Assembly (NCBI GenBank): GCA_965203995.1
Contig: OZ241962.1
Span: 300,453-364,452 of the forward strand
Source: Dehalococcoidia bacterium
Lineage (GTDB): Bacteria; Chloroflexota; Dehalococcoidia; Bin125
DNA length: 64,000 bases
Direction: 5' to 3'
This document shows positions 1-64,000 of the stretch, one piece after another. A program made the translations under genes and the position numbers. Positions within the stretch are counted from its first letter, which is position 1. Each line of letters begins with the position of its first letter. The notes under the pieces are model-generated. The model was given only the letters and a program-made list of their open reading frames with translations. It had not been told where the DNA came from and made no database searches.

Positions 1-1
1 C

Positions 2-196
2 GAGGTGTTCGAGAATCCCGACAATCCAACCCTGTTGGTGGAATCGGAGGCGTTCGTCGCCTGGCGCTTGCCGTCCGAGCCGTGGGTCTTCGTAATCGAC
101 GGCGGCGGCGTGATCCGCTACGCCTTCGAAGGCGCGGTCACCGAGGAAGAATTGCGGTCGGCCGTCGAGTGGTTGGTGCAGGAGGCGGGCGGATAA
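2..196 (+). CDS. thioredoxin-fold (TlpA/redoxin-like) protein, C-terminal fragment; 5' end lies outside the window
   Basis: The frame is open from the window edge. The tail ...PWVFVIDGGGVIRYAFEG...EELRSAVEWL resembles the C-terminus of TlpA/ResA-type redoxins. The CxxC region is not in the window. Confidence 0.45.
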   Translation, partial: EVFENPDNPTLLVESEAFVAWRLPSEPWVFVIDGGGVIRYAFEGAVTEEELRSAVEWLVQEAGG

Positions 197-294
197 CCGG
201 AAGAGAGCATGCTCGGTTGCGGGAGGAGCGGCCGATTCGGTAGGGAACTCGGATCGCCGGACGGTTATGCTGTGTGGCGAGGGTGAGGAACGCT

Positions 295-1161
295 ATGGCG
301 TTGGCGGCTCCCGAGCGGGCCCAGATTCGGCAGCAGTTCGAAGCGATCGAGGGTCCGCTCAAGCTGGAGTACTTCCATCAGAGTCCCCGCCGGGTGATGG
401 TGCCGGGACGGCCGGACAAGCCGTCGTGCGAACTGGCGCAGGAGATCTACGAGGAGATCGCCTCGCTCTCGGACCAGATTTCGCTAACGATCTACGAACA
501 TGAAGATGAACCGGAACAGGTCGAACGCCGCGACATCGTCGATGTGCCCTGCGTCTTGATCCGGGGCGAACTGAACCGTCCCCTGCGTTTCTACGGTGCT
601 CCCAACGGTCACCTGCTCGTGGCGATGATCCGGGCAATGGTGCTCGCCTCAACCCGCCAGGCCAAACCCTCGGCCCAGATGAGGCGGGCACTGGGCAAGC
701 TGCGCCGGCCGACTCGGCTGCGGCTGCTGGGCTCGGTCATGGATCCGAACTCGGGACAGGCCGCGCTGGCCGCTTGCGCCGCCTCGCTGCTGTCGGCCAA
801 GCTCCAGACCGACGTGTTCGCCATCGAGGAATTCACCGAGATCGCCGCGCGCTCTGGCGTGAACGCGCTGCCGGCGCTGTTCATCGACGACCGGCTGTTC
901 GCCGCCGGACTGGTCGAGCCGCTGTCGATGGTGGAGTTCATCGGACTGTGGCAGTCTCGGCCGGAGAAAGCGCAGCTCAATCCGATTACCGCGCAACCCG
1001 GCACGGCGACTCCATGGCGTCCCCCTCAACCGGTGCACGACCACGCCGGACCACGCTCGATCGATCCGGTTGCCGCCGCCGCCGGCGCGGCGCGCGAGGC
1101 GGCCGTGACGCCAGAGGGCATGAGACGGACCGAAGGCGGGCTGATCGTCCCCAATCGGTAG
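295..1161 (+). CDS. thioredoxin/glutaredoxin-like fold protein (two-domain, PDO-like), no intact CxxC
   Basis: ATG at 295 is preceded by GGTGAGGAA. The track's GTG at 274 is less likely. The sequence looks like glutaredoxin-like-domain proteins (…VPCVLIRGE…, …LPALFIDDRLF…). The C-terminal tail is Pro/Ala-rich. Confidence 0.5.
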   Translation: MALAAPERAQIRQQFEAIEGPLKLEYFHQSPRRVMVPGRPDKPSCELAQEIYEEIASLSDQISLTIYEHEDEPEQVERRDIVDVPCVLIRGELNRPLRFYGAPNGHLLVAMIRAMVLASTRQAKPSAQMRRALGKLRRPTRLRLLGSVMDPNSGQAALAACAASLLSAKLQTDVFAIEEFTEIAARSGVNALPALFIDDRLFAAGLVEPLSMVEFIGLWQSRPEKAQLNPITAQPGTATPWRPPQPVHDHAGPRSIDPVAAAAGAAREAAVTPEGMRRTEGGLIVPNR

Positions 1162-1215
1162 TACGCTCAAAGCAGATTCCACTATTGCCATCGCGAAAGA
1201 CTGCGGAGATCCAAC

Positions 1216-2353
1216 GTGGCCGATGTAGCTGAATTGCGCGAGTCGCTGGAGGCCCTGACCGGTCGATTGACCGACATCCTGGAGCGTCTTTGACCTGTCC
1301 GGAGTTGAGGCCGAGATCGCGCGGCTGGAGACCCAGTCGACCGCGCCGGGATTCTGGGACGACGCCGAGCGCGCGCGCTCGGCAATGAAGCGGCTCGCCG
1401 CTCGGCAGCGAACGGTTGAGGTCTGGCGCGGTCTCGAGACGCGGCTGCGCGACGCGGTGGAACTGCTTGAACTCGCCGACGACGAGGAGTTGGCGCAGGA
1501 CCTGGCCAGCGAGGCGCGGACGATCGAAGAGGACTTGGAGCGGCGCTCGTTCGAGCTGGCCTTTTCCGGTCCCTACGATTCGCGGCCTGCCGTGATCTCG
1601 ATCTTCGCCGGCTCGGGCGGTGTCGATTCGCAGGACTGGACCGAGATGCTGCTGCGCATGTACCAGCGCTGGGCCGAGCGCTCCGGCTTCAGCGTCGACC
1701 TGGTCGACATCGTCCAGGGCGACGAGGCGGGGCTGAAATCGGCAACGCTCGAGGTACGCGGGGAGGCCGACGGCGGCGGCGCCTATGGCTGGCTGCGATC
1801 CGAGCATGGCGTCCACCGGCTGGTGCGCATCTCTCCCTTCGACCAGAACCACGCCAGGCACACCTCATTTGCCCGCGTCGAGATCATGCCCGAGACCGAG
1901 GATGCGGCCGAAGTCGAAATCGACGAAGACGACCTCAAGATCGACGTCTACCGCGCCTCGGGCAATGGCGGACAGAATGTACAGAAGAACTCGACCGCGG
2001 TGCGGATCACACACGTGCCGACGGGATTCGTGGTGAGCTGCCAGAACGAGCGCTCGCTCCGGCGCAACCGGGAATCGGCCATGCGCGTGCTTGAAGCGCG
2101 GCTGCTGATGCTGGAAGAGCAGAAGCGCGAAGAAGAGCGCCTGGCGATCCGCGGCGAACACATCGAGGCAGGCTGGGGCAATCAGATCCGCTCCTACGTG
2201 CTGCAGCCGTATCGCATGGTCAAGGACCTGCGCACGCAGCACGAAACGTCGGACACCGACGGCGTGCTGGACGGCGAGATCGGCCAGTTCTTGCGCGCCT
2301 CGTTGAAACACCAGATCGGCCAGGAAGCCCGTGGAGCGGAGGCGGTGGCATGA
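1216..2353 (+). CDS. prfB: peptide chain release factor 2, requires programmed +1 frameshift at 1288-1294
   Basis: GTG at 1216 opens a 25-codon frame-1 ORF (VADVAELRESLEALTGRLTDILERL) ending CTT TGA C. Shifting +1 joins frame 2 (DLSGVEAEIARLE...PGFWDD...). The body carries SPF and GGQ (RASGNGGQNVQK). Confidence 0.95.
1281..1294 (+). promoter_or_regulatory. prfB autoregulatory +1 frameshift site (SD-like GGAG, 3-nt spacer, CTT TGA C)
   Basis: The sequence GGAGCGTCTTTGAC has the same architecture as E. coli AGGGGGTATCTTTGAC. Confidence 0.9.
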
Positions 2354-3849
2354 GTCGAACAGTTCGGCTGTTCGGACTCGTCACAGCGGTCGTAGCGCTG
2401 GCAGCGTGGCTGCTGACGGCCTTCGTCGGCGCGCAATCGGTCGATCGGCCGACCGTGCAGGGCATGCGGTTCGAGAACAACTGGCCCGACTCGGTCACGG
2501 TGACGGCCCTGGTCGACAACGCAGCGGAAGTCGAATCGGCCACCTTCCTCTACGCCGTCCTGCCCGAGGGCGCGCTGACCCGCCAGCCGGCCGAGATCCA
2601 GACCGGCGATGTGACCCGGGTGACGGCAGAGTTTCCGACCCGCGATCCGATGCTCTGGATACCCGCCGGGGCCGACTTCGAGTGGCGCTGGGAGTTCAAG
2701 TACGAGTCAGGAGACACGTTCGAGACCGACTCGCAGATCTGGCGCTACGAGGATCCGCGTTTCGAATGGGAATCGCTCCAGGAGGGTGTTCTGGAAGTCG
2801 CCTTCTACGAGGACCGCGACACGGCCGAGACGATGCTGCGCGAGGGGCTGGCGGCGCTGGACGAGATTTCGCCGTTCCTGGGACTGGATGAGTTGATCCC
2901 GATCAAGGTCTACGTCTGGGCCAACACCGAGGATGCGCGCGAGGTGGAACGGATCCGCTCGGAGAGCTTCGAGGAGTCGGTGATCACCGGCGGCACGCGA
3001 GTGCTGGCCGACCTGGTCCACATCTACACGCCTTCGCGCTGGGTCGTCCGGCACGAACTGACCCACGTGCTGACCAAGCTGGCCGGCGAGGGACCGTATG
3101 GCGATCTGCCGGCCTGGCTGGACGAAGGCATGGCGACGCTCGCCGAGGGCGACTGGCTCGAACGCCGCGGCCAGGCGCTGCAGTTCGCGATAAACAACGA
3201 CATCGTGCTCTCCCTGCGCAGCATGGAGTCGCCGTCCAACCGGCCCGGCTTCGTCGACATCTTCTACGGCCAGTCGGCGGCCATCGTGCTCTACCTGATC
3301 AACGAGTACGGACCCGAGAACATGAACGACTTCTTCCAGGCGTTCAAGGAGGGGCAGTCGGTCGAGGATGCGTTGTCTTCGGTCTACGGCCACGACCGCG
3401 AAAGCCTCGAGAATGCCTGGCGCGACTCGGTCGGACTCCCGCCGCGTGAACCGGAAGAGGACCGTTCCACGCGGATCGAGGACGACGTGATCGGCGGTCC
3501 TGAGGTGGCCAACGCGGAGCAGTCGGAGGACGCCGGCAACGAGCAGCCGGAGGCCGACGAATCGCAGCAACAACAGGACGGGCAGCAGCAGGCTGCGTCG
3601 GAATCGGCCGTGCCGGTATCGCAGGACGAGAGCGAGCAAGCCGAACAGGCTTCCGCCTCGCGCTCCGAAGAGGAGATCGCCGAGCGTGTCGCCGAGATCG
3701 AGCGCCGCCAGGATCAGCGGCGCGACCGACCGATCTTCGAGGGCGCTGAGCCGTTCCCCTGGGAGTACCCGTTGATCGGCATCGCCGGCGCGCTGGTGCT
3801 GCTGAGCGGACTCATGCTGGCGCGAGTCCTGTCGCCGCGACGCGACTAG
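2350..3849 (+). CDS. membrane-anchored zinc metallopeptidase (peptidase MA-like)
   Basis: N-terminal signal/TM (LFGLVTAVVALAAWLL). HExxH motif (RHELTHVL) with downstream LDEGMA. Acidic E/Q-rich region and a C-terminal TM helix. ATGA overlap with the prfB stop. Confidence 0.65.
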   Translation: MSRTVRLFGLVTAVVALAAWLLTAFVGAQSVDRPTVQGMRFENNWPDSVTVTALVDNAAEVESATFLYAVLPEGALTRQPAEIQTGDVTRVTAEFPTRDPMLWIPAGADFEWRWEFKYESGDTFETDSQIWRYEDPRFEWESLQEGVLEVAFYEDRDTAETMLREGLAALDEISPFLGLDELIPIKVYVWANTEDAREVERIRSESFEESVITGGTRVLADLVHIYTPSRWVVRHELTHVLTKLAGEGPYGDLPAWLDEGMATLAEGDWLERRGQALQFAINNDIVLSLRSMESPSNRPGFVDIFYGQSAAIVLYLINEYGPENMNDFFQAFKEGQSVEDALSSVYGHDRESLENAWRDSVGLPPREPEEDRSTRIEDDVIGGPEVANAEQSEDAGNEQPEADESQQQQDGQQQAASESAVPVSQDESEQAEQASASRSEEEIAERVAEIERRQDQRRDRPIFEGAEPFPWEYPLIGIAGALVLLSGLMLARVLSPRRD

Positions 3850-3862
3850 CCGGCTTCGCGGA

Positions 3863-4759
3863 CTAGCGCTGTTGTGCGATTCGCGCGGCCCGGGTGACGT
3901 TGTTGAGCAGCATTGCCACAGTCATCGGCCCGACGCCGCCGGGCACAGGCGTGATCGCCCCCGCAACCTCGCTGACGGACGCGAAGTCGACATCTCCGAC
4001 CAGCCGGTAGCCGCGTTGGCGCGTGGCGTCGTCAACCCGGTTGATGCCGACGTCGATCACGGTCGCGCCCGGTCGGACCATGTCGGCGCTGACGGTGTTG
4101 GGCCGGCCGGCCGCGGCCACGACGATGTCCGCCTCCCGCGTGACGGCGGCGAGCTCGGGCGTGTTGGTGTGACAGACCGTCACGGTCGCGTTGGCGCCCT
4201 GCCGCTTTTGGGCCAGCATCGCCGCGAGCGGCATGCCCACCAGCCGGCTGCGGCCGACAATTGCCACGCGTTTGCCGCCCGGGTCGGCGCCGCTGCGCAC
4301 GAGGAGCTGCTGCACGCCGTGCGGCGTCGCCGGCAGGTAGCGTTCGCGCCCCTGCATGATCCGCCCCTGGTTGGTGGGATGCAGACCGTCCACATCCTTG
4401 AGCGGGTCGATCCGGTCAAGCAGTACGTCCGCGTCGACGCCCTCCGGCAGTGGGAGCTGGAGGATGATGCCGTGCACGTCGGGATCGGCGTTGAGCAGCT
4501 CGATACGGTCACGGATCCGGCGCTCGGTCTGCCTGGGTTCGAAGGCGGCCTCGATCCGGTGGATGACCACCTTGATCCCGGTCTCCCGACCGGCCCGCTC
4601 CTTGCCCCGCACGTAAGACGCCGAGGCCGGATCGTCGCCGACGAGCAACACCGCCAGGTGCGGCAGCAGGCCGCTCGCAATCATGTCCTCGACCTGCCGC
4701 GCCAGCGCTTCGCGGATGCCGGCGGCAATCGCCGCGCCGTCGATGATCGTCGCCGTCAT
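3863..4759 (-). CDS. folD: bifunctional 5,10-methylenetetrahydrofolate dehydrogenase/cyclohydrolase
   Basis: Full-length FolD pattern: MTATIIDG..., LVGDDPASASYVRGK, GRSRLVGMPLA, TPVPGGVGPMTVAML. Confidence 0.95.
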   Translation of the reverse strand: MTATIIDGAAIAAGIREALARQVEDMIASGLLPHLAVLLVGDDPASASYVRGKERAGRETGIKVVIHRIEAAFEPRQTERRIRDRIELLNADPDVHGIILQLPLPEGVDADVLLDRIDPLKDVDGLHPTNQGRIMQGRERYLPATPHGVQQLLVRSGADPGGKRVAIVGRSRLVGMPLAAMLAQKRQGANATVTVCHTNTPELAAVTREADIVVAAAGRPNTVSADMVRPGATVIDVGINRVDDATRQRGYRLVGDVDFASVSEVAGAITPVPGGVGPMTVAMLLNNVTRAARIAQQR

Positions 4760-4833
4760 GCCCTCAGCGTATGACAGCGTCCAAACCGACGGAGCGCTCT
4801 GCGAGCTCCACGACGTTGATACGCTGCTTTCCG

Positions 4834-5217
4834 ATGTTCGGCGACCTGACCTGCGGCGTGGACCTGTTGCTGCTGGAGCGCTTCGAAAGCGTGCTCAACC
4901 GGCATCCCGAGCGATTCCCGCGCCGCATCCTGACCGACCGTGAGCGGGAGTACTGCGGTAATCGATTGGCCGAGATGGCCGTGCGCTTCGCCGGCAAGGA
5001 AGCGGTGATGAAGTGTCTGGGCACCGGTGTCCGCGGGGTCAAGTGGAAAGAGATAGAGATTCTGGCCAACGCTCGCGGCAAGCCGGTCGTGATCCTGCAC
5101 GGCGGGGCCAGCGCTCGGGCCCACGAGATTGGCCTGGAGCGCATCGAGATTAGCCTGACTCACGAGAAGAACATGGTCTGCGCGTTCGCAGTCGGGCAGC
5201 CCCGCCCGCGGCCATAG
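4834..5217 (+). CDS. acpS: holo-[acyl-carrier-protein] synthase
   Basis: GVDLLLLERF..., FAGKEAVMKCLG and a C-terminal ISLTHE motif. ATG at 4834 gives the typical ~127 aa; the track ORF starts earlier at 4771. Confidence 0.85.
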   Translation: MFGDLTCGVDLLLLERFESVLNRHPERFPRRILTDREREYCGNRLAEMAVRFAGKEAVMKCLGTGVRGVKWKEIEILANARGKPVVILHGGASARAHEIGLERIEISLTHEKNMVCAFAVGQPRPRP

Positions 5218-5277
5218 CAATCACACCAGAGCGACCCGGTCGCCGCCAACGCCTCACTGGACACCTGGAGCATCGCG

Positions 5278-6969
5278 ATGAAACTGCTGACCTCGGAGGA
5301 GATGCGTGAGCTCGAACAGCGGGCCGAGGCGGCCGGCGTCTCGACCGACACGCTGATGGAGAACGCCGGGCTGGCGGTCGCGCAGGAAATCTGGATGCAG
5401 CTCGGCTCGCTCGAGGATCGGCGCATCGCAGTCCTCGTCGGACCGGGCAACAACGGCGGCGACGGCCTCGTAGCGGCGCGCCACCTGCACGAGTGGGGCG
5501 CGCAGGTCCGGGTCTACGCGCTGCGCGAGCGCTCGGACGCGCAGTGGAACCAGACGGTCGAGCAGGGCGTGCCCTGCGGCGCGGCAACCGACGACGAGAA
5601 CTTCGAAGCGCTGGAGGCGCTGCTGTCGGGCGCGGAGGCGATCATCGACGCCTTGCTGGGCACCGGCTCGTCGCGTCCGATTGCAGGCGACCTGGCCGAG
5701 ATCATGCAGCGTCTGGCGGCCGTGCGTTCGCGCACCGTCAAGCCCAAACTGGTCGCCGTCGACTTGCCCACCGGCCTCGACGCCGACAGCGGCCGGCTCG
5801 ATCCGCTGGCCGTGGCCGCCGACGAGACCGTGACCTTCCACGCGCCCAAGGTCGGTCTCTACATGCAACCGGGCGCGGGCGCGGCCGGATCGGTGCAGCA
5901 GGTCGAGATCGGGATTCCGCCCGGCCTGGACGAGGACCTGCAGACGGAGGTTCTGGAGCGTCGCGCGGCCAAGTCGCTGCTGCCCGCGAGACCGGCCGAC
6001 GCGCACAAGGGCACGTTCGGCCGGGTGCTGATCATTGGCGGCTCCGCCCGCTATCCCGGCGCCGCCGTGCTCGCCGCGCGCGGCGCCTACCGCGCCGGCG
6101 CCGGACTAGTCACGATTGCGACGCCGCAGTCGATCGCGATGTCGATGATCTCGGCGATCCCCGAAGCAACCTTGCTTCCCCTGCCCGAACACGACGACGG
6201 CGTCGTCTCCGGCCACGCCGCCTGGGAAGTCGTCCGCGACGAGCTGCCGGATGTGGATGCGGTCGTGCTGGGCTGCGGATTCGGCCGGCACGACCACAGC
6301 GGTGTGTTCGTGCGGCGCTTCCTGATCTCCGAGGAAGTCTCGGCCGTGCAGGGCATCGTGGTCGACGCCGACGGGCTCAACCTGCTCACCGCCGACCTGT
6401 CCGTCGTGCCCGCTGCGGTGGCGCCGCTGGTCCTGACTCCGCACCCGGGCGAGATGGGCCGCCTGACCGGGCTGTCGACCGAAGACGTGCAGGGCCGCCG
6501 GCTGACGCTGGCGCGTGAGCGGGCCGCCGAGTGGGGTTGCCACGTCGTGCTCAAGGGCGCGAACACGATCGTTGCGACTCCCGACCGACGGGCCCGTGTC
6601 TCCGAAGTGGCGCAACCGGCGCTGGCGACCGCCGGCACCGGCGACGTGCTGAGCGGCGCGATCGGCGCACTGATCGCGCAGGGACTGTCGCCCTTCGATG
6701 CGGCGACGCTGGGCGTCTACCTGCACGGCGACGCCGGAAATCGTGCGGCGCGGACGAACGGCACGATCGGCGTCACCGCAGGCGACGTGGCCGATCAGTT
6801 GGCGCTGGCCTCACGCTCACTGTCTGGCGAGGAACCGGTCGAGGCGCCGTCCATGGGCGGCTTCGGAGCCGGCCTGGGCGGAGGCATGGGCGATATGGGC
6901 GGCCTGGGCCAGATGGCCGGAGGCGGAGTCGGCGGCGGTCTCGAGGGTCTGCTGGGCGGTCCCCAGTAG
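5278..6969 (+). CDS. nnr: bifunctional NAD(P)H-hydrate repair enzyme (epimerase + ADP-dependent dehydratase) with Gly-rich C-terminal tail
   Basis: N-terminal YjeF_N (GPGNNGGDG) and C-terminal carbohydrate-kinase domain (HKGTFGRVLIIGGS..., GTGDVLSG). Has an unusual ~45-aa G/M-rich tail. Confidence 0.9.
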   Translation: MKLLTSEEMRELEQRAEAAGVSTDTLMENAGLAVAQEIWMQLGSLEDRRIAVLVGPGNNGGDGLVAARHLHEWGAQVRVYALRERSDAQWNQTVEQGVPCGAATDDENFEALEALLSGAEAIIDALLGTGSSRPIAGDLAEIMQRLAAVRSRTVKPKLVAVDLPTGLDADSGRLDPLAVAADETVTFHAPKVGLYMQPGAGAAGSVQQVEIGIPPGLDEDLQTEVLERRAAKSLLPARPADAHKGTFGRVLIIGGSARYPGAAVLAARGAYRAGAGLVTIATPQSIAMSMISAIPEATLLPLPEHDDGVVSGHAAWEVVRDELPDVDAVVLGCGFGRHDHSGVFVRRFLISEEVSAVQGIVVDADGLNLLTADLSVVPAAVAPLVLTPHPGEMGRLTGLSTEDVQGRRLTLARERAAEWGCHVVLKGANTIVATPDRRARVSEVAQPALATAGTGDVLSGAIGALIAQGLSPFDAATLGVYLHGDAGNRAARTNGTIGVTAGDVADQLALASRSLSGEEPVEAPSMGGFGAGLGGGMGDMGGLGQMAGGGVGGGLEGLLGGPQ

Positions 6970-7006
6970 GCCATACCATCAGGAACAAACCAGCGAGGAG
7001 GAACCA

Positions 7007-7333
7007 ATGAGCCGAGTCAGCTATAGCTGCACGATGCAGGAAGGCCAGGTCGCCGACGACGTCCGAGCCAAACTGGCGGATGGCTTGCGTCAGGTCACCA
7101 CCGACGTGCTGGGCGAAGCGCCGCACGACGTGCCGGTCGATTTCTCCGACATCCCAACCGGATTCGGATTCCGCGGCGGCGAGCCCTCCACGACGTCCCT
7201 GGTTCGGGGCAGCATCGTCGGCGGCGTCACCCAGGACGTGCGCGAAGACCTGATGCGCCGGATTTGCGACATGTGGATGGAGATCAGCGGATGCACCGTC
7301 GACGAACTGGTCGTCTCCGCCCGAGATACGTGA
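7007..7333 (+). CDS. tautomerase-fold-like small protein (no N-terminal Pro)
   Basis: ATG at 7007 follows GAGGAGG. 108 aa, with weak similarity to the downstream tautomerase-like paralogue. Confidence 0.45.
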   Translation: MSRVSYSCTMQEGQVADDVRAKLADGLRQVTTDVLGEAPHDVPVDFSDIPTGFGFRGGEPSTTSLVRGSIVGGVTQDVREDLMRRICDMWMEISGCTVDELVVSARDT

Positions 7334-7377
7334 ACTGAACCGCTAGCATGAACCCATAGCCGCCAACACGAGAGAGG

Positions 7378-7791
7378 ATGCCGCCAATGCCGTACTACCG
7401 ATGTGTCGTGCCCAGGGACTCCGTGCCCTATGACCAGCGCGCAGAAGTCGCCAGGGCGTTCACCGACATTCATTGCGGTTCGACCGGCGCGCCGCGCAGC
7501 TTCGTCCACGTCGTCTTCGACGAGCACGACGACCGCTGGGACACGCCGTACTACCTTGACGGCGGGAACCGCGCGGGCCGCCCGGAGGAGTTGAAGGCGC
7601 AGTTGCTGAACGACTTGATGTCGGCCTTCCGCGAGATCACCGGTGTGTCGTCGGCGGAGTTCGGCGGGCGGATCACCGAAGGTCCGGCGAGTTGGACGAT
7701 GGAAGGCGGGATGGTCTTGCCCGAGCCGGGCGAAGAGACCGCCGAGTGGTACGAGCACGACCTCCAGAGCCAGCCCGCTACCGGCGGCTAG
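7378..7791 (+). CDS. tautomerase family protein (Met-Pro N-terminus)
   Basis: 137 aa. Two possible MP starts (7378 or 7387), consistent with the catalytic Pro-1 of the 4-OT/cis-CaaD superfamily. The family call rests on pattern memory only. Confidence 0.5.
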   Translation: MPPMPYYRCVVPRDSVPYDQRAEVARAFTDIHCGSTGAPRSFVHVVFDEHDDRWDTPYYLDGGNRAGRPEELKAQLLNDLMSAFREITGVSSAEFGGRITEGPASWTMEGGMVLPEPGEETAEWYEHDLQSQPATGG

Positions 7792-7937
7792 CTCCGCAGC
7801 ACTTCGTCGCGCAAGCCGGGCTGTCCGACAGCCCGGTCTGCACTTGCCCAGCCCCGTGAGGTTGGTGCCGCCTGCATCCGGACACTCCGAACCCGGTGAC
7901 GGGGTAGGCTGAGTGCGCACTGATCTTGGGGGATCAA

Positions 7938-9179
7938 ATGGACGAGCGCATTGTGGTGACGGGGATGGGTGCGGTGACGGCGGTGGGCGCGACGGCGGCT
8001 CAGACCTGGCAATCGCTGGTCGCCGGACAGTCGGGCGTGCGGACCATTTCCATCTTCGATCCCTCCCGCCTCTCGGTGCGGATCGCGGCCGAGGTATCCG
8101 ACTGGAAACCGGATGACTACATGGCGCGCAAGGACGCGCGCCGCATGGATCGCTACTCCCAGTTCGCCATCGTCGCCTCGCAGGAGGCCGCCGCCGACGC
8201 CGGTTTCGATGGCGGATTCGACGGCTCCGACCGGGTCGGCGTGATGATCGGCACCGGCATCGGCGGGATCAGCACGACGCAGGAGCAGTTCCGCATTCTC
8301 GACTCGCGCGGCCCCGATCGCGTATCGCCGTTTGCCGTGCCGATGATGCTGCCCAACATGGGCTCCGGACAGGTCTCGATTGCCCTGCAGGCCCGGGGAC
8401 CCAATCTGGCGCCGATGTCGGCCTGCTCCTCCGCCGCCGACGCGTTCGGCCTCGCCGCCGAGACGATTCGCCGCAACGAAGCCGATGTCATGGTCGTCGG
8501 CGGCGCGGAAGCGCCGCTCTGCGAGATGGCGGTGGCCGGATTCGCCTCGGCGCGCGCGCTCTCGGGCCGCAATGAAGACCCTGCCGCCGCTTCGCGTCCC
8601 TTCGACGCCGAGCGTGACGGATTCGTCATGGGCGAAGGCGCAGCCGTGCTGGTACTTGAGCGAGCCGAACACGCCCTCGCACGAGGGGCCGAGATCGTGG
8701 CAGAACTATGCGGCTACGGCTCGGTCGGCGACGCCTATCACATCACCCAGCCCGCAGAGGGCGGCGACGGCGGCGTCCGCGCCATGTCGCTGGCGCTGGA
8801 GCGCTCCGACATCGAGCCGTCCGAGGTCGATTACATCAACGCGCACGGCACATCCACGCCGCTCAACGACAAGTTCGAGACGATGGCGATCAAGAGCGTC
8901 TTCGGCGAGTCGGCTTACGGTCTCTCCATCTCCTCGACCAAGTCGATGACCGGTCACCTGCTGGGAGCGGCGGGCGCCGTGGAGGCCGTGGCCACGGTCG
9001 AAGCGATCCGCTCGAACATGATTCCTCCAACGATCAACCTGCAGCATCCAGACCCCGACTGCGACCTCGACTACACGCCCAATGTCTGCCGCGAACGAGA
9101 GGTCCGCGTCGCCATCTCCAACTCGATGGGCTTCGGCGGACACAACGCCTGCCTCGTCTTCAAGCGCTGGGACGGCTGA
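7938..9179 (+). CDS. fabF: beta-ketoacyl-ACP synthase II
   Basis: RIVVTGMGAVT..., active-site Cys context (APMSACSS), HGTSTPLND and SNSMGFGGHNA motifs. ATG at 7938 follows GGGGGA. Confidence 0.93.
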   Translation: MDERIVVTGMGAVTAVGATAAQTWQSLVAGQSGVRTISIFDPSRLSVRIAAEVSDWKPDDYMARKDARRMDRYSQFAIVASQEAAADAGFDGGFDGSDRVGVMIGTGIGGISTTQEQFRILDSRGPDRVSPFAVPMMLPNMGSGQVSIALQARGPNLAPMSACSSAADAFGLAAETIRRNEADVMVVGGAEAPLCEMAVAGFASARALSGRNEDPAAASRPFDAERDGFVMGEGAAVLVLERAEHALARGAEIVAELCGYGSVGDAYHITQPAEGGDGGVRAMSLALERSDIEPSEVDYINAHGTSTPLNDKFETMAIKSVFGESAYGLSISSTKSMTGHLLGAAGAVEAVATVEAIRSNMIPPTINLQHPDPDCDLDYTPNVCREREVRVAISNSMGFGGHNACLVFKRWDG

Positions 9180-9206
9180 GCCCGGCGTCGGACAGGACCT
9201 GGAACC

Positions 9207-10931
9207 GTGGTGCGAGAGCGCTCGGACGGTTGGCTCGGCCGCACCTGGCAGATCGCCGAGCCGCACGACGCGCCGCCCATCGAAGGTCTCGACGCCCCCT
9301 CCTTCGTTGGCCGCCTGCTCAGACGCCGCGGCGTCGACACGGTGCCCGCCGCCCAGGAGTTCCTCAATCCCGAGTGGTACCAACCGGCCGACACCGCGGT
9401 ACTCGGCCAGTGGACCGAGGCGATCGATCGCATTCAGCTCGCTGCCGAACGCGGCGAACCGGTCGCGATCTACGGCGACTACGACGTCGATGGGATCACC
9501 GGCACCGCAATCCTGACCGAGGCCCTGCGCGAGGTCGGCATCGACGCCCGGCCCTACATTCCGCACCGCGAGCGCGAGGGCTACGGCATCCAGGACGCCG
9601 CGCTGGCCCAACTGGCAGCCGGCGGCGCGCGCGTCCTGATCACCGCCGACTGCGGCATCACCGCGCTCAACGAGATCGCGGCCGCCCGCGACCGCCACGG
9701 CATGGATGTGATCGTGCTCGATCATCACGAGCCCGCCGACGCCCTTCCCCAGGCCACGGCCATCGTCACGCCCAAGCTCGCGCCCAATGGACACCCGCTC
9801 TCCGAGCTCTCGACCGGCGGGCTGGCCTATCGCTTCGCCCACGCAGTCGCCGAGCGGATGCAGTCGCCCGTGGACCAACGCCGCTGGCTCGATCTGGCGG
9901 CCATGTCGACGGTCGCCGATGTCGTCCCCCTGCGCGGCGAGAACCGCTGGATCGTGCACCAGGGACTGCGCGCGCTCGAGGCGACCGAGCGTCCCGGACT
10001 GCGCCAGCTCCTGCAATCGGGCCGCAGCCGCGCGCCGGTCGATACCGAGACGATCGGCTTCCAGATTGCGCCCAGGATCAACGCGGCCGGACGTCTCGAC
10101 GACGCCACCCTGGCGCTGGAGATGCTGATGGAGCGGGATCGCGAGTCGGCGCTGGAACTCGCGACGCGGCTGAACCGGCTCAACGATCAGCGGCGGCGGC
10201 TCACCTCCGAGGCGATGGTCGACGCGCAGGCGCAGATTCAACGACAGCTCGATCCCGCAGGCCAGGCGCCGCTGGTGCTCTTCGTCGGCGGACAGGACAT
10301 CCACCACGGAATCGTTGGAATCGTCGCCGGACGCCTCGCCGACGAGTGGTCGCGCCCCACCTTTGCCTGGTCGCTGGTGGACGGTGAAGCGCGCGCCTCC
10401 GGCCGCAGCGCGGCCGGATTCGACCTCGTGCGAATGCTCGACGGCGCTCGCGACCTGCTGATTCGGGGCGGCGGACACGCGATGGCCGCCGGCTTTTCGG
10501 CGATGCCCCAGCAGATGGGCGCGCTGATGGCCCGCTTCAACGACCTCGCCCAGGCGCAGCTCAACGCGGGCGAGGCCGGCGCCTGGGCCGCCCTGGAAGG
10601 CCGCACGGAGATCGACGCCCAGGTCCCGCTCTCGGCGCTGTCGCCGCAGATCGTCCACTGGATCGAACGTCTCGCGCCCTTCGGCGAGAGCAATCCCGCG
10701 CCCGTCTTTCTCAGCAACGGAGTCCCCGTACGCAGCGTCAAGACCGTCGGCCAGGACGACGCGCATCTGCGCCTCGATCTGGACGGCTGGTCGGCCATCG
10801 GCTGGCGGCTGGGCCAGGCAGCCTCCCAGGTCCAGTCGCACGTCGACCTCGTCTGGCGGCTGCGCCGCGGGCTCAGGGGCCGTCCCGAGCTGGAAGTCAT
10901 CGATCTGTCAGTGAGCGGCCAGGGCGCCTGA
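9207..10931 (+). CDS. recJ: single-stranded-DNA-specific exonuclease RecJ
   Basis: DHH family motifs: IYGDYDVDGITG, ITADCG, VLDHHEP and a GGGHAMAAG (DHHA1) motif. Confidence 0.93.
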   Translation: MVRERSDGWLGRTWQIAEPHDAPPIEGLDAPSFVGRLLRRRGVDTVPAAQEFLNPEWYQPADTAVLGQWTEAIDRIQLAAERGEPVAIYGDYDVDGITGTAILTEALREVGIDARPYIPHREREGYGIQDAALAQLAAGGARVLITADCGITALNEIAAARDRHGMDVIVLDHHEPADALPQATAIVTPKLAPNGHPLSELSTGGLAYRFAHAVAERMQSPVDQRRWLDLAAMSTVADVVPLRGENRWIVHQGLRALEATERPGLRQLLQSGRSRAPVDTETIGFQIAPRINAAGRLDDATLALEMLMERDRESALELATRLNRLNDQRRRLTSEAMVDAQAQIQRQLDPAGQAPLVLFVGGQDIHHGIVGIVAGRLADEWSRPTFAWSLVDGEARASGRSAAGFDLVRMLDGARDLLIRGGGHAMAAGFSAMPQQMGALMARFNDLAQAQLNAGEAGAWAALEGRTEIDAQVPLSALSPQIVHWIERLAPFGESNPAPVFLSNGVPVRSVKTVGQDDAHLRLDLDGWSAIGWRLGQAASQVQSHVDLVWRLRRGLRGRPELEVIDLSVSGQGA

Positions 10932-11029
10932 CCGCATCCCCCATCAACAGCCGCGCCACGAGCGGCGGACCGGGCCGCTGCATCCGTTAACCTGATTCAC
11001 ATTCGCGGCTGACTCAGAGAGGCGTCACT

Positions 11030-12991
11030 ATGGCTGTTCGCAACGTGGGAGTGGTGGGACACCAGGGTGCGGGCAAGACCACGCTGGTCGAGTCGCTGGC
11101 CTTCGCCATCGGTGCGACGACGCGGCTCGGCCGGGTCGAGGACGGCAACACGATCGCCGACTACGACCCCGAGGAGCAGGAACGTGGGATGTCGATCTCG
11201 ACCTCCCTGGTTTCCCTCGAACACGACGGCGTGCGCATGAACCTGCTCGACGCCCCCGGCTACGCCGACTTCGTCGGCGAGCTCGTCGCCGCCATGTCGG
11301 TCGTCGACGCGGTAATCGTGGTCGTCGACGCCTCCTCCGGCGTGCAGGTCGGCACCGAAACAGCCTGGCGCATGGCCGGCAAGCGCGGGATCCCCCGAGC
11401 CGTCGTGATTTCCCGCCTCGACCGCGACAACTCGTCCTTCGAGGACGCCCTCGCCTCGGTCCAGTCGATCCTCGGTTCCGAGTGCCAGCCGCTGTACCTC
11501 CCCAACGCCTCCGAAGCATCCTTCTCCGAGCTGACCGACGTCCTCGCCGACCCCGACGCCGACGGCCGCGAGGGCCTGATCGAGCAAATCGTCGAAGCCG
11601 ACGAAGACCTGATGATGCTCTATCTGGAGGACGAACAGATTGAAGAAGACGACCTGCGGGCCGCGCTGAAGACGGCCGTCCTGGCCGGTTCGCTGGCCCC
11701 GGTGCTGCCCAACTCAGCCGCCGGCGGCATCGGCGCGGGCGAGCTGTTGCGGCTGATCGCCGAAGTGCTGCCCGATCCCTCCGAGGCCCCGCCGATTGCC
11801 GAAGGCCTCGAAGACAGCGGCGAGCCCGCCGCGTTCGTCTTCAAGACCACGGCCGACGAGTTCGTCGGGCGGCTCTCGTACCTCCGCGTCGTCTCCGGTT
11901 CGATCGGCGGCGACGCCCATCTCGACAACGCGCAGAGCGGCGAGGACGAGCGCCTCACCGGCTTGTCGCGCGCCGCAGGCAAGACCTTGACCGCGGTCTC
12001 CGAGCTCGCCGCCGGCGACATCGGCGTCGTCACCAAGCTGCAGCACACGACCACCTTCAACACGCTGCGAGCCAAAGGCTCCAGCCTGCTCGTGCCCGCG
12101 CCGGATATGCCGCTGCCAATCTTCGCCGCCGCGGTCGAACCCAAGACCAAGGCCGACGTCGACAAGCTGGGACCGTCCCTGGCCAGGCTGGTCGAGGGCG
12201 ACCCGACCTTGCAGATCGAACGCGACCGCGACTCCGGCGAGACGATCCTCAGCGGTCTGAGCGAATCGCACGTCCAGCTCTCCGCAGGTCGCCTGTTCAG
12301 CAAGTACCACGTCGAGGTCGAGATCAAGGATCGGCAGGTCCCATACCGCGAGACGGTCACCACCACCGGACAGGCCGAGTACCTGCACAAGAAGCAGACC
12401 GGCGGCAGCGGCCAGTACGCCCGCGTCGCATTGCGGGTCGAGCCGCAGCCCCGCGGCGCCGGCTTCGAGTTCAGCGACGAGATCGTCGGCGGCGCAGTCC
12501 CGCGCAACTACATTCCGGCGGTCGAGAAGGGCGTGGTCGAGTCGCTCCCCAGAGGAGTCTTCCCGCTCACCGACCTGCGCGTCACGCTCTACGACGGCAA
12601 GCACCACGATGTCGACTCGTCGGAGATGGCCTTCAAACTGGCCGCCTCACAGGCGCTCAAGGAAAGCGTCTCCAGCGCGCGTCCCATCCTGCTGGAGCCG
12701 ATCCAGACCTTTCGCATCACCGCGCCCGAGTCGTCCACCGGCGACATCATCAGCGACCTCAACTCACGCCGCGCCCGCGTATTGGGCATGGAGCCTGCCG
12801 ACGAACCGCCCGCATCCTCGGTCGTCATCGCAGAAGGCCCGATGGCCGAGTTCCTGCACTACGCAACCGATCTGCGCTCGATGACCGGCGGTCGCGGCAC
12901 CTTCACCTGGCAGTTCGACCGCTACGACCAGGTCCCCGAGCACGTCGCCCAGAAGGTCCGCCAGGACGCCGAGGCCGCCGCAGCCGGCTAA
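11030..12991 (+). CDS. elongation factor G family GTPase (EF-G paralogue)
   Basis: G1 motif VGHQGAGKTT, DAPGYADF, and EF-G domains II-V recognisable. 653 aa, shorter than canonical FusA. Confidence 0.85.
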   Translation: MAVRNVGVVGHQGAGKTTLVESLAFAIGATTRLGRVEDGNTIADYDPEEQERGMSISTSLVSLEHDGVRMNLLDAPGYADFVGELVAAMSVVDAVIVVVDASSGVQVGTETAWRMAGKRGIPRAVVISRLDRDNSSFEDALASVQSILGSECQPLYLPNASEASFSELTDVLADPDADGREGLIEQIVEADEDLMMLYLEDEQIEEDDLRAALKTAVLAGSLAPVLPNSAAGGIGAGELLRLIAEVLPDPSEAPPIAEGLEDSGEPAAFVFKTTADEFVGRLSYLRVVSGSIGGDAHLDNAQSGEDERLTGLSRAAGKTLTAVSELAAGDIGVVTKLQHTTTFNTLRAKGSSLLVPAPDMPLPIFAAAVEPKTKADVDKLGPSLARLVEGDPTLQIERDRDSGETILSGLSESHVQLSAGRLFSKYHVEVEIKDRQVPYRETVTTTGQAEYLHKKQTGGSGQYARVALRVEPQPRGAGFEFSDEIVGGAVPRNYIPAVEKGVVESLPRGVFPLTDLRVTLYDGKHHDVDSSEMAFKLAASQALKESVSSARPILLEPIQTFRITAPESSTGDIISDLNSRRARVLGMEPADEPPASSVVIAEGPMAEFLHYATDLRSMTGGRGTFTWQFDRYDQVPEHVAQKVRQDAEAAAAG

Positions 12992-13833
12992 TCCGACCGC
13001 GGCCGCAGCTCGAACACCATGCGGATCCGCGAGGTCACAGACTCGCTGCCGCCGAACACCGGCGTTGGCTCGAAGCCGTCATCGGCAAACGCCGCTTCCG
13101 CCGCTTCCTCGACATCGCGCGACGCCGTCAGGCTGCCGATCGGGCTGAGCTCCACGATCCGCACGATCTCGTAGCCCATGTGATCGGCGATCGAGTCGGC
13201 GGTCGACTGCGCATCGTCGATCGCGTCGAGCAGCGCCAGCCGCTCCGCTTCGGCCCGGCCCGACGCGGTGAAGTCAAGCCCGTCGAAGTGCAGGCCGTCG
13301 CCACCGGCGCCAATCACCAGGTCGACCAGTCCACCGGCGAACCCGGTGCCGCGAATCGCAATCTGCAGCCGGTACTCGTACTCCCAGCCTCGCAGCACGC
13401 GGCCTGATTCCGTCCAGTCCCAGACCTGACCGAGTCGGAATCCGACCGTTTGCAATCCGTTGGGCGAGATGCAGGTCGGGTCCGCCGTGTGATCGGCATG
13501 CTCCGGCTCGCCTGGGGTGCAACTCTCCACGACGGCGTCGCGGATCGCGTTGACCACGAGCACGCCCGCCTGGCGAGCTTCCCACGCGGAATCGCGCTCG
13601 ATCACCACCCTGAACCGCGCCACCGCGCCGTCGTAGGCAACTGTCCGCGAGGCAACGCCGTCGATCGTCAGCGTGGTCAACTCTTCCTCGGAGGATGGAA
13701 CCAGCTTCAGGTCGTACTCCTGATCGGCGCTGACCCTGAGCGCGCCCGCGATCAACAGCGCGGCCGTGACCGCCACCAGCGCGAGCAATGCCAGCAGTCG
13801 CCCCGATGTCGCATGCAGTGCCGTGAACTTCAT
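12988..13833 (-). CDS. secreted SIMPL-domain (DUF541-like) protein
   Basis: N-terminal signal/TM (LLALLALVAVTAALLIAGA). The C-terminal half has the SIMPL-like pattern (…AIDDAQSTADSIADHMGYEIVRIVELS…). Confidence 0.6.
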   Translation of the reverse strand: MKFTALHATSGRLLALLALVAVTAALLIAGALRVSADQEYDLKLVPSSEEELTTLTIDGVASRTVAYDGAVARFRVVIERDSAWEARQAGVLVVNAIRDAVVESCTPGEPEHADHTADPTCISPNGLQTVGFRLGQVWDWTESGRVLRGWEYEYRLQIAIRGTGFAGGLVDLVIGAGGDGLHFDGLDFTASGRAEAERLALLDAIDDAQSTADSIADHMGYEIVRIVELSPIGSLTASRDVEEAAEAAFADDGFEPTPVFGGSESVTSRIRMVFELRPRSD

Positions 13834-13892
13834 ACCCTGACCCTTTCGCGATCTGCCGCCGAAGTGCCGCTCAGCGCGGCCCCTCTCCTACA

Positions 13893-14636
13893 TTACGTCT
13901 GCAACGGCTCAGTTGTTCCGTCCAGGTGCCGAGCGAAGAAGTCGAGCATCGTCTCCCAGGCCGCCTCCGCCGACTCCTCGTGATGACCAACCGACATCGG
14001 AGAAAAGCGAACAAACAGTGACTGCAGCCCCTGGTACTGACTCATGAACGAGTGTCCGGCCCCCGCGTACACCTTGATCTCATGCTCCACGCCGAGTTCA
14101 TCCAGATGCCCACGCAACCGCTCGGCCTGCGCCACGAACACGCGGTCCCGCTCTCCGTATCCCGCGAACACCGGACAGATCCCCTCCAGCGCCTCAACCT
14201 CCCGAGGCACCGCGCCGTAGAAGTCCGCCGCCACGCCGATCGGCGACCGCGCCGCGTGCAGGATCGCAAACCCGCCGCCCAGGCAGAAACCGGCCACCGC
14301 TAACCGCGACTCGTCGACATTGTCGCGCTCGGCCAGCCACACCCGCGCCGCCTCAATGTCATCAAATGCGCGCCCCGAGCCGCTGCGCAGCGCCCGCATC
14401 GTCCGGCGAATACAGATCGGCTTCGCCCGCGGTCCGACCGAGTAGAGATCCGGCGCCAGCGCCACGTACCCGTGTTCGGCAAACCGACGCACAATCCGCC
14501 TGATGTCGTCGTTGAGCCCAAACAGTTCGTGCAGGACCAGCACCCCGGGCCGTGAGCCCTCGGACGACTCCGGCGACGCCAGGTATGCGGATAGAACACC
14601 ATCGCCTGTCGGAATGCGCACGGATTGGGTCGGCAT
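13893..14636 (-). CDS. dienelactone hydrolase family protein
   Basis: GVLVLHELFGLN…, nucleophile context GFCLGG, and C-terminal AGHSF. Confidence 0.9.
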   Translation of the reverse strand: MPTQSVRIPTGDGVLSAYLASPESSEGSRPGVLVLHELFGLNDDIRRIVRRFAEHGYVALAPDLYSVGPRAKPICIRRTMRALRSGSGRAFDDIEAARVWLAERDNVDESRLAVAGFCLGGGFAILHAARSPIGVAADFYGAVPREVEALEGICPVFAGYGERDRVFVAQAERLRGHLDELGVEHEIKVYAGAGHSFMSQYQGLQSLFVRFSPMSVGHHEESAEAAWETMLDFFARHLDGTTEPLQT

Positions 14637-14712
14637 CAGCCACCTCCTGATCTCGCGATAGCCTGCGGATGATACGGCTCGCGTGAGCCAACACTAGCGA
14701 AGGATTGGCACA

Positions 14713-15498
14713 GTGGCTGACTACGACACCCTCGGATACGAGGTCGCCGACGGCGTGGCGACAATCACCATCAACCGGCCCGAGGCCGCCAACTCGCTCT
14801 CGTTGGACATGTGCCGCGAGCTGATGGACGCGTCGATCCAGGTGGACGACGACCCCGACGTGCGCGCCGTCGTCTTCCGCGGCTCGGGACGATTCTTCTG
14901 CACCGGCGCCGACCTCCGCGGATTTCCACCGGCCGGTCCCGAGATGGCAACCTACGTCAAGGAGATGACCACCTACCTCCACGCCGCCGTCTCGCGATTC
15001 GCCCGCATGGACCCGCCGATGATCACCGCGATCAACGGCACCTGCGCCGGCGCGGGTATGAGCCTCGCCCTGATCGGCGACCTCGCCCTGGCCGGTGAGT
15101 CCTCCCGCTTCACGATGGCCTACTCCCGCATCGGCCTCACGCCCGACGGTTCCTCCACCTACTTCCTGCCCCGGCTCGTCGGCCTGCGCCGCGCGATTGA
15201 ACTCTGCCTCACCAACCGCATGCTTTCCGCCCAGGAAGCGCTGGACTGGGGCATGATCAACCGCATCGTGCCCGACGACGAACTGCACACGTCTGCCCAC
15301 GAACTCGCCGCGCAGCTCGCCGCCGGCCCGACCGAATCGATCGGCGCAGCCAAGCGGCTCTACCACCTGTCCTGGAACGAGGGCCTCGAGACGCAGATGG
15401 AGTGGGAGACGCGAGCGATCACCGAAGCCGCGCGCCGCCCCGAGGCCAAGGAAGGCCTGACCGCCTTTTTCGAGAAACGCGACCCGGTCTTCCGCTAG
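14713..15498 (+). CDS. enoyl-CoA hydratase/isomerase (crotonase) family
   Basis: ITINRPEAANSL, FCTGADL, INGTCAGAGMSLAL: canonical crotonase motifs. Confidence 0.9.
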   Translation: MADYDTLGYEVADGVATITINRPEAANSLSLDMCRELMDASIQVDDDPDVRAVVFRGSGRFFCTGADLRGFPPAGPEMATYVKEMTTYLHAAVSRFARMDPPMITAINGTCAGAGMSLALIGDLALAGESSRFTMAYSRIGLTPDGSSTYFLPRLVGLRRAIELCLTNRMLSAQEALDWGMINRIVPDDELHTSAHELAAQLAAGPTESIGAAKRLYHLSWNEGLETQMEWETRAITEAARRPEAKEGLTAFFEKRDPVFR

Positions 15499-15537
15499 TC
15501 CGAACCAGAACCCCGGCAGAGCTCCGGAGTCCAATCC

Positions 15538-15966
15538 ATGTCCGACGCCGACGACCCCCTCCTTGCTTTCCTCCACGGCGAACTCGAGCAGATCGAGGAT
15601 GCCGTGGGCTTCAGCCAACTGTTGCCGCTGCCCACGATCCCGCTCGAAGCGTCGCACGGCGAGTCGCAGACCTTGAGCTGGTCCTACCGCTTCACCTGGC
15701 AGGAGGTCGAGCGCAGCCGCCGATACGTGCTCCCGCTGGATCGTGAACGCGCGCGCGCAGCCCGGCGTCCGGCCGTCGAGCAGATTGTCCGCCAGCTCGA
15801 ATCACAATTGGACGGCGAAGTTGCGGGACACGCCCTGCCCGTCGGCGACGTCCGCCGGCGGGTCAGCCTGAACGCGATCCTCAACGTCTATGCCGTCCAG
15901 GAGTCGATCGATGTCGGTCCGCTGCAGCCCTGGCCACCGCCGACGACGCAGGCCGGCGACGAGTAG
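15538..15966 (+). CDS. hypothetical protein
   Basis: 142-aa ORF in the coding-strand context between two + genes. No recognisable motif. Confidence 0.45.
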   Translation: MSDADDPLLAFLHGELEQIEDAVGFSQLLPLPTIPLEASHGESQTLSWSYRFTWQEVERSRRYVLPLDRERARAARRPAVEQIVRQLESQLDGEVAGHALPVGDVRRRVSLNAILNVYAVQESIDVGPLQPWPPPTTQAGDE

Positions 15967-16028
15967 CATTGCGGGCAAGCAACCGCTCGTCAGTCTCTAT
16001 CGGCAGTTGCACTAGGAAGGAACCGGAC

Positions 16029-17072
16029 ATGAAAGCTGTGGTGATGGAAGGCGTCCGCCAGCCCCTGGTGGTGCGAGATTTCCCCGATCCCGTCATTGGT
16101 CCCAGAGACGCGCTGGTGCGGGTCGAGGCCTGCGGCGTCTGCCGCTCCGACTGGCACCTCTGGCAGGGCGACCTCTCCTGGGTCGGATTCGAGCTGCCCA
16201 TTCCCTGCGTGCTGGGACATGAGTGGGCGGGCACGGTCGAAGCGGTCGGCGACGACGTCGAGCACATCCGCCCCGGCATGCGCGTGCTCACCCCGTTCCA
16301 CAACGGCTGCGGCAACTGCCAGATCTGCCGCAGCGGACTGCCCAACATCTGCGACACCCAGGGCGGATTCGCCGGCGGGTTCGCCCAGAAGGCGGCCATC
16401 TACAACGCCGATTTCAACGCCATCCCGCTGCCCGACAACGTCTCCTTCGAGGCCGGCGCGGCCATGGGCTGTCGCTTCATGACCTCCTACCACGGCGTCG
16501 CCGACCGCGGCGAGGTCTCCGGCGGCGACTGGGTCGTAGTCAACGGCTGCGGCGGCATCGGCCTCTCGGCCGTGCAGGTCGCCGCCTCGCTCGGCGCGCA
16601 GGTCATCGCCGTCGACCTCGAGGAAGGCAAGCTCTCCCTCGCCCGCTCCCAGGGCGCCGTCGAGACAATCAACGCGCTGGAACACGATGTGCCCGCCAGG
16701 GTCCGCGAGATCACCGACGGCGGTGCCAACGTCTCCGTCGACGCGCTCGGCATCAAGGCGACGATGCTCAACTCGGTCAACTCCCTGCGCAAAGGCGGCG
16801 TCCACGTCCAGATCGGCATCACCTCGGCCGACGAAGCGGGCGAAGTCGGCCTGCCGATCGACTTCATCACCATGTCCGAGATCGAGTTCCGCGGCTCGCT
16901 GGGCTTGCCCAACCAGAACTACCCCTCGATGCTCAACATGGTCGCCTCGGGCAAACTGCAGCCCGAGACCATCGTCTCCGAAACCATCTCCATCGACCAG
17001 GTCCCCGAGGTCGTCGAGTCGATGACCACCTTCCAGACCACCGGCTTCGTCACCATCACGGACTTTGCCTGA
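16029..17072 (+). CDS. zinc-dependent alcohol dehydrogenase family oxidoreductase
   Basis: ATG at 16029 follows AGGAAGG (MKAVVMEG…). GVCRSDWH, structural-zinc Cys cluster (GCGNCQICRSG) and GCGGIG Rossmann motif. Confidence 0.9.
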   Translation: MKAVVMEGVRQPLVVRDFPDPVIGPRDALVRVEACGVCRSDWHLWQGDLSWVGFELPIPCVLGHEWAGTVEAVGDDVEHIRPGMRVLTPFHNGCGNCQICRSGLPNICDTQGGFAGGFAQKAAIYNADFNAIPLPDNVSFEAGAAMGCRFMTSYHGVADRGEVSGGDWVVVNGCGGIGLSAVQVAASLGAQVIAVDLEEGKLSLARSQGAVETINALEHDVPARVREITDGGANVSVDALGIKATMLNSVNSLRKGGVHVQIGITSADEAGEVGLPIDFITMSEIEFRGSLGLPNQNYPSMLNMVASGKLQPETIVSETISIDQVPEVVESMTTFQTTGFVTITDFA

Positions 17073-17122
17073 GCAATCGGAACTCCCCCAATGGGAGATC
17101 TGCGCGTAGACCGCCACTCCTG

Positions 17123-17283
17123 CTCCCTCTCCCTCTGGGAGAGGGCTGGGGTGAGGGTCCGGCGATGTTTCGCACTCTCTCGGAGGTCGCTAACTCAGAG
17201 ACGGAGGCCCTCACCCAAACCCCCTCCCTCGGAGAGAGGGGACCGCTAAGAGCGGTACTCTCGGCTCCCAGAGGGAGGCTGAG
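17123..17283. repeat. cluster of family-A GC-rich palindromic repeats (two inverted full copies plus a partial)
   Basis: 17123-17158 reads CTCCCTCTCCCTCTGGGAGAGGGCTGGGGTGAGGGT. 17207-17243 is the inverted form GCCCTCACCCAAACCCCCTCCCTCGGAGAGAGGGGACC. 17261-17283 is a partial copy. Confidence 0.8.
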
Positions 17284-17304
17284 TTAAGTCTGGGAGACAC
17301 AGCC

Positions 17305-18207
17305 ATGCCCAACGACTGTCCCCACTGCACATGGATCGGCGAGCGCCGCTTCTGCCCCGCCTGCGGGGCCGCGCTCTGGTCTCCCGACACCGAAGAAGGC
17401 GCCGCCGAGTGCACCGTCGTCCTTTCATTCGATGTCGACGGCGCATCGGGCATGATCAACCGCAATCCGCAGATTGAGCATCTGCCCTCGGCCCGCTCCT
17501 TCGGCGACTACGGCCCCGCCGTCGCCGTGCCCCACATTCTCGCCGCGCTGGCTCGGGCAGTCGTGCCCGCCTCGTTCTACATCCCCGGCTGGGTCGCCGA
17601 GCGCAATCCCGCCACCGTCGAACGGATCGCTGCAGCCGGACACGAGATTGGACACCACGGATACCTGCACGAGCCGCCCGCCACGCTCACGGCGGAAGAA
17701 GAGGCCGACGTGCTGGACCGGGGCAGCGACATCCTGCAGGGCATCACCGGCGAACCGGTCGCCGGCTACCGTTCGCCCTCGTGGGAACTGAGCGATGTCT
17801 CTCTGCAACTCATGGCCGAGCGCGGTTTCCGCTACGACTCCTCGCTGATGGGCTCGGACGCCCCCTACTGGGTCGCCGCCGGCGACTCCCGGCTGGTCGA
17901 GCTCCCGATTCACTGGGCGCTCGACGACTATCCCTACTTCATCTTCGCACCCACCGACGGCCGCCGCTTGCAGGCCGCGCCCGAGCAGGTCGAATCGACC
18001 TGGAAGGACGCCTTCGACGAAATCCGCCGCCGCGGCGGCGTCTTCACCCTCACCATGCACCCCTACATCATCGGCCGCCCCGGCCGAGTCGCCATGCTCG
18101 AACGCCTCATCCAGTACATGCGCTCAAAATCGGGCGTCACCTTCACCCGCGCGGTCGACGTCTGCGACGAGTTCGCCGCGCAGTGGGCTTCGACGCGGCC
18201 GCAGTAG
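17305..18207 (+). CDS. polysaccharide deacetylase family protein with N-terminal zinc-ribbon
   Basis: CPHC…CPACG ribbon followed by a NodB-like domain (…SFDVDG…, GHEIGHHGYLH…). Confidence 0.85.
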   Translation: MPNDCPHCTWIGERRFCPACGAALWSPDTEEGAAECTVVLSFDVDGASGMINRNPQIEHLPSARSFGDYGPAVAVPHILAALARAVVPASFYIPGWVAERNPATVERIAAAGHEIGHHGYLHEPPATLTAEEEADVLDRGSDILQGITGEPVAGYRSPSWELSDVSLQLMAERGFRYDSSLMGSDAPYWVAAGDSRLVELPIHWALDDYPYFIFAPTDGRRLQAAPEQVESTWKDAFDEIRRRGGVFTLTMHPYIIGRPGRVAMLERLIQYMRSKSGVTFTRAVDVCDEFAAQWASTRPQ

Positions 18208-18291
18208 CTTCAGCATTCCACTCACTCGTCATACCCGCGCTTGTCGCAGGTATCTCGCCGGGTACGGCACAGCGGTGGATAAGCTGTCCTT

Positions 18292-18903
18292 GTGAGCCCC
18301 ACTTCCGACCGCTTCGACACCACCATCGCCGCCATCGACGCAGCCAACGCCGACGATCCGTTCACCCTCACGGTCGACGGCCGGCCGCAGCCCAAGGAAC
18401 AGACCCACGCCGAGATGATGACGCGCTGGGTTCGCGAACTCGACCCGGACGCATCCGAGGAACTGCTGCTCGCCGCCCGAGCCCATCACATCCGCCGCTG
18501 GATGATTCCCCGCTCGACCTTCCCCGCCGGCCGCTCCGCCTATCTGCGCTGGCGGCGGGCGCTGCACGCAGTCCATGCCGAGCTGACGGCCGCGATCCTC
18601 GAGGAGTGCGGCTACCCACGACGCTCGGTCGAGCGCGTCGCCGCGCTCGTCGCCAAGGCCGACCTGCTGCAGGCCGGCGACCCCGAGGCGCAGACCCTGG
18701 AAGACGCGCTCTCCCTCGTCTTCCTCGACACTCAACTCGAGCCCCTGCTCGACGACCTCGACGACCGCCAGCTCAGCCGGGCGCTGGGCCGCACCTGGCG
18801 TAAGATGTCGCCCAACGGCCGGGCCGCCGCCCGACGATTGCATCTCTCCGACCGAGCGGTTGAAACGTGTTCCCGGTTGGTCGACGGATTCGCCGATGGC
18901 TGA
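18292..18903 (+). CDS. DUF4202-like protein
   Basis: 203-aa ORF. The pattern …ARAHHIRRW…YLRWRRALH… matches my recollection of the DUF4202 family. Confidence 0.65.
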   Translation: MSPTSDRFDTTIAAIDAANADDPFTLTVDGRPQPKEQTHAEMMTRWVRELDPDASEELLLAARAHHIRRWMIPRSTFPAGRSAYLRWRRALHAVHAELTAAILEECGYPRRSVERVAALVAKADLLQAGDPEAQTLEDALSLVFLDTQLEPLLDDLDDRQLSRALGRTWRKMSPNGRAAARRLHLSDRAVETCSRLVDGFADG

Positions 18904-19705
18904 CCAACCCCAAGACCGCTACACGCACGGCCATCACGAGTCGGTCGTGCAGTCCCACGCCCGCCGCCGCGCCGAAGTCGAAGCCTGGTTCCTGCTGCCG
19001 CGGCTTGAACCGGGGATGACCCTGCTGGACGCCGGCTGCGGCCCGGGCACCGTGACCGCGGGTCTGGCCAGAGCCGTGTCCCCTGGACACGTGATGGGAC
19101 TCGATGCGGCGCCCGAGGTGCTCGAACACGCCCGACTCCACGCCTCCGAGGAAGCGGTCGACAATGTCGACTTCGTCGCCGGCGACGTCTACGCGCTCGA
19201 CTTTTCCGACGCCGAGTTCGATGTCGTCTACGCCAATCAACTCCTGCAACACCTCGCCGACCCGATCCGCGCGCTCGGCGAGCTGCGCCGCGTGCTCAAA
19301 CCCGGCGGCCTGCTCGCCGTCCGCGACGCCGACTACGCCACGATGTCGCCCCATCCCAAGTTCCCGGAGTTCCCGGACTGGAACCGGCTCTACCACGAGG
19401 TCGCCTATCGCAACCACGCCGAGCCCGACGCCGGCCGCACGTTGCCCGCATGGGTGCGCGCCGCAGGATTCCCGGAGATCGAGATTCATCCCAACGTCGT
19501 CGCCATGGATGGCGAGGATGCCAGGATCTGGGGCCGCACCTGGTCCCAGCGCATTCTCTACAGCGGCATCGCTGATCAGGCGCTCGAGTACGGATTAGCC
19601 GACCAGTCGGAGTTGCAACGAATCTCGGACGGCTGGGCAGCCTGGGCCGAGTCCCCGGACCCGTTCTTCATGTTCACCCAGATCGCCGTCCTCGCGCTCC
19701 GCTAG
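18896..19705 (+). CDS. class I SAM-dependent methyltransferase
   Basis: ATG at 18896 overlaps the upstream stop (ATGGCTGA). Motif I LLDAGCGPG, plus …VYANQLLQHL… and LKPGG. Confidence 0.88.
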   Translation: MADQPQDRYTHGHHESVVQSHARRRAEVEAWFLLPRLEPGMTLLDAGCGPGTVTAGLARAVSPGHVMGLDAAPEVLEHARLHASEEAVDNVDFVAGDVYALDFSDAEFDVVYANQLLQHLADPIRALGELRRVLKPGGLLAVRDADYATMSPHPKFPEFPDWNRLYHEVAYRNHAEPDAGRTLPAWVRAAGFPEIEIHPNVVAMDGEDARIWGRTWSQRILYSGIADQALEYGLADQSELQRISDGWAAWAESPDPFFMFTQIAVLALR

Positions 19706-20082
19706 TCGGCGAACATCACCTCGATCAACGGCGAGCCATCCACCCACTCCTGCACGTTGTCCTCGTTGATGTACTCGCTCAGCTTCTTCGCCGAGAGAAA
19801 CACCGTCCGCTTCTCGTCCGCATCCGTGACAGCCCGCGCCGCGCCCTCAAGCTCGGCCTCGGTTGACTCCTTGAAGTGGAACGTGATCGCCGGATTCGCC
19901 AGCACGTTCGCGTACCACGACCTCGGACCCGGTCGCCCCGTGATGTAGTAACGGTCGTCGACGTTGTGAAACCAGATCTCCAGCCGCTTCGGCTCGCCGC
20001 TCGAGCGGCCGATCGTCGTGATATCGATCACCAGGTCGTTGGCCAGCGCCGTGGCAATGCCGGGGTCGGATGTTGAAGCCAT
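19702..20082 (-). CDS. deazaflavin(F420)-dependent nitroreductase-like protein (DUF385 family)
   Basis: Start MASTS at 20082 makes an ATGA overlap with the ogt stop. …GRSSGEPKRLEIWF…RSWYANVLANP… is typical of DUF385. Confidence 0.75.
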   Translation of the reverse strand: MASTSDPGIATALANDLVIDITTIGRSSGEPKRLEIWFHNVDDRYYITGRPGPRSWYANVLANPAITFHFKESTEAELEGAARAVTDADEKRTVFLSAKKLSEYINEDNVQEWVDGSPLIEVMFAD

Positions 20083-20597
20083 CAGTCGTGTCCGTTCTTG
20101 CTCATCTGCAGGTGCCTGCGCTCGTGCTCTAGGAACCACTCCTTGCGATCCAGCCCGCCGCCGTAGCCGCCCAGACCGCCGTCCGAGCGCACGATCCGGT
20201 GGCATGGTACGGCGATCCCGACCGGATTGCGCCCCGTCGCCGTGCCCACCGCCCGATACGCCGACGGCTTGCCCACCGCCCGCGCGATGTCCTGGTACGA
20301 CACCGTGCATCCCGCCGGCACCTCGCGAATCGCCTGCCAGACCGCGACCTGGAACTCCGTCCCCTGTGGATCGATCGCAATCTCATCAATCGCCTCGACA
20401 TCGCCCTCGAAGTACGCCGCCACCGCGTCGCGTACACGCTGCGCCTCGCCCGACAGCCCGGACTCAACCGACTCCGCCTCAGGCTCAACCACCGGACGCG
20501 CCCAGGTCTCGACGAACCCCGCCTCGCGCAGCGCCCCGTCCGCAATCGCCAGGTACATCGTCCCCAACGGCGTCTCGATCCAACACTGCTCGTTCAT
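20082..20597 (-). CDS. ogt: methylated-DNA-protein-cysteine methyltransferase
   Basis: PCHRIV active site, YGGGLDRKEWFLEHE. The start at 20597 is preceded by AGGAGA. Confidence 0.92.
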   Translation of the reverse strand: MNEQCWIETPLGTMYLAIADGALREAGFVETWARPVVEPEAESVESGLSGEAQRVRDAVAAYFEGDVEAIDEIAIDPQGTEFQVAVWQAIREVPAGCTVSYQDIARAVGKPSAYRAVGTATGRNPVGIAVPCHRIVRSDGGLGGYGGGLDRKEWFLEHERRHLQMSKNGHD

Positions 20598-20721
20598 GGC
20601 TGCTCTCCTGTTCGTGCTCATCAACGTCAGGCTACGCTCCAAACTTGCAGAACGCAAGTACTATTCGTATCACCGCTCGACTGGGCGATACGCTGACCTC
20701 CAGACAGGAGCGCGCCCGCAC

Positions 20722-21825
20722 ATGTCCGATCGCGACAACCGAGCCGTCCGCCTCACCGACCTCGCCCGCTGCGGCGGTTGAGGCTCCAAGTTCGGCCCCG
20801 AAGGCCTGGCTCACGTGCTGAGCCATCTCGGACCGCAGTTCCCGCCCGCCGAGCATCCCGAGCTGCTCGTCGGACTCGCGCGCCCCGACGACGCCGCCGT
20901 CTACGCCATCGACGACCAGCGCGCCCTCGTCCAGACCCTCGACTTCTTCGCCCCGCTCGTCGACGACCCCTACCAGTTCGGCGCGATCGCCGCTGCCAAC
21001 GCCATGTCCGACGTCTACGCCATGGGCGGGCGCGTCCTCTTCGCCCTCAACATCGCCGCCTTCCCCGAAGATCTCCCGCCCGACGTCATCGCCGACGTCC
21101 TGCGCGGCGGCGCAGACAAAGTCCGCGAAGCAGGCGCCGTCATCGCCGGCGGACACACGATCATCGACGAGGAACCCAAGTACGGACTCGCCGTCACCGG
21201 CGAAGTCGCCCGCGACCTGATCCGCACCACCGGCGGCGCGCAGCCCGGCGACACCATCATCCTGACCAAGGAAATCGGCACCGGCATCCTGATCGGAGCC
21301 AACCAGCAGGGCGCAGTCTCCGACGAACACTGGAACGCCGCCGTCGACCAGATGATGACCCTCAACCGCGACGCCGCCGAAACCGCCTCCGACCCCGACC
21401 TCGCCCAGGGCGTCCACGCCATCGCCGACGTCACCGGATTCGGACTTGCTGGACACCTGCACGAAATGGCCGAACTCAGCGACGCCGCCATCGAGATCGA
21501 CCTCGGCGCAGCCCCCGCCCTCGGCGGACTCGCCGAAGCCGTCGCCGCCGGATTCGGCTCCGGCGGTCAGTCCCGCAACCGCGAGTACTACGGCGCCCGC
21601 CTCACCATCCACGGCAACCGCGAACTCACCACCTTCGAGGAAGCCCTGCTCTACGACCCGCAAACCTCCGGCGGCCTCCTGATCGCCGCCGGCACCGTCG
21701 AAGCTCCCCACCTCATCCACGAACTCCAACAGCGAGGCGTCACCGCAACCCCCATAGCCCGCGTCAACGAACCCGCCTCCGGCGGACGCCTCAGCGTCAG
21801 TCCGCCCGAGAATCCCCGTGTCTGA
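20722..21825 (+). CDS. selD: selenide, water dikinase with in-frame TGA (Sec) at 20779-20781
   Basis: ATG at 20722 (after CAGGAG) gives MSDRDNRAVRLTDLARCGG-TGA-GSKFGPEG… in the same frame as track ORF 20815..21825. The TGA aligns with the catalytic Cys/Sec of the SelD G-x-G-[C/U]-G-x-K motif. The rest is a PurM-like SelD body. Confidence 0.9.
20808..20824 (+). promoter_or_regulatory. candidate SECIS-like hairpin downstream of the selD TGA
   Basis: GGCTCA-CGTGC-TGAGCC (6-bp stem) starts 29 nt after the TGA. An alternative weaker hairpin lies at 20794-20806. Neither is verified. Confidence 0.35.
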
Positions 21826-23032
21826 CCACGACGTCGCCGTCATCGGCGCCGGCATTCTCGGACTCTCCACCGCCATGGCCCTCGCCACCCAGCACGACGG
21901 CCTCCGCGTCGTCGCCCTCGAGCAGGAATCCGCCGTCGGCCGACACCAGAGCGGCAACAACTCCGGCGTCATCCACTCCGGCCTCTACTACCGACCCGGC
22001 TCCGCCAAGGCCCGCATGGCCGTCGCCGGCGCCGAGCGCATGTACGCCTTCTGCGACGAACACAACATCGGCGCCGAGCGCTGCGGCAAGGTCGTCGTCG
22101 CCACCCACGAATCCGAGCTCGACCGAATGCGAGAACTCCACCGCCGGGGCGACGCCAACGGCGTCCCCGGCATCCGCGAACTCGGACCCGACGAACTCCG
22201 CGAGTTCGAGCCCAACGCCGCCGGCGTCGCCGCCCTCCACATCCCCTCCACCGGCATCGCCGACTACAAGGGCGTTTGCGAGAAGTACCGCGAACTGCTC
22301 GAATCCGCCGGCGGCTCCGTCCGCCTCCAGTCTCGCGTCTCCGCCGTCCGCGTCGACCCCGACGGCGTCCAGCTCGCAACCACAACCGGAACTGTCAAAG
22401 CAAAGTACGCCGTCAACTGCGCCGGACTCCAGGCCGACCGCATCGCCCGCCGCGCCGGCGCGCCCGAAGCCCGAGACCTCCGCATCGTCCCCTTCCGCGG
22501 CGAGTACTACGACCTCGTCCCCGCCGCCCGCGGCATGCTCAGGAACCTCATCTATCCCGTCCCCGACCCCGCCTTCCCCTTCCTCGGCGTCCACTTCACC
22601 CGCCGGCTCGACGGCTCAGTCGAGGCCGGACCCAACGCCGTCCTCGCCCTCAAGCGCGAGGGCTACCGCTGGCGCGACATCGCCCTCCGCGACGCCGCCG
22701 AGTCCCTCTCCTGGCCCGGCTTCCTCCGCCTCGCCCGCGGCCACTGGCAGACCGGCCTCGGCGAAGTCTGGCGCAGCGCCAACAAGTCCGCCTTCGTCAA
22801 CGCCCTCCAGCGCCTGATGCCCAACCTCGAACCCGACCAGCTCGTCCGCGGCGGCGCCGGAGTCCGAGCCCAGGCCCTCCGCCGCGACGGCACCCTCGCC
22901 GACGACTTCGAAATCGCCCACCAGAACCGCCTCATCCACATCCTCAACGCCCCCAGCCCCGGCGCCACCGCATCCCTCCTCATCGGAGAACAAATCGCCC
23001 AAACCGCCAACAAAACCTGGCTCGGCGGCTAA
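21818..23032 (+). CDS. lhgO: L-2-hydroxyglutarate oxidase/dehydrogenase (FAD-dependent)
   Basis: VAVIGAGILGLSTA dinucleotide fold, GRHQSGNNSGVIHSGLYY, ~400 aa. The GTG start overlaps the selD stop. Confidence 0.85.
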   Translation: MSDHDVAVIGAGILGLSTAMALATQHDGLRVVALEQESAVGRHQSGNNSGVIHSGLYYRPGSAKARMAVAGAERMYAFCDEHNIGAERCGKVVVATHESELDRMRELHRRGDANGVPGIRELGPDELREFEPNAAGVAALHIPSTGIADYKGVCEKYRELLESAGGSVRLQSRVSAVRVDPDGVQLATTTGTVKAKYAVNCAGLQADRIARRAGAPEARDLRIVPFRGEYYDLVPAARGMLRNLIYPVPDPAFPFLGVHFTRRLDGSVEAGPNAVLALKREGYRWRDIALRDAAESLSWPGFLRLARGHWQTGLGEVWRSANKSAFVNALQRLMPNLEPDQLVRGGAGVRAQALRRDGTLADDFEIAHQNRLIHILNAPSPGATASLLIGEQIAQTANKTWLGG

Positions 23033-23040
23033 CCCCAACC

Positions 23041-23140
23041 TCCGTAACCCCGCGCCCCATTGCCCCCGTCCATCGCCCCGCGCGCCGCCTGCCCCGTACT
23101 AGATACGGGGACGCGGGGCCCAGACCACCAAACCTCGCAA
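23041..23140 (-). repeat. family-C GC-rich repeat copy
   Basis: The reverse complement reads TTGCGAGGTTTGGTGGTCTGGGCCCCGCGTCCCC…GCGCGGGGCGATGGACGGGGG. It is homologous to the copies at 44335-44398 and 45465-45540. Confidence 0.7.
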
Positions 23141-23217
23141 ACAAGACGACCACCTACTCACATCGCGGTGCGAAGTGCCGATGAACTGAGCGGCGTGGAT
23201 CTTCTCCACCATTCAAC

Positions 23218-23472
23218 TCAGTAGACGCGCCCCCGATGATCCAAAGCTGTAACTGTGAAAACACGGCGGGCATCATCCCGAATGACCAGCACGCGATACT
23301 CACCGACTCGGATCGACAGCTCGGGCCGATTCTTCAGTGCCTTCAGGAACGGCGCGTTCGGCTCCGCGCGTAGTTGATCCAGCCGAGCATGGATGCGGCG
23401 TTGTATGTGGTCGGGAAAGCGGGTGATGCGGCGCTGAAATCTCCGCGGCAACTCGACGCGGTACTCGGGCAT
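23218..23472 (-). CDS. relE: RelE/ParE-family type II toxin
   Basis: 84 aa, with a RelE/StbE-like pattern (…PDHIQRRI…L..L…P…LKALKN…LSIRVGEYRVLV…). Its start is coupled to the upstream stop (TGATG). Confidence 0.8.
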   Translation of the reverse strand: MPEYRVELPRRFQRRITRFPDHIQRRIHARLDQLRAEPNAPFLKALKNRPELSIRVGEYRVLVIRDDARRVFTVTALDHRGRVY

Positions 23473-24032
23473 CAGTCAGCGGGAGCCAACATGCCGCCGA
23501 ATGCCTCATCGAGGCCGATCACTTCTTCCTCGCCATCCTCGATCCGATCCTGCATCCACGCCGAGTACGTGGCCATCAGCGCTTGCCACCAGTGTTCCTC
23601 ATGCCACTCCCCGATCGGCGGGAACTGGTCAAGGCAGAGCAACTCAAAGTCGACCAGCTCAAGCCGCTCGTCGATCGAGATGGAACTGAGCTCCGCTGAC
23701 TCGTCCTGAAAGGCCCGCTCAAGCTGCGCACCATCGCGCGAGCCTCGGGCTTCGCGCGTCTCTCGGACGGCGCGGTCGTACTCCGCATCCGACCACTGGC
23801 CGATCGGCGGGAACCGGTCCAGGTCGATATCGCGGAAGTCAATCTGCAGTAGCCGAAAATCGGCGTGCGGCTCGCCGGGCGCGATCGCAGCAGGACTGTC
23901 GAAGATGGCGTCGCGCCAGTGATCGTCCGTCCACTCCGCAAGCGGAGGAAACTCATCCCAGTCAAGACCGTCAAAATCCACAAACCGCGCTCGCGGATCG
24001 GCCCGCTCAGGCTGAACAGCAGCGTCGACCAT
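23472..24032 (-). CDS. putative antitoxin partner of RelE; acidic protein with three internal [VI]DF-x4-LD-x-FPP[LI][AG][EQ]W repeats
   Basis: It sits in the antitoxin position, is translationally coupled to relE, and follows a strong RBS (GGAAGGAGG). It has no recognisable RHH/HTH/AbrB DNA-binding motif. Confidence 0.6.
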   Translation of the reverse strand: MVDAAVQPERADPRARFVDFDGLDWDEFPPLAEWTDDHWRDAIFDSPAAIAPGEPHADFRLLQIDFRDIDLDRFPPIGQWSDAEYDRAVRETREARGSRDGAQLERAFQDESAELSSISIDERLELVDFELLCLDQFPPIGEWHEEHWWQALMATYSAWMQDRIEDGEEEVIGLDEAFGGMLAPAD

Positions 24033-24461
24033 CACGCCTCCTTCCGTGTCAGTTTACTTTGTTCATGGAGAGACGGCCGGCGGCTGGCGGGCCCAGAGGA
24101 GCCGGCCACTCGCCCGAGAACATTGCGTGGCAGATCTCCAGGATTCGCTGTCAGGTTCACTAGCTGCCGTGGTTGGTGATGAGTGTCTTCGACTCCCACG
24201 ACATCGTCTGCAATCCGTCCTCATGCGAGGGAAGTCCGAAAGCGCTCGCCGAGATCGAACTGGTCGCCGACGGGGAGTCGAACGATAACTCAACCTCATG
24301 ACTCCGGCTTGCAAGCTTGCGTTTGCGGTCACCTTCTAACCATCATTGTTGGCATAAGCCGCGCCAAGGCATCCTAGGATCGCCAATCTGTTGTCCAGAG
24401 TGTCAACAACCTAAGCAGCAGCTGGACGTGCTACAGTCGTCGCACGTGCCTAGAATGCCGA

Positions 24462-24536
24462 TGGAGGCCCTGCCCGGACTCGAACCGGGATCTCACGGGT
24501 TGCGAACCGAGTGACTTTCCATTCATCCACAGGGCC
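24462..24536 (-). tRNA. tRNA-like element, possibly a degenerate tRNA (anticodon ambiguous: loop TTCGCAA)
   Basis: Reverse complement: GGCCCTG…CCCGG-TTCGAGT-CCGGG-CAGGGCC-T-CCA. The 7-bp acceptor, T-arm and encoded CCA are perfect. The D-stem and anticodon stem (CACTCGG/CCCGTG) do not pair canonically. Confidence 0.45.
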
Positions 24537-24544
24537 TTCAATGA

Positions 24545-24570
24545 CCCCCGACCGTTGCAGCGGTCGGGGG
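24545..24570 (+). terminator. perfect 10-bp GC hairpin followed by a T-rich tract (intrinsic-terminator-like)
   Basis: CCCCCGACCG-TTGCAG-CGGTCGGGGG followed by TCTTCATTTC. It abuts the 5' end of the tRNA-like element. Confidence 0.45.
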
Positions 24571-24618
24571 TCTTCATTTCGAAACTAGCACATTTCTCGA
24601 GGCATATGGATCATCTGG

Positions 24619-24924
24619 GTGAACCGAAACGTGGACTGCATGTGGGAAGAGTGGACAATCATCTGGTCAACAGTGCTACTCCTCGCTGGTTTGTTGTCCA
24701 ACAGCACCACCCATGAGCACTCAAGAGCTGACTTGAGCGCCAATCTTCAAGCCCTTGAAGATGAAAGGAATCGCCGCAGCTTGACACCACCGCCTTCGCA
24801 GGGAGGGCCTGGCAGCTTGTTCCTGAACAGCAACGGCGGTGACAAAGCGCTCTCGGCGATCGTCGATGTGCTTTCAATTCAGCAGGTGAACATCGGTGAG
24901 TGGTTGGGAGCGCGCGGAACTTGA
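24619..24924 (+). CDS. hypothetical small membrane protein (low-GC islet)
   Basis: 101-aa ORF with one hydrophobic helix (IIWSTVLLLAGLL). Its A/T-ending codon usage is atypical for the window. Weak support. Confidence 0.3.
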   Translation: MNRNVDCMWEEWTIIWSTVLLLAGLLSNSTTHEHSRADLSANLQALEDERNRRSLTPPPSQGGPGSLFLNSNGGDKALSAIVDVLSIQQVNIGEWLGARGT

Positions 24925-25157
24925 GGATGTTCCGAGCACTCAAGTGTCGGCCTCGCCGGGGTCGTGAGGTCGAACTTGTATCCAGTTCCCACTTATGGTC
25001 CCGAGTCTACTCTTGTCCCTTCGTTGAAGTTTGCACAGTTGTTTAGGCAATGGGAACACCCCGTCATCAACCACTACAGAGCCCTCGCCCAGGGCGATAC
25101 CGCCGCCATCATCGACGAAAGCGTCTCCTGATAACCTGACCGCTTGAGGAGATCCCG

Positions 25158-25445
25158 ATGACCCTCCGCTACACGGCCGAGATCTACGAGGAAACGGAAT
25201 GCTATTCCTCGGTCTGCCCTGAGCTCGAAGCCGCGAGCTGCGGCGACACAATCGAAGAAGCGAGAGCGATGCTCGTCGAGGCCATCGAACTCACGCTCGA
25301 AGACATCACCGCCGAGGAGTACGAGTTCCGCGTCAGCGGTGAGATGTCAGCCACGAGCGATATCCCCGATGACGAGCCGCTCGAGGACTCAACACTGGTC
25401 GAGACAACCAAGATCGAAGTGAACGCGGTCCTGCCCGCTGCCTGA
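25158..25445 (+). CDS. HicB-like antitoxin domain protein (no adjacent hicA)
   Basis: …YSSVCPELEAASCGDTIEEARAMLVEAIELTLED… matches the HicB/UPF0150 N-terminal fold signature. RBS GAGGAG lies upstream. Confidence 0.8.
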   Translation: MTLRYTAEIYEETECYSSVCPELEAASCGDTIEEARAMLVEAIELTLEDITAEEYEFRVSGEMSATSDIPDDEPLEDSTLVETTKIEVNAVLPAA

Positions 25446-25534
25446 GTCGACTTCGCAGCTACCGCCGCGCATCTCGCCACATTGGTCAAACGCCTCGCCT
25501 AGGTAGCACGTCCCTGCACCGCCGCCGTAGCCCC

Positions 25535-25803
25535 CAACACACCACAAACCCCCAATCGAACACCCGTACGGATACAATCAATAACACCCAACCACCCACA
25601 CAACCCAGGAGCCCCACATGAAACCCAACATTCCCCAACCCCACCTACCCCCACACCAACAATCCTCACCCAGATCTGACCTCAACCAGACAAAATCCGA
25701 CCGGATCTGACCAAATCTGACATCACTCAGCCCAAAACTCCCGCCCACACCACAATTTCGCGCATTTCAGCCCCAATTCACGCCATTTTCTGCCCATGCC
25801 GCT
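25535..25803 (+). pseudogene. decayed copy of the terS leader plus terS 5' coding fragment
   Basis: 25535-25620 is ~75-80% identical to the G-poor leader upstream of terS (reverse complement of 44171-44260). 25716-25800 translates SDITQPKTPAHTTISRISAPIHA, compared with the terS N-terminus SDTAITQPKPPVPYTADAIRAGIAHEA. The start codon is lost and the fragment is truncated by the neighbouring gene. Confidence 0.5.
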
Positions 25804-27474
25804 CTAATCGCAACACTCCCCAACGTCCAGACGGCAGAAGCACGATGACTGCACCGGCAGGTCGGCCCGGGCCTGGGCAAGGTCCAGCCGCTGCCGAGCC
25901 ACCGCCGCGAGCTCCGGTTGGTCCAGCCGCTCCAGGCACTCGACGTACCCGGCCAGCGCCCAGATGTTGTCCAGATGCTGCCGCGGCCGGCTCACCGACG
26001 AGTCATAGCCCAGGTCCGCCCGGTACACCTCCAGCGCCTCCGCCACCCGACCCCGCTCCAGCAGCAGCGCCCCCAGCGCATGCCGCACCGGCTGCATCCA
26101 GCCCCACGGCTCGTCGTAGTGCAGGTCGTCGTCCAGCTCCACCGCCCGCCGCAGGTGCCCAAACGCCTCGTCGAACGCCCCCTGCCGATACGCAATCTCC
26201 CCGCGCATCATCTCCTGAGCAATCGCCAGGATGTCCCGGCTCGGATTGTTGAACTGGTACCGCGTCTCCGGCACCGCCTCATACGCCCGCTCAAACTCCG
26301 CCGCCTCCGCCGCCGCCTCATCCGTCCGACCCAGCGTCGCCAGCGCAATCGCCCGCGCATAGCGCATCGTCGCCGTCGTCACGCAGTACAACTCCCGATC
26401 CTCCGGCAGCTCCTGCTTCAGGATCTCCTCCCACTTGCCGAACCGCACCATCACGTGCTGTTCGATCGGCACGAACGACTCCAGCCAGTCCGCCATGTTC
26501 GGCGACTCCATCCGCAGCAGCGCCTCGGGAATCTCCCCCTGCATCGCCCGCGCCGTTTCAATCGCCTGACCGTACTGAGCCAGGAACATCGCGCCGTAGA
26601 TCTTGAAGTGATAGTTGTGGCAGCGGTACATCGTGTAGAAGTTGAACGCCCCCCGCTCCTCCACGAACAGCCGATCCGCCTCGATCGCCCGCCCATTCCA
26701 GTCGACCACGCTCTGGTAATCCCCGCACAGCACATCAATGTGCGTCCCCATGTGCTGCAAGTGCCCCGAGTCCGGCACCAACTCCTTCAACTGGTCGGCA
26801 GCCCGCAGCGCCGCCTGCGGGAAGGGCGACATCTCCATCAGGTGGATGTACATGTGCAGCAGCCCCGCATGAGGAGCGTCGCCGCAGTGCTCGCAATGCT
26901 CCATCGCCCGCTCCAGCACCTCCTGCGCCTCCACCGTGTACGCTCCCGCAGCCGGCTCACCCGTCGCCAGGTTCCACAGCGACCACGGAGTCCGATTCAT
27001 CATCGCCTCGGCAAACAACGACGCCACATCCGCATCATCCGCGTGCCGGCCATAGACCTCACGCATCGCATCGGCGTAGTCGTCAACCCAGGGCATCATG
27101 TCCTCAAGCGGCTGCCGCGACGGATAGCGTCGCAGCAGCGCCGCGGTCAGGTCCCGCTCCGCCTCCGTGCCCCGAGTCGCCAGTTCAGCCGCCCGCTTCG
27201 CCGCGTCGAACGCTCGGCCAAGCGCATGCGCCGTCTCCTGGCGCCCGAACGCCTCCCACGGCTTGTTGTAGTTCGGCCCGATCGCATACGCCACGCCCCA
27301 GTGCGCCATCGCACAGTCCGGATCAGCCTCAACCGCCTGCTCAAAGCAATAGACCGCCTCGTCATGGTTGAACCCGTACGTCCACGCCAACCCCCGGTCG
27401 AACCAGCGCTGCGCCTCGGCAGATGTCGTCGTGATCGGTCGGCTGTACCCGCCGAGGTCATAGGCGTAGGTCAT
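25804..27474 (-). CDS. TPR-repeat protein
   Basis: Start MTYAYDLGG at 27474 follows GGAAGAGGA. TPR-like helical repeats run throughout, with conserved HW/AY pairs. 556 aa. Confidence 0.75.
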   Translation of the reverse strand: MTYAYDLGGYSRPITTTSAEAQRWFDRGLAWTYGFNHDEAVYCFEQAVEADPDCAMAHWGVAYAIGPNYNKPWEAFGRQETAHALGRAFDAAKRAAELATRGTEAERDLTAALLRRYPSRQPLEDMMPWVDDYADAMREVYGRHADDADVASLFAEAMMNRTPWSLWNLATGEPAAGAYTVEAQEVLERAMEHCEHCGDAPHAGLLHMYIHLMEMSPFPQAALRAADQLKELVPDSGHLQHMGTHIDVLCGDYQSVVDWNGRAIEADRLFVEERGAFNFYTMYRCHNYHFKIYGAMFLAQYGQAIETARAMQGEIPEALLRMESPNMADWLESFVPIEQHVMVRFGKWEEILKQELPEDRELYCVTTATMRYARAIALATLGRTDEAAAEAAEFERAYEAVPETRYQFNNPSRDILAIAQEMMRGEIAYRQGAFDEAFGHLRRAVELDDDLHYDEPWGWMQPVRHALGALLLERGRVAEALEVYRADLGYDSSVSRPRQHLDNIWALAGYVECLERLDQPELAAVARQRLDLAQARADLPVQSSCFCRLDVGECCD

Positions 27475-27601
27475 TGTGCAATCCTCTTCCGTCCCAGACC
27501 GATCTTCCAGTTCTCTTGGATCGTAAAGCGCGGGCGTCGATGTCGCCCTGATCGACATTTTCGGAACAACGTCCTGATACCCTCGCGCTAAGGAGGGCGT
27601 C

Positions 27602-27907
27602 ATGATCGACCTGTCGAACTTGACCGGCGTCATCTTCTCTGACATCGAAGGCGGGTTCGTCTCTGAATGCCCAGAGTTGGGGGTCGCAAGTCAGGGAGAA
27701 ACCGTCGATGAGGCTTGGGCGATGCTGACTGAGGCGGTGGAGCTGACCCTGGAAGATGCGGACGAGGACGAGATCAGGTCGCGGCTGGACGGATCGTACT
27801 TCTCCAACTCGCAGTTCACTGAGGAAGAGCTGATGGAGGGCCTTGAAGAGGTCGTGTCGAGGCCGCTGCTCATTAGTGCTGATGTACTCGGCGCGGCGGG
27901 TGGCTAG
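27602..27907 (+). CDS. hicB: HicB-family antitoxin
   Basis: …FVSECPELGVASQGETVDEAWAMLTEAVELTLED…, directly followed by and overlapping hicA. Confidence 0.85.
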   Translation: MIDLSNLTGVIFSDIEGGFVSECPELGVASQGETVDEAWAMLTEAVELTLEDADEDEIRSRLDGSYFSNSQFTEEELMEGLEEVVSRPLLISADVLGAAGG

Positions 27908-28127
27908 GCTCCGAGTCCTCTCCGGACAACAGATCATCCGAATTCTCGAGCGTCAGGGCTACGAGTTTGAGCGGCAACGCGGAAGCCATGTGACAATGCA
28001 GCGGCAGGGCCCGTCGGGCCAGCGAACGGTAATCGTGCCGCTTCATCGCGCCGTCAAGCGCAAAACACTGATGAGGATCATCGACCGATCCGACCTTCCT
28101 CGCTCTCTCTTTGAGCGCGGAACATAG
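27900..28127 (+). CDS. hicA: HicA-family mRNA interferase toxin
   Basis: GTG at 27900 gives VARLRVLSGQQIIRILERQGYEFERQRGSHVTMQR…VPLH…, the canonical HicA pattern. 8-nt overlap with hicB. Confidence 0.85.
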   Translation: MARLRVLSGQQIIRILERQGYEFERQRGSHVTMQRQGPSGQRTVIVPLHRAVKRKTLMRIIDRSDLPRSLFERGT

Positions 28128-28153
28128 GCGCGTTCACTCGTATCCTCCACTGC

Positions 28154-29341
28154 ATGACTACCAACCACCAACTCCTTCCCCCTCTCGACGGCATCACCGT
28201 CATCAACGCCGGACAGATTCTCGCCGCTCCCCATTGCGCCACCATGCTCGCCGAGTTTGGCGCCGACGTGATCAAGGTCGAACGACCCGGCACCGGCGAA
28301 CCCAATCACGGCACCATCTCATACGTACAGGAGAATCGCTCGCAGCGCGGCGTGACCTGCAACCTCGCCGATCCCCGCGGCAAGGACCTGTTCCGCCGGC
28401 TCTGCGCGCAGGCCGATGTACTGATCGAGAACTTCCGCCCGGGCACCCTCGAGAAAATGGACCTCGCGCCCGACTCGCTGCGCGAGCTCAATCCCGGACT
28501 GGTCGTCACCCGCGTCTCCGGCTACGGCCAGACCGGTCCCTACCGCGAGCGCGCCGGCTTCGACCGCGTCGCCCTCGGCTTCGCCGGCATGACCTACCAG
28601 ACCGGCTGGGCCGACGGTCCGCCCGTGCGGCCCGGATACATGGTCGCCGATTACTCGGCCGGCGTCTTCGCCGCTATGGGCACGCTGATGGCCCTACGCG
28701 CCCGCGACGTCAACGGCGGCGCGGGCCAGGATGTCGACGTGGCGCTCTACGAGGCGATCTGGAAGCAGTCGGGCACCCACGCTTCCCAGTTCGCGCACAG
28801 CGGCCGCAACCGGGATCGCAGCGGCAACTACTGGCCCGGCGTCGTGCCGGCCGAGCAATGGGCAACCGCCGACGGCCATCACCTGATCATCAACGCGACC
28901 ACCCAGGGAACGTTCGAGCGCCTGGTCGCCGCCATGCAACGCCCCGAGCTGCTCTCCGATCCGCGCTTCGAGGTCCACGCCATCCGCCGCAAGAACTACG
29001 AGGCGATCCACGAAATTGTCGGCCAATGGATCGGCTCCCTGACGCTCGAACAGGTCCAGCACCTGCTCGACAAGCACGGCGTCCCCGCGACCAAGGTCTA
29101 CGCGACTTCTGACATCATGGCGGACGAGCACTATGCCGCCCGCGACCAGATCGTGGCCGTGCCTTCGGAGCAGCACGGCGACCTGCCCCAACCCGGGATC
29201 GTCCCCCGCCTCTCCAGGACGCCCGGCGCCGTCAAGCACCGCGCCCCGACGCTGGGCGAGCACAACCGCGAGATTTATGGCGGCCTGCTCGGCGTCGGCG
29301 ACGACGAACTGCAGCAGCTCGCGCAGGATGGAGTGATCTGA
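28154..29341 (+). CDS. family III CoA-transferase (CaiB/BaiF)
   Basis: LDGITVINAGQILAAPHCATMLAEFGADVIKVE…, C-terminal …APTLGEHNREIY…. Confidence 0.92.
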   Translation: MTTNHQLLPPLDGITVINAGQILAAPHCATMLAEFGADVIKVERPGTGEPNHGTISYVQENRSQRGVTCNLADPRGKDLFRRLCAQADVLIENFRPGTLEKMDLAPDSLRELNPGLVVTRVSGYGQTGPYRERAGFDRVALGFAGMTYQTGWADGPPVRPGYMVADYSAGVFAAMGTLMALRARDVNGGAGQDVDVALYEAIWKQSGTHASQFAHSGRNRDRSGNYWPGVVPAEQWATADGHHLIINATTQGTFERLVAAMQRPELLSDPRFEVHAIRRKNYEAIHEIVGQWIGSLTLEQVQHLLDKHGVPATKVYATSDIMADEHYAARDQIVAVPSEQHGDLPQPGIVPRLSRTPGAVKHRAPTLGEHNREIYGGLLGVGDDELQQLAQDGVI

Positions 29342-30195
29342 TGACCACCGCAATCGTCGAACGCACGATCACCGCCTTTCTCGACGGCGACGACTCGCTG
29401 GAAATCAACAACATCATCCACTCGACCGCCGGCGCCGCCCGCTTCGGCTACACAGGCCCGCTCGTCGGCGGCACCACCGTCTACTCCTGGTCCGCCGCCG
29501 CGCTGGTCGAGGCCCTCGGCAAACGATGGCTCGACCAGGGCTGGGTCGAGTTCCAGCTCCGCAAACCTGTCTACCCCGAGGAACTGATCACGACCCGCGT
29601 CTCCCCGCTTCCCCCCTCTGGGGGGAAGCTGTCGAAGACTGAAGGGGGGTCCCCCACGGTCGAGTTCACCATGACCAAGCACAACGGCGACATCGCAGTC
29701 CGGGGCACCGCCGGACTCGGCATCGCCGGCTTCAACTCCGAGATCACCGACGCGACCGATCGGTCGCCGGTTCCCCAGCCCGACGATCGCCCCTTCATCA
29801 CCAGGGCGCTGGCTCCGCTCGGCGAAGACCTGCCCGCCATGTCCATCGACCTGAGCGCCGCCGAGTCGACGCGCTACGCCGACGAACTGGCTCGAGATCC
29901 CGGCCCGCTCTGGCGCGGCCCAGGCGCGCGCGTGCATCCCGGCTGGATCGCCCAACGAGCCAATGCCCTGCTCGCCCACACCTGGCGCTACACCGCGATC
30001 CACGCCTCCAGCCAGATCCAGCACCTCGCCCCCGTCCAGCCCGACCAGCGCCTGCTCGTCAGCGGACGGCTCGCGTCGGGCTACGAACGCAAGGGCCACG
30101 AGTACGCCGTGATCGACCTGACCATCAGCTCGGAAGACGGCCGCGATCTCGTGCGCATGCGCCAACCAACCATCTATCAAGTAGCAGCGCGATGA
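29341..30195 (+). CDS. double hotdog-fold (MaoC-like) hydratase/dehydratase, carries an in-frame family-B repeat insert
   Basis: Two hotdog-like halves (…NNIIHSTAGAARFGY…; …VHPGWIA…). Start coupled to the upstream stop (TGATG). Paralogue of 30277..31140. Confidence 0.65.
   Translation: MTTAIVERTITAFLDGDDSLEINNIIHSTAGAARFGYTGPLVGGTTVYSWSAAALVEALGKRWLDQGWVEFQLRKPVYPEELITTRVSPLPPSGGKLSKTEGGSPTVEFTMTKHNGDIAVRGTAGLGIAGFNSEITDATDRSPVPQPDDRPFITRALAPLGEDLPAMSIDLSAAESTRYADELARDPGPLWRGPGARVHPGWIAQRANALLAHTWRYTAIHASSQIQHLAPVQPDQRLLVSGRLASGYERKGHEYAVIDLTISSEDGRDLVRMRQPTIYQVAAR
29601..29655 (+). repeat. family-B palindromic repeat inside a CDS (translated SPLPPSGGKLSKTEGGSP)
   Basis: CTCCCCGCTTCCCCCCTCTGGGGGGAAGCTGTCGAAGACTGAAGGGGGGTCCCCC, related to the copies at 30541, 36301 and 49552. 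Confidence 0.7.
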
Positions 30196-30207
30196 TCACC
30201 GCCCCTT

Positions 30208-30247
30208 CCGATCCCCTCTCCCTCGAGGGAGAGGGTTAGGGTGAGGG
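30208..30247 (+). repeat. family-A palindromic repeat (intergenic)
   Basis: CCGATCCCCTCTCCCTCGAGGGAGAGGGTTAGGGTGAGGG is near-identical to 37541-37579. Confidence 0.85.
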
Positions 30248-30276
30248 TGAATCCCCAGCAAGCCCAGGACACCATA

Positions 30277-31140
30277 GTGACTACCACAACCATCGAACGC
30301 TCGATCACCGCCTTCCTCGACGGCGAGGACTCCATCGAGATCGACAACATCATCCACTCGACCGAGGGCGCCGCGAAGTTCGGCTTCTCCGGCGCGCTGG
30401 TCGGCGGCGTCACCGTCTACTCCTGGGCCGTGCCCGCCCTGATCGAGGCGCTCGGCGAAGACTGGCTCGACTCCGGCTGGATCGACTTCCGCCTCCGACG
30501 CCCCGTCTACCCCGGCGACGAAATCACGACCCGCGTTGTTAGCTCTCCCCCCGCAGAGCGGGGGGAGATGTCGCGGAGCGACAGAGGGGAGCTTTCAACA
30601 GTCGAGTTCACCATGGCCAAGGAATCCGGCGAAGTCTGCATCGCCGGAACCGCCGGACTGGGCGAAGCCGACTTCTACGCCGACCTCGCAGTCGCGCAGA
30701 ATCGCAACCCCGTCCCGCCGGCCGACCCGCCGACCCTGCTCACCCCCCAAAACCTGCCGATCGGCGAGGACCTGCCCGCCATGGCCGTCCCCATGACCCT
30801 CGCAGACGCCGCCGCCTACGCCGACCAGTTCGCCCGCGACCCGCACCAACGCTGGCGCGGCGAGGCAGCCCGCCTACATCCCGGCTGGATCGCCGGCCGC
30901 TGCGTCCGCCTGACCAAGCACACCTACAGCTATCCCGCCGGCATCCACGCCGGCAGCCAGATCCAGATGCTCTGCCCTGCCCGCGCCGGTCAGACCCTGA
31001 CCGTCTCCGGCCACGTCACCGACGGCTACCGCCGCAAACAGCACGAATACTGCCTGCTCGACGTGACCATCAGCGACGAATCCGGCCGCGACGTCGCCCG
31101 CCTCCGCCACCGCACGATCTACCAGGTCGGCGGCGGCTAG
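30277..31140 (+). CDS. double hotdog-fold (MaoC-like) hydratase/dehydratase paralogue, carries an in-frame family-B repeat insert
   Basis: GTG at 30277 (VTTTTIERSITAFLDG) parallels MTTAIVERTITAFLDG of the upstream paralogue. The track start at 30241 lies inside the family-A repeat. Confidence 0.65.
   Translation: MTTTTIERSITAFLDGEDSIEIDNIIHSTEGAAKFGFSGALVGGVTVYSWAVPALIEALGEDWLDSGWIDFRLRRPVYPGDEITTRVVSSPPAERGEMSRSDRGELSTVEFTMAKESGEVCIAGTAGLGEADFYADLAVAQNRNPVPPADPPTLLTPQNLPIGEDLPAMAVPMTLADAAAYADQFARDPHQRWRGEAARLHPGWIAGRCVRLTKHTYSYPAGIHAGSQIQMLCPARAGQTLTVSGHVTDGYRRKQHEYCLLDVTISDESGRDVARLRHRTIYQVGGG
30541..30594 (+). repeat. family-B palindromic repeat inside a CDS (translated SSPPAERGEMSRSDRGEL)
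   Basis: AGCTCTCCCCCCGCAGAGCGGGGGGAGATGTCGCGGAGCGACAGAGGGGAGC, at the position homologous to the insert in the upstream paralogue. Confidence 0.65.
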
Positions 31141-31258
31141 ACCGCTCAAAGACCCCGTAGTCGACTCAGACACAGAGCCGCCGCGGGACCTGCCGATCGG
31201 TCCCGCACGCGCCCGTCAGCTCCGGTCTGCGCCCCGCGCCCAGGCATAGACTGTTCGC

Positions 31259-32659
31259 ATGGCACGAAGCATTTCCGCGTTTGCCTCCTGGCGGCAACAT
31301 ACCTTCGCGGCGCTGCACGACCGCCACTTCCGCGTGCTCTTCGCCGGCACGCTGTTCGCGACCTTTGCCTACATGATGATGTTCCTCGTCATGTCGATTG
31401 TTGCCTACGACCTCTCGGGCAACAACACGGCAGTTGGGGTGATCGGGATGGGCGTCGGCATCGCCATGCTGCTGGCGCCCCTGGGCGGCGTGATTGCGGA
31501 CCGGGCGAACCGCAAATGGGTGATCGTGTTCGGACAGGGCGGCGGCGCCGCGATGCTCGCGCTGACCGGACTGTTGTTGTTGCTGGGCTGGTTGACGCTG
31601 CCGCTGATGTTCATCCTGATGATGCTGCTCGGCTTCACGTTCGTGCTCATGGGACCTGCACGCAACGCCTTTACCGCCGACCTGGTCGGACCGCGGCTGG
31701 TCGCCAATGCGATCGTGTTGAGCCAGCTCGCGAACACCCTGGGCCAGCCGCTGTCTCCGTTCATCGCTGCGATCCTGGTGGAGTCTCTCGTCGGCTCGGG
31801 CGGGACCTATGTGGTCATGGGCGCGCTCGTCGCGGTCGGAGTCTTCACGGTCGCGATGATGCCCAATCGTCAGCGCGAACGAGCGCAGCGCGAGGCCGAC
31901 GCCGATCAGGCCGCGCCGCCGCGCCGGAACGTGCTCAGCGACATCGCCGACGGCGCCCGCTACGTCTGGTCGCGTCCCTCGCTGAGGTTGATGCTGCTGG
32001 TCTTCGTCAGTTCGGTCGTGATCGGGTTCCTCTTCCGCATCCTCATGCCGGCCTTCCTCGACCAACACCTCGATCGGCCGACGAGCGACATGGGACCGCT
32101 GTTCCTGGTCAACGGAATCGCCGCGTCGATCGTCGCCCTCGTCGTGGCCGGCGCGCCGACTACGCGGTGGGCCTGGCCGGCCGTGTTCGTGCTCGTGGCG
32201 ACGATGGGCATCGGCTACCTGGTCCTGGCGGCATCGCAGACCTTTGGTCAGGCGATGATTGCGATGGCCCTGCTCGGTCCGGGATTGCAAGGGCCCGTGA
32301 TGATCTTGCAGGCGCGGATCATGATGCACACGGAATCGGCCTACTACGGCCGGGTAATGTCGTTCACGATGATGGCCTGGGGCGTGCAGATGGTCGCCGG
32401 CGGGCCGGCAGGAGCGCTGGCCGACGCGATCGGCGAGCGGGAAGTCTTCGCACTCATGGGAGTAGCGGCGCTGGTCATTACGGTGCTAGGAATCCTGGGC
32501 TGGCTGGCCATCCGCAAGCACGACCGTCCCCCGCTGCCCGCCATGCCCGCGCTCGCCGCCGACGCCAACGGCGGCGGGGCAGTGGCCGTGTCGGCCATGC
32601 CTCCGCCGCCGATGCTGCGCCCCGTCGCGCTCATGTCCGGCCAGAAGATCGACCGCTGA
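31259..32659 (+). CDS. MFS transporter
   Basis: About 12 predicted hydrophobic helices, a typical MFS loop motif (GGVIADRANRK), 466 aa. Confidence 0.88.
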   Translation: MARSISAFASWRQHTFAALHDRHFRVLFAGTLFATFAYMMMFLVMSIVAYDLSGNNTAVGVIGMGVGIAMLLAPLGGVIADRANRKWVIVFGQGGGAAMLALTGLLLLLGWLTLPLMFILMMLLGFTFVLMGPARNAFTADLVGPRLVANAIVLSQLANTLGQPLSPFIAAILVESLVGSGGTYVVMGALVAVGVFTVAMMPNRQRERAQREADADQAAPPRRNVLSDIADGARYVWSRPSLRLMLLVFVSSVVIGFLFRILMPAFLDQHLDRPTSDMGPLFLVNGIAASIVALVVAGAPTTRWAWPAVFVLVATMGIGYLVLAASQTFGQAMIAMALLGPGLQGPVMILQARIMMHTESAYYGRVMSFTMMAWGVQMVAGGPAGALADAIGEREVFALMGVAALVITVLGILGWLAIRKHDRPPLPAMPALAADANGGGAVAVSAMPPPPMLRPVALMSGQKIDR

Positions 32660-32687
32660 CCGCTGCGGCCCGACGCTCCTACTCCGC

Positions 32688-33386
32688 TCAGGCCGCGCTC
32701 GGCGGACCGTGCCGGTGCGACTCGAGCGCCGACAGCCGCCGCTCCAGCCGGCCGATCCGCGACTCGATCGTCGACAGCTCGCCGATCCGCTCCAGCAGCG
32801 CCGACCAGGGGAAGTCTCGGCCCGGATCCGACTTCTGCCGCGTCAGCTCGCTGTGACCCACGTGGAAGCGGCGGTCGACCGGAATCCCGTACTTCTCGCA
32901 GACGTAGGCCGACCAGGCCGCCACCGTCTCGAACTGCCGGCTGCCGGGCAGAAACATCTCGCCGATCTCCCGCGCATAGCCCTCGATCTCGATCGACAGC
33001 ATGCACGTGTTGTAGCTCACGTACTCGTCCCGCCACCAGCTCGGCCGCGGCAGGATCAGATCCTTGCGCCGCACGCCTTGCGCCCAGGCGAAGTCCTCGT
33101 CGCGGACCATCTGGTACAGGTCCCCGTCCGAGTCCGCGCAGTAGTTGGTGCTGGCGTTCGCCCGCGGGTCCTCGAACCACTTGGGCGTCACCTCGTTGTC
33201 GTCCCACGGTTCCTCCGGCGTGTGGTAGCAAAGCCCCGCGAAACAGCGCTCCGCGCCCGAGTACGGCCGCGTCGAGGCCGCGTAGTAGTTCGAGTGATGC
33301 GCCGGATACCAGATCGTCCGCGCCCCCTCGGGCAACCCGTCGATCCCGGCCAGGTCCGGCGCCGGCGAATGGGTGTTGGTGGTCAT
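32688..33386 (-). CDS. N-acetylmuramoyl-L-alanine amidase (phage endolysin, Amidase_2/PGRP type)
   Basis: Start MTTNTHSP at 33386 follows GGGAGG. …YPAHHSNYY…, SIEIEG, HVGHSEL…SDPG. C-terminal coiled-coil tail. Confidence 0.82.
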   Translation of the reverse strand: MTTNTHSPAPDLAGIDGLPEGARTIWYPAHHSNYYAASTRPYSGAERCFAGLCYHTPEEPWDDNEVTPKWFEDPRANASTNYCADSDGDLYQMVRDEDFAWAQGVRRKDLILPRPSWWRDEYVSYNTCMLSIEIEGYAREIGEMFLPGSRQFETVAAWSAYVCEKYGIPVDRRFHVGHSELTRQKSDPGRDFPWSALLERIGELSTIESRIGRLERRLSALESHRHGPPSAA

Positions 33387-33685
33387 GCGCCGCCTCCCGT
33401 CCGCTCCGTGCGCTCCGTTCGGTCCGCCGCGTCCGTTCGGCTTGCTTGCTCGCCGCGCTGCTCGCGGCTGCGCAGCACGCCGTAGCCGGCCGCCACCGCG
33501 ACCGCCATCGATCGCACCGCGTCCGAGGCGGGAATGCCCACGATCCCGGTCTCCAGCGCCGCCCAGACCCCGATCATTCCGATCGCGATCACCGCCCGCA
33601 CGCTGCCTCGCGGCAGCCACAGCGGGTCCGGCGCGCTCGGACGCGCCTCCCCGGGCCGTTCAAATGGATGAGCCTGTTCGCTCAT
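33383..33685 (-). CDS. holin-like membrane protein
   Basis: 100 aa with two hydrophobic helices. 4-nt overlap with the endolysin start. Confidence 0.55.
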   Translation of the reverse strand: MSEQAHPFERPGEARPSAPDPLWLPRGSVRAVIAIGMIGVWAALETGIVGIPASDAVRSMAVAVAAGYGVLRSREQRGEQASRTDAADRTERTERTGGGA

Positions 33686-33768
33686 GTTCGATTCCTTTCC
33701 AGTCGGGCGGCCTCAGCCGCCCCGTACGATCCCGGCGGCCTCAGCCGCCCCGGACAATGCCAGCGGCG

Positions 33769-34020
33769 CTAGCCGCCGCGGACTATGAATGCCGATCCCA
33801 GCCCAATCGCGGCCAGCAACACCGTGCCGCCGCCCAGGGCGATGTAGAGCCGGTCGATCCGCGCGTCAATCAGGTCGAGACCGCTCTCGATCCGGCGCAG
33901 ATACTGCCACAGCGCGTCGGTCTGGCTCTCGAGACACGACGGCAAGCAGCCGCCCGGCCCGGCCGGAGTTGCCGGGTCGGACGGCTGCGACGCGTGGCGG
34001 CTGAAGTTCGGTAGTGACAT
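33769..34020 (-). CDS. small phage-associated membrane protein (C-terminal TM)
   Basis: 83 aa, amphipathic helix plus TM (GGGTVLLAAIGLGSAFIV). Located in the lysis cassette. Confidence 0.45.
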   Translation of the reverse strand: MSLPNFSRHASQPSDPATPAGPGGCLPSCLESQTDALWQYLRRIESGLDLIDARIDRLYIALGGGTVLLAAIGLGSAFIVRGG

Positions 34021-34053
34021 GTCGTCCTCTCTGTGGCGTCGCCGCCGCCTCGC

Positions 34054-34386
34054 CTAGCCGGCGTCCTGGGGGAACGGCTCGCGCCCCTCCGCCAGGACCC
34101 GCCACCGCTCCGGCAGCTCGTCCAGCGATCGCGCCTCGCGCCACTCCATCGCTCGATGCTTCATGTACTTGTTGGCCGGCACCGCCTGCCAGCGATCCTC
34201 CTCGCTCAGCGGATTGCCCTTGGCATCGATGTCCTCGGGATTGAACATCACGATGTCGTAGCTCTGCAGGCCGTTGCCCTGCGAGCGCGCCTGCCGGTAC
34301 TCGTGGTGGCTGAGCAGGACGGCCCGCTCGCCCGGTGCGACCAGCGCCGGAGCGCCCGGCTTCTCCTCGTGCTTGTTGGTGTCCAT
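34054..34386 (-). CDS. hypothetical phage protein
   Basis: Start MDTNKHEE at 34386 follows GAGGAAG. 110 aa. Confidence 0.5.
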   Translation of the reverse strand: MDTNKHEEKPGAPALVAPGERAVLLSHHEYRQARSQGNGLQSYDIVMFNPEDIDAKGNPLSEEDRWQAVPANKYMKHRAMEWREARSLDELPERWRVLAEGREPFPQDAG

Positions 34387-34438
34387 CGTTCGCTTCCTCT
34401 CTCGCGTCCCTTCGGACGCATTCGTTCGTTGTAGGTGT

Positions 34439-34756
34439 TCAGCTCGGACCGAGACCCGCGTTGATCTCGGTGTCGAGCCAGGGTCGGGCCTCGATCTCCA
34501 CCGACTCGTGCGGCAGACCTGCCTCCTCCGCTGCCTCAAGCAGCAGGCGCTCGGCCTCGCGCGCGTCGTGGAATCCGTGACCCAGCAGCGATTGGCCGCG
34601 GCCGAGATACTCCCGGCCGTGGCGGTCGCGCTTCGGCGTCCGTAGGCAGGCCCGCTGCGCCCGCAGGCCGACCCCGAGCCGCGGCGCCGAGAAGCGCTCG
34701 GACCGCAGCTCGGAAAAGTCGGCCGGCGACCACAGGCCGCGTTCGTCCAGCGGCAT
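34439..34756 (-). CDS. hypothetical phage protein
   Basis: Start MPLDERG at 34756 is immediately after the capsid gene stop. 105 aa. Confidence 0.45.
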   Translation of the reverse strand: MPLDERGLWSPADFSELRSERFSAPRLGVGLRAQRACLRTPKRDRHGREYLGRGQSLLGHGFHDAREAERLLLEAAEEAGLPHESVEIEARPWLDTEINAGLGPS

Positions 34757-34758
34757 CG

Positions 34759-35640
34759 CTAGACTCCGTCCGCCGTGATCTGGCAGCCGTGGTGCGTGTA
34801 CCCGGCGATCCCGGTGTCGTAGTCGGCGATCGAGCGCAGGGTCACCCCCGGCCACTCCGCCTCCTTGAACTGCGACATCTCCCAGTCCATCGAGCAGGCC
34901 CAGACCAGCGCATCGGTGCCGAACATCGAGCAGATGTAGTCGCCCGCGTCGTCCGCGGCCATGTAGCCGTCGACGAACACGGCCGTGCCCATCAGCGGGA
35001 TCTCCGACACGTGGAAGCGCCGGATCAGCCGCTCGGACACGCCCGACGGAATCCAGCTCGAATTCGTCCCGACGCCCGACGCGCCCAGGTCTTCCAGCAC
35101 GTGCTCGGCCACCACCGGCGACAGCACGGTCACGACGTCGCCGCGCGGCGGGCCGCCCTTGACCCGCTTGACCGTCTGCAGCGTGCGCCGCGCCTCGCGC
35201 AGCTTGGCCAGCGTCAGCTTCACCCCGGTCTCGCCGATGTCGTTGTCGGTGTGCCAGTTGGCGAACTCGCCGGTCAGGTCCGTGTCGATGTCCTGGCCCT
35301 GCGACAGCGCCATCTCGTCCGAGACCAGGCGCACCAGGTCTTCCTGCGAGTAGTTGATCGCCCGCACGTGGATCCGCACGTAGATCGCCCGGAAGGTGGG
35401 CGAAATCGTCGTGCTGGCCAGCGTGAAGCGCGAGGTCGTCGAGAGCTCCGCATTCTCCGCCGGCGTCTGCACGCTCGAGACGCTCGAGACGCGCGGAATC
35501 TGCGCGCTGGCCGAGCCCTTCGGCACGATCAGCTTGCGTGCCAGCGACAGCATCGGCGCCGACTGCGGCATCTGCGCAATCGTGCGCTCGACCATCTCCG
35601 TGTACGACCCGGAGATGTGGGTGGAAAGCGTGTCAGCCAT
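34759..35640 (-). CDS. phage major capsid protein (HK97-fold-like)
   Basis: 293 aa. It sits after a coiled-coil scaffold-like gene and has a composition and pattern typical of small major capsid proteins. The family is not verifiable without a search. Confidence 0.65.
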   Translation of the reverse strand: MADTLSTHISGSYTEMVERTIAQMPQSAPMLSLARKLIVPKGSASAQIPRVSSVSSVQTPAENAELSTTSRFTLASTTISPTFRAIYVRIHVRAINYSQEDLVRLVSDEMALSQGQDIDTDLTGEFANWHTDNDIGETGVKLTLAKLREARRTLQTVKRVKGGPPRGDVVTVLSPVVAEHVLEDLGASGVGTNSSWIPSGVSERLIRRFHVSEIPLMGTAVFVDGYMAADDAGDYICSMFGTDALVWACSMDWEMSQFKEAEWPGVTLRSIADYDTGIAGYTHHGCQITADGV

Positions 35641-35707
35641 GAGTGTTCCTTTCTCTGTCTGTGGTCATTCCCGCCCGCGCGGGAATCTCTGTGTCCGGGC
35701 GTGAACG

Positions 35708-36160
35708 TCACGCCTCCGGATGTGCGGCCAGCCACTGCGCGAACTGCGATCGCCGCTGCTGGCGCAGCGCCGGACTGTCCGCCGAGTGAATCAGGTCGGT
35801 CCATTCGCGAACGCTGCTCGGCTCAGCTGGCGGCGCGCCGCCATGCAGGCCCGAGGTCGGCCGCTGCTGCGCCGAGCGCACCTGCGACTCGAACTCGCGG
35901 GTCAACTCGGCGCGCACCCGCTGCTCGCGCTCGCGGGCCGCCCGTTCCGCGATCAGATCGCGCCACACGCCCGCCACCTCGCTCGGCTGCTCCGCCGAGG
36001 ACAGGCGCTCGCGCTCGTCCTCCGACCGTTCGCCGATCGCGGTCAGCATCGCCTCGCGCAGGGGACGCTCGCCGCTGCCGGTGCGTCCCTCGCCCTCAGG
36101 CGCGTCCGGGCGCTCGCCGGGCGGTCCGGCAACCTGGCCGCTGGGTTGGGTTGAGTCCAT
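35708..36160 (-). CDS. phage scaffolding-like protein
   Basis: 150 aa, highly charged with predicted coiled coil (…ERAAREREQRVRAELTREFESQVRSAQ…). Immediately upstream of the capsid gene. Confidence 0.5.
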   Translation of the reverse strand: MDSTQPSGQVAGPPGERPDAPEGEGRTGSGERPLREAMLTAIGERSEDERERLSSAEQPSEVAGVWRDLIAERAAREREQRVRAELTREFESQVRSAQQRPTSGLHGGAPPAEPSSVREWTDLIHSADSPALRQQRRSQFAQWLAAHPEA

Positions 36161-36300
36161 CGCATGCCTCCAAACAAACTGAGCGCCGACGGTCTGGTAC
36201 CGTTCGGCGCTCGGAGGCGCGCATCCATGTCAACGCTGATATCTCGAACATACGTTGGTTGCCGATCGATTTCAAGTGGCCCAATGTGGCCTGGACAACT

Positions 36301-36347
36301 CCCCTCTCCCCCCGTCCAGGGGGGAGATGCCGAAGGCAGAGGGGGCC
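36301..36347 (+). repeat. family-B palindromic repeat (intergenic, at the phage/metabolic junction)
   Basis: CCCCTCTCCCCCCGTCCAGGGGGGAGATGCCGAAGGCAGAGGGGGCC shares a 27-nt identical core with the copy at 49552-49597. Confidence 0.8.
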
Positions 36348-36393
36348 CGTTTGCTCGGACCGGCGCGAACAAGGCTGGGGCTATCCTGAGCCA

Positions 36394-38823
36394 ATGCTCA
36401 CCGACACCCGGATTCTGGACCTGACCGACGAGCCGCTCGCCTTCGGCGCGCGCCTGCTCGCCGATCTGGGCGCCGAAGTCGTCCGCGTCGAGGACGCGCG
36501 CGGCGACCGCTTGCGAATGCGCGAGCCGTCGCTGGACGGCGGCGCGCCCCGCGAGGAGCGCGGCTGGGCCCACCTGCTCTACAACGCCGGCAAGCGCTCC
36601 GTCTCGGTCGATCCCGACGACCCCGCCGTCTGGTCCCGGATCGAATCGCTGCTGCCGCAGTTCGACGCCCTGCTCGCGCCGCTGGAGCCCATGGGCGCGC
36701 TGGCCGACTGGCTCGAACGCGGACGCGCAGGCGATTGGTCGTCGCAGATTCCCGTCGTCGACGCCGTCTTCCGCCGCGGCGCTGACGAGCCGATGACCGA
36801 CCTCACCGCCATGGCCGCCGGCGGTCACGTCGTGCTCAACGGACATCCCCAGGACCCGCCCGTCTGGGCCGGCGGCAACCTCTCCCACAAGCAGGGCTCG
36901 CTCGCCATGGCCGAAGCCGCCATGGCCCTGATCTTCCAGCGCCGCCGAGGCGGCGCCTGCGGACGCATCACCGTCTCCATCCAGGAAGCCGTCGCCTTCA
37001 CCACCCTGCAGACCGCCAGCGGCAACTTCTGGACCTGGCACGGCATCTCCCCCGACCGCCACATTCCGATCGGCTCCGGCGCGACCTTCCAGGCCGGCGA
37101 CGGACACTGGCTCTCGTTCACGATCCATCCGCCCCACTGGCCCCGATTCGTCAACTGGGTCGACGAGGTGCTCGGCGCGCCCGAGCTGCGCGAACCCCAG
37201 TGGGACGACGAGTTCTACCGCGAGGCCCACAACGACGAGATCCGATCCTGGATCGAGCGCCTCTGCCGGGCGCTGACCGTCACCGAACTCCACGACCGCG
37301 GCCAGCAGCTCGGCCTGCTCGTCTTGCCCATCAACACGGTCGAGGAGGTCGCCCGAGACCCGCACCTCCACGCCCGCGGCTACTACCAGGACATCGAACA
37401 CCCTCACCTCGGCCAGACCCTCACTCTCCCCCGTCCCGCCGTCCGCACTCGAGGCGAACAGCCAAGCGCCGTCCGCGCCCCACTCCTCGGCGAACACAAC
37501 AGTGAATTGTCCGATGCCGCGATCCCTCTCTCCCCCCCCTCCGATCCCCTCTCCCTGAGGGAGAGGGTTAGGGTGAGGGCCCCTTCTGCCACCCTCTACA
37601 ACACTCAACCCCCGCCCCGGCGACCCCTCGATGGCGTCCGCGTGCTCGACTTCACCTGGGCCATCGCCGGCTCGCTCGGCACCCGCCTGCTCGCCGACCT
37701 CGGCGCAGAGGTGATCAAGATCGAATCCGAATCACGCATCGACCCGATCCGCTACCGCGGCGTCCAGCCGCCCGATCGCTTCTCGATCAACACCAACGGC
37801 ACCTTCAACGATTGCGCCGGCGGCAAGAAGTCGGTCACCCTCAATCTCAAGACCGAAGAAGGCATCGAAGCGATCCGCCAACTCGCCCGGCACGCCGACG
37901 TCGTCACCTCCAACTACACGCCCTACCGCCTCGACCGCTGGGGCATCGGCTACGACGACCTGCGCCAGATCCGCGACGACATCATCCTCTGCAACGTCGC
38001 CGTCATGGGCATCGAGGGACCGCGCGCCGAGTGGCGCTCCTACGGCAACGGCATCATCGCCATGTGCGGACTCGCCCACCGCTCCGGATTCCCCGACCGC
38101 GCTCCGATCGGCCTCGGAACCCTCCACTCCGACTTCACCGTGCCCTTCTACCTCGCCGCCTCCGTAATCGCCGCCCTCGACGACCGCGAGCGCACCGGCA
38201 ACGGACGCTACCTCGAGATCGCCCAGTACGAGACCGCCGTTCAACTGCTCGACACCGAGCTCGTCGAAGCACTCAACGGCGTCGCCGAGCGCCCACGCAT
38301 CGGCAACCGCTCCCCCTTCATGTCCCCGCACGGCGTCTTCCCCGCCATCGGCGACGACCGCTGGGTGGCGATCGCCTGCCGCGACGACGCCGACTGGCGC
38401 AGCCTCTGCCGCGTCATCGGCCGCGCCGACCTCGCCTCCCGCCGCGACCTCGCCGACCTCGCCGGCCGCCAGGCCCACGAGGACGAGTTGGAAGCCGTCA
38501 TTTCCGAGTGGACCCAAGCCCAGGACGAGTGGACCTCCTATCGCCTGCTGATCAACGCCGGCGTCCCCGTCAGCCCCGTCGAGCGGCTCGAAGACTTCTT
38601 CGCCGGCCAGGACCCCGCCATGCTCGACGCCTACCATCCCGCCGACTCTCCCGAGGGCTGCAGCTTCCAGATCATCCGCGAGCCCGTCCTCTGGGACGGC
38701 CAGCGCCTGCCCGCCGTCCGCGCCCCGATCTGGGGAGAACACACCGAGGATGTCCTCCAGGGCTTGCTCAACTACAGCGAAGACGACATGGTCCGCCTCG
38801 CCGCCGCCGGCACGCTGGGCTAG
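36394..38823 (+). CDS. tandem fusion of two family III CoA-transferase units joined through a family-A repeat
   Basis: Unit 1 starts MLTDTRILDLTDEPLAFGARLLADLGAEVVRVE… and runs to …APLLGEHNSEL. The linker IPLSPPSDPLSLRERVRVRAPSA is repeat-encoded. Unit 2 is …LDGVRVLDFTWAIAGSLGTRLLADLGAEVIKIE…GEHTEDVL…. The track ORF's first 535 codons (34789-36393) are antisense to phage genes and were discarded. Confidence 0.8.
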   Translation: MLTDTRILDLTDEPLAFGARLLADLGAEVVRVEDARGDRLRMREPSLDGGAPREERGWAHLLYNAGKRSVSVDPDDPAVWSRIESLLPQFDALLAPLEPMGALADWLERGRAGDWSSQIPVVDAVFRRGADEPMTDLTAMAAGGHVVLNGHPQDPPVWAGGNLSHKQGSLAMAEAAMALIFQRRRGGACGRITVSIQEAVAFTTLQTASGNFWTWHGISPDRHIPIGSGATFQAGDGHWLSFTIHPPHWPRFVNWVDEVLGAPELREPQWDDEFYREAHNDEIRSWIERLCRALTVTELHDRGQQLGLLVLPINTVEEVARDPHLHARGYYQDIEHPHLGQTLTLPRPAVRTRGEQPSAVRAPLLGEHNSELSDAAIPLSPPSDPLSLRERVRVRAPSATLYNTQPPPRRPLDGVRVLDFTWAIAGSLGTRLLADLGAEVIKIESESRIDPIRYRGVQPPDRFSINTNGTFNDCAGGKKSVTLNLKTEEGIEAIRQLARHADVVTSNYTPYRLDRWGIGYDDLRQIRDDIILCNVAVMGIEGPRAEWRSYGNGIIAMCGLAHRSGFPDRAPIGLGTLHSDFTVPFYLAASVIAALDDRERTGNGRYLEIAQYETAVQLLDTELVEALNGVAERPRIGNRSPFMSPHGVFPAIGDDRWVAIACRDDADWRSLCRVIGRADLASRRDLADLAGRQAHEDELEAVISEWTQAQDEWTSYRLLINAGVPVSPVERLEDFFAGQDPAMLDAYHPADSPEGCSFQIIREPVLWDGQRLPAVRAPIWGEHTEDVLQGLLNYSEDDMVRLAAAGTLG
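37541..37579 (+). repeat. family-A palindromic repeat inside the fused CoA-transferase ORF
   Basis: CCGATCCCCTCTCCCTGAGGGAGAGGGTTAGGGTGAGGG, preceded by a partial B-like arm (37520-37540). Confidence 0.85.
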
Positions 38824-40145
38824 GGAATCTCCGGGTCGTAGTCCATGCCGATGTGGCCCCGCTCGCGCAACCCGGCGAACTCCGCCTCCGAGTAGCCCAG
38901 CACCTCGCGGTACACGTACTCGTTGTCCTCGCCTAGCGCGACCGGCGGCTTGCGGATCCCCAGCGGCGTCTCCGAGAAGCGGATGAACGGCTTGTTGAAG
39001 CGGAACGCGCCCACGCCGTCGTAGAGCTCGTGCACTTCGTTCAGTTCCCGATGCTGCACGTGCGCGTCGTCGTAGATCCGCGACGAATCCAGCACCGGCG
39101 CAGCCGGCACCCCGTGCGACTGCAGCAGATGCATCAGCTCATAATCGTCCCGCGTCGAGGTCCACTCGCCGATCCGCGCGTCCAGTTCGTCATGACGCGC
39201 CAGCCGCCCCACGTTGTACCGCAACTCAGAGTCGCGCGCCCACTCCGGATCGCCCATCGCCTCGCGCAGACCGATCCACTGCTCGTCGTCCATCACCGAG
39301 ATCGAGATCCAGCGGTCGCCGCCGTCCGCCCCGTCGCCCTCCGAGCGGGCCGGGTAGAGGTTGTACGGCGCTCGACCGTCGACCGAGCGATTCCCCGTCC
39401 GCCCCTGCACGACCCCGTTGAAGGAGTAGTCCATGAACGCCTGCGCCAGCATCCCGCCCGCGCACTCCGCCTGGGCCAGCTCGATCAGTTGCCCCTCCCC
39501 AGTGCGCCGCCGATGCCGCAGCGCCGACATCACCGCGAACGCGCCGTGCGCCCCGGCGACGTAGTCGCCCGAGAAGATCGAAGTGATGTACGACGGATCG
39601 AGATCGGGATAGCCGCGCAACAGCGTATGACCCATCACCGACTCGAGGTGCACGCCCAGCGCCCGCGCGAACCGGTACGGCCCGTCCGAGCCGTAGGCCG
39701 GCATCCGCAGCATGACCAGGTCCTCGCGCGCCGCTCGCAGGAAGTCCGGTCCGATCCCGAGCTTCTCCAGCGTGCCCGTGGCGTTGTTCTCGACCAGCGC
39801 GTCCGACTTGGCCGCCAGCCGCGCGAAGATCTCCCGCCCCTCGTCCGAGAGCAGGTCGACCGTCATCGAGTGCTTGTTGCGGTACTGCTGCACGAAGGTC
39901 GGGCAATAGTTCCAGGGCCGCGGGCCCGGCTCCGAGTGCGGATAGCCTGTCGCCCAGCCGGCGCCCGCCTTGACCAGCTCCGGCGAGGGCCGCGCCTGAC
40001 CGCCGCGCGTCATCGGTTGCCAGACGTGCATGTTCTCGACCTTGATCACCTCCGCGCCCAGGTCGGCCAGCAGCGTCGTCGCAAACGTCCCCGCCCACAC
40101 CACGGTCAGGTCAATCACCCGAACACCCGAAAGCGGCAACGTCAT
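38820..40145 (-). CDS. family III CoA-transferase
   Basis: Start MTLPLSGVRVIDLTVVWAGTFATTLLADLGAEVIKVE at 40145. C-terminal …LGEDNEYVY…. Confidence 0.9.
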   Translation of the reverse strand: MTLPLSGVRVIDLTVVWAGTFATTLLADLGAEVIKVENMHVWQPMTRGGQARPSPELVKAGAGWATGYPHSEPGPRPWNYCPTFVQQYRNKHSMTVDLLSDEGREIFARLAAKSDALVENNATGTLEKLGIGPDFLRAAREDLVMLRMPAYGSDGPYRFARALGVHLESVMGHTLLRGYPDLDPSYITSIFSGDYVAGAHGAFAVMSALRHRRRTGEGQLIELAQAECAGGMLAQAFMDYSFNGVVQGRTGNRSVDGRAPYNLYPARSEGDGADGGDRWISISVMDDEQWIGLREAMGDPEWARDSELRYNVGRLARHDELDARIGEWTSTRDDYELMHLLQSHGVPAAPVLDSSRIYDDAHVQHRELNEVHELYDGVGAFRFNKPFIRFSETPLGIRKPPVALGEDNEYVYREVLGYSEAEFAGLRERGHIGMDYDPEIP

Positions 40146-40505
40146 GTGGGTGCTACTCACTCTTCTCGGTGGTGCGCTCTTGGTGGCCCTGTCGGTGGAA
40201 CAAGACTCCCCCGATGATGATGTGCGAGACGTACCTGGCAATCAGGTGACCGAACACACATTCCAGATAGTGTACACGGCCTACTTCCCGACCGTCCCGT
40301 TCGCGGATGCGAGTGAACCATGAAAAGCCGCCGAAGCAGCATTGCCGCCCAAGGCTACTTGTCCGCGCCTCGGTCGTCTCGTGCAGGTCCCCGGCCGACA
40401 GACGCTCGAACACCCGCTGTTCGGCGAACAAGTCTTGCAGCTCATATTCTGGAATGAGTACGCTCGAACCACGGCGACGCTGCGTTCCAACCAAGGAGCC
40501 CTCCA

Positions 40506-40790
40506 ATGCAATCCCCGAACCCGGTTCAGCGAGAACTGGCGGCGCTGCTCTTGTCGTACTTCCGCGGCGAGACTTCGATCTCCGAGTATCTCACCTGGGA
40601 AGTGGAATTCACCACGAGCGAGGACGCCACTCTGGATCAGACCCTGACCGGCGATGCTGCCCGCCTGTCCCTGTTGGGTCACGAGTACTTGATGGACGTG
40701 CGTCCGTTGGATGACTTCGATCAAGCGGCGCGGCTGCTGCTTGAGCAGTTGCAACCATCCCCGGCGCCATCTGAAGCCGCAGGCGGTTAG
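40506..40790 (+). CDS. hypothetical small acidic protein (low-GC islet)
   Basis: Strong RBS AAGGAG lies 8 nt upstream of the ATG. 94 aa with no recognisable motif. Confidence 0.5.
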   Translation: MQSPNPVQRELAALLLSYFRGETSISEYLTWEVEFTTSEDATLDQTLTGDAARLSLLGHEYLMDVRPLDDFDQAARLLLEQLQPSPAPSEAAGG

Positions 40791-40831
40791 ACGGCGAGTC
40801 GAAACGACGACCGGCAAGGCGCTCCAGGTCG

Positions 40832-42043
40832 TCACGCCGTTGCCCCCGACTCGCGCAGCGCGCCGATCTCTCCCGCCCCGAACCCGCACTCCGACAGGAC
40901 TTCGTCCGTGTGCTCGCCCAGCCTCGGCGGCGGACGGCGCAGCGACCAGGGCGAGGCCGGCATGATCAGCGGACGGCCGGGCAGCCTCACCTCGCCCAGC
41001 TCCTCGTGATCGACCGTCGACCAGAAGCCGCGATCGCTGAAGTGCGTGTCCTCGAACAGCTCGTCCACCGAGAACAGCGGACCGCAGAGCACCTTCGCCT
41101 CGCGCGCCGCTTCCCAGATCTCGCGCTTGCTGCGCTCCAGAGCCCAGGGCAGGAACATGCCGTTGAACTCGTCGACCAGGTCGGGAATCAGGTTCACGCC
41201 CGGCTGCCACCATTTCTCCTCCTGCAGCCAGTCGGGACGGCCCAACATCTCGTTCAGCCGCGGGATACGGAAGGCGGCGCCCGAGAACTCCACGTAGCCG
41301 TCGGCGCAGGGATAGACGCCCGAGAGCATGCCCGCCGCCGGACCCGGCGCGCGCAGCGATTGCCGCCCGGCGAACTCGTACCCGATCGTCGCTGCGTGAC
41401 GCCGGTCGACCCCGTTGAACTGCGCGTCGGCCATGGAGAAGTCCACGTGCTGCCCCTCGCCCCGCAACTCGGCCGCCGTCAGCGCCGCCATCGCCCCCGT
41501 CGCCGCCGCCGCACCGCACTCGACCAGCGAGGCCGTGCCGTACATCTTGACCGGCTCGCGATCCTGCACCCCGATCGAGTACATCTCGCCGGCGAAGCCG
41601 TAGAGCACGAGGTCCGAGATGCGGTAGTCGCGGTAGGGCGAGTCCTGACCGAACGGCGTGATCGAGACCATCGGCAGATCGCCGCGCAGCGACGACACCC
41701 GCTCCCAGCCGATGCCCAGCGCGTCCAATCGGCCCGCAGGCTGCGATTCGACCACGATGTCGGCGCGCTCGATCAGCCGCTCGATCACCGGCGATGCGTC
41801 CGGATGATCGAGGTCCAGCACCAGCGAGCGCTTGTTGGTATTGAAGTAGAAGAAGGTGCCCGAGCGCTCGGGACCGGGAGTGCCCTGGTACCAGGGTCCG
41901 ACCGCTCGCGACGGATCGCCCCCGGGCGGCTCGATCTTGATCACATCCGCGCCGAAGTCGGCAAACAGCTTGGTGCAATAGGGCCCCGCAATGTGCTCCG
42001 TCAGATCCAGCACCGTCACACCGTCGAGAGGCCCTGAAGTCAT
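40832..42043 (-). CDS. family III CoA-transferase
   Basis: Start MTSGPLDGVTVLDLTEHIAGPYCTKLFADFGADVIKIE at 42043. …LGEHTDEVL… The track ORF extends spuriously to 43414. Confidence 0.9.
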   Translation of the reverse strand: MTSGPLDGVTVLDLTEHIAGPYCTKLFADFGADVIKIEPPGGDPSRAVGPWYQGTPGPERSGTFFYFNTNKRSLVLDLDHPDASPVIERLIERADIVVESQPAGRLDALGIGWERVSSLRGDLPMVSITPFGQDSPYRDYRISDLVLYGFAGEMYSIGVQDREPVKMYGTASLVECGAAAATGAMAALTAAELRGEGQHVDFSMADAQFNGVDRRHAATIGYEFAGRQSLRAPGPAAGMLSGVYPCADGYVEFSGAAFRIPRLNEMLGRPDWLQEEKWWQPGVNLIPDLVDEFNGMFLPWALERSKREIWEAAREAKVLCGPLFSVDELFEDTHFSDRGFWSTVDHEELGEVRLPGRPLIMPASPWSLRRPPPRLGEHTDEVLSECGFGAGEIGALRESGATA

Positions 42044-42091
42044 GGCCCAGAGTCTACTTGCGACTGGTAGCGTTGAGCCGAGGAGACGCGC

Positions 42092-42349
42092 ATGACTACG
42101 AGAAGCGTCCGCGCCCGATTCCGCAACGGCGTCCTGGAGCCGATCGATCCCGTCAACCTCACTGAGGAGCAGGTAGTGCTCCTGACTTTTGACGACCAGA
42201 CGGCGCGTCGCACACCCGACACGAACGAGCTCTACAAGTCGGCCGGCGCCTGGGCCGGGCAGTTCGACGACCATGAACAGCTGATTCGAGACATCTACCA
42301 GGCCCGCATCGACGGCACCCCTCCATCGAGGCGACCCTGGCCCACATGA
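42092..42349 (+). CDS. DUF104/AF2212-like antitoxin family protein (no cognate toxin adjacent)
   Basis: N-terminus …RARFRNGVLEPIDPVNLTEEQVVLLTF… matches the DUF104 antitoxin signature. Confidence 0.65.
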   Translation: MTTRSVRARFRNGVLEPIDPVNLTEEQVVLLTFDDQTARRTPDTNELYKSAGAWAGQFDDHEQLIRDIYQARIDGTPPSRRPWPT

Positions 42350-42375
42350 GCCTCTGAGGCCGGCGGCATGGACGA

Positions 42376-43806
42376 TCATGTGTCGGTCATCAGGGCGGCG
42401 CGGCCGAACTGGAGGGGCGTGTTCTTGATCCGGCGGGGCCTGAAGATTCTCGGCCGCTGGGCGAGTTCGTGCATGTAGCGATCGGCGTCGAGCAGATCGT
42501 CGAGCTTCTTCACCGGCCTGGGACTCGCGCCCGACTCCTGCGCCCAGCGGTACTCGCGCATCCGCTCCGGGAACCGCTCCAGGGTGGGCGCGTAGAACGA
42601 ACGCGGCGGGTCGGCGGCCAGCCGGTCCTGCACCAGCGAGATGCCCCAGGCGACCGAGCCGTCGCCGCCGCGGCTGGGCACGACGTCGATCCCCTGGCGG
42701 CGCTGATGGTCGATCCAGGCGCCCTGCGAGCGGTCGGCGCACCAGCGGATGCGGCCGAAGACCTGGCGGCAGCGCCGCTGCCACTGCTCCAGGCGCTGGA
42801 TCACGCCCTCGCCGCGCTCCTCGAACTCGTCCAGCCGGATTAGCACGTTGGGACCGCAGGCGGCGCGCGAGTCGGTGATCCCGGCCACGATCCCGGCGGT
42901 GTAGTGCGCGTCCTCCGACGGTCCGCCGAAGTCCAGCCCGCCGGCGTAGCGGACGAAGGGCGGCAGCGGGCCGCTCCAGCGGTGCAGCCGGGGCTGGAAG
43001 CGTGCGTAGACTTGCCCGGCGAAGGCGTCGAAGCTGCCCTCGATGAAGCGCTCGACCCATTCGCCCCGGTGCAGGGCGCGCTGCTGCTCGGCGTAGTTGG
43101 CCGGCAGGTGCGGGTTGTCGGCGATCCGCGCCGGGACGAAGACGACGCGGCCCTCTGCCAGCGCCAGCGACTGTTCGTCCAGCTCGCGCCGCACGAACCA
43201 GCGCTCGAACCAGCCCGGCCAGGGATTCGAGGCGGCCACGAACCAGCGCTGCTCCTGCGCCGGATGCCGCAGCCGCGTCAGCAGCATCTGCGCCGCCTCC
43301 TCCGCCACCTCCCCGGCTTCGTCGATCAGGACCGCGCCGTACTGCTGGGAGCCGAGGCCGGTCCAGTCGGAGAGATGGCGGAAGTTGACGGTGGACACCT
43401 GGCCGGCGGACCACTTGGGCATGGCGAGCTGGACAAGGTTGGTGGGCTGCTGCTGGCGGCGGCGGATGAACTCGGGCGGGCAGGCGGCGAAGAACTCGCG
43501 CATGGTGGTGGCGGAGAGATTGGTGAAGTCGTCACGGGCGACGAGCACGTTGTTGCCCGGGTGCATGAGGGCCGCGTCGATGGCGAGTTCGACGATGGCC
43601 CGCGTCTTGCCGCCACCCATGGCTCCGCCATACCCGACCAAGGCGAGGCCGGGCCTGGGGGCCAGGTTGAGCGCGTCGTACAGCTCGCGCTGCCGTGCCG
43701 TAGGAAAAAAACTGCGGAGGCCGTGGAGCGGGTGGCGCCCCTCAGCCCCGACCTCTCCCTCAGAGGGAGAGGAGGGATGCGGATTAGGGTGGTTCGTCGT
43801 CGTCAT
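42376..43806 (-). CDS. terL: phage terminase large subunit
   Basis: Walker A …GGAMGGGKTRA…, Walker B-like …AVLIDEAGE…, and a C-terminal nuclease-domain pattern. N-terminal codons 5-18 are encoded by a family-A repeat. Confidence 0.88.
   Translation of the reverse strand: MTTTNHPNPHPSSPSEGEVGAEGRHPLHGLRSFFPTARQRELYDALNLAPRPGLALVGYGGAMGGGKTRAIVELAIDAALMHPGNNVLVARDDFTNLSATTMREFFAACPPEFIRRRQQQPTNLVQLAMPKWSAGQVSTVNFRHLSDWTGLGSQQYGAVLIDEAGEVAEEAAQMLLTRLRHPAQEQRWFVAASNPWPGWFERWFVRRELDEQSLALAEGRVVFVPARIADNPHLPANYAEQQRALHRGEWVERFIEGSFDAFAGQVYARFQPRLHRWSGPLPPFVRYAGGLDFGGPSEDAHYTAGIVAGITDSRAACGPNVLIRLDEFEERGEGVIQRLEQWQRRCRQVFGRIRWCADRSQGAWIDHQRRQGIDVVPSRGGDGSVAWGISLVQDRLAADPPRSFYAPTLERFPERMREYRWAQESGASPRPVKKLDDLLDADRYMHELAQRPRIFRPRRIKNTPLQFGRAALMTDT
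43752..43792 (-). repeat. family-A-like repeat spanning the terS stop and terL N-terminus
   Basis: CCTCTCCCTCAGAGGGAGAGGAGGGATGCGGATTAGGGTGG on the + strand. Confidence 0.6.
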
Positions 43807-44170
43807 TGCTGCTCCCGTCTTCGTCTTCGGTTTCCGACTCCGACTCGGTGGTCGGTTCGCTCTCGCTGGTGCAGGCGCTGAACATGGAGAGGTCGGTCAG
43901 GTCGACGCCGTCGAGCGCTTCGCAGCGTTCGTAGAACTCGCGAGCCGCGGGGTCGAGGTGCAGGTCGGCCTGCTGGGCGAACCTCTCGGCGGTGAGCCGG
44001 GCGATCTGCTTGCCCTGCTCGTAGAGGCCGGTGATGCGAGCCATCATGCCCAGCGCCTTGATGCGGACGTGCGAGGGTCCATTTGCGGCTTCGTGGGCGA
44101 TGCCGGCCCTGATGGCGTCGGCGGTGTAGGGGACGGGCGGCTTGGGCTGAGTGATTGCGGTGTCGGACAT
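43784..44170 (-). CDS. terS: phage terminase small subunit
   Basis: 128 aa. …VRIKALGMMARITGLYEQ… is typical of P27-type small terminases. Acidic S/E/D tail. Directly upstream of and overlapping terL. Confidence 0.65.
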   Translation of the reverse strand: MSDTAITQPKPPVPYTADAIRAGIAHEAANGPSHVRIKALGMMARITGLYEQGKQIARLTAERFAQQADLHLDPAAREFYERCEALDGVDLTDLSMFSACTSESEPTTESESETEDEDGSSNDDDEPP

Positions 44171-44278
44171 CGGGTGAACTCCTGTTCCTGGTTGTGTCAG
44201 GAGATCGATTGTATGTGAACGGGTGTTCGGCGGGGGATGGTGGTGTGTTGTCGGGTTGACTTGGGGTGTTGCCAGAAG

Positions 44279-44398
44279 GCCCTCTCCCTCGGGGAGAGGG
44301 GATCGGAGGGCCGTTGAGGTGTAAACGAGGGTGTTCCTTCTTGCGGAGATGGAGGTCTGGGCCCCGCGTCGGGGCGCGGGGCGACGGAGGGAGTGGGG
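44279..44398 (+). repeat. composite repeat (family A followed by family C), left flank of the nuclease gene
   Basis: CCCTCTCCCTCGGGGAGAGGGGA…TTCTTGCGGAGATGGAGGTCTGGGCCCCGCGTC…GCGCGGGGC. Same order and orientation as 45390-45540. Confidence 0.8.
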
Positions 44399-45344
44399 CT
44401 ATTCGAGGGTGATCAGGACGGTGTCGTTGGCGACGATGATGAAGTCGGTCGAGCCGGGGACGACGCGGCCGCCTGCTTCGGCGTAGGCGAGCCAGCGGGC
44501 GCCGCTCCACTTCCATAGCGCGACGACGCCGTGCTCGGTCACGAGGGAGAAGAGATAGGCGGCGGTCCAGTGCGGGGTTGATTCGAGTGAGGGAGGGGGG
44601 ACGGAGTCCGACGGCTCGCCGGTGCGGGCGCTGCGGATCGAGACGGGCGATGTTGACGTGCTGGACTGGCTGTCCTGATCGACCGCGGCGGCGGCGCAGT
44701 TGCCGGCCAGGGCCGCGTCGTTGGCCAGGCGCTCGGCCGGATCGATCGAGAGTCCGTACTTGGCCTTGACCTGGATGGTGACCAGGGCGATGTGCTTGCG
44801 CTGGGCGCAACTGCCGCCGCGCCATTCGGCCAGATCGTGGTCGGACTTGCTGATGTTGAGGCCGGCCAGCAGGCACCATTGATTGAGGGGATCGTTGGCG
44901 AACTGGCGCTTGCGGGCGGCGGTCCAGGTCGAGGCGCTGGAGTCGTAGGCCTCCTTGAGGGCGACGATGTGGTCGACGTGTTCGGCGGAGGTGCAGCCGA
45001 GGCGGGCGCGGGCGGCGCTGGAGTCGTAGCTCCAGTTGTCGCGGTCGTAGCCGGTGGAGGCGCCGGAGCCGCTGCCTGAGGTTCCTGTCGAGGTACCGGG
45101 CCAGAGCGGGTTGGCTTCGCAGCCGACGCCGTCTCCGTCGCCGTCATGTCCATGACCATCGGTGACCTTGTAGGGGTAGTGGCTGGCGCAGTTGCCGTCG
45201 GCCGAGACATGCGCTACCCCCCCCCCCGCTTAACGGTGCGTTTACAAACACTGCGAGTGCGGCGACCACCGCGGCGGCGACGAGCCATGCGAGGCGAACG
45301 GCGCCGGGTCTGGGGGTGTTTGCGCGTGCGTGGGTGGTGGTCAT
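44399..45344 (-). pseudogene. secreted Excalibur/HNH(DUF1524-like) nuclease interrupted by a poly-G(11) frameshift
   Basis: The signal peptide MTTTHARANTPRPGAVRLAWLVAAAVVAALAVFVNAPLS-GGG runs into the G11 tract. With G10 the frame continues VAHVSADGNCASHYPYKVTDGHGHDGDGDGVGCE…GYDRDNWSYDS…EHVDHIVALKEAY…LNISKSDHDLAEW… to TAG at 44399. Confidence 0.8.
45217..45227. repeat. homopolymer tract C11 (+) / G11 (coding strand)
   Basis: Counted directly: …GCGCTA CCCCCCCCCCC GCTTAA…. Confidence 0.95.
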
Positions 45345-45389
45345 GTGGCGCTCCGGTCGAATTCGGGAATAGGAGGCAATGGGCGCAGA

Positions 45390-45540
45390 GCCCTCACCCT
45401 AACCCTCTCCCTCGGGGAGAGGGGACCGAGCAGACGCTGAGGTGAGGCTGAGGGTCCGCGTTCTTGCGGAGATCGAGGTCTGGGCCCCGCGTCCCCTGTT
45501 CAAGCCAGGGCCCCGCCTGCGCGGGGCCGACTTAATCATC
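45390..45540 (+). repeat. composite repeat (family A followed by family C), right flank of the nuclease gene
   Basis: GCCCTCACCCTAACCCTCTCCCTCGGGGAGAGGGGACC…TTCTTGCGGAGATCGAGGTCTGGGCCCCGCGTC…GCGCGGGGCC. Confidence 0.8.
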
Positions 45541-45579
45541 GACGCACGCGCAAGAGGCCCTGGGGCGCAACCGGAGCGA

Positions 45580-46326
45580 TCAGCCCGACTCGGCGAGGTC
45601 TGTGACGAGGTCGATCAGGGCGTCGGCGGCGGAGGGGGCTCGCTGGCCGTTGACGGTGATCGCGGGAGTGCTGCTGAGACCGTTGGCGACGGCGTCGAGA
45701 TGCTGGTCGTAGATGCGGTCGATGTGGGTGCGGTCGTCGATGCACTGGGCGAACTGGCCGGTGTCGAGGCCGAAGTCGGCGGCGATCGCGACGGCGCCGT
45801 CGCGGGTGTAGGCCTCGCGGCCGGGGCGGGCGAAGTAGTGGTCGTGGAACTCCCACCAGTGGTCCTGGTCGCCGGCGCACTCGGTGGCGAGCGCGGCCAT
45901 CTCCGAGCTGACGCCGTGGTTGATGATGTGGCGGTACTCGAATCGGGCGAGTCCGGTGGCGATCAGTTCTTGCTCGATGCGCGGCCCAACCTGGGTCGCG
46001 AAGTGGCGGCAGCCGCCTCAAAGGAAGTCGGAGTACTCGGTGATCAGGATGGGCGCGTCGGGGCTGCCCAGCGTGGCGCGGCCGCGTACGACCTGGACGC
46101 GCGGCTGTTCCTCGGCCTGGGCGAGCTGAGCGGACTGGGCGGACTGGGCGGACTGCGGATCGCCGGCCTGGTAGGCCTGCGGCTGCTGCGATTGCGCGGC
46201 CGAGGGCTGGGACTGCGAGTCGCCGCCGCACGCGGCCGCGAGCAGGGCGCCCGCTACAAGCGCCGCTGCGAACACCGTCATGTGCCTGCTGAGTCTGGTG
46301 AGCCTGGCAAGTCTGGTGAGCATCAT
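45580..46326 (-). CDS. DsbA-family thiol:disulfide oxidoreductase with signal peptide, putative selenoprotein (U-G-G-C; TGA at 46018-46020)
   Basis: Joins track ORFs 46018..46641 (C-terminal part) and 45580..45900 in one frame (747 nt). …ILITEYSDFL-TGA-GGCRHF…ECAGDQDHWWEFHD…STPAITVNG…. Confidence 0.78.
45981..45999 (-). promoter_or_regulatory. candidate SECIS hairpin (GCGACCC-AGGUU-GGGCCGC)
   Basis: Starts 18 nt after the TGA. The loop AGGUU is conserved with the paralogues. Confidence 0.5.
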
Positions 46327-47069
46327 CCACCTTCTTCCGACTGGGCGGCCTCGGCCGCGGCTTTGACCTGATCGAGGATCGCGTTGACCGAGCGTCCGCC
46401 GGGCCGTCCGTTGATGTGGAAGGTCGGGGTGCCTTCGACGCCCTCGGCGATCGCCTGCTGCTGCATCTGCAGGATGCGGTCGCGGTGTTCCTGGTTGTCG
46501 ATGCACTGGGTGAAGCGGGCGACGTTGAGGTCCTGGTCGCGGGCGAGGTCGATGGCGCCGGCGCGGGTGAAGCTGCGCGCCTGGGCGCGGAGCAGGTAGG
46601 CGTCGTGGAACTGCCACCAGGCGCCCTGGTCGCCGGCGCACTCGGTGGCCAGGGCGGCGAACTGGGAGGCGGGGCCGAAGACGATGAAGTGGCGGTACTC
46701 GTAGCGGGCGAGTCCGGTGCGAATCGCTTCTTCGATGATCAGCGGCTCAAACTGAGCCGCGAAACTGCGGCAGCTTGGTCACTGGAAGTCGGAGTACTCG
46801 ACGATCAGGACGGGCGCGTCGGGATCGCCGACGACGTTGCGGGTGAAGGGCAGGCCCTCGCGGTGTCCGAAGGTGATCTCGGCGGGGATGTCGAACTCGA
46901 GGCCGGACTGGCCGGCGGCGCTGTCCTGCTGCTGCATGATCGAGGCCTGGCGGTACTGTCGCTCGCTGCGCGGGGTGTCGCCGGTGGAGGGCGCGCCGCC
47001 CGAGCCGCAGGCGGCGATCAGGACGGCGGCCACGGCCGCGATCGCCAGCAGGCAGAGGGAGCGGGTCAT
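46323..47069 (-). CDS. DsbA-family thiol:disulfide oxidoreductase lipoprotein, putative selenoprotein (U-P-S-C; TGA at 46779-46781)
   Basis: MTRSLCLLAIAAVAAVLIAAC|GSGG lipobox. …LIVEYSDFQ-TGA-PSCRSF…ECAGDQGAWWQFHD…GTPTFHINGR… 747 nt in one frame. The stop overlaps the next gene's ATG (ATGA). Confidence 0.8.
46742..46760 (-). promoter_or_regulatory. candidate SECIS hairpin (GCGGCUC-AGUUU-GAGCCGC)
   Basis: 7-bp stem starting 18 nt after the TGA. Confidence 0.5.
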
Positions 47070-47114
47070 GCATCGAGCGTACTCCAGATGGGCCGGCGGG
47101 GAGGGGCGAAGGCG

Positions 47115-47876
47115 TTACTCGCCGGCTGCGGCGGCGGACTCGACGGCGGACTTGATCTCTTCCCAGACGGGGTCGACGCGGACGCCGTCGACGAAGACGG
47201 TAGGCGTGGCCTGGACGCCGCGCTGGCCGCCTTCCTCGTAGGAGGCGCTGACGATCGGGAAGGTCTCGCCGTTCTCGACGCAGGCCCAGAAGCGGTCGGC
47301 GTCAAGTCCTTCAAAGGTGGCCTGGCGGTTGAGGCCGAGCTCGGTGAAGAGCGTCTCGTCGCCGGCCATGAACCGATCGTGGAAGGGCCAGAAGGCGCCC
47401 TGCTCGGCGGCGCACTCGACGACGACGGCGGCAAAGACCGAGTCGTCGCCGAGGACGGGCATGTGGCGGAACTCGAAGCGGGCGATGCCGGTGGCGACGA
47501 ACTGTTCCAGGATCTGCGGCTCAACCTGAGCCGAGAATTGCTGGCAGAACGGTCAAGTGAAGTCGCCGTAGTACTCGATCAGGACAGGCGCGTCGGGCTC
47601 GCCGAGCAGGTTGCGCTGGCTGCGCAGTCCCTTGTGCTCGCCGACGGCGTCGGTCGGCAGTGGGTCGGTCCGGGCATCGTCCTGGACTTCGGGCTGGGGC
47701 TGTTCGGCCGCGGCGGACTGCGCAGGCTGCGGCTGTGCCTGCTGCTGGGAAACGGTCGCCTCGCGCTCGGCGCGCTGGGAGGTCTGGGTGGCGGTCGATG
47801 GCGGCGAGTCGTCGCCGGAGCCGCAGGCGATGACGAAGGCGGCAACCAGAACCAGGCCCGCAAGCAGGGATCGCAT
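47115..47876 (-). CDS. DsbA-family thiol:disulfide oxidoreductase lipoprotein, putative selenoprotein (U-P-F-C; TGA at 47553-47555)
   Basis: MRSLLAGLVLVAAFVIAC|GSGD lipobox. …LIEYYGDFT-TGA-PFCQQF…ECAAEQGAFWPFHD…ATPTVFVDG… 762 nt in one frame. Confidence 0.8.
47517..47533 (-). promoter_or_regulatory. candidate SECIS hairpin (CGGCUC-AGGUU-GAGCCG)
   Basis: 6-bp stem starting 19 nt after the TGA. Confidence 0.5.
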
Positions 47877-47950
47877 GGAGTCAGCCTATCGCGGCCGGTT
47901 CTCGCGTCAGGACTGGCGCCGACACCCGCGTCCAGGTGAGCGCAGCGCTA

Positions 47951-48367
47951 TCAGAGGCGGACCAGCGGACGCTCAGGCGATTCCGGGCGCGGAGTGAGCG
48001 TCTGGCTGGTGCAATCAGCGATCAAGTCCAATCGCTCCATCACAATCTGCCCGACCAGCGCGTCTGCTCCGGTTGGCACGATGATGCACTCAGTGGACAT
48101 CGAACGGTCCCCGATGCGAATCGACAGCGGCCCCGCTACCGGCAGCGACTCCCGGCGACCGTCCGCGTACCTGGCGATGATGCTGTCCACGTGCTCCAGC
48201 CCGAGCTGATCGACGACATCTTCCGGAAGCGCCAACATCATCGCGCCGGTATCTGCAACTGCCGGGATACGAGCTTGCCTCACTTCGGACTCGTCGAGGT
48301 ATCCGCCCTCGTGGAACGACCGGTCCCGCGAGTTCTCCAATTCGATCTGTACGACGATCTCACCCAT
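47951..48367 (-). CDS. retropepsin-like (clan AA) aspartic protease
   Basis: Start MGEIVVQIELEN at 48367. DTGA active-site motif (AVADTGAMMLALP). 138 aa. Confidence 0.72.
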   Translation of the reverse strand: MGEIVVQIELENSRDRSFHEGGYLDESEVRQARIPAVADTGAMMLALPEDVVDQLGLEHVDSIIARYADGRRESLPVAGPLSIRIGDRSMSTECIIVPTGADALVGQIVMERLDLIADCTSQTLTPRPESPERPLVRL

Positions 48368-48417
48368 GACATCCCCACTCGACTTTCCCGGTGTCTGGGC
48401 CCAGCGTAGCAAGGTGC

Positions 48418-50121
48418 TTACCCGCGGAGGCGGGACATCTCGTCGCGGAGCTGTTGCAGGCTCATGGGGCCGAGGTCGAGGGCGGCCTGGTGGAAACTCT
48501 TGAGGTCGAAGGCGTCGCCGAGGGAGTCGCGGGCGGCCTCGCGGGCGGCGAGCCACTCTCGTTCGCCGACCTTGTAGGAGATCGCCTGGCCGGGCCAGCC
48601 GAGGTAGCGGTCGACCTCGCTGGCGAGCATCTGCTCGGGGAAGAAGGAGCGCTCGATGAGGAAGGGCAGGGCGAGCTCGGGGGTCCAGGTCTCGCCGCCG
48701 TGGTAGGGCTCACGCTCGGGGATCGGCAGTTCCAGGTGCATGCCGATGTCGATCACGACGCGGACGGCTCGCAGCGCCTGGCTGCTGAGCAGACCCATGT
48801 AGTAGGCCGGGTCCTCGAGGTAGCCGAGTTCGGCCATCAGCCGTTCGGCGTAGAGCGCCCAGCCCTCGACGTAGCCGGAGGTACCGGCCAGCAGTCGCTG
48901 ATAGCGGGTGAGCTGATCGCCGAGGTAGCGGGTCGTGCCGATCTGCAGGTGGTGTCCGGGAACGCCCTCGTGGTAGCAGACGGAGAGTTCGCGCCAGAGC
49001 GGGAAACGGGTGGCGCCGCCGGTCGGATACCAGGTCCGGCCGGGACGCGAGAAGTCCTCGGAGGGTCCGGTGTAGTACATGGCCAGCGCGCCGCCGGGCG
49101 GGGCGATCATCGCCTCGATCCGCTGGACGGGGTCGGCGATGTCAAAATGCGTGCCCAGCAGCGCCTGCATCGTCTGGTCCTGGGTCTGCTGCATCCAGTC
49201 GCGAAAGGCGTCCTCGCCCTCGATCGCGCGCTCGTCGTCGGATTCGAGCATGGCGATCGCCTCGGCGACCGTCGCGCCAGGCGAGATCCGTTCGGCGGTC
49301 TCGGCCATCTCGGACTGGATGCGCCAGACCTCTTCCCAGCCCCACTGGTAGGTCTCGTCGAGGTCCAGCTCGATCCCGTTGAAACCGCGCGAGGCGGCCT
49401 GGTAGCGGTCGCGGCCGACCGGGTCGCGGAGGTTGGCCCTGGGCAGATACTCGGTCTCGAGCCAGTTGGCCATCGCGGCATAGCCCTGCTCGGCGGCGAC
49501 GGCCTGCTCGCCGCCGTCGATGCCGAGCGAGTCGCAGAGTTGTTGGAAGAACCCCCCCTCTGCCTTCGGCATCTCCCCCCCAGAGGGGGGGAGAGAGGAA
49601 CGGGATTGTCCGGACCAGACGCGGCACTGCTCGATGCCGCCGCGGACCTGGCGCTGGGCGACGACGATGCCCTGCTCCATGCCGGCGGCCAGCGAGGATC
49701 GGTAGCGGTCCAGGGCCTCGGGCACCGCGCCCATGCGCTCGACGAGGCGGGCCTGGTCTTGCTCGGTCTCGCGGGGCATGAGGTCGAAGACCTGGCGCGT
49801 GTTCTGCAGCGGCGAGGCGAGGATGTTGAGCGAGCGCAGGTGCTCCTGCTGCGCTTCCAGTTCGGCCTCATAGGCGAAGCGCTCCAGCATTACGTCGCGG
49901 GCGACTCGGTCGCGCTCGGTCTCGACCTCGACGCGGCGCAGTGCCGCCTCCGCGGCGCGGCGGACGTCGGCGCGCTGTTCGTGGCCGTCGGGCGAGTAGT
50001 CGGTCAGCTCGGTCTCGCGGCCGGGGATGCCCAGCGACGTGGCCAGGTTTGGATGCGCGGCGGCGAGCGCGTCCACGTACCAGTCGGAGATGGCCGATAC
50101 CGAGTCGAGTTCGTTGCTCAT
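48418..50121 (-). CDS. DUF885-family protein, carries an in-frame family-B repeat insert
   Basis: Start MSNELDSVSAISDWY at 50121. …YHEGVPGHHLQ… is the signature of DUF885. Confidence 0.82.
   Translation of the reverse strand: MSNELDSVSAISDWYVDALAAAHPNLATSLGIPGRETELTDYSPDGHEQRADVRRAAEAALRRVEVETERDRVARDVMLERFAYEAELEAQQEHLRSLNILASPLQNTRQVFDLMPRETEQDQARLVERMGAVPEALDRYRSSLAAGMEQGIVVAQRQVRGGIEQCRVWSGQSRSSLPPSGGEMPKAEGGFFQQLCDSLGIDGGEQAVAAEQGYAAMANWLETEYLPRANLRDPVGRDRYQAASRGFNGIELDLDETYQWGWEEVWRIQSEMAETAERISPGATVAEAIAMLESDDERAIEGEDAFRDWMQQTQDQTMQALLGTHFDIADPVQRIEAMIAPPGGALAMYYTGPSEDFSRPGRTWYPTGGATRFPLWRELSVCYHEGVPGHHLQIGTTRYLGDQLTRYQRLLAGTSGYVEGWALYAERLMAELGYLEDPAYYMGLLSSQALRAVRVVIDIGMHLELPIPEREPYHGGETWTPELALPFLIERSFFPEQMLASEVDRYLGWPGQAISYKVGEREWLAAREAARDSLGDAFDLKSFHQAALDLGPMSLQQLRDEMSRLRG
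49552..49597 (-). repeat. family-B palindromic repeat inside the DUF885 CDS (translated SLPPSGGEMPKAEGGFF)
   Basis: The reverse complement CTCTCTCCCCCCCTCTGGGGGGGAGATGCCGAAGGCAGAGGGGGGG shares a 27-nt core with 36301-36347. Confidence 0.8.
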
Positions 50122-50346
50122 CGTGTGTCCCGTTTCATGAGTTGAGTTCCTTGCGAGTGACAGTTTCGCATCCAATGTGAAGTCGGGCGTTGTGGGTGTT
50201 GAGACCTCGGACTGTCCACAACATCCACAGGTCATACACGATTGGCGTGGAATTTCGGGCACAGAAGACGGCTTGAAGGCGCCACCCGCACATGCTTTCT
50301 GCTAATGTTGAACGTTCATTCGGGCGGACACAGTTGAGAGGAACGG

Positions 50347-52398
50347 ATGATGACGACGATGACGGCGACGGCGGGCAGGGAAGAGCCCGCGTACGAGGAG
50401 GAGCCGGGGCGGATTGCGGCCCGGACGCTGAGCGAGGCGGACCTGAACCACATGCTGGGACAACTTGGCGGCGGACGCTCGGCGTCGCGCGGCGCGTTGA
50501 GCCGGTTCTCGGCATTGCACGACAAGATCCGGGAGCGCGAGACGCACCTGTACAACTCGAAGCAGGCCAACCCGCGGTTTTCTCCACCCTACAAGGAGGC
50601 GGAGCCGTGGCAGACGGACCTGTTGCGGCGCACCTGGTCGCAGTTGCGGCAGCGGCTGACCGAGCATCCGCTGCGGGTGCACGTCGAACCGCCGGACGAC
50701 TCGCCCTCGGCGCGGGAGGCGGCCGACAACCTGGAGCACGTGCTGGAGCAGGGTCTGCGTTATGTCGAAGATCGGACGCACCTGTCGCTGCAGGCCGACC
50801 TGGGCTACGGACAGGTCTGCCTCTGCTTCGGCGTCCTGCACTGGCAGCAGGCGCAGCACCGGATGCCGGTGTTTCCGGCGCGTGAGCAGCGCGGTTCGCG
50901 GCCCGAGGATGCGGAGGATCGGCGGCGTTTCCGCCGGGCGCGCTCGGAGGACGGTCCCTCGCTGCCCTGGATTGAGACGGAGGAGAGCCGCCGCGATCGC
51001 GACCGCCAGCGGCAGGCGGCGGCCGGTTTTCCCTGGGACATCGAGGTGATCCGGCCGGATCAATTCGCGTTCGTCGAGGATCATGGCTCGGGCAACGGCC
51101 TGGGACTGGCCGTAGTGCTGCGCGAGGTGGGCCTGTTCGAGTACCGCAACCGGCTGCGGGAGCAGGACCGGCTGGCGCTACAGATGACCGCGGTGGCGGG
51201 CGAACCGTCGCTGCGGATCGCGCGGGCGGTGGACGCGCCGCTGCCGGAGGAACCCTCGGGCGCGGGCTGGGGCGAGCGTCTGCGGGTCGCCTCGGTCTGG
51301 ACGCGCGACGAGTACTACGAGCTGGCGGCGCTGGAGCGGCCGTCCCGCTCGGCGAGCAGATCGGACGAGCACCTGCGTCACGAGTGGACGCTGATCAAGT
51401 CGCATCCGCATCCCTACGAGATGCCGCCGTTCGCAATCGCGGAGGCGGACACGAACGATCACTCCGACATGGTGCGGCGCTGGGAGCCGACGCTGGAAGG
51501 CATCTACCGCGCCAAGCCGCGCTACGACTTCGAGCGATCGCTGGGCCACTTCCTGGCCGAACAGACGGCGACTCCGCTGTACTGGGTGCAACTGGCGGAC
51601 GGCACCTATGAGACCGACGCGAACGGCCAACGGATCGAGCTGACGCCCAGCGGCGCAGAAACGATCGAGCTGCCCGCCGGGGCGTCGCTGCACCGGGTGG
51701 AGTTCCAGGTCGCTCCGGCGTTCGTCGAGTTCCTGCGCATGTCGCACGAGGAGTTGCTCAGCGCGGCGCCGGACGCGGGCACGGTCGATCGGGGCGAGAT
51801 TGGCCCGAACACGCAGCCGCACACGCTGAACCTGCTGCTCGGTTCGCGCAACCTGCAGGTGCAGCAGCTCAAGCGGGCGCAGACCCGGGCGGCGCGGACG
51901 ATGCTGCGCAACATGGCGCTGGTGATGTCCAAGCCGCTCTCGGAGGGCGGCTTCGGCGCGCCGGTCTGGGTCTTTGCCAAGGGCAAGAACGGCCGGCTGC
52001 AGCGGCGCGAGACGGTCTGCGTCGAGCCGTCGCAGATCCCCTCGCTGGAGATCGACGTCTGGATCGACCCCTACTCGTCGGCGCAGCGGATCGCGGTGCA
52101 GGAACACGGACGGGCGCGGCTCAACGACCCGCTGGATCCGCTCGACCAGCGCGGCTACCTGGAGGAGTACATCGGCGAAGAGCACGCGGAGCAGGTGCTG
52201 GCCCGGCATCGGCAGTGGCGGATGGAGCAGGCGCGCTTCGAGCGCGAGCTCTCGCGGGCGCGCGGCGTCGACCCGCCCAAGCCGCAGACGAGGCCGGCGG
52301 GCGGTCCCGACGTGCCGGCGTCGAGCCGCCTGCGGGGCGAGCTCGCACCGCTGGGACGGCTGGTCTCGGCGGACGACGACCGCACGGCGAGCCCGTGA
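50347..52398 (+). CDS. phage portal-like protein (tentative)
   Basis: 683 aa, with size and charge pattern like P22/T7-type portals. It is the only large phage-like gene missing from the terminase-capsid series. The family was not verified. Confidence 0.45.
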   Translation: MMTTMTATAGREEPAYEEEPGRIAARTLSEADLNHMLGQLGGGRSASRGALSRFSALHDKIRERETHLYNSKQANPRFSPPYKEAEPWQTDLLRRTWSQLRQRLTEHPLRVHVEPPDDSPSAREAADNLEHVLEQGLRYVEDRTHLSLQADLGYGQVCLCFGVLHWQQAQHRMPVFPAREQRGSRPEDAEDRRRFRRARSEDGPSLPWIETEESRRDRDRQRQAAAGFPWDIEVIRPDQFAFVEDHGSGNGLGLAVVLREVGLFEYRNRLREQDRLALQMTAVAGEPSLRIARAVDAPLPEEPSGAGWGERLRVASVWTRDEYYELAALERPSRSASRSDEHLRHEWTLIKSHPHPYEMPPFAIAEADTNDHSDMVRRWEPTLEGIYRAKPRYDFERSLGHFLAEQTATPLYWVQLADGTYETDANGQRIELTPSGAETIELPAGASLHRVEFQVAPAFVEFLRMSHEELLSAAPDAGTVDRGEIGPNTQPHTLNLLLGSRNLQVQQLKRAQTRAARTMLRNMALVMSKPLSEGGFGAPVWVFAKGKNGRLQRRETVCVEPSQIPSLEIDVWIDPYSSAQRIAVQEHGRARLNDPLDPLDQRGYLEEYIGEEHAEQVLARHRQWRMEQARFERELSRARGVDPPKPQTRPAGGPDVPASSRLRGELAPLGRLVSADDDRTASP

Positions 52399-52423
52399 GC
52401 GCAAACTGGGAAGGGAGGCGGAG

Positions 52424-52630
52424 ATGACACTGGAACACGAGATTCGCTGTACGAACCAGGAATGTCCCAGCCGGACACACACGGCAGGCGAGGGGCACGG
52501 GGGACGCGGGGCGCTGGCCTGCCGGGTCGAGGACCACGCGACGCACGTCACGATCGTCTGGAAGTGCCGGCGCTGCAAGCAGGGCCAACGCACGCCGCTG
52601 CCGAAGTCGGCTGACCGTCCGGACGGCTAA
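52424..52630 (+). CDS. small zinc-ribbon protein
   Basis: RBS GGGAGG. 68 aa with CxxxxC…CxxC (CTNQEC…CRRC). Confidence 0.5.
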   Translation: MTLEHEIRCTNQECPSRTHTAGEGHGGRGALACRVEDHATHVTIVWKCRRCKQGQRTPLPKSADRPDG

Positions 52631-52633
52631 CGG

Positions 52634-53776
52634 TTAACGGCTCACGGCGGGTCGTAGCGCGCCGTCGGCGATCTCGAAGGAGGCAGCGAGATCACCGGCG
52701 GCGATCGGCACGACGGCGGGGTCGGCGCTGGTCAGGATGACCTGTTCCATCGCCGAGACCGCGCCGGCGGTGCGCTCGCGCCGCTCGGGATCGAGCTCGC
52801 TGAAGACGTCATCGAGCAGCAGGACCGGCGCGTCGCGGTCGCTGGCGCGCAGGTACTCGGCCTCGGCCAGGCGCATGGCCAGGACTGCGGCGCGCTGCTG
52901 GGCGCGCGAGGCGAAGTTGGCGGCGGGCCGGCCGTCGAGATCGATCAGGAGATCGTCGCGGTGCGGTCCGACGCTGGTCGAGCCGCGAGCCAGATCGCGG
53001 GCGCGAGACTCGGGCAGCGACGGATCGTCGGCGGGAGCGTAGGAGAGGGTCAGCGCCTCGCTCGGTTCGTCGGCAGCGCGCAGGGCCTGGTGGCTGCGCT
53101 CCGCCTGCTCCGAGAGGGCTTGGGCCGCTTCGGCGCGGGCTTGCCAGATCGGGGTCGCGGCGGCGGCGAGCAGCTCGTCCCACTGGTCCAGTTCCTGCTC
53201 GCGGGCGCGTCCCTCGGCGATCCGCTTGAGCAGTGCGTTGCGCTGGCTCAGGGCTCGCTGGTAGCGGCTGAGATGGGCGGCGTGGGCGGGCGCGAGCTGG
53301 CCGATGGCGACGTCAAGGTAGCGGCGGCGCAGGGCGGAGCCGCCGGTCAGCAGCTCGATGTCCTGGGTGGTGAACTGGACGGCGCGGATCGCGCCGAGTG
53401 CGTCTCCGGCGCGCCGGGCGACGCCGTTGACGCGGATGCGCTTGGAGGTCAGCGGCGCGCCGCTACGCTGTCGGGCGCTGCCGGCGGCGCCGCCGCTGCG
53501 GGCGGCGAGCGCGATCTCGACCTCGACCGGTTCGTCGCGGACCAGCGCCGAGCCGGCGATCCGGGCGACCTGCGGTTGGGGCGCGGCCCAGCGGATCAGC
53601 TCGCCCTCGGTCTGGGCGCGGGTCGAGCGCAGGGCGGCGAGCATGTACATCGCCTCGACCAGGTTGGATTTGCCGGCGGCGTTGGCGCCGCTGATCAGCG
53701 TGACGCCGGGCGGCAGGTCGAGCTGGAGGTCGGTCCAGGATCTGAAGTTGGCGAGTTGGACTCGGGTCAGGTGCAC
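52634..53776 (-). CDS. recF: DNA replication and repair protein RecF
   Basis: MHLTRVQLANFRSW…, Walker A GANAAGKSNL, signature and Walker B …VLLLDDVFSELD. Confidence 0.93.
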   Translation of the reverse strand: MHLTRVQLANFRSWTDLQLDLPPGVTLISGANAAGKSNLVEAMYMLAALRSTRAQTEGELIRWAAPQPQVARIAGSALVRDEPVEVEIALAARSGGAAGSARQRSGAPLTSKRIRVNGVARRAGDALGAIRAVQFTTQDIELLTGGSALRRRYLDVAIGQLAPAHAAHLSRYQRALSQRNALLKRIAEGRAREQELDQWDELLAAAATPIWQARAEAAQALSEQAERSHQALRAADEPSEALTLSYAPADDPSLPESRARDLARGSTSVGPHRDDLLIDLDGRPAANFASRAQQRAAVLAMRLAEAEYLRASDRDAPVLLLDDVFSELDPERRERTAGAVSAMEQVILTSADPAVVPIAAGDLAASFEIADGALRPAVSR

Positions 53777-53797
53777 ACGTCGGAGTGTATGGCCCGA

Positions 53798-54070
53798 TTA
53801 ACCCCACGCGGCGATTGCGGCGATGATCGCAGCGACTGCCGCCAAAATCAGTACGGACAGGCTTCCGAACAGCCACCACTTCATCGCGTTCATGTCGGAT
53901 CTGAGTCCAGCTATCTCGAGCCGGAGCGAGTGAAAACCTCGCTCCACGGCATCCTCGCCCACCAGTCCCTCGCGGCTCGCCAAGGCGACCTCATCGAGGA
54001 CATCGGTTTGTTCCTCCGTGAATCCCGATGATCTCAGGCGTCTGCGGAGGGTGACAGGAAGGATGGCCAT
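53798..54070 (-). CDS. coiled-coil protein with C-terminal TM anchor (DUF1640-like)
   Basis: Start MAILPVTL at 54070. C-terminal helix LFGSLSVLILAAVAAIIAAIAAW. Confidence 0.5.
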   Translation of the reverse strand: MAILPVTLRRRLRSSGFTEEQTDVLDEVALASREGLVGEDAVERGFHSLRLEIAGLRSDMNAMKWWLFGSLSVLILAAVAAIIAAIAAWG

Positions 54071-54186
54071 GGGTCGAGGATACTGTCTCGGGCGGAGCCG
54101 CCGTGGCGGCTGCACCGAGCCAGGGAGTCGTGTAGCATACGCAAAACCCGTATGCGGAACTCCCCGCCAACCTCTGGAGTGTTTTG

Positions 54187-55233
54187 ATGGCCACGATTCA
54201 GCACGATGTCCCCGGGATCAACCTCGATTGGCTCAACGTTGATACCGAACAGGGGCTGGAGGTCGAGACGGGGCGCAAGGGCCTCCGGCTCGAGACGATC
54301 AACCAGATGACCTACGGGGTCGACGACCGCGACGAGGCGCGGACGCGTCAGTGGGCGCCGCGCGGCGCGGAGGCCGACCAGCGCTCGCCGTCGAGCAGTG
54401 TCCAGTACACGAACAAGGCGGACGTCTGGACCGAGTCGGCGATGCTGCTCTACGAAGAGGCGCTGCAGCGCCAGTGGTCTTCGGCGCGGGACATCCCCTG
54501 GGACACAATCGACGAGCTGCCTCCGGACCTGGAGCGGGCGATGTGCACGCTGTGCACGTTCCTGACCCAGGTGGAGTTCATCGCTGGCGACGTGCCGGGC
54601 CGCTTCCTGGAGCAGATTCACCCCGAGTTCTTCGAGTCGCAGCTCTTCCTGGGCACGCAGCTCATGGACGAGGCGCGGCACCTGGACGTGTTCCGCAAGC
54701 GCACGCTGATCAACGGCGGCGGGATGTCGGGCGCGGGACTGGGCGCGGTGCAGTTGCTCAGCTCGGACGACTTCACCGAGATGACGGCGCTGCTCCACCT
54801 CGTGGGCGAGGGCTTCGTCCAGACGCTGTTCCGGATGGGCGAGCTGATCGCGCAGAACGAGGCCGAGAAGAAGATGTTCCGACTGTCCGCGCAGGACGAG
54901 TCGCGGCACCTGGCCTTCGGCGTGACGCACCTGAAGTACACCGTCGAAACCGAGCCGTGGCGCAAGGAAGAACTGCACCACATCCTCGATATGCAGGAAG
55001 CGCTGCTGACGCAGTCGCAGCAGACCTCGCTGACGACCAACCCGCTGACCGGCGAAGCGCTGGCGATTCTCTCCGGCGGCGGCATTGAGCACCTCGACGA
55101 GGGCTACAACATGGTCATGCTGATGCGCAAGAAGCAGTTCGTCGAGTACGCCCACCGCCTGGACGTGATCGGACTCGACCGCCACGACCGCTTCGCGCCC
55201 GAGGTGCTGGAGCTGGTGGGCGAGGACAACTAG
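54187..55233 (+). CDS. ferritin-like diiron-carboxylate oxygenase family protein (complete E…ExxH…E…ExxH ligand set)
   Basis: Ligand candidates are TQVEF, MDEARH, VGEGF and QDESRH. ATG at 54187. Confidence 0.68.
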   Translation: MATIQHDVPGINLDWLNVDTEQGLEVETGRKGLRLETINQMTYGVDDRDEARTRQWAPRGAEADQRSPSSSVQYTNKADVWTESAMLLYEEALQRQWSSARDIPWDTIDELPPDLERAMCTLCTFLTQVEFIAGDVPGRFLEQIHPEFFESQLFLGTQLMDEARHLDVFRKRTLINGGGMSGAGLGAVQLLSSDDFTEMTALLHLVGEGFVQTLFRMGELIAQNEAEKKMFRLSAQDESRHLAFGVTHLKYTVETEPWRKEELHHILDMQEALLTQSQQTSLTTNPLTGEALAILSGGGIEHLDEGYNMVMLMRKKQFVEYAHRLDVIGLDRHDRFAPEVLELVGEDN

Positions 55234-55338
55234 TCCTCAGTCCGCGGCGAACGAGACCACGAGATACCCGACAACGGCCGCGCCGCACGCGCGGTCGTTG
55301 TCGATCCACAGGACGCAGAGACGAACTCGGGAGCAGCC

Positions 55339-56577
55339 ATGGAACTGTCGACGACGACCAAGGCGCGAGCCAAGCGGGCCGGCTGGTCGGACGAACTGAT
55401 CGAACGAATTGAGTCGTCCGCAGCGTCCGACGGACAGATCGAGAATCTGGCGCGGGGCGAGTTGCCCGAGGCGCGGATCAACGGCTGGCTCGACTTCCTT
55501 GAGCAGCACCCCGACAACCCGTTCGCCAAGGCGCCGTTCAACATCTTCAACTCGCCGGCCGAGATCGGGATCACGGCGACGCCGGGCGAGGATGGCCTGC
55601 GGCTGCGCGACATCAACATCGGCAGCTACGGGATCGTGCCGGACCAGTGGGACCTGCCCAACGACGCGCCGCGCGGGACCGAGTCGACGGGGCTGATCAT
55701 GGCCGCCGGCTACTCGATCTTCGACAAGGCCGAGGTCTGGTCGGAGAACGCGGTCGACCTGTACGAGGACGCGATCAAGGATCGCTGGGCGCCGGCCACC
55801 GATCTCGACTGGGACCACGGCATGGAAGAGATGCCGGAGGACCTCGAGCGGGCCCTCGACCAGATCTGCACGATCTATTCGAACAACGGGCTGGTCGAGC
55901 AGAAGATCATCGGCCGCTGGCTGGAGGAGATATCCTACGGCTTCCACGAGGTCAAGCTGTTCCTGGCGACGCAGGCCTACGACGCCGGCCGCAAGGTCGA
56001 AGTGCTGCGCAAGCGGGCGCTGGCCAACGGCGGCGGTCTGGGCAAGGCGCCGCTCGGTCAGATCTACCGCGGCTGGTACGCGGGCCTGACCTTCACCGAC
56101 ATGATCATCGCGCTCAACGTGGTCTACAAGAGCTACGAGGTCTCGCTGTTCGAGGCGGCGGCCGAGTGGGCGCACTCCGACTTCGACCGCGACATCTTCG
56201 AGCGTCTGGCGGCGGACTCGCGGCGGCACCTCGACTACGGCCTCGGCCACCTGGAGTGGTACGAGCGCTACAAGCCGGAGTCGGAGAAGCGGCTGGGCAT
56301 CCAGTTCCTGCGGGCCGAGGCGGCGATGGTTCAGGAAATGCGGCTCTCCACGAGCGAGCGCGAAGCGCTAATCGTGCTCTTCGCCGGCGGGGTCGAAAAC
56401 CTGCAGGCGGGCGTCGACAAGCTCAAGACGCTGCGACAGCGTCAGTACGACGACTACCTCAACAATCTCGCCTCGGTCAACTTCGACCGGCCCACGGTCC
56501 ACCCCGGACTCGCCGGCCAGATCGTCGACCCGCTCGAGGGCGGCGTCGTCGCAGTCCGCGCAGTCACGCAGAACTGA
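55339..56577 (+). CDS. ferritin-like paralogue lacking two metal ligands (probable non-catalytic partner)
   Basis: Aligns to the upstream gene, but DEARH becomes DAGRK and DESRH becomes DSRRH. 412 aa. Confidence 0.62.
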   Translation: MELSTTTKARAKRAGWSDELIERIESSAASDGQIENLARGELPEARINGWLDFLEQHPDNPFAKAPFNIFNSPAEIGITATPGEDGLRLRDINIGSYGIVPDQWDLPNDAPRGTESTGLIMAAGYSIFDKAEVWSENAVDLYEDAIKDRWAPATDLDWDHGMEEMPEDLERALDQICTIYSNNGLVEQKIIGRWLEEISYGFHEVKLFLATQAYDAGRKVEVLRKRALANGGGLGKAPLGQIYRGWYAGLTFTDMIIALNVVYKSYEVSLFEAAAEWAHSDFDRDIFERLAADSRRHLDYGLGHLEWYERYKPESEKRLGIQFLRAEAAMVQEMRLSTSEREALIVLFAGGVENLQAGVDKLKTLRQRQYDDYLNNLASVNFDRPTVHPGLAGQIVDPLEGGVVAVRAVTQN

Positions 56578-56619
56578 CGCTGTCCGAGCAGCGACCGCTC
56601 CGACGCGGGGCCAGATACG

Positions 56620-57603
56620 CTAGCCGCCGAGCACGGGGGCGGTCGGGTTGGGGCAGAGGACGCGCAAGGCGCCGGGCTCGATGTCGATCGCGTAGGCGCT
56701 GGGCGGGCCCGGGTCGCCGTCGATCTGGTTGGGCAGCGGTTCGCGCAGGTAGGCGACCTCGATCCGGCGGAAGCGCAGATTGGTCACTCCGGGACCGTTG
56801 GGCAGCCAGCTATGCCGAGCGAGCGGCGAGAGCGCCAGCGCCCGCCAGGGCGCGCCTTCGACCATCAGCAGGTCGAGTTCACCGTCCACGACCGTGGCCT
56901 GGGGATTGACCTCAAGCCAGGTACCGAGCATGCGCGTGTTGCCGACTGTGAGCAGCGCGATCTCGGCCTCGAAGTAGGGCGCGCCGTCAATGCTGACGGC
57001 GACCGGCCAGGCCTTGCGTCCGATCGCTTCCTGGACTGCGGAGAAGAAGTAGGCCGGTTCGCCGAGCATCCGCTTGATCCGGCTGCGCCGCTCGCTGCCG
57101 ACGATGCCGCTCACCGCCGCGGCATCGAGACCCCAGCTCGCCATCAGCAGGAAGCGCTGCGAGCTGAGCGACCCGTCCGCACCCGTCGACCAGACCTTGC
57201 CAGTGTCGATCCAGAGCGGTGCTCCCTGCAGGCCGTCAAGAGCGGCGAGCTGCGCCGAGATCGCGGCCATTGGGGTGAGCGGCAGCCCGGTCTCGTAGGC
57301 CCAGACATTGGCGGTGCCCAGCGGCACGGCGCCGAGCGCGGTCGGCGAACCGAGCGGCAGTCCCTGCAGGATCGCCGAGAGCGTGCCGTCGCCGCCGCAG
57401 CCGAAGATCGCGGCCGCGCCCGACTCGTGCGCCTGGCGGGCCGTGTCGGTTGCCTCCTCGGGCGACCGCGTAGCCACGACCTGGGCGCTGCGTCCGGACT
57501 GCTCGCAAGCGGCGTGACAGATGGCGTTCAGGGTGCGCGGATGCAGCGAGTTGCCCGCGTTGGGGTTGACCACGAAGACGATCTCGCCTGGCTGGGTCTG
57601 CAT
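56620..57603 (-). CDS. diacylglycerol/lipid kinase family protein (YegS/BmrU-like)
   Basis: IVFVVNPNAGN…, GCGGDGTLS motif. Confidence 0.88.
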   Translation of the reverse strand: MQTQPGEIVFVVNPNAGNSLHPRTLNAICHAACEQSGRSAQVVATRSPEEATDTARQAHESGAAAIFGCGGDGTLSAILQGLPLGSPTALGAVPLGTANVWAYETGLPLTPMAAISAQLAALDGLQGAPLWIDTGKVWSTGADGSLSSQRFLLMASWGLDAAAVSGIVGSERRSRIKRMLGEPAYFFSAVQEAIGRKAWPVAVSIDGAPYFEAEIALLTVGNTRMLGTWLEVNPQATVVDGELDLLMVEGAPWRALALSPLARHSWLPNGPGVTNLRFRRIEVAYLREPLPNQIDGDPGPPSAYAIDIEPGALRVLCPNPTAPVLGG

Positions 57604-57762
57604 CCCTGCACTCTATGCGATGATCGGCGTCGATCATGGTGTCGGCCGGCGCGGAGCGGCAGGGTAGACTGACGCCATGGCCATCCACCAGCCACCCGAT
57701 TCAGCGGACGCGGAACGTCGCCTGGACGAGCGGCATCCGACGCGGGGCGTGTAGGTCGCCCG

Positions 57763-58218
57763 ATGACGGAGCAGAAGGGCATCGGCTGGGTGCGTCTGGA
57801 CCACTTCGCGATTGCAGCGGAGGATCCAAAGGCCTCGGCGCAGTTCTGGGGCAAGCTGTTCGGCATGGAGCTGGACCACTGGACGGTGTCGAACGAGGGC
57901 GGCTTTCGCGTCGCGCAGTTCCACTTGCCCAGGCGGCAGGCGGGCGTGGAGATCATCGGGCCGTTCGACGAGTCGTCGTTCGTGCAGAAGTTCATTGACC
58001 AGCGCGGGCCGGGAATGCACCACATCACGGTGGAGGTCGAGGACGCCGACGCGGCCTGCTCGTTCGTGCGCGAGGAGATGGGGATCGAGCCGCTGAGCGA
58101 GCCCTACACCGACTTCGAGTGGAACCAGTTCTTCATTCACCCGCGAGACACCGGCGGCGTGCTGGTCCAGATCTACTCCTGGCTGCCCGGCCGCCGGCCT
58201 GCCGATTGGCCGCAGTAG
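57763..58218 (+). CDS. VOC (glyoxalase/bleomycin-resistance/dioxygenase) family protein
   Basis: …RLDHFAIAAEDP…, …GPGMHHITVEVED…. Confidence 0.85.
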   Translation: MTEQKGIGWVRLDHFAIAAEDPKASAQFWGKLFGMELDHWTVSNEGGFRVAQFHLPRRQAGVEIIGPFDESSFVQKFIDQRGPGMHHITVEVEDADAACSFVREEMGIEPLSEPYTDFEWNQFFIHPRDTGGVLVQIYSWLPGRRPADWPQ

Positions 58219-58223
58219 TTTCG

Positions 58224-58760
58224 ATGTCAACCATCCCCAGCTCGACCGTGCCCGAACCAACCTACGAAGACGGCGAGTTCGTGCCGACGCGTGATGTGCC
58301 CTTCTCCTCCGAGCTGGATGAAATGATCGCCGAGATTCGGGCCGGCAACGCGCCCAACATCGGCCGGTTCTGCGGCTTCTGTTGCGCGCCGCTGGGTCGG
58401 TCGGACTACTGCGGAGTTTGCGATCTCACGACCGAGCGGGTTCCGGCGGTCGACAAGATCGACCGCGAGCTGGCGCAGATCTATCACGCCAAGCGCAAGC
58501 GCGAGGGGCTCTACGTCCATCTGGCCGCCTGGACCGGCATTCTGCTGGCGACGGCGCTCTCGATCCTGCTGATTCTCGTGCTGCCCGGTTGGACCAAGGT
58601 GTTCGCGATCATCTTCCTGGTGCTGGGGGGCTACTTCGCCGGCGTCTTCTTCGGCAACGTGCTGATCCAGGGCTTCGCCTACAGGGCCGGGTTGAAGATG
58701 TTCGCCCGACGCTGGGCCGAGTGGCGCGCGTCGGCGGCGGAGGCGGTCAAGACCGACTGA
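58224..58760 (+). CDS. membrane protein with N-terminal Cys-rich ribbon
   Basis: ATG at 58224. CGFCC…CGVC, then two or three TM helices. Confidence 0.55.
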   Translation: MSTIPSSTVPEPTYEDGEFVPTRDVPFSSELDEMIAEIRAGNAPNIGRFCGFCCAPLGRSDYCGVCDLTTERVPAVDKIDRELAQIYHAKRKREGLYVHLAAWTGILLATALSILLILVLPGWTKVFAIIFLVLGGYFAGVFFGNVLIQGFAYRAGLKMFARRWAEWRASAAEAVKTD

Positions 58761-60900
58761 GCGTCTTGCGGCGGTGGGTGACGAAGTCGTGCAGGACGTA
58801 CTCGCCGAGCTCGTCGGGCTGGCTGTAGAAGACGCGGCCGCCGTTGATCCGGGCGACGCGGTCGACGAACTCTTTCAGGTAGTAGCTGCGGTCGAGCATG
58901 AAGACATTGATTACGATGTCCTTCTTGGTGCAGTGCCGCACTTCCTTGAGCGTCTCGCGGATCGTGATGGGCGAGGGCGGATAGGCGAAGTAGGAGCGTC
59001 CCTGTTCGAGGTGGGCGGTCGGCTCGCCGTCGGTGATCATGATCACCTGGCGCGTGCCGAGCTTGTGCTTGGCCAGCAACTGCTGCGCGATCAGCAGGGC
59101 GTGGTGCATGTTGGTGCCCAGCACCGTCTCGTCCCAGCGGACGTAGGGGAGCTGGTCGGCCTTGAGCTCGCGCGCGTAGGCGCTGAAACCAACCAGGTAG
59201 AGCGAGTCGCGCGGATACTGCATGCGGATCAGGTTGTTGAGCGCCATGGCGACCTTCTTGGCCGCCTGGAATGAGCCGCGCAGAGCCATCGACCAGGAGA
59301 GGTCGAGCATCACCACTGTCGCCGTCTGGGTCAGCGTCTCCGAGCGGTAGACCTCGAAGTCGTCGGGCGTGAGGTTGACGGGCACCTGCGGTCCGCCTTC
59401 CGGCGCGGTGCGGAGGATGGCGTTGGAGATCGTGTCCTTGAGGTTCAGATGGAAGGGATCGCCGAACTCGTAGAGCTTGGTGTCGTCGGCGCGGTCTCCG
59501 TAGCGGCCGGTCTCGGGCACGTTGTGCTTGCCGAAGTTCTGACGCTTGAGGTTGGCGTAGATCTCGGCCAGGGCCTTCTCGCCGATCCGGCGGTTGCCGC
59601 GCGGGGTCAGCTCCCAGGCGTTGCCCTTCTTCTCCAGGTATCCGGCCTCTTCGAGCAGTTCGAGCAGCTGCTTGAGCTGCTCGAGGATCTCGCGAGACTC
59701 CTCGCCCATCAGCTCTTCGAGCTGGTCGGGATCGATGTCGTCGATGTTGCCGCCGTACTGGACCCGCTCGAGGGCGCGCTCGAGTTCGTCCAGTTGCTGC
59801 ATGTCGCCCATCAGCGACATCGCGGCCTGGAGGTCGATCTCTTCCTGGCCGCGGAAGGGGTACTGGTTGAGCAGGTCGCGCATCGGATAGAGCGCTTCCA
59901 GGTTCTGCGCGAGCTGCGACAGTTCCTGCTCCATGCCCATCTCGCCCATGAGCTGCTGCATCATGTCGTTGAGCTGCTGACGCATCTCGCCGGGCAGCGA
60001 CGACATCAGATTCTGCATCTGCGCGGCCTGGCGCTGCATCTGTTCGACCAGCTCGTCCAGCGACTGTGGCGGATCGTCGCCGAACATGTCGCCCCACTTG
60101 TCCATGAACTCGTCGAAGCGCGGGTCCTCGCCGCGACGCTGGCGCTCCAGCATCTCGTTGAGGTCCTGCATCATCTCGCGCATCTGGTCCATGTCCTGCG
60201 GCGACATGTCGGACATCATCTGGCTCATGTCGTTGAAGAAGCGATTCATCATCGCCTGCTTCAACTGTTCCAGCAGTTCCTCGTACTTCTGCCGCGCCTC
60301 ATCGTCCTCGAACTCGTACTCCTGCAGTTCCTTGACCTGTCCGGCGGCGTCCTCGGGCAGCCGATCGATCTGTTCCTGCTTGCGCTCAAGCCGCTGGCGC
60401 AGGGCTTCCTTGAGCCGCTCCATCTCATCCTCGGTGAGCGGCGACGGTGACTGTTCCGAGGCATGCTGTGGCTCACCTCCGGCCGACTCAGCTTGCTCGG
60501 GCGCGGCTCCCTGAGCCTGCGGCTGCTCCCCAGTGGGAGGAGCGTCTTGAGGCGCCTCCGGCCTCGGGCCGACCTCATCGAGGCGGTCGTCGAGGGTGTC
60601 TCGCTCGAGGTCGAGGATTTCGTCGAGTTGCTGCTGAATGTCGTCGAAGACGGAGGAGAGGTCGAAGCGTTCGAGCTGCTGGCGGCGCTGTTGGCGCAGG
60701 CGCTGGAGCAGGTCGCGGAGGCCGTCGGTGCGATCGCCGTCGGGCGTGCGAATGCCGCGCTGCATCATGTTGCGCAGCGCCTGTTGCAGGTCGCCGAATG
60801 AGAGCAGGTCGTCTGAGAGCGACTGGAGCACCTCGTCGGCGTCGAGCGCGGGGACATCCTGGGTGCCGTCCCACTGCGTGTATCGGAATCGGGTGGGCAT
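58747..60900 (-). CDS. VWA-domain protein (ChlD/CoxE-like partner of the upstream AAA+ ATPase)
   Basis: Start MPTRFRYTQWDG at 60900. Long acidic M/Q/E-rich middle region. C-terminal VWA with MIDAS (VVMLDLSWSM…TNMHHAL…ITDGEPT). Confidence 0.85.
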   Translation of the reverse strand: MPTRFRYTQWDGTQDVPALDADEVLQSLSDDLLSFGDLQQALRNMMQRGIRTPDGDRTDGLRDLLQRLRQQRRQQLERFDLSSVFDDIQQQLDEILDLERDTLDDRLDEVGPRPEAPQDAPPTGEQPQAQGAAPEQAESAGGEPQHASEQSPSPLTEDEMERLKEALRQRLERKQEQIDRLPEDAAGQVKELQEYEFEDDEARQKYEELLEQLKQAMMNRFFNDMSQMMSDMSPQDMDQMREMMQDLNEMLERQRRGEDPRFDEFMDKWGDMFGDDPPQSLDELVEQMQRQAAQMQNLMSSLPGEMRQQLNDMMQQLMGEMGMEQELSQLAQNLEALYPMRDLLNQYPFRGQEEIDLQAAMSLMGDMQQLDELERALERVQYGGNIDDIDPDQLEELMGEESREILEQLKQLLELLEEAGYLEKKGNAWELTPRGNRRIGEKALAEIYANLKRQNFGKHNVPETGRYGDRADDTKLYEFGDPFHLNLKDTISNAILRTAPEGGPQVPVNLTPDDFEVYRSETLTQTATVVMLDLSWSMALRGSFQAAKKVAMALNNLIRMQYPRDSLYLVGFSAYARELKADQLPYVRWDETVLGTNMHHALLIAQQLLAKHKLGTRQVIMITDGEPTAHLEQGRSYFAYPPSPITIRETLKEVRHCTKKDIVINVFMLDRSYYLKEFVDRVARINGGRVFYSQPDELGEYVLHDFVTHRRKTLSRS

Positions 60901-60923
60901 GGGCGCTCCCTTTGGCTTGCCGG

Positions 60924-60951
60924 GTCTCCCCTGGAGAGGGAGGGTTGCGGG
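60924..60951. repeat. degenerate family-A-like palindrome between the ATPase and VWA genes
   Basis: GTCTCCCCTGGAGAGGGAGGGTTGCGGG. Confidence 0.4.
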
Positions 60952-60955
60952 CAGT

Positions 60956-62353
60956 CTAGGCGCGGTAGAAGATGCTGCCTCCGACGACATCCTTGTTGAG
61001 GCGCTTGTTCAGGTGCAGGCCCTCGAGCAGGAATTCCACGGCGGCCGCGATCGAGGCGGCGTCTTCGCCCACGTTGAGCGGTTGCAGGGCCTCGTCGAGA
61101 CCTTCGATGCGGCCCACGATCGAGGCGTAGTCGCCGGCCTTAAGCGCCTCGCCGACCTCGACGGAGATGCCCGACTTGAACTCGGCGATCACCGGTTCCA
61201 GCGCGCCGAGCTCGAAGTAGCGGCCGAAGACGACGGCGATGGCGCCGGCGATCAGCTTCTCGATCACCTTCTCGTCGGCGCCCTCGTCGACGGTTTCCAG
61301 CTCCATCTTGCCCTGCAGGGCTGGAGCGAGATGCCAGAGGTCGCAGATGCGGGGCGCGACCTGGTCCTCGCCGGCAAGGATGGCGCGGCGCATCGCGTTG
61401 GCGGTCAGTGTTTCGAATCCCGCGATCGAGGCGCGGACCGAAACGCCGGAGCGCTGGGCCACGTCGGGGCTGCGGCGCGCGAGCCGCACGATCTCGGCGA
61501 CGATCTCAGCCATGTAGTCGGGCGTGTTCAGGTTGCGTCCGGGAGCGGCCATCGGCACCGACTCCTGGGAGACGATTTCGAGCTCGGTCTCCAGCTCGGA
61601 CGGGTAGTGGGTGCGAATCTGGGCACCGTAGCGGTCCTTGAGCGGTGTGATGATCCGTCCGCGGTTGGTGTAGTCCTCGGGGTTGGCCGAAGCGACGATC
61701 AGCACATCGAGCGGCAGCCGCACGCGGAAGCCGCGAATCTGTACATCGCGCTCTTCCATGATGTTGAGCAGGCCGACCTGGATGCGCTCGGCGAGGTCGG
61801 GCAACTCGTTGATGCAGAAGATGCCGCGATTGGTGCGCGGGATCAGGCCGAAGTGGATCGTGAGTTCGTCGGAGAGGTAGCGGCCCTCGGCGACCTTGAT
61901 CGGGTCGACCTCACCGATCAGGTCGGCGATCGTGATATCGGGCGTGGCCAGCTTCTCGCCGTAGCGGGTGTCGCGCGGGACCCAGCGGATCGGCGCGTCG
62001 TCACCCTGTTGCTCGATCCGCTGCTTGCCCTCGACCGAGATCGGGGCGAGCGGCTCTTCGAAGATCTCGACGCCGTCGAGGGTGGGGATCTCGTCGTCGA
62101 GCAGGCCGGTCAGGGCGCGGATCATGCGGCTCTTGGCCTGACCGCGCTCGCCGAGGAAGATCACGTCCTGCTCGGCCAGCAGCGCGTTCTCCAGGGCGGG
62201 GACGACGGTGTCTTCGTAGCCGTGGATTTCGGGAAAGAGCGGGCCGCCGGCTTCGAGCCGCTTGATCAGGTTGTCGCGGATCTCTTCCCTGACGGTTCGA
62301 GGTTGATAGCCGGATTCCTTCAACTGCCCCACGGTGGCCGCTCTATTGCTCAC
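60956..62353 (-). CDS. AAA+ ATPase, Mg-chelatase subunit I (ChlI/BchI)-like
   Basis: GTG at 62353 follows TAGGAG. Walker A-like FLGERGQAKS, Walker B-like IFCINELPDL, and …LIVASANPE…GRIITPLKDR…. Confidence 0.85.
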   Translation of the reverse strand: MSNRAATVGQLKESGYQPRTVREEIRDNLIKRLEAGGPLFPEIHGYEDTVVPALENALLAEQDVIFLGERGQAKSRMIRALTGLLDDEIPTLDGVEIFEEPLAPISVEGKQRIEQQGDDAPIRWVPRDTRYGEKLATPDITIADLIGEVDPIKVAEGRYLSDELTIHFGLIPRTNRGIFCINELPDLAERIQVGLLNIMEERDVQIRGFRVRLPLDVLIVASANPEDYTNRGRIITPLKDRYGAQIRTHYPSELETELEIVSQESVPMAAPGRNLNTPDYMAEIVAEIVRLARRSPDVAQRSGVSVRASIAGFETLTANAMRRAILAGEDQVAPRICDLWHLAPALQGKMELETVDEGADEKVIEKLIAGAIAVVFGRYFELGALEPVIAEFKSGISVEVGEALKAGDYASIVGRIEGLDEALQPLNVGEDAASIAAAVEFLLEGLHLNKRLNKDVVGGSIFYRA

Positions 62354-62492
62354 GTCGACTCCTATCCGCTTCTCGTTGGCTGAGGGATCCTCCGTCCACG
62401 ACGGAGGCAAGCTCTACTGGACGGCTTCCCCAATCGGCATCTGGGGGAAGCGGGTTGGCGCGCGGGTCTCCTCAGCGGAGTGGAAACACTGC

Positions 62493-63443
62493 TCACTCGG
62501 CCGGAGCGTTCAGAGCTTCATCGCGCACGAAACGCGGAAGCGGTCGCTTCCGGCCGCCAAGCTTGAGTGTAGCGGGTAGTCCGGCCTCGACCCGTCCGAT
62601 TGAGCGGGCTTCCACGCCAGCGGCCTGGAGCGCATCGAGCGCCGACGACGCCGCATCGGGAGCTACTGCGGCCAACAGCGTGCCCGAGCCCAGCAGTCCC
62701 AGGGGGTCAAGGCCGTGCTGCTCGCACGCCTCAAGGGTCTCGGTCAGCCAGAAGATGCGATCGGCGTCGAGTTCGGGCCCCAGCCCCGCGGCGTCGGCCA
62801 ACTCCAGCGCCGCCGTCGCGATCCCGCCCTCGGTCACGTCGTGCATCGCATGGACGCCGTCGAGGCCGCGCAGCGCCCGGGCGGCAACGGCGATGCTGAT
62901 GCCCGGCTCGTCGAGCAGATGGGGATGGCCGAGGATTGCGGTGCCTTCCACGGCCGCCCGCCCGGCTTGCAGGATCAGGTCGCCGTCCTGCGCGCCGTCG
63001 GAGCGGACAATCGCGTCCAGCGGCGCGCTGCCGATCAGGGTGCAGGAGACGACCGTGCGGGTGACCGCATCGGTCAACTCGGTGTGGCCGCCGACCAGCT
63101 CGACCTGCTCAGCGATGCAGGCGTCCTGCAGATCGATTAGCAGCGCCTGAAGGTCCTCGAGGCGCGTGCCGGGCGGCGCGAGGATGGTGGCAAGCAACCA
63201 GCGAGGATCTGCGCCAACTGCGAAGATGTCATTGGCGTTAACCGTGAGCGCCAGCCTGCCGACGTCGGCTCCGGCGAAGGTGATCGGATCGGACGTGGCG
63301 ACCAGCGCCTCGTCTCCCCAGCGCACGATGGCCGCATCGCGGCCGACGCCCGGTCCCTGGAGGACATCGCCGGTTGCGTTCGGGCGCAGCACCGCCAGGA
63401 GCTCGGGCGGCGCTTTGCCGGTGTTCGGTATGGATGGCGGCAT
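62493..63443 (-). CDS. AIR-synthase-related (PurM/ThiL/HypE-like) protein
   Basis: …GVGRDAAIV…VATSDPITF…, …LVGGHTE…, MHDVTEGG. Confidence 0.78.
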   Translation of the reverse strand: MPPSIPNTGKAPPELLAVLRPNATGDVLQGPGVGRDAAIVRWGDEALVATSDPITFAGADVGRLALTVNANDIFAVGADPRWLLATILAPPGTRLEDLQALLIDLQDACIAEQVELVGGHTELTDAVTRTVVSCTLIGSAPLDAIVRSDGAQDGDLILQAGRAAVEGTAILGHPHLLDEPGISIAVAARALRGLDGVHAMHDVTEGGIATAALELADAAGLGPELDADRIFWLTETLEACEQHGLDPLGLLGSGTLLAAVAPDAASSALDALQAAGVEARSIGRVEAGLPATLKLGGRKRPLPRFVRDEALNAPAE

Positions 63444-63531
63444 GTCGTGATCTATAGCAGCAGTGGATTGAAGATTCGAATGGCCGAACGATTGCTCGGG
63501 AACCTGCTTCGCACATGCATATAGTGGTCAC

Positions 63532-64000
63532 ATGAACGCGACCGTTGCTGAGCATGTCGGTGGATTGGCCTGGTCGGAGGATCCGCGCGGTATCGAGTTG
63601 AACGCGCTGCGGATTGACTTTGAGGGCGCGTCGCCGCACACGGTGTCGCTGCCGCGCCGGGGACCGATCAAGCTGACGGAGTTCCCCGAAGCGGACGCGC
63701 TCAGTTCGGTGCGCGACGATCTGCTGGAGGCGGAGCGGTCGCTGGGCGGACCGGCGGTGCTGCGCTGGCGGGCGGACGGCCTGGGCGGGGCGGAGACCAG
63801 CGAGGTCCGGCTGATCGACGAACCGCTGCCCTGGGGCGGAGGACCCGGCCGCGGTCTGCCGCAGTCGCCGAATCGCCTCGACCGCTGGTCCCGGGCCAAT
63901 GCGGGCGAGGTGATCCCGAACGTGATTACGCCGCTGAGTTGGTCGGTGATCGCGGACTCGCTGGAGAAGGGGTTCCACGATCCGTGGGGGGACTGGACCG
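63532..64000 (+). CDS. PEP-utilising enzyme/PEP-pyruvate-binding domain protein, N-terminal fragment (runs off the window)
   Basis: The frame is open from ATG 63532 to the window end and is not in the track. …RWSRANAGEVIPNVITPLSWSV… is typical of the PPDK_N-type ATP-grasp N-terminus. Confidence 0.65.
   Translation, partial: MNATVAEHVGGLAWSEDPRGIELNALRIDFEGASPHTVSLPRRGPIKLTEFPEADALSSVRDDLLEAERSLGGPAVLRWRADGLGGAETSEVRLIDEPLPWGGGPGRGLPQSPNRLDRWSRANAGEVIPNVITPLSWSVIADSLEKGFHDPWGDWT

What the first reader, a model, noticed from the sequence alone, without database searches (positions are those of the whole stretch)
45580..47876. Three tandem DsbA-family genes, each with TGA exactly at the first Cys of CxxC: a probable triple UxxC selenoprotein array
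Three adjacent minus-strand paralogues (248, 248 and 253 codons) each start with a signal peptide. Two have canonical lipoboxes (LIAAC|GSGG, FVIAC|GSGD). All three carry DsbA hallmarks: YSDF/YGDF immediately before the redox motif, ECAGxQ…W.FHD, and the cis-Pro T-P-[AT]…NG.

In every copy the ORF track breaks at a TGA precisely where the N-terminal Cys of CxxC belongs:
- SDFL-TGA-GGC (46018-46020)
- SDFQ-TGA-PSC (46779-46781)
- GDFT-TGA-PFC (47553-47555)

In each case the same frame then stays open for ~145 more codons to the real stop, giving totals of 747, 747 and 762 nt, all divisible by 3.

Each TGA is followed 18-19 nt later by a 6-7 bp hairpin with an AGGUU or AGUUU apical loop (45981-45999, 46742-46760, 47517-47533). 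That is the spacing and G/U-containing loop expected of bacterial SECIS elements.

TGA is a genuine stop for many other genes here, and RF2 with its own UGA frameshift site is present, so wholesale codon reassignment is unlikely. Standard pipelines would split or pseudogenise all three genes. Three exported Sec-containing DsbA paralogues in a row is unusual.
Basis: partly seen in the sequence, partly recalled or inferred. Interest (0 to 1): 0.85.

Follow-up and report, generated by a model that had tools for sequence, protein, structure and literature searches.

The report
Tandem selenocysteine DsbA lipoprotein genes
Three neighbouring genes for exported disulfide-bond enzymes each almost certainly encode selenocysteine at a UGA "stop" in their active site; the enzyme type is already known, but such multi-copy arrays, shared by a whole group of mostly sponge-associated Dehalococcoidia, are stored in public databases only as broken fragments.

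Summary
Three minus-strand genes (47876-47115, 47069-46323, 46326-45580) are DsbA/Thioredoxin_4 lipoproteins. Each has an in-frame TGA exactly where 32 full-length Cys homologues have the first Cys of CxxC.

In 72 related loci, mostly Dehalococcoidia MAGs, 128 copies carry TGA at this position and 10 distant ones carry TGC/TGT. Downstream sequence evolves as coding. 55 of 113 copies end in a genuine TGA stop.

A hairpin (GCGGCUCA-GGU-UGAGCCGC) 18-19 nt after the UGA is under RNA-level selection:
- Rare codons are fixed (GCU, GUU).
- It is 90% paired, against 26-38% in slid controls.
- Three kinds of compensatory change occur.
- Cys forms lack it.

The window's selD is itself Sec-type, with a similar hairpin. 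RF2 carries its UGA frameshift site. SelA, SelB and tRNA-Sec could not be located in array-bearing genomes because the searches saturated; other Chloroflexota have them.

Verdict: genuine UxxC selenoproteins, confidence about 0.9. UxxC DsbA-like and DsbG-like selenoproteins have been known since 2005, at roughly one per genome. The arrays of up to four, plus a fifth copy elsewhere, and their universal mis-annotation are new. This is a new member of a known kind, of moderate interest.

The parts
47115..47876 (-). Paralogue type A: Sec-containing DsbA/Thioredoxin_4 lipoprotein, 253 codons, lipobox FVIAC|GSG, active site U-PFC, stop TAA
47553..47555 (-). In-frame TGA (Sec codon) of type A
47517..47533 (-). 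SECIS-like hairpin of type A: CGGCUCA-GGU-UGAGCCG, 7 bp
   Evidence: z -2.3
46323..47069 (-). Paralogue type B: Sec-containing DsbA lipoprotein, 248 codons, lipobox LIAAC|GSG, active site U-PSC, real stop TGA overlapping the next start
46779..46781 (-). In-frame TGA (Sec codon) of type B
46742..46760 (-). SECIS-like hairpin of type B: GCGGCUCA-GUU-UGAGCCGC, 8 bp
   Evidence: z -2.6
45580..46326 (-). Paralogue type D: Sec-containing DsbA lipoprotein, 248 codons, lipobox LAAAC|GGD, active site U-GGC, real stop TGA
46018..46020 (-). In-frame TGA (Sec codon) of type D
45980..46000 (-). SECIS-like hairpin of type D: CGCGACCCA-GGU-UGGGCCGCG, with a C-G pair replacing U-A and one A.C mismatch
20722..21825 (+). 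selD (selenophosphate synthetase), Sec-type. TGA at 20779-20781 aligns with E. coli Cys17. Hairpin GGCUCA-CGUGC-UGAGCC at 20808-20824.
1216..2353 (+). prfB (RF2) with programmed +1 frameshift at CUU-UGA-C (1288-1294). Shows UGA is read as stop in this organism.
48418..50262 (-). DUF885 gene, immediately upstream of the array on the same strand in 30 of 35 loci. Conserved neighbour of unknown role.

Best explanation
The three genes are intact genes for extracytoplasmic, lipid-anchored thiol-disulfide oxidoreductases of the monoderm DsbA type (relatives of MdbA and BdbD). In each, the nucleophilic first residue of the CxxC motif is selenocysteine (UxxC).

Proposed steps:
1. During translation the internal UGA is recoded. 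A hairpin that begins 18-19 nt downstream, inside the reading frame, acts as a bacterial SECIS. It would recruit SelB carrying Sec-tRNA(Sec) to the ribosome in competition with RF2.
2. UGA codons without such a hairpin still terminate. These include the real stops of two of the three genes.
3. The full-length pre-protein is exported, lipidated at the lipobox Cys and tethered outside the membrane. There the U-x-x-C centre exchanges selenenylsulfide and disulfide bonds with substrate proteins.

The paralogues (types A, B, D here; also C and E in relatives) differ in the x-x dipeptide (PF, PS, PN/GN, GG), the main tuner of redox potential in this fold. They share a homologous SECIS. They therefore probably arose by duplication of an already Sec-containing ancestor and then specialised.

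Shown: the gene anatomy, UGA-to-Cys homology, coding constraint beyond the UGA, RNA-level selection on the hairpin, dual use of UGA, and a Sec-type selD in the same window.
Inferred: SelB binding, actual Se incorporation, export and lipidation, redox direction and substrates.
For: 1. U aligns with the first Cys. The TGA column aligns with the invariant first Cys in 32 full-length homologues, and the second Cys, the W of the WxFHD motif and the T-P cis-proline loop are also invariant. The alignment to solved MdbA reads FSDFE-C-PFC against YSDFQ-U-PSC.

2. Recurrence. 113 TGA against 7 TGC/TGT in the array-type copies. A further 15 TGA and 3 Cys occur at second loci. These come from more than 40 assemblies made with different technologies.

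3. Translation continues past the UGA. Pfam Thioredoxin_4 spans the UGA. The part after U is always 142-157 aa. Divergence at codon position 3 far exceeds positions 1 and 2 in all four paralogue types.

4. SECIS.
- Fixed offset. Mean MFE is -14.2 kcal/mol, against -5.8 for control windows in the same genes and -0.8 to -7.0 in the Cys forms.
- Codons 7-12 are nearly frozen: GCU 76 of 78 Ala and GUU 69 of 70 Val. Genome-wide these codons are 3% and 4%.
- 90.3% of cells are paired, against 26-38% in slid controls. Pair 27-35 takes U-A 81, C-G 19 and G-C 2 and is never broken. Pair 29-33 takes A-U 90 and G-C 5. There are 38 double-change cells against 10 +/- 2.6 in shuffles, 0 of 500.
- The first loop base, G, is invariant.
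- Sub-families with other peptides (FARGAAP, FAADAGRQ) carry different hairpins at the same place.

5. UGA has two meanings. 55 of 113 of these genes end in TGA. RF2 has its UGA frameshift site. Only these three sites show an open in-frame coding TGA in the window scan, and SelD's fourth recoded TGA was found separately.

6. Selenium pathway. selD in the window has TGA at the Cys17 position. So do all 20 closest relatives, including those from array-bearing chromosomes. Its hairpin has the same stem arms and its own compensatory change. selD and the array are syntenic, 25-30 kb apart.

7. The Sec trait exists in the phylum. SelB was found in 80 Chloroflexota loci, SelA in 7 and tRNA-Sec in 3.
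Against: - selA, selB and tRNA-Sec were not found in the window, in the array flanks or in the selD flanks of this clade. Neither broader SelB scan returned an array-bearing genome.
- No curated Rfam family matches the hairpins.
- Type D's hairpin alone is not more stable than shuffled sequence (z 0.08).
- The compensatory changes represent only about three or four independent events.
- Part of the hairpin's sequence is also constrained by a Q-x-E-P peptide that Cys homologues such as MdbA share.
- No redox partner (DsbB, VKOR, CcdA) is adjacent.
- No sequence analysis can distinguish Sec from Cys insertion at the UGA.
Confidence: 0.9

Rival explanations
1. The UGA is recoded with the help of the hairpin, but to cysteine or another standard residue rather than selenocysteine. 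One route would be a non-canonical tRNA-Cys with a UCA anticodon delivered by SelB. The products would then be ordinary CxxC DsbA proteins and a Cys-type SelD.
For: Nothing in the sequence data distinguishes Sec from Cys at the site. Cys forms of both families are functional elsewhere. SelA and tRNA-Sec were not located in this clade. [quoted passage not shown] I could not read it, so its details rest on my recollection.
Against: A single TGA-to-TGY change would give Cys at no cost. Maintaining UGA plus a hairpin in 128 copies and in selD therefore implies a benefit that Cys does not give. selD, whose only role is to activate selenium, is conserved at 81-93% identity among the closest 16 relatives. 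Known UxxC DsbA-like proteins are accepted selenoproteins.
Confidence: 0.05
2. The TGAs are real stops. Each locus yields a short N-terminal lipoprotein of about 100 aa, with or without a separately initiated C-terminal fragment, or the genes are pseudogenes.
For: This is how all public pipelines have read them. Databases hold only C-terminal pieces of 136-150 aa and N-terminal pieces of 136-167 aa. RF2 is present.
Against: The stop falls inside the Trx-fold domain, at the catalytic residue, in every copy. Both halves are under purifying selection with codon-position bias. There are no other disruptions in 128 copies. No in-frame start is conserved after the TGA: the next ATG lies 31, about 105 and 40 codons downstream in the three window genes. 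The C-terminal piece would lack a signal peptide and the nucleophile. The conserved hairpin would have no purpose.
Confidence: 0.02
3. UGA is reassigned genome-wide to a sense codon (as in Mycoplasma or Gracilibacteria), or the TGAs are sequencing or assembly errors.
For: None beyond the presence of in-frame TGAs.
Against: At least ten Pfam-supported genes in the window end at TGA with full-length domain matches. 55 of 113 of the DsbA genes themselves stop at TGA. RF2 keeps its UGA autoregulatory frameshift. Only four recoded TGAs exist in 64 kb. The same TGA recurs in more than 40 independent assemblies.
Confidence: 0.01

Closest known systems
DsbA-like and DsbG-like (COG1651) UxxC selenoproteins of Zhang and Gladyshev (Sargasso Sea 2005, bacterial genomes 2006, GOS 2008; Peng et al. 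2016; review 2026)
   Same: DsbA-family thioredoxin-fold domain. Sec replaces the first Cys of CxxC. There is an in-ORF bacterial SECIS with a conserved G in the apical loop. The family is marine-enriched.
   Different: Published counts are about one per genome: 45 proteins in 41 organisms. Here there are up to four in tandem plus a fifth elsewhere. The copies here are Thioredoxin_4 (MdbA/BdbD-type) lipoproteins in Dehalococcoidia. Neither of the two papers I term-searched for the lineage, the 2026 review and Peng et al. 2016, mentions Chloroflexi or Dehalococcoidia, and I found no paper describing the arrays. I could not compare directly with the reference accession NIP15863.1.
MdbA (Actinobacteria; PDB 4PWP/4PWO), BdbD (Bacillus subtilis; 3EU3) and M. 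tuberculosis DsbA-like proteins (4K6X, 4IHU)
   Same: These are the best sequence matches among solved structures (E 2e-14 to 6e-6). They share the ...SDF-x-C-P-x-C...Q-x-EP... motif and the G-T-P cis-proline loop, and are membrane-tethered or extracytoplasmic in monoderm bacteria.
   Different: All of those use Cys-x-x-Cys. None is a selenoprotein, and they are single genes rather than arrays. That their partner is VKOR or BdbC is my own knowledge; no such partner is adjacent here.
E. coli fdhF-type bacterial SECIS with SelB recoding
   Same: A hairpin lies within the ORF just 3' of the UGA, with G and U in a small apical loop. UGA is read as stop elsewhere in the same cell.
   Different: The sequence is unrelated. 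The stem here is a near-perfect 7-9 bp helix with a triloop and no bulged U. SelB binding is untested. No Rfam model matches.
Sec-type selenophosphate synthetase (SelD)
   Same: The window's SelD has U at the position of E. coli Cys17, as in many Sec-decoding bacteria. SelD is the second most common bacterial selenoprotein.
   Different: It is not part of the array. It serves here as independent evidence of the Sec trait, and its hairpin stem resembles the DsbA hairpins.

Membership tests
DsbA / Thioredoxin_4 (PF13462, PF01323) thiol-disulfide oxidoreductases | The family profile matches the whole thioredoxin-fold domain with its helical insert | tested here: met
   Thioredoxin_4 profile positions 7-164, 6-148 and 6-150 of 165, E 2e-28 to 3e-21. 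All span the TGA.
DsbA / Thioredoxin_4 (PF13462, PF01323) thiol-disulfide oxidoreductases | C-x-x-C redox motif and cis-proline loop | tested here: met
   the U-x-x-C column is invariant C-x-x-C in 32 homologues and in MdbA. The T-P loop is invariant.
DsbA / Thioredoxin_4 (PF13462, PF01323) thiol-disulfide oxidoreductases | Extracytoplasmic location (signal peptide or lipobox) | tested here: met
   a lipobox L-[AS]-[AG]-C follows a hydrophobic N-terminus in 3 of 3 window genes and in 102 of 113 relatives. This is a motif match only; no signal-peptide predictor was available.
DsbA / Thioredoxin_4 (PF13462, PF01323) thiol-disulfide oxidoreductases | Three-dimensional DsbA fold of the joined protein | not tested
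Bacterial selenoprotein gene (Sec-decoding trait) | In-frame UGA aligned with Cys in homologues, with a conserved ORF on both sides | tested here: met
Bacterial selenoprotein gene (Sec-decoding trait) | SECIS: a hairpin shortly 3' of the UGA with a conserved G in the apical loop, under RNA-level selection | tested here: met
   The distance from the UGA to the loop is 26 nt.
Bacterial selenoprotein gene (Sec-decoding trait) | selD in the same genome | tested here: met
   selD at 20722-21825, itself Sec-type.
Bacterial selenoprotein gene (Sec-decoding trait) | selA, selB and selC (tRNA-Sec) in the same genome | tested here: inconclusive
   They are absent from the 64-kb window and from the clade loci I hold. 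The collection scans saturated at 600 and 120 rows without sampling an array-bearing genome. All three are present in other Chloroflexota.
Bacterial selenoprotein gene (Sec-decoding trait) | Selenium actually incorporated at the UGA | not testable with these tools
   Needs mass spectrometry or 75Se labelling.
Rfam curated SECIS families | Covariance-model match at or near the gathering score | tested here: not met
   no SECIS family hit even at E up to 10. The library has no model for this hairpin type, so this does not bear on function.

The most novel reading that the evidence does not exclude
This clade may decode SECIS-marked UGA by a non-canonical route. It might insert Cys or another residue through a divergent tRNA and SelB pair. 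Alternatively it might use Sec machinery so divergent or so differently organised that standard probes miss it. In that case the up-to-five DsbA paralogues and SelD would form a small, dedicated recoding regulon rather than ordinary selenoproteins. My evidence does not exclude this, because no selA, selB or selC was recovered from any array-bearing genome.
Probability: 0.05. Interest if true: 0.8.

Novelty: new member of a known kind. Interest (0 to 1): 0.42.

Why it matters
1. Annotation. Every public copy of these genes is stored as two meaningless fragments: about 50 C-terminal clusters plus N-terminal pieces. This affects more than 40 MAG species, many from marine sponges. A simple rule would repair them: TGA, 18-19 nt, then GCGGCUCA-GNY-UGAGCCGC inside a Thioredoxin_4 frame.

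2. Biology. An uncultured, host-associated Chloroflexota lineage appears to place up to five selenoproteins outside the cytoplasmic membrane. That would be a large investment in selenium for extracytoplasmic redox chemistry, which could mean oxidative folding, disulfide isomerisation or defence against host-derived oxidants. The published average for this family is about one copy per genome.

3. Method. The array is a natural experiment on SECIS evolution within coding sequence. Synonymous changes compensate for amino-acid changes across the stem, and the paralogues keep one SECIS while varying the x-x dipeptide.

None of this overturns current understanding.

Tried and rejected
- Exact look-up of the window's N-terminal fragment in public assemblies found nothing on record.
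- ARAGORN on the window, 60 array loci and 80 selD loci found no tRNA-Sec in the clade.
- E. coli SelA and SelB tblastn against the window and clade loci gave no hit.
- A SelB domain II-III alignment scanned against genomes gave 80 Chloroflexota SelB loci, none from array genomes.
- A generic tRNA-Sec core pattern was trialled on viral contigs to learn the cap. It saturated at 120, so I ran no further search on tRNA-Sec.
- Rfam gathering and permissive scans found no SECIS family.
- RNAalifold on the 102-sequence alignment recovered only the inner 4 bp. The full 9-bp stem was tested by explicit pair counting instead.
- A scan for the clade's hairpin core downstream of any open in-frame TGA in 1.19 Mb found only DsbA and SelD.
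- A search for a conserved redox partner next to the arrays found only DUF885 consistently linked.
- The promoter and terminator consensus scan found nothing.
- PMC6103700 is not held.
- The odd tRNA at 24462 was considered as a possible UGA decoder and rejected. It has no UCA anticodon and is absent from relatives.
Full report
**Observation.**
The minus strand between 45580 and 47876 holds three adjacent reading frames.
- Gene A runs 47876..47115, gene B 47069..46323 and gene D 46326..45580.
- Each is interrupted once by TGA: at 47553-47555, 46779-46781 and 46018-46020.
- Each continues in the same frame for 145-151 more codons.
- All three begin with a hydrophobic N-terminus and a lipobox: FVIAC|GSG, LIAAC|GSG and LAAAC|GGD.
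- Read through, each matches Pfam Thioredoxin_4 across almost the whole profile (E 2e-28, 3e-27, 3e-21), and also DSBA. The match spans the TGA.
- The motifs at the interruption are U-PFC, U-PSC and U-GGC.
- Gene B's TGA stop overlaps gene D's ATG.

**Is the TGA at the redox cysteine?**
Yes. In an alignment with 32 full-length Cys-containing homologues, the TGA column is the invariant first Cys of CxxC. The other invariant columns are the second Cys, the W of the WxFHD motif and the T-P cis-proline loop. The nearest solved structures are the monoderm extracytoplasmic oxidoreductases: MdbA/DsbA (4PWP), BdbD (3EU3) and the M. tuberculosis DsbA-like proteins. The residue-level alignment to MdbA reads FSDFE-C-PFC against YSDFQ-U-PSC.

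**Relatives.**
- A scan of one genome per species returned 72 loci, nearly all Dehalococcoidia or Chloroflexota MAGs. Many have sponge-type bin names, and several are closed chromosomes.
- Among array-type copies, 113 carry TGA at this position and 7 carry TGC or TGT.
- A fifth paralogue type (EYGDPF-U-PNC) at a separate locus adds 15 more TGA copies. Three further Cys forms come from Actinobacteria and Anaerolineales.
- Arrays hold one to four copies in a conserved A-B-C-D order. The window has A-B-D.
- The part after U is always 142-157 aa.
- Divergence between orthologues downstream of the hairpin is concentrated at codon position 3. In type D it is 0.29, against 0.10 and 0.05 at positions 1 and 2. 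So that region is translated and under purifying selection.

**The hairpin.**
A stem-loop starts 18-19 nt after each UGA, with consensus GCGGCUCA-GGU-UGAGCCGC.

*Folding.* Two of the three window copies fold better than shuffles (z -2.3 and -2.6). The third does not (z 0.08).

*Comparison across all 113 Sec forms.* Mean folding energy at the fixed offset is -14.2 kcal/mol. Control windows in the same genes give -5.8. The seven Cys forms give -0.8 to -7.0.

*Is it only a by-product of the AQVEP peptide?* No, for three reasons.
1. Synonymous variation collapses in codons 7-12: GCG 94 of 97, GCU 76 of 78 Ala, GUU 69 of 70 Val, GAG 84 of 85, CCG 106 of 107. Flanking codons vary freely, for example TGC/TGT 72/35. 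GCU and GUU make up only 3% and 4% of Ala and Val codons in this genome.
2. On a gap-free alignment of 102 distinct sequences, 90.3% of cells in the 9-bp stem are paired, against 26-38% when partners are slid by 1-3 columns.
   - Pair 27-35 takes U-A (81), C-G (19) and G-C (2), and is never broken.
   - Pair 29-33 takes A-U (90) and G-C (5).
   - 38 cells change on both sides, against 10 +/- 2.6 in shuffles (0 of 500).
   - In each case a synonymous change on one arm compensates for an amino-acid change on the other. Examples are CAG..UUU to CGG..UUC, and GCU..GAG to GCG..GCG.
   - These amount to only about three or four independent events.
3. Sub-families with unrelated peptides (FARGAAP; FAADAGRQ in Anaerolineales) carry different hairpins at the same offset, one of them a perfect 7-bp stem with a GGG loop.

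*Other points.* The first loop base is an invariant G. No Rfam family matches. Part of the sequence is also peptide-constrained, because MdbA has Q-T-E-P at the same place.

**UGA has two meanings in this organism.**
- RF2 is present with the classical CUU-UGA-C +1 frameshift at 1288-1294.
- At least ten Pfam-supported genes in the window end at TGA.
- 55 of the 113 DsbA genes end at TGA, including two of the three here.
- A scan for in-frame TGAs flanked by 50 codons of coding-type GC3 on each side finds only the three DsbA sites, plus one antisense artefact at 60448.

This excludes codon reassignment. The recurrence across independent assemblies excludes sequencing error.

**Selenium pathway.**
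- The window encodes selD (20722-21825). Its TGA at 20779-20781 aligns with catalytic Cys17 of E. coli SelD.
- All 20 closest SelD relatives have the same TGA. These include the copies on array-bearing chromosomes.
- selD lies 25-30 kb from the array on the same contigs.
- Its downstream hairpin, GGCUCA-CGUGC-UGAGCC, shares the DsbA stem arms. It shows its own compensatory change to GGCGCA..UGCGCC.
- The hairpin core combined with an open in-frame TGA picks out only DsbA and SelD in 1.19 Mb of clade DNA.

**What I could not show.**
selA, selB and tRNA-Sec are not in the window or in the clade loci I hold. SelB lies beside selD in more distant Dehalococcoidia. A SelB scan found 80 Chloroflexota loci, 7 with SelA and 3 with tRNA-Sec. 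The point is open, not negative.

**Surroundings.**
- DUF885 lies directly upstream on the same strand in 30 of 35 loci.
- No DsbB, VKOR or CcdA-type partner is adjacent.
- In the window, the DUF885-plus-array block is inverted relative to its flanking genes.
- No consensus promoter or terminator was found.

**Comparison with what is known.**
- UxxC DsbA-like (COG2761) and DsbG-like (COG1651) selenoproteins were described from the Sargasso Sea in 2005. They were described again in bacterial genomes in 2006 and in GOS in 2008, and are listed in a 2026 review.
- Peng et al. 2016 counted 45 such proteins in 41 organisms.
- So the kind is known. What I did not find described is tandem arrays, the Dehalococcoidia lineage, or the lipoprotein MdbA/BdbD-type subfamily. 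The two papers I term-searched for the lineage (the 2026 review and Peng et al. 2016) mention neither Chloroflexi nor Dehalococcoidia, and a wider search found no paper describing the arrays.
- Public protein databases hold only fragments. The 49 closest hits are 136-150 aa C-terminal pieces. N-terminal pieces have no domain call. Full-length proteins appear only at 48% identity or below.

**Verdict.**
These are almost certainly genuine selenoprotein genes (confidence about 0.9).
- The main residual alternative is insertion of Cys rather than Sec at the same signal. Sequence data cannot exclude that.
- Novelty is modest: new members of a known selenoprotein family, with an unusual lineage-specific tandem expansion and systematic mis-annotation.

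Noticed in passing
window 24462-24536 (-): A tRNA-like gene (Rfam tRNA, 47.8 bits). ARAGORN reads it with an 8-nt anticodon loop UUCGCAAC ('anticodon cgca'). It has discriminator U and an encoded CCA. It is absent from the syntenic selD flanks of 20 relatives. It sits at the edge of a lower-GC stretch (24-26 kb, GC 0.59) next to a TPR protein gene. It could be a quadruplet-type or degenerate tRNA on an inserted element.
   Followed up: partly
window 20722-21825 (+): selD is itself a selenoprotein gene. TGA at 20779-20781 aligns with E. coli Cys17, and a hairpin GGCUCA-CGUGC-UGAGCC lies at 20808-20824. The same holds in all 20 closest relatives, with a compensatory U-A to G-C change.
   Followed up: yes
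window 1216-2353 (+): prfB (RF2) has the classical programmed +1 frameshift site CUU-UGA-C at 1288-1294.
   Followed up: yes
L039, L043, L045, L050-L058, L060, L062, L063 (match near position 6001 in most): A fifth Sec-containing DsbA paralogue type (EYGDPF-U-PNC...ATQVEP) lies at a separate chromosomal locus in at least 15 of the array-bearing genomes. Some genomes therefore carry five Sec-DsbA genes. The window's genome probably has one outside the window.
   Followed up: partly
window 39000-54500, compared with L001-L038: The DUF885-plus-array block is inverted in the window relative to its flanks: terminase-like gene 42376-43806, 683-aa ORF 50347-52398 with no Pfam hit, and RecF-like gene 52634-53776. 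The comparison is with 27-30 relatives. The type C paralogue is also missing here.
   Followed up: partly
window 42376-43806 (-): A phage terminase large-subunit homologue lies just downstream of the array. A homologue is also present near the array in 11 relatives, so it may be a conserved prophage remnant or a GTA-like element rather than a recent insertion.
   Followed up: no
L033:10760, L036:6904, L042:6370, L044:6076; L066:6124, L068:6064: Two further Sec-DsbA sub-families (YGDFQ-U-PGC...FARGAAP in Dehalococcoidia; YSDFQ-U-PFC...FAADAGRQ in Anaerolineales) have hairpins of unrelated sequence at the same offset from the UGA. The closest Cys form (L067, CPYC...FAEVEP) has none.
   Followed up: partly
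Viral contigs L235-L354: A generic tRNA-Sec core pattern (CCGGTG-N8-GG-N-CTTCAAA) matched more than 120 IMG/VR viral contigs. Many matches lie at both contig ends as terminal repeats, which is consistent with tRNA-Sec being a common prophage attachment site.
   Followed up: no
L080:19376-19533: A 40-nt tandem repeat is miscalled by ARAGORN as three overlapping tRNA-Arg genes.
   Followed up: no
window 11030-12991 (+): An EF-G paralogue of 653 aa (GTP_EFTU, EFG_III, EFG_IV, EFG_C). It is the only translational GTPase in the window and is not SelB.
   Followed up: no
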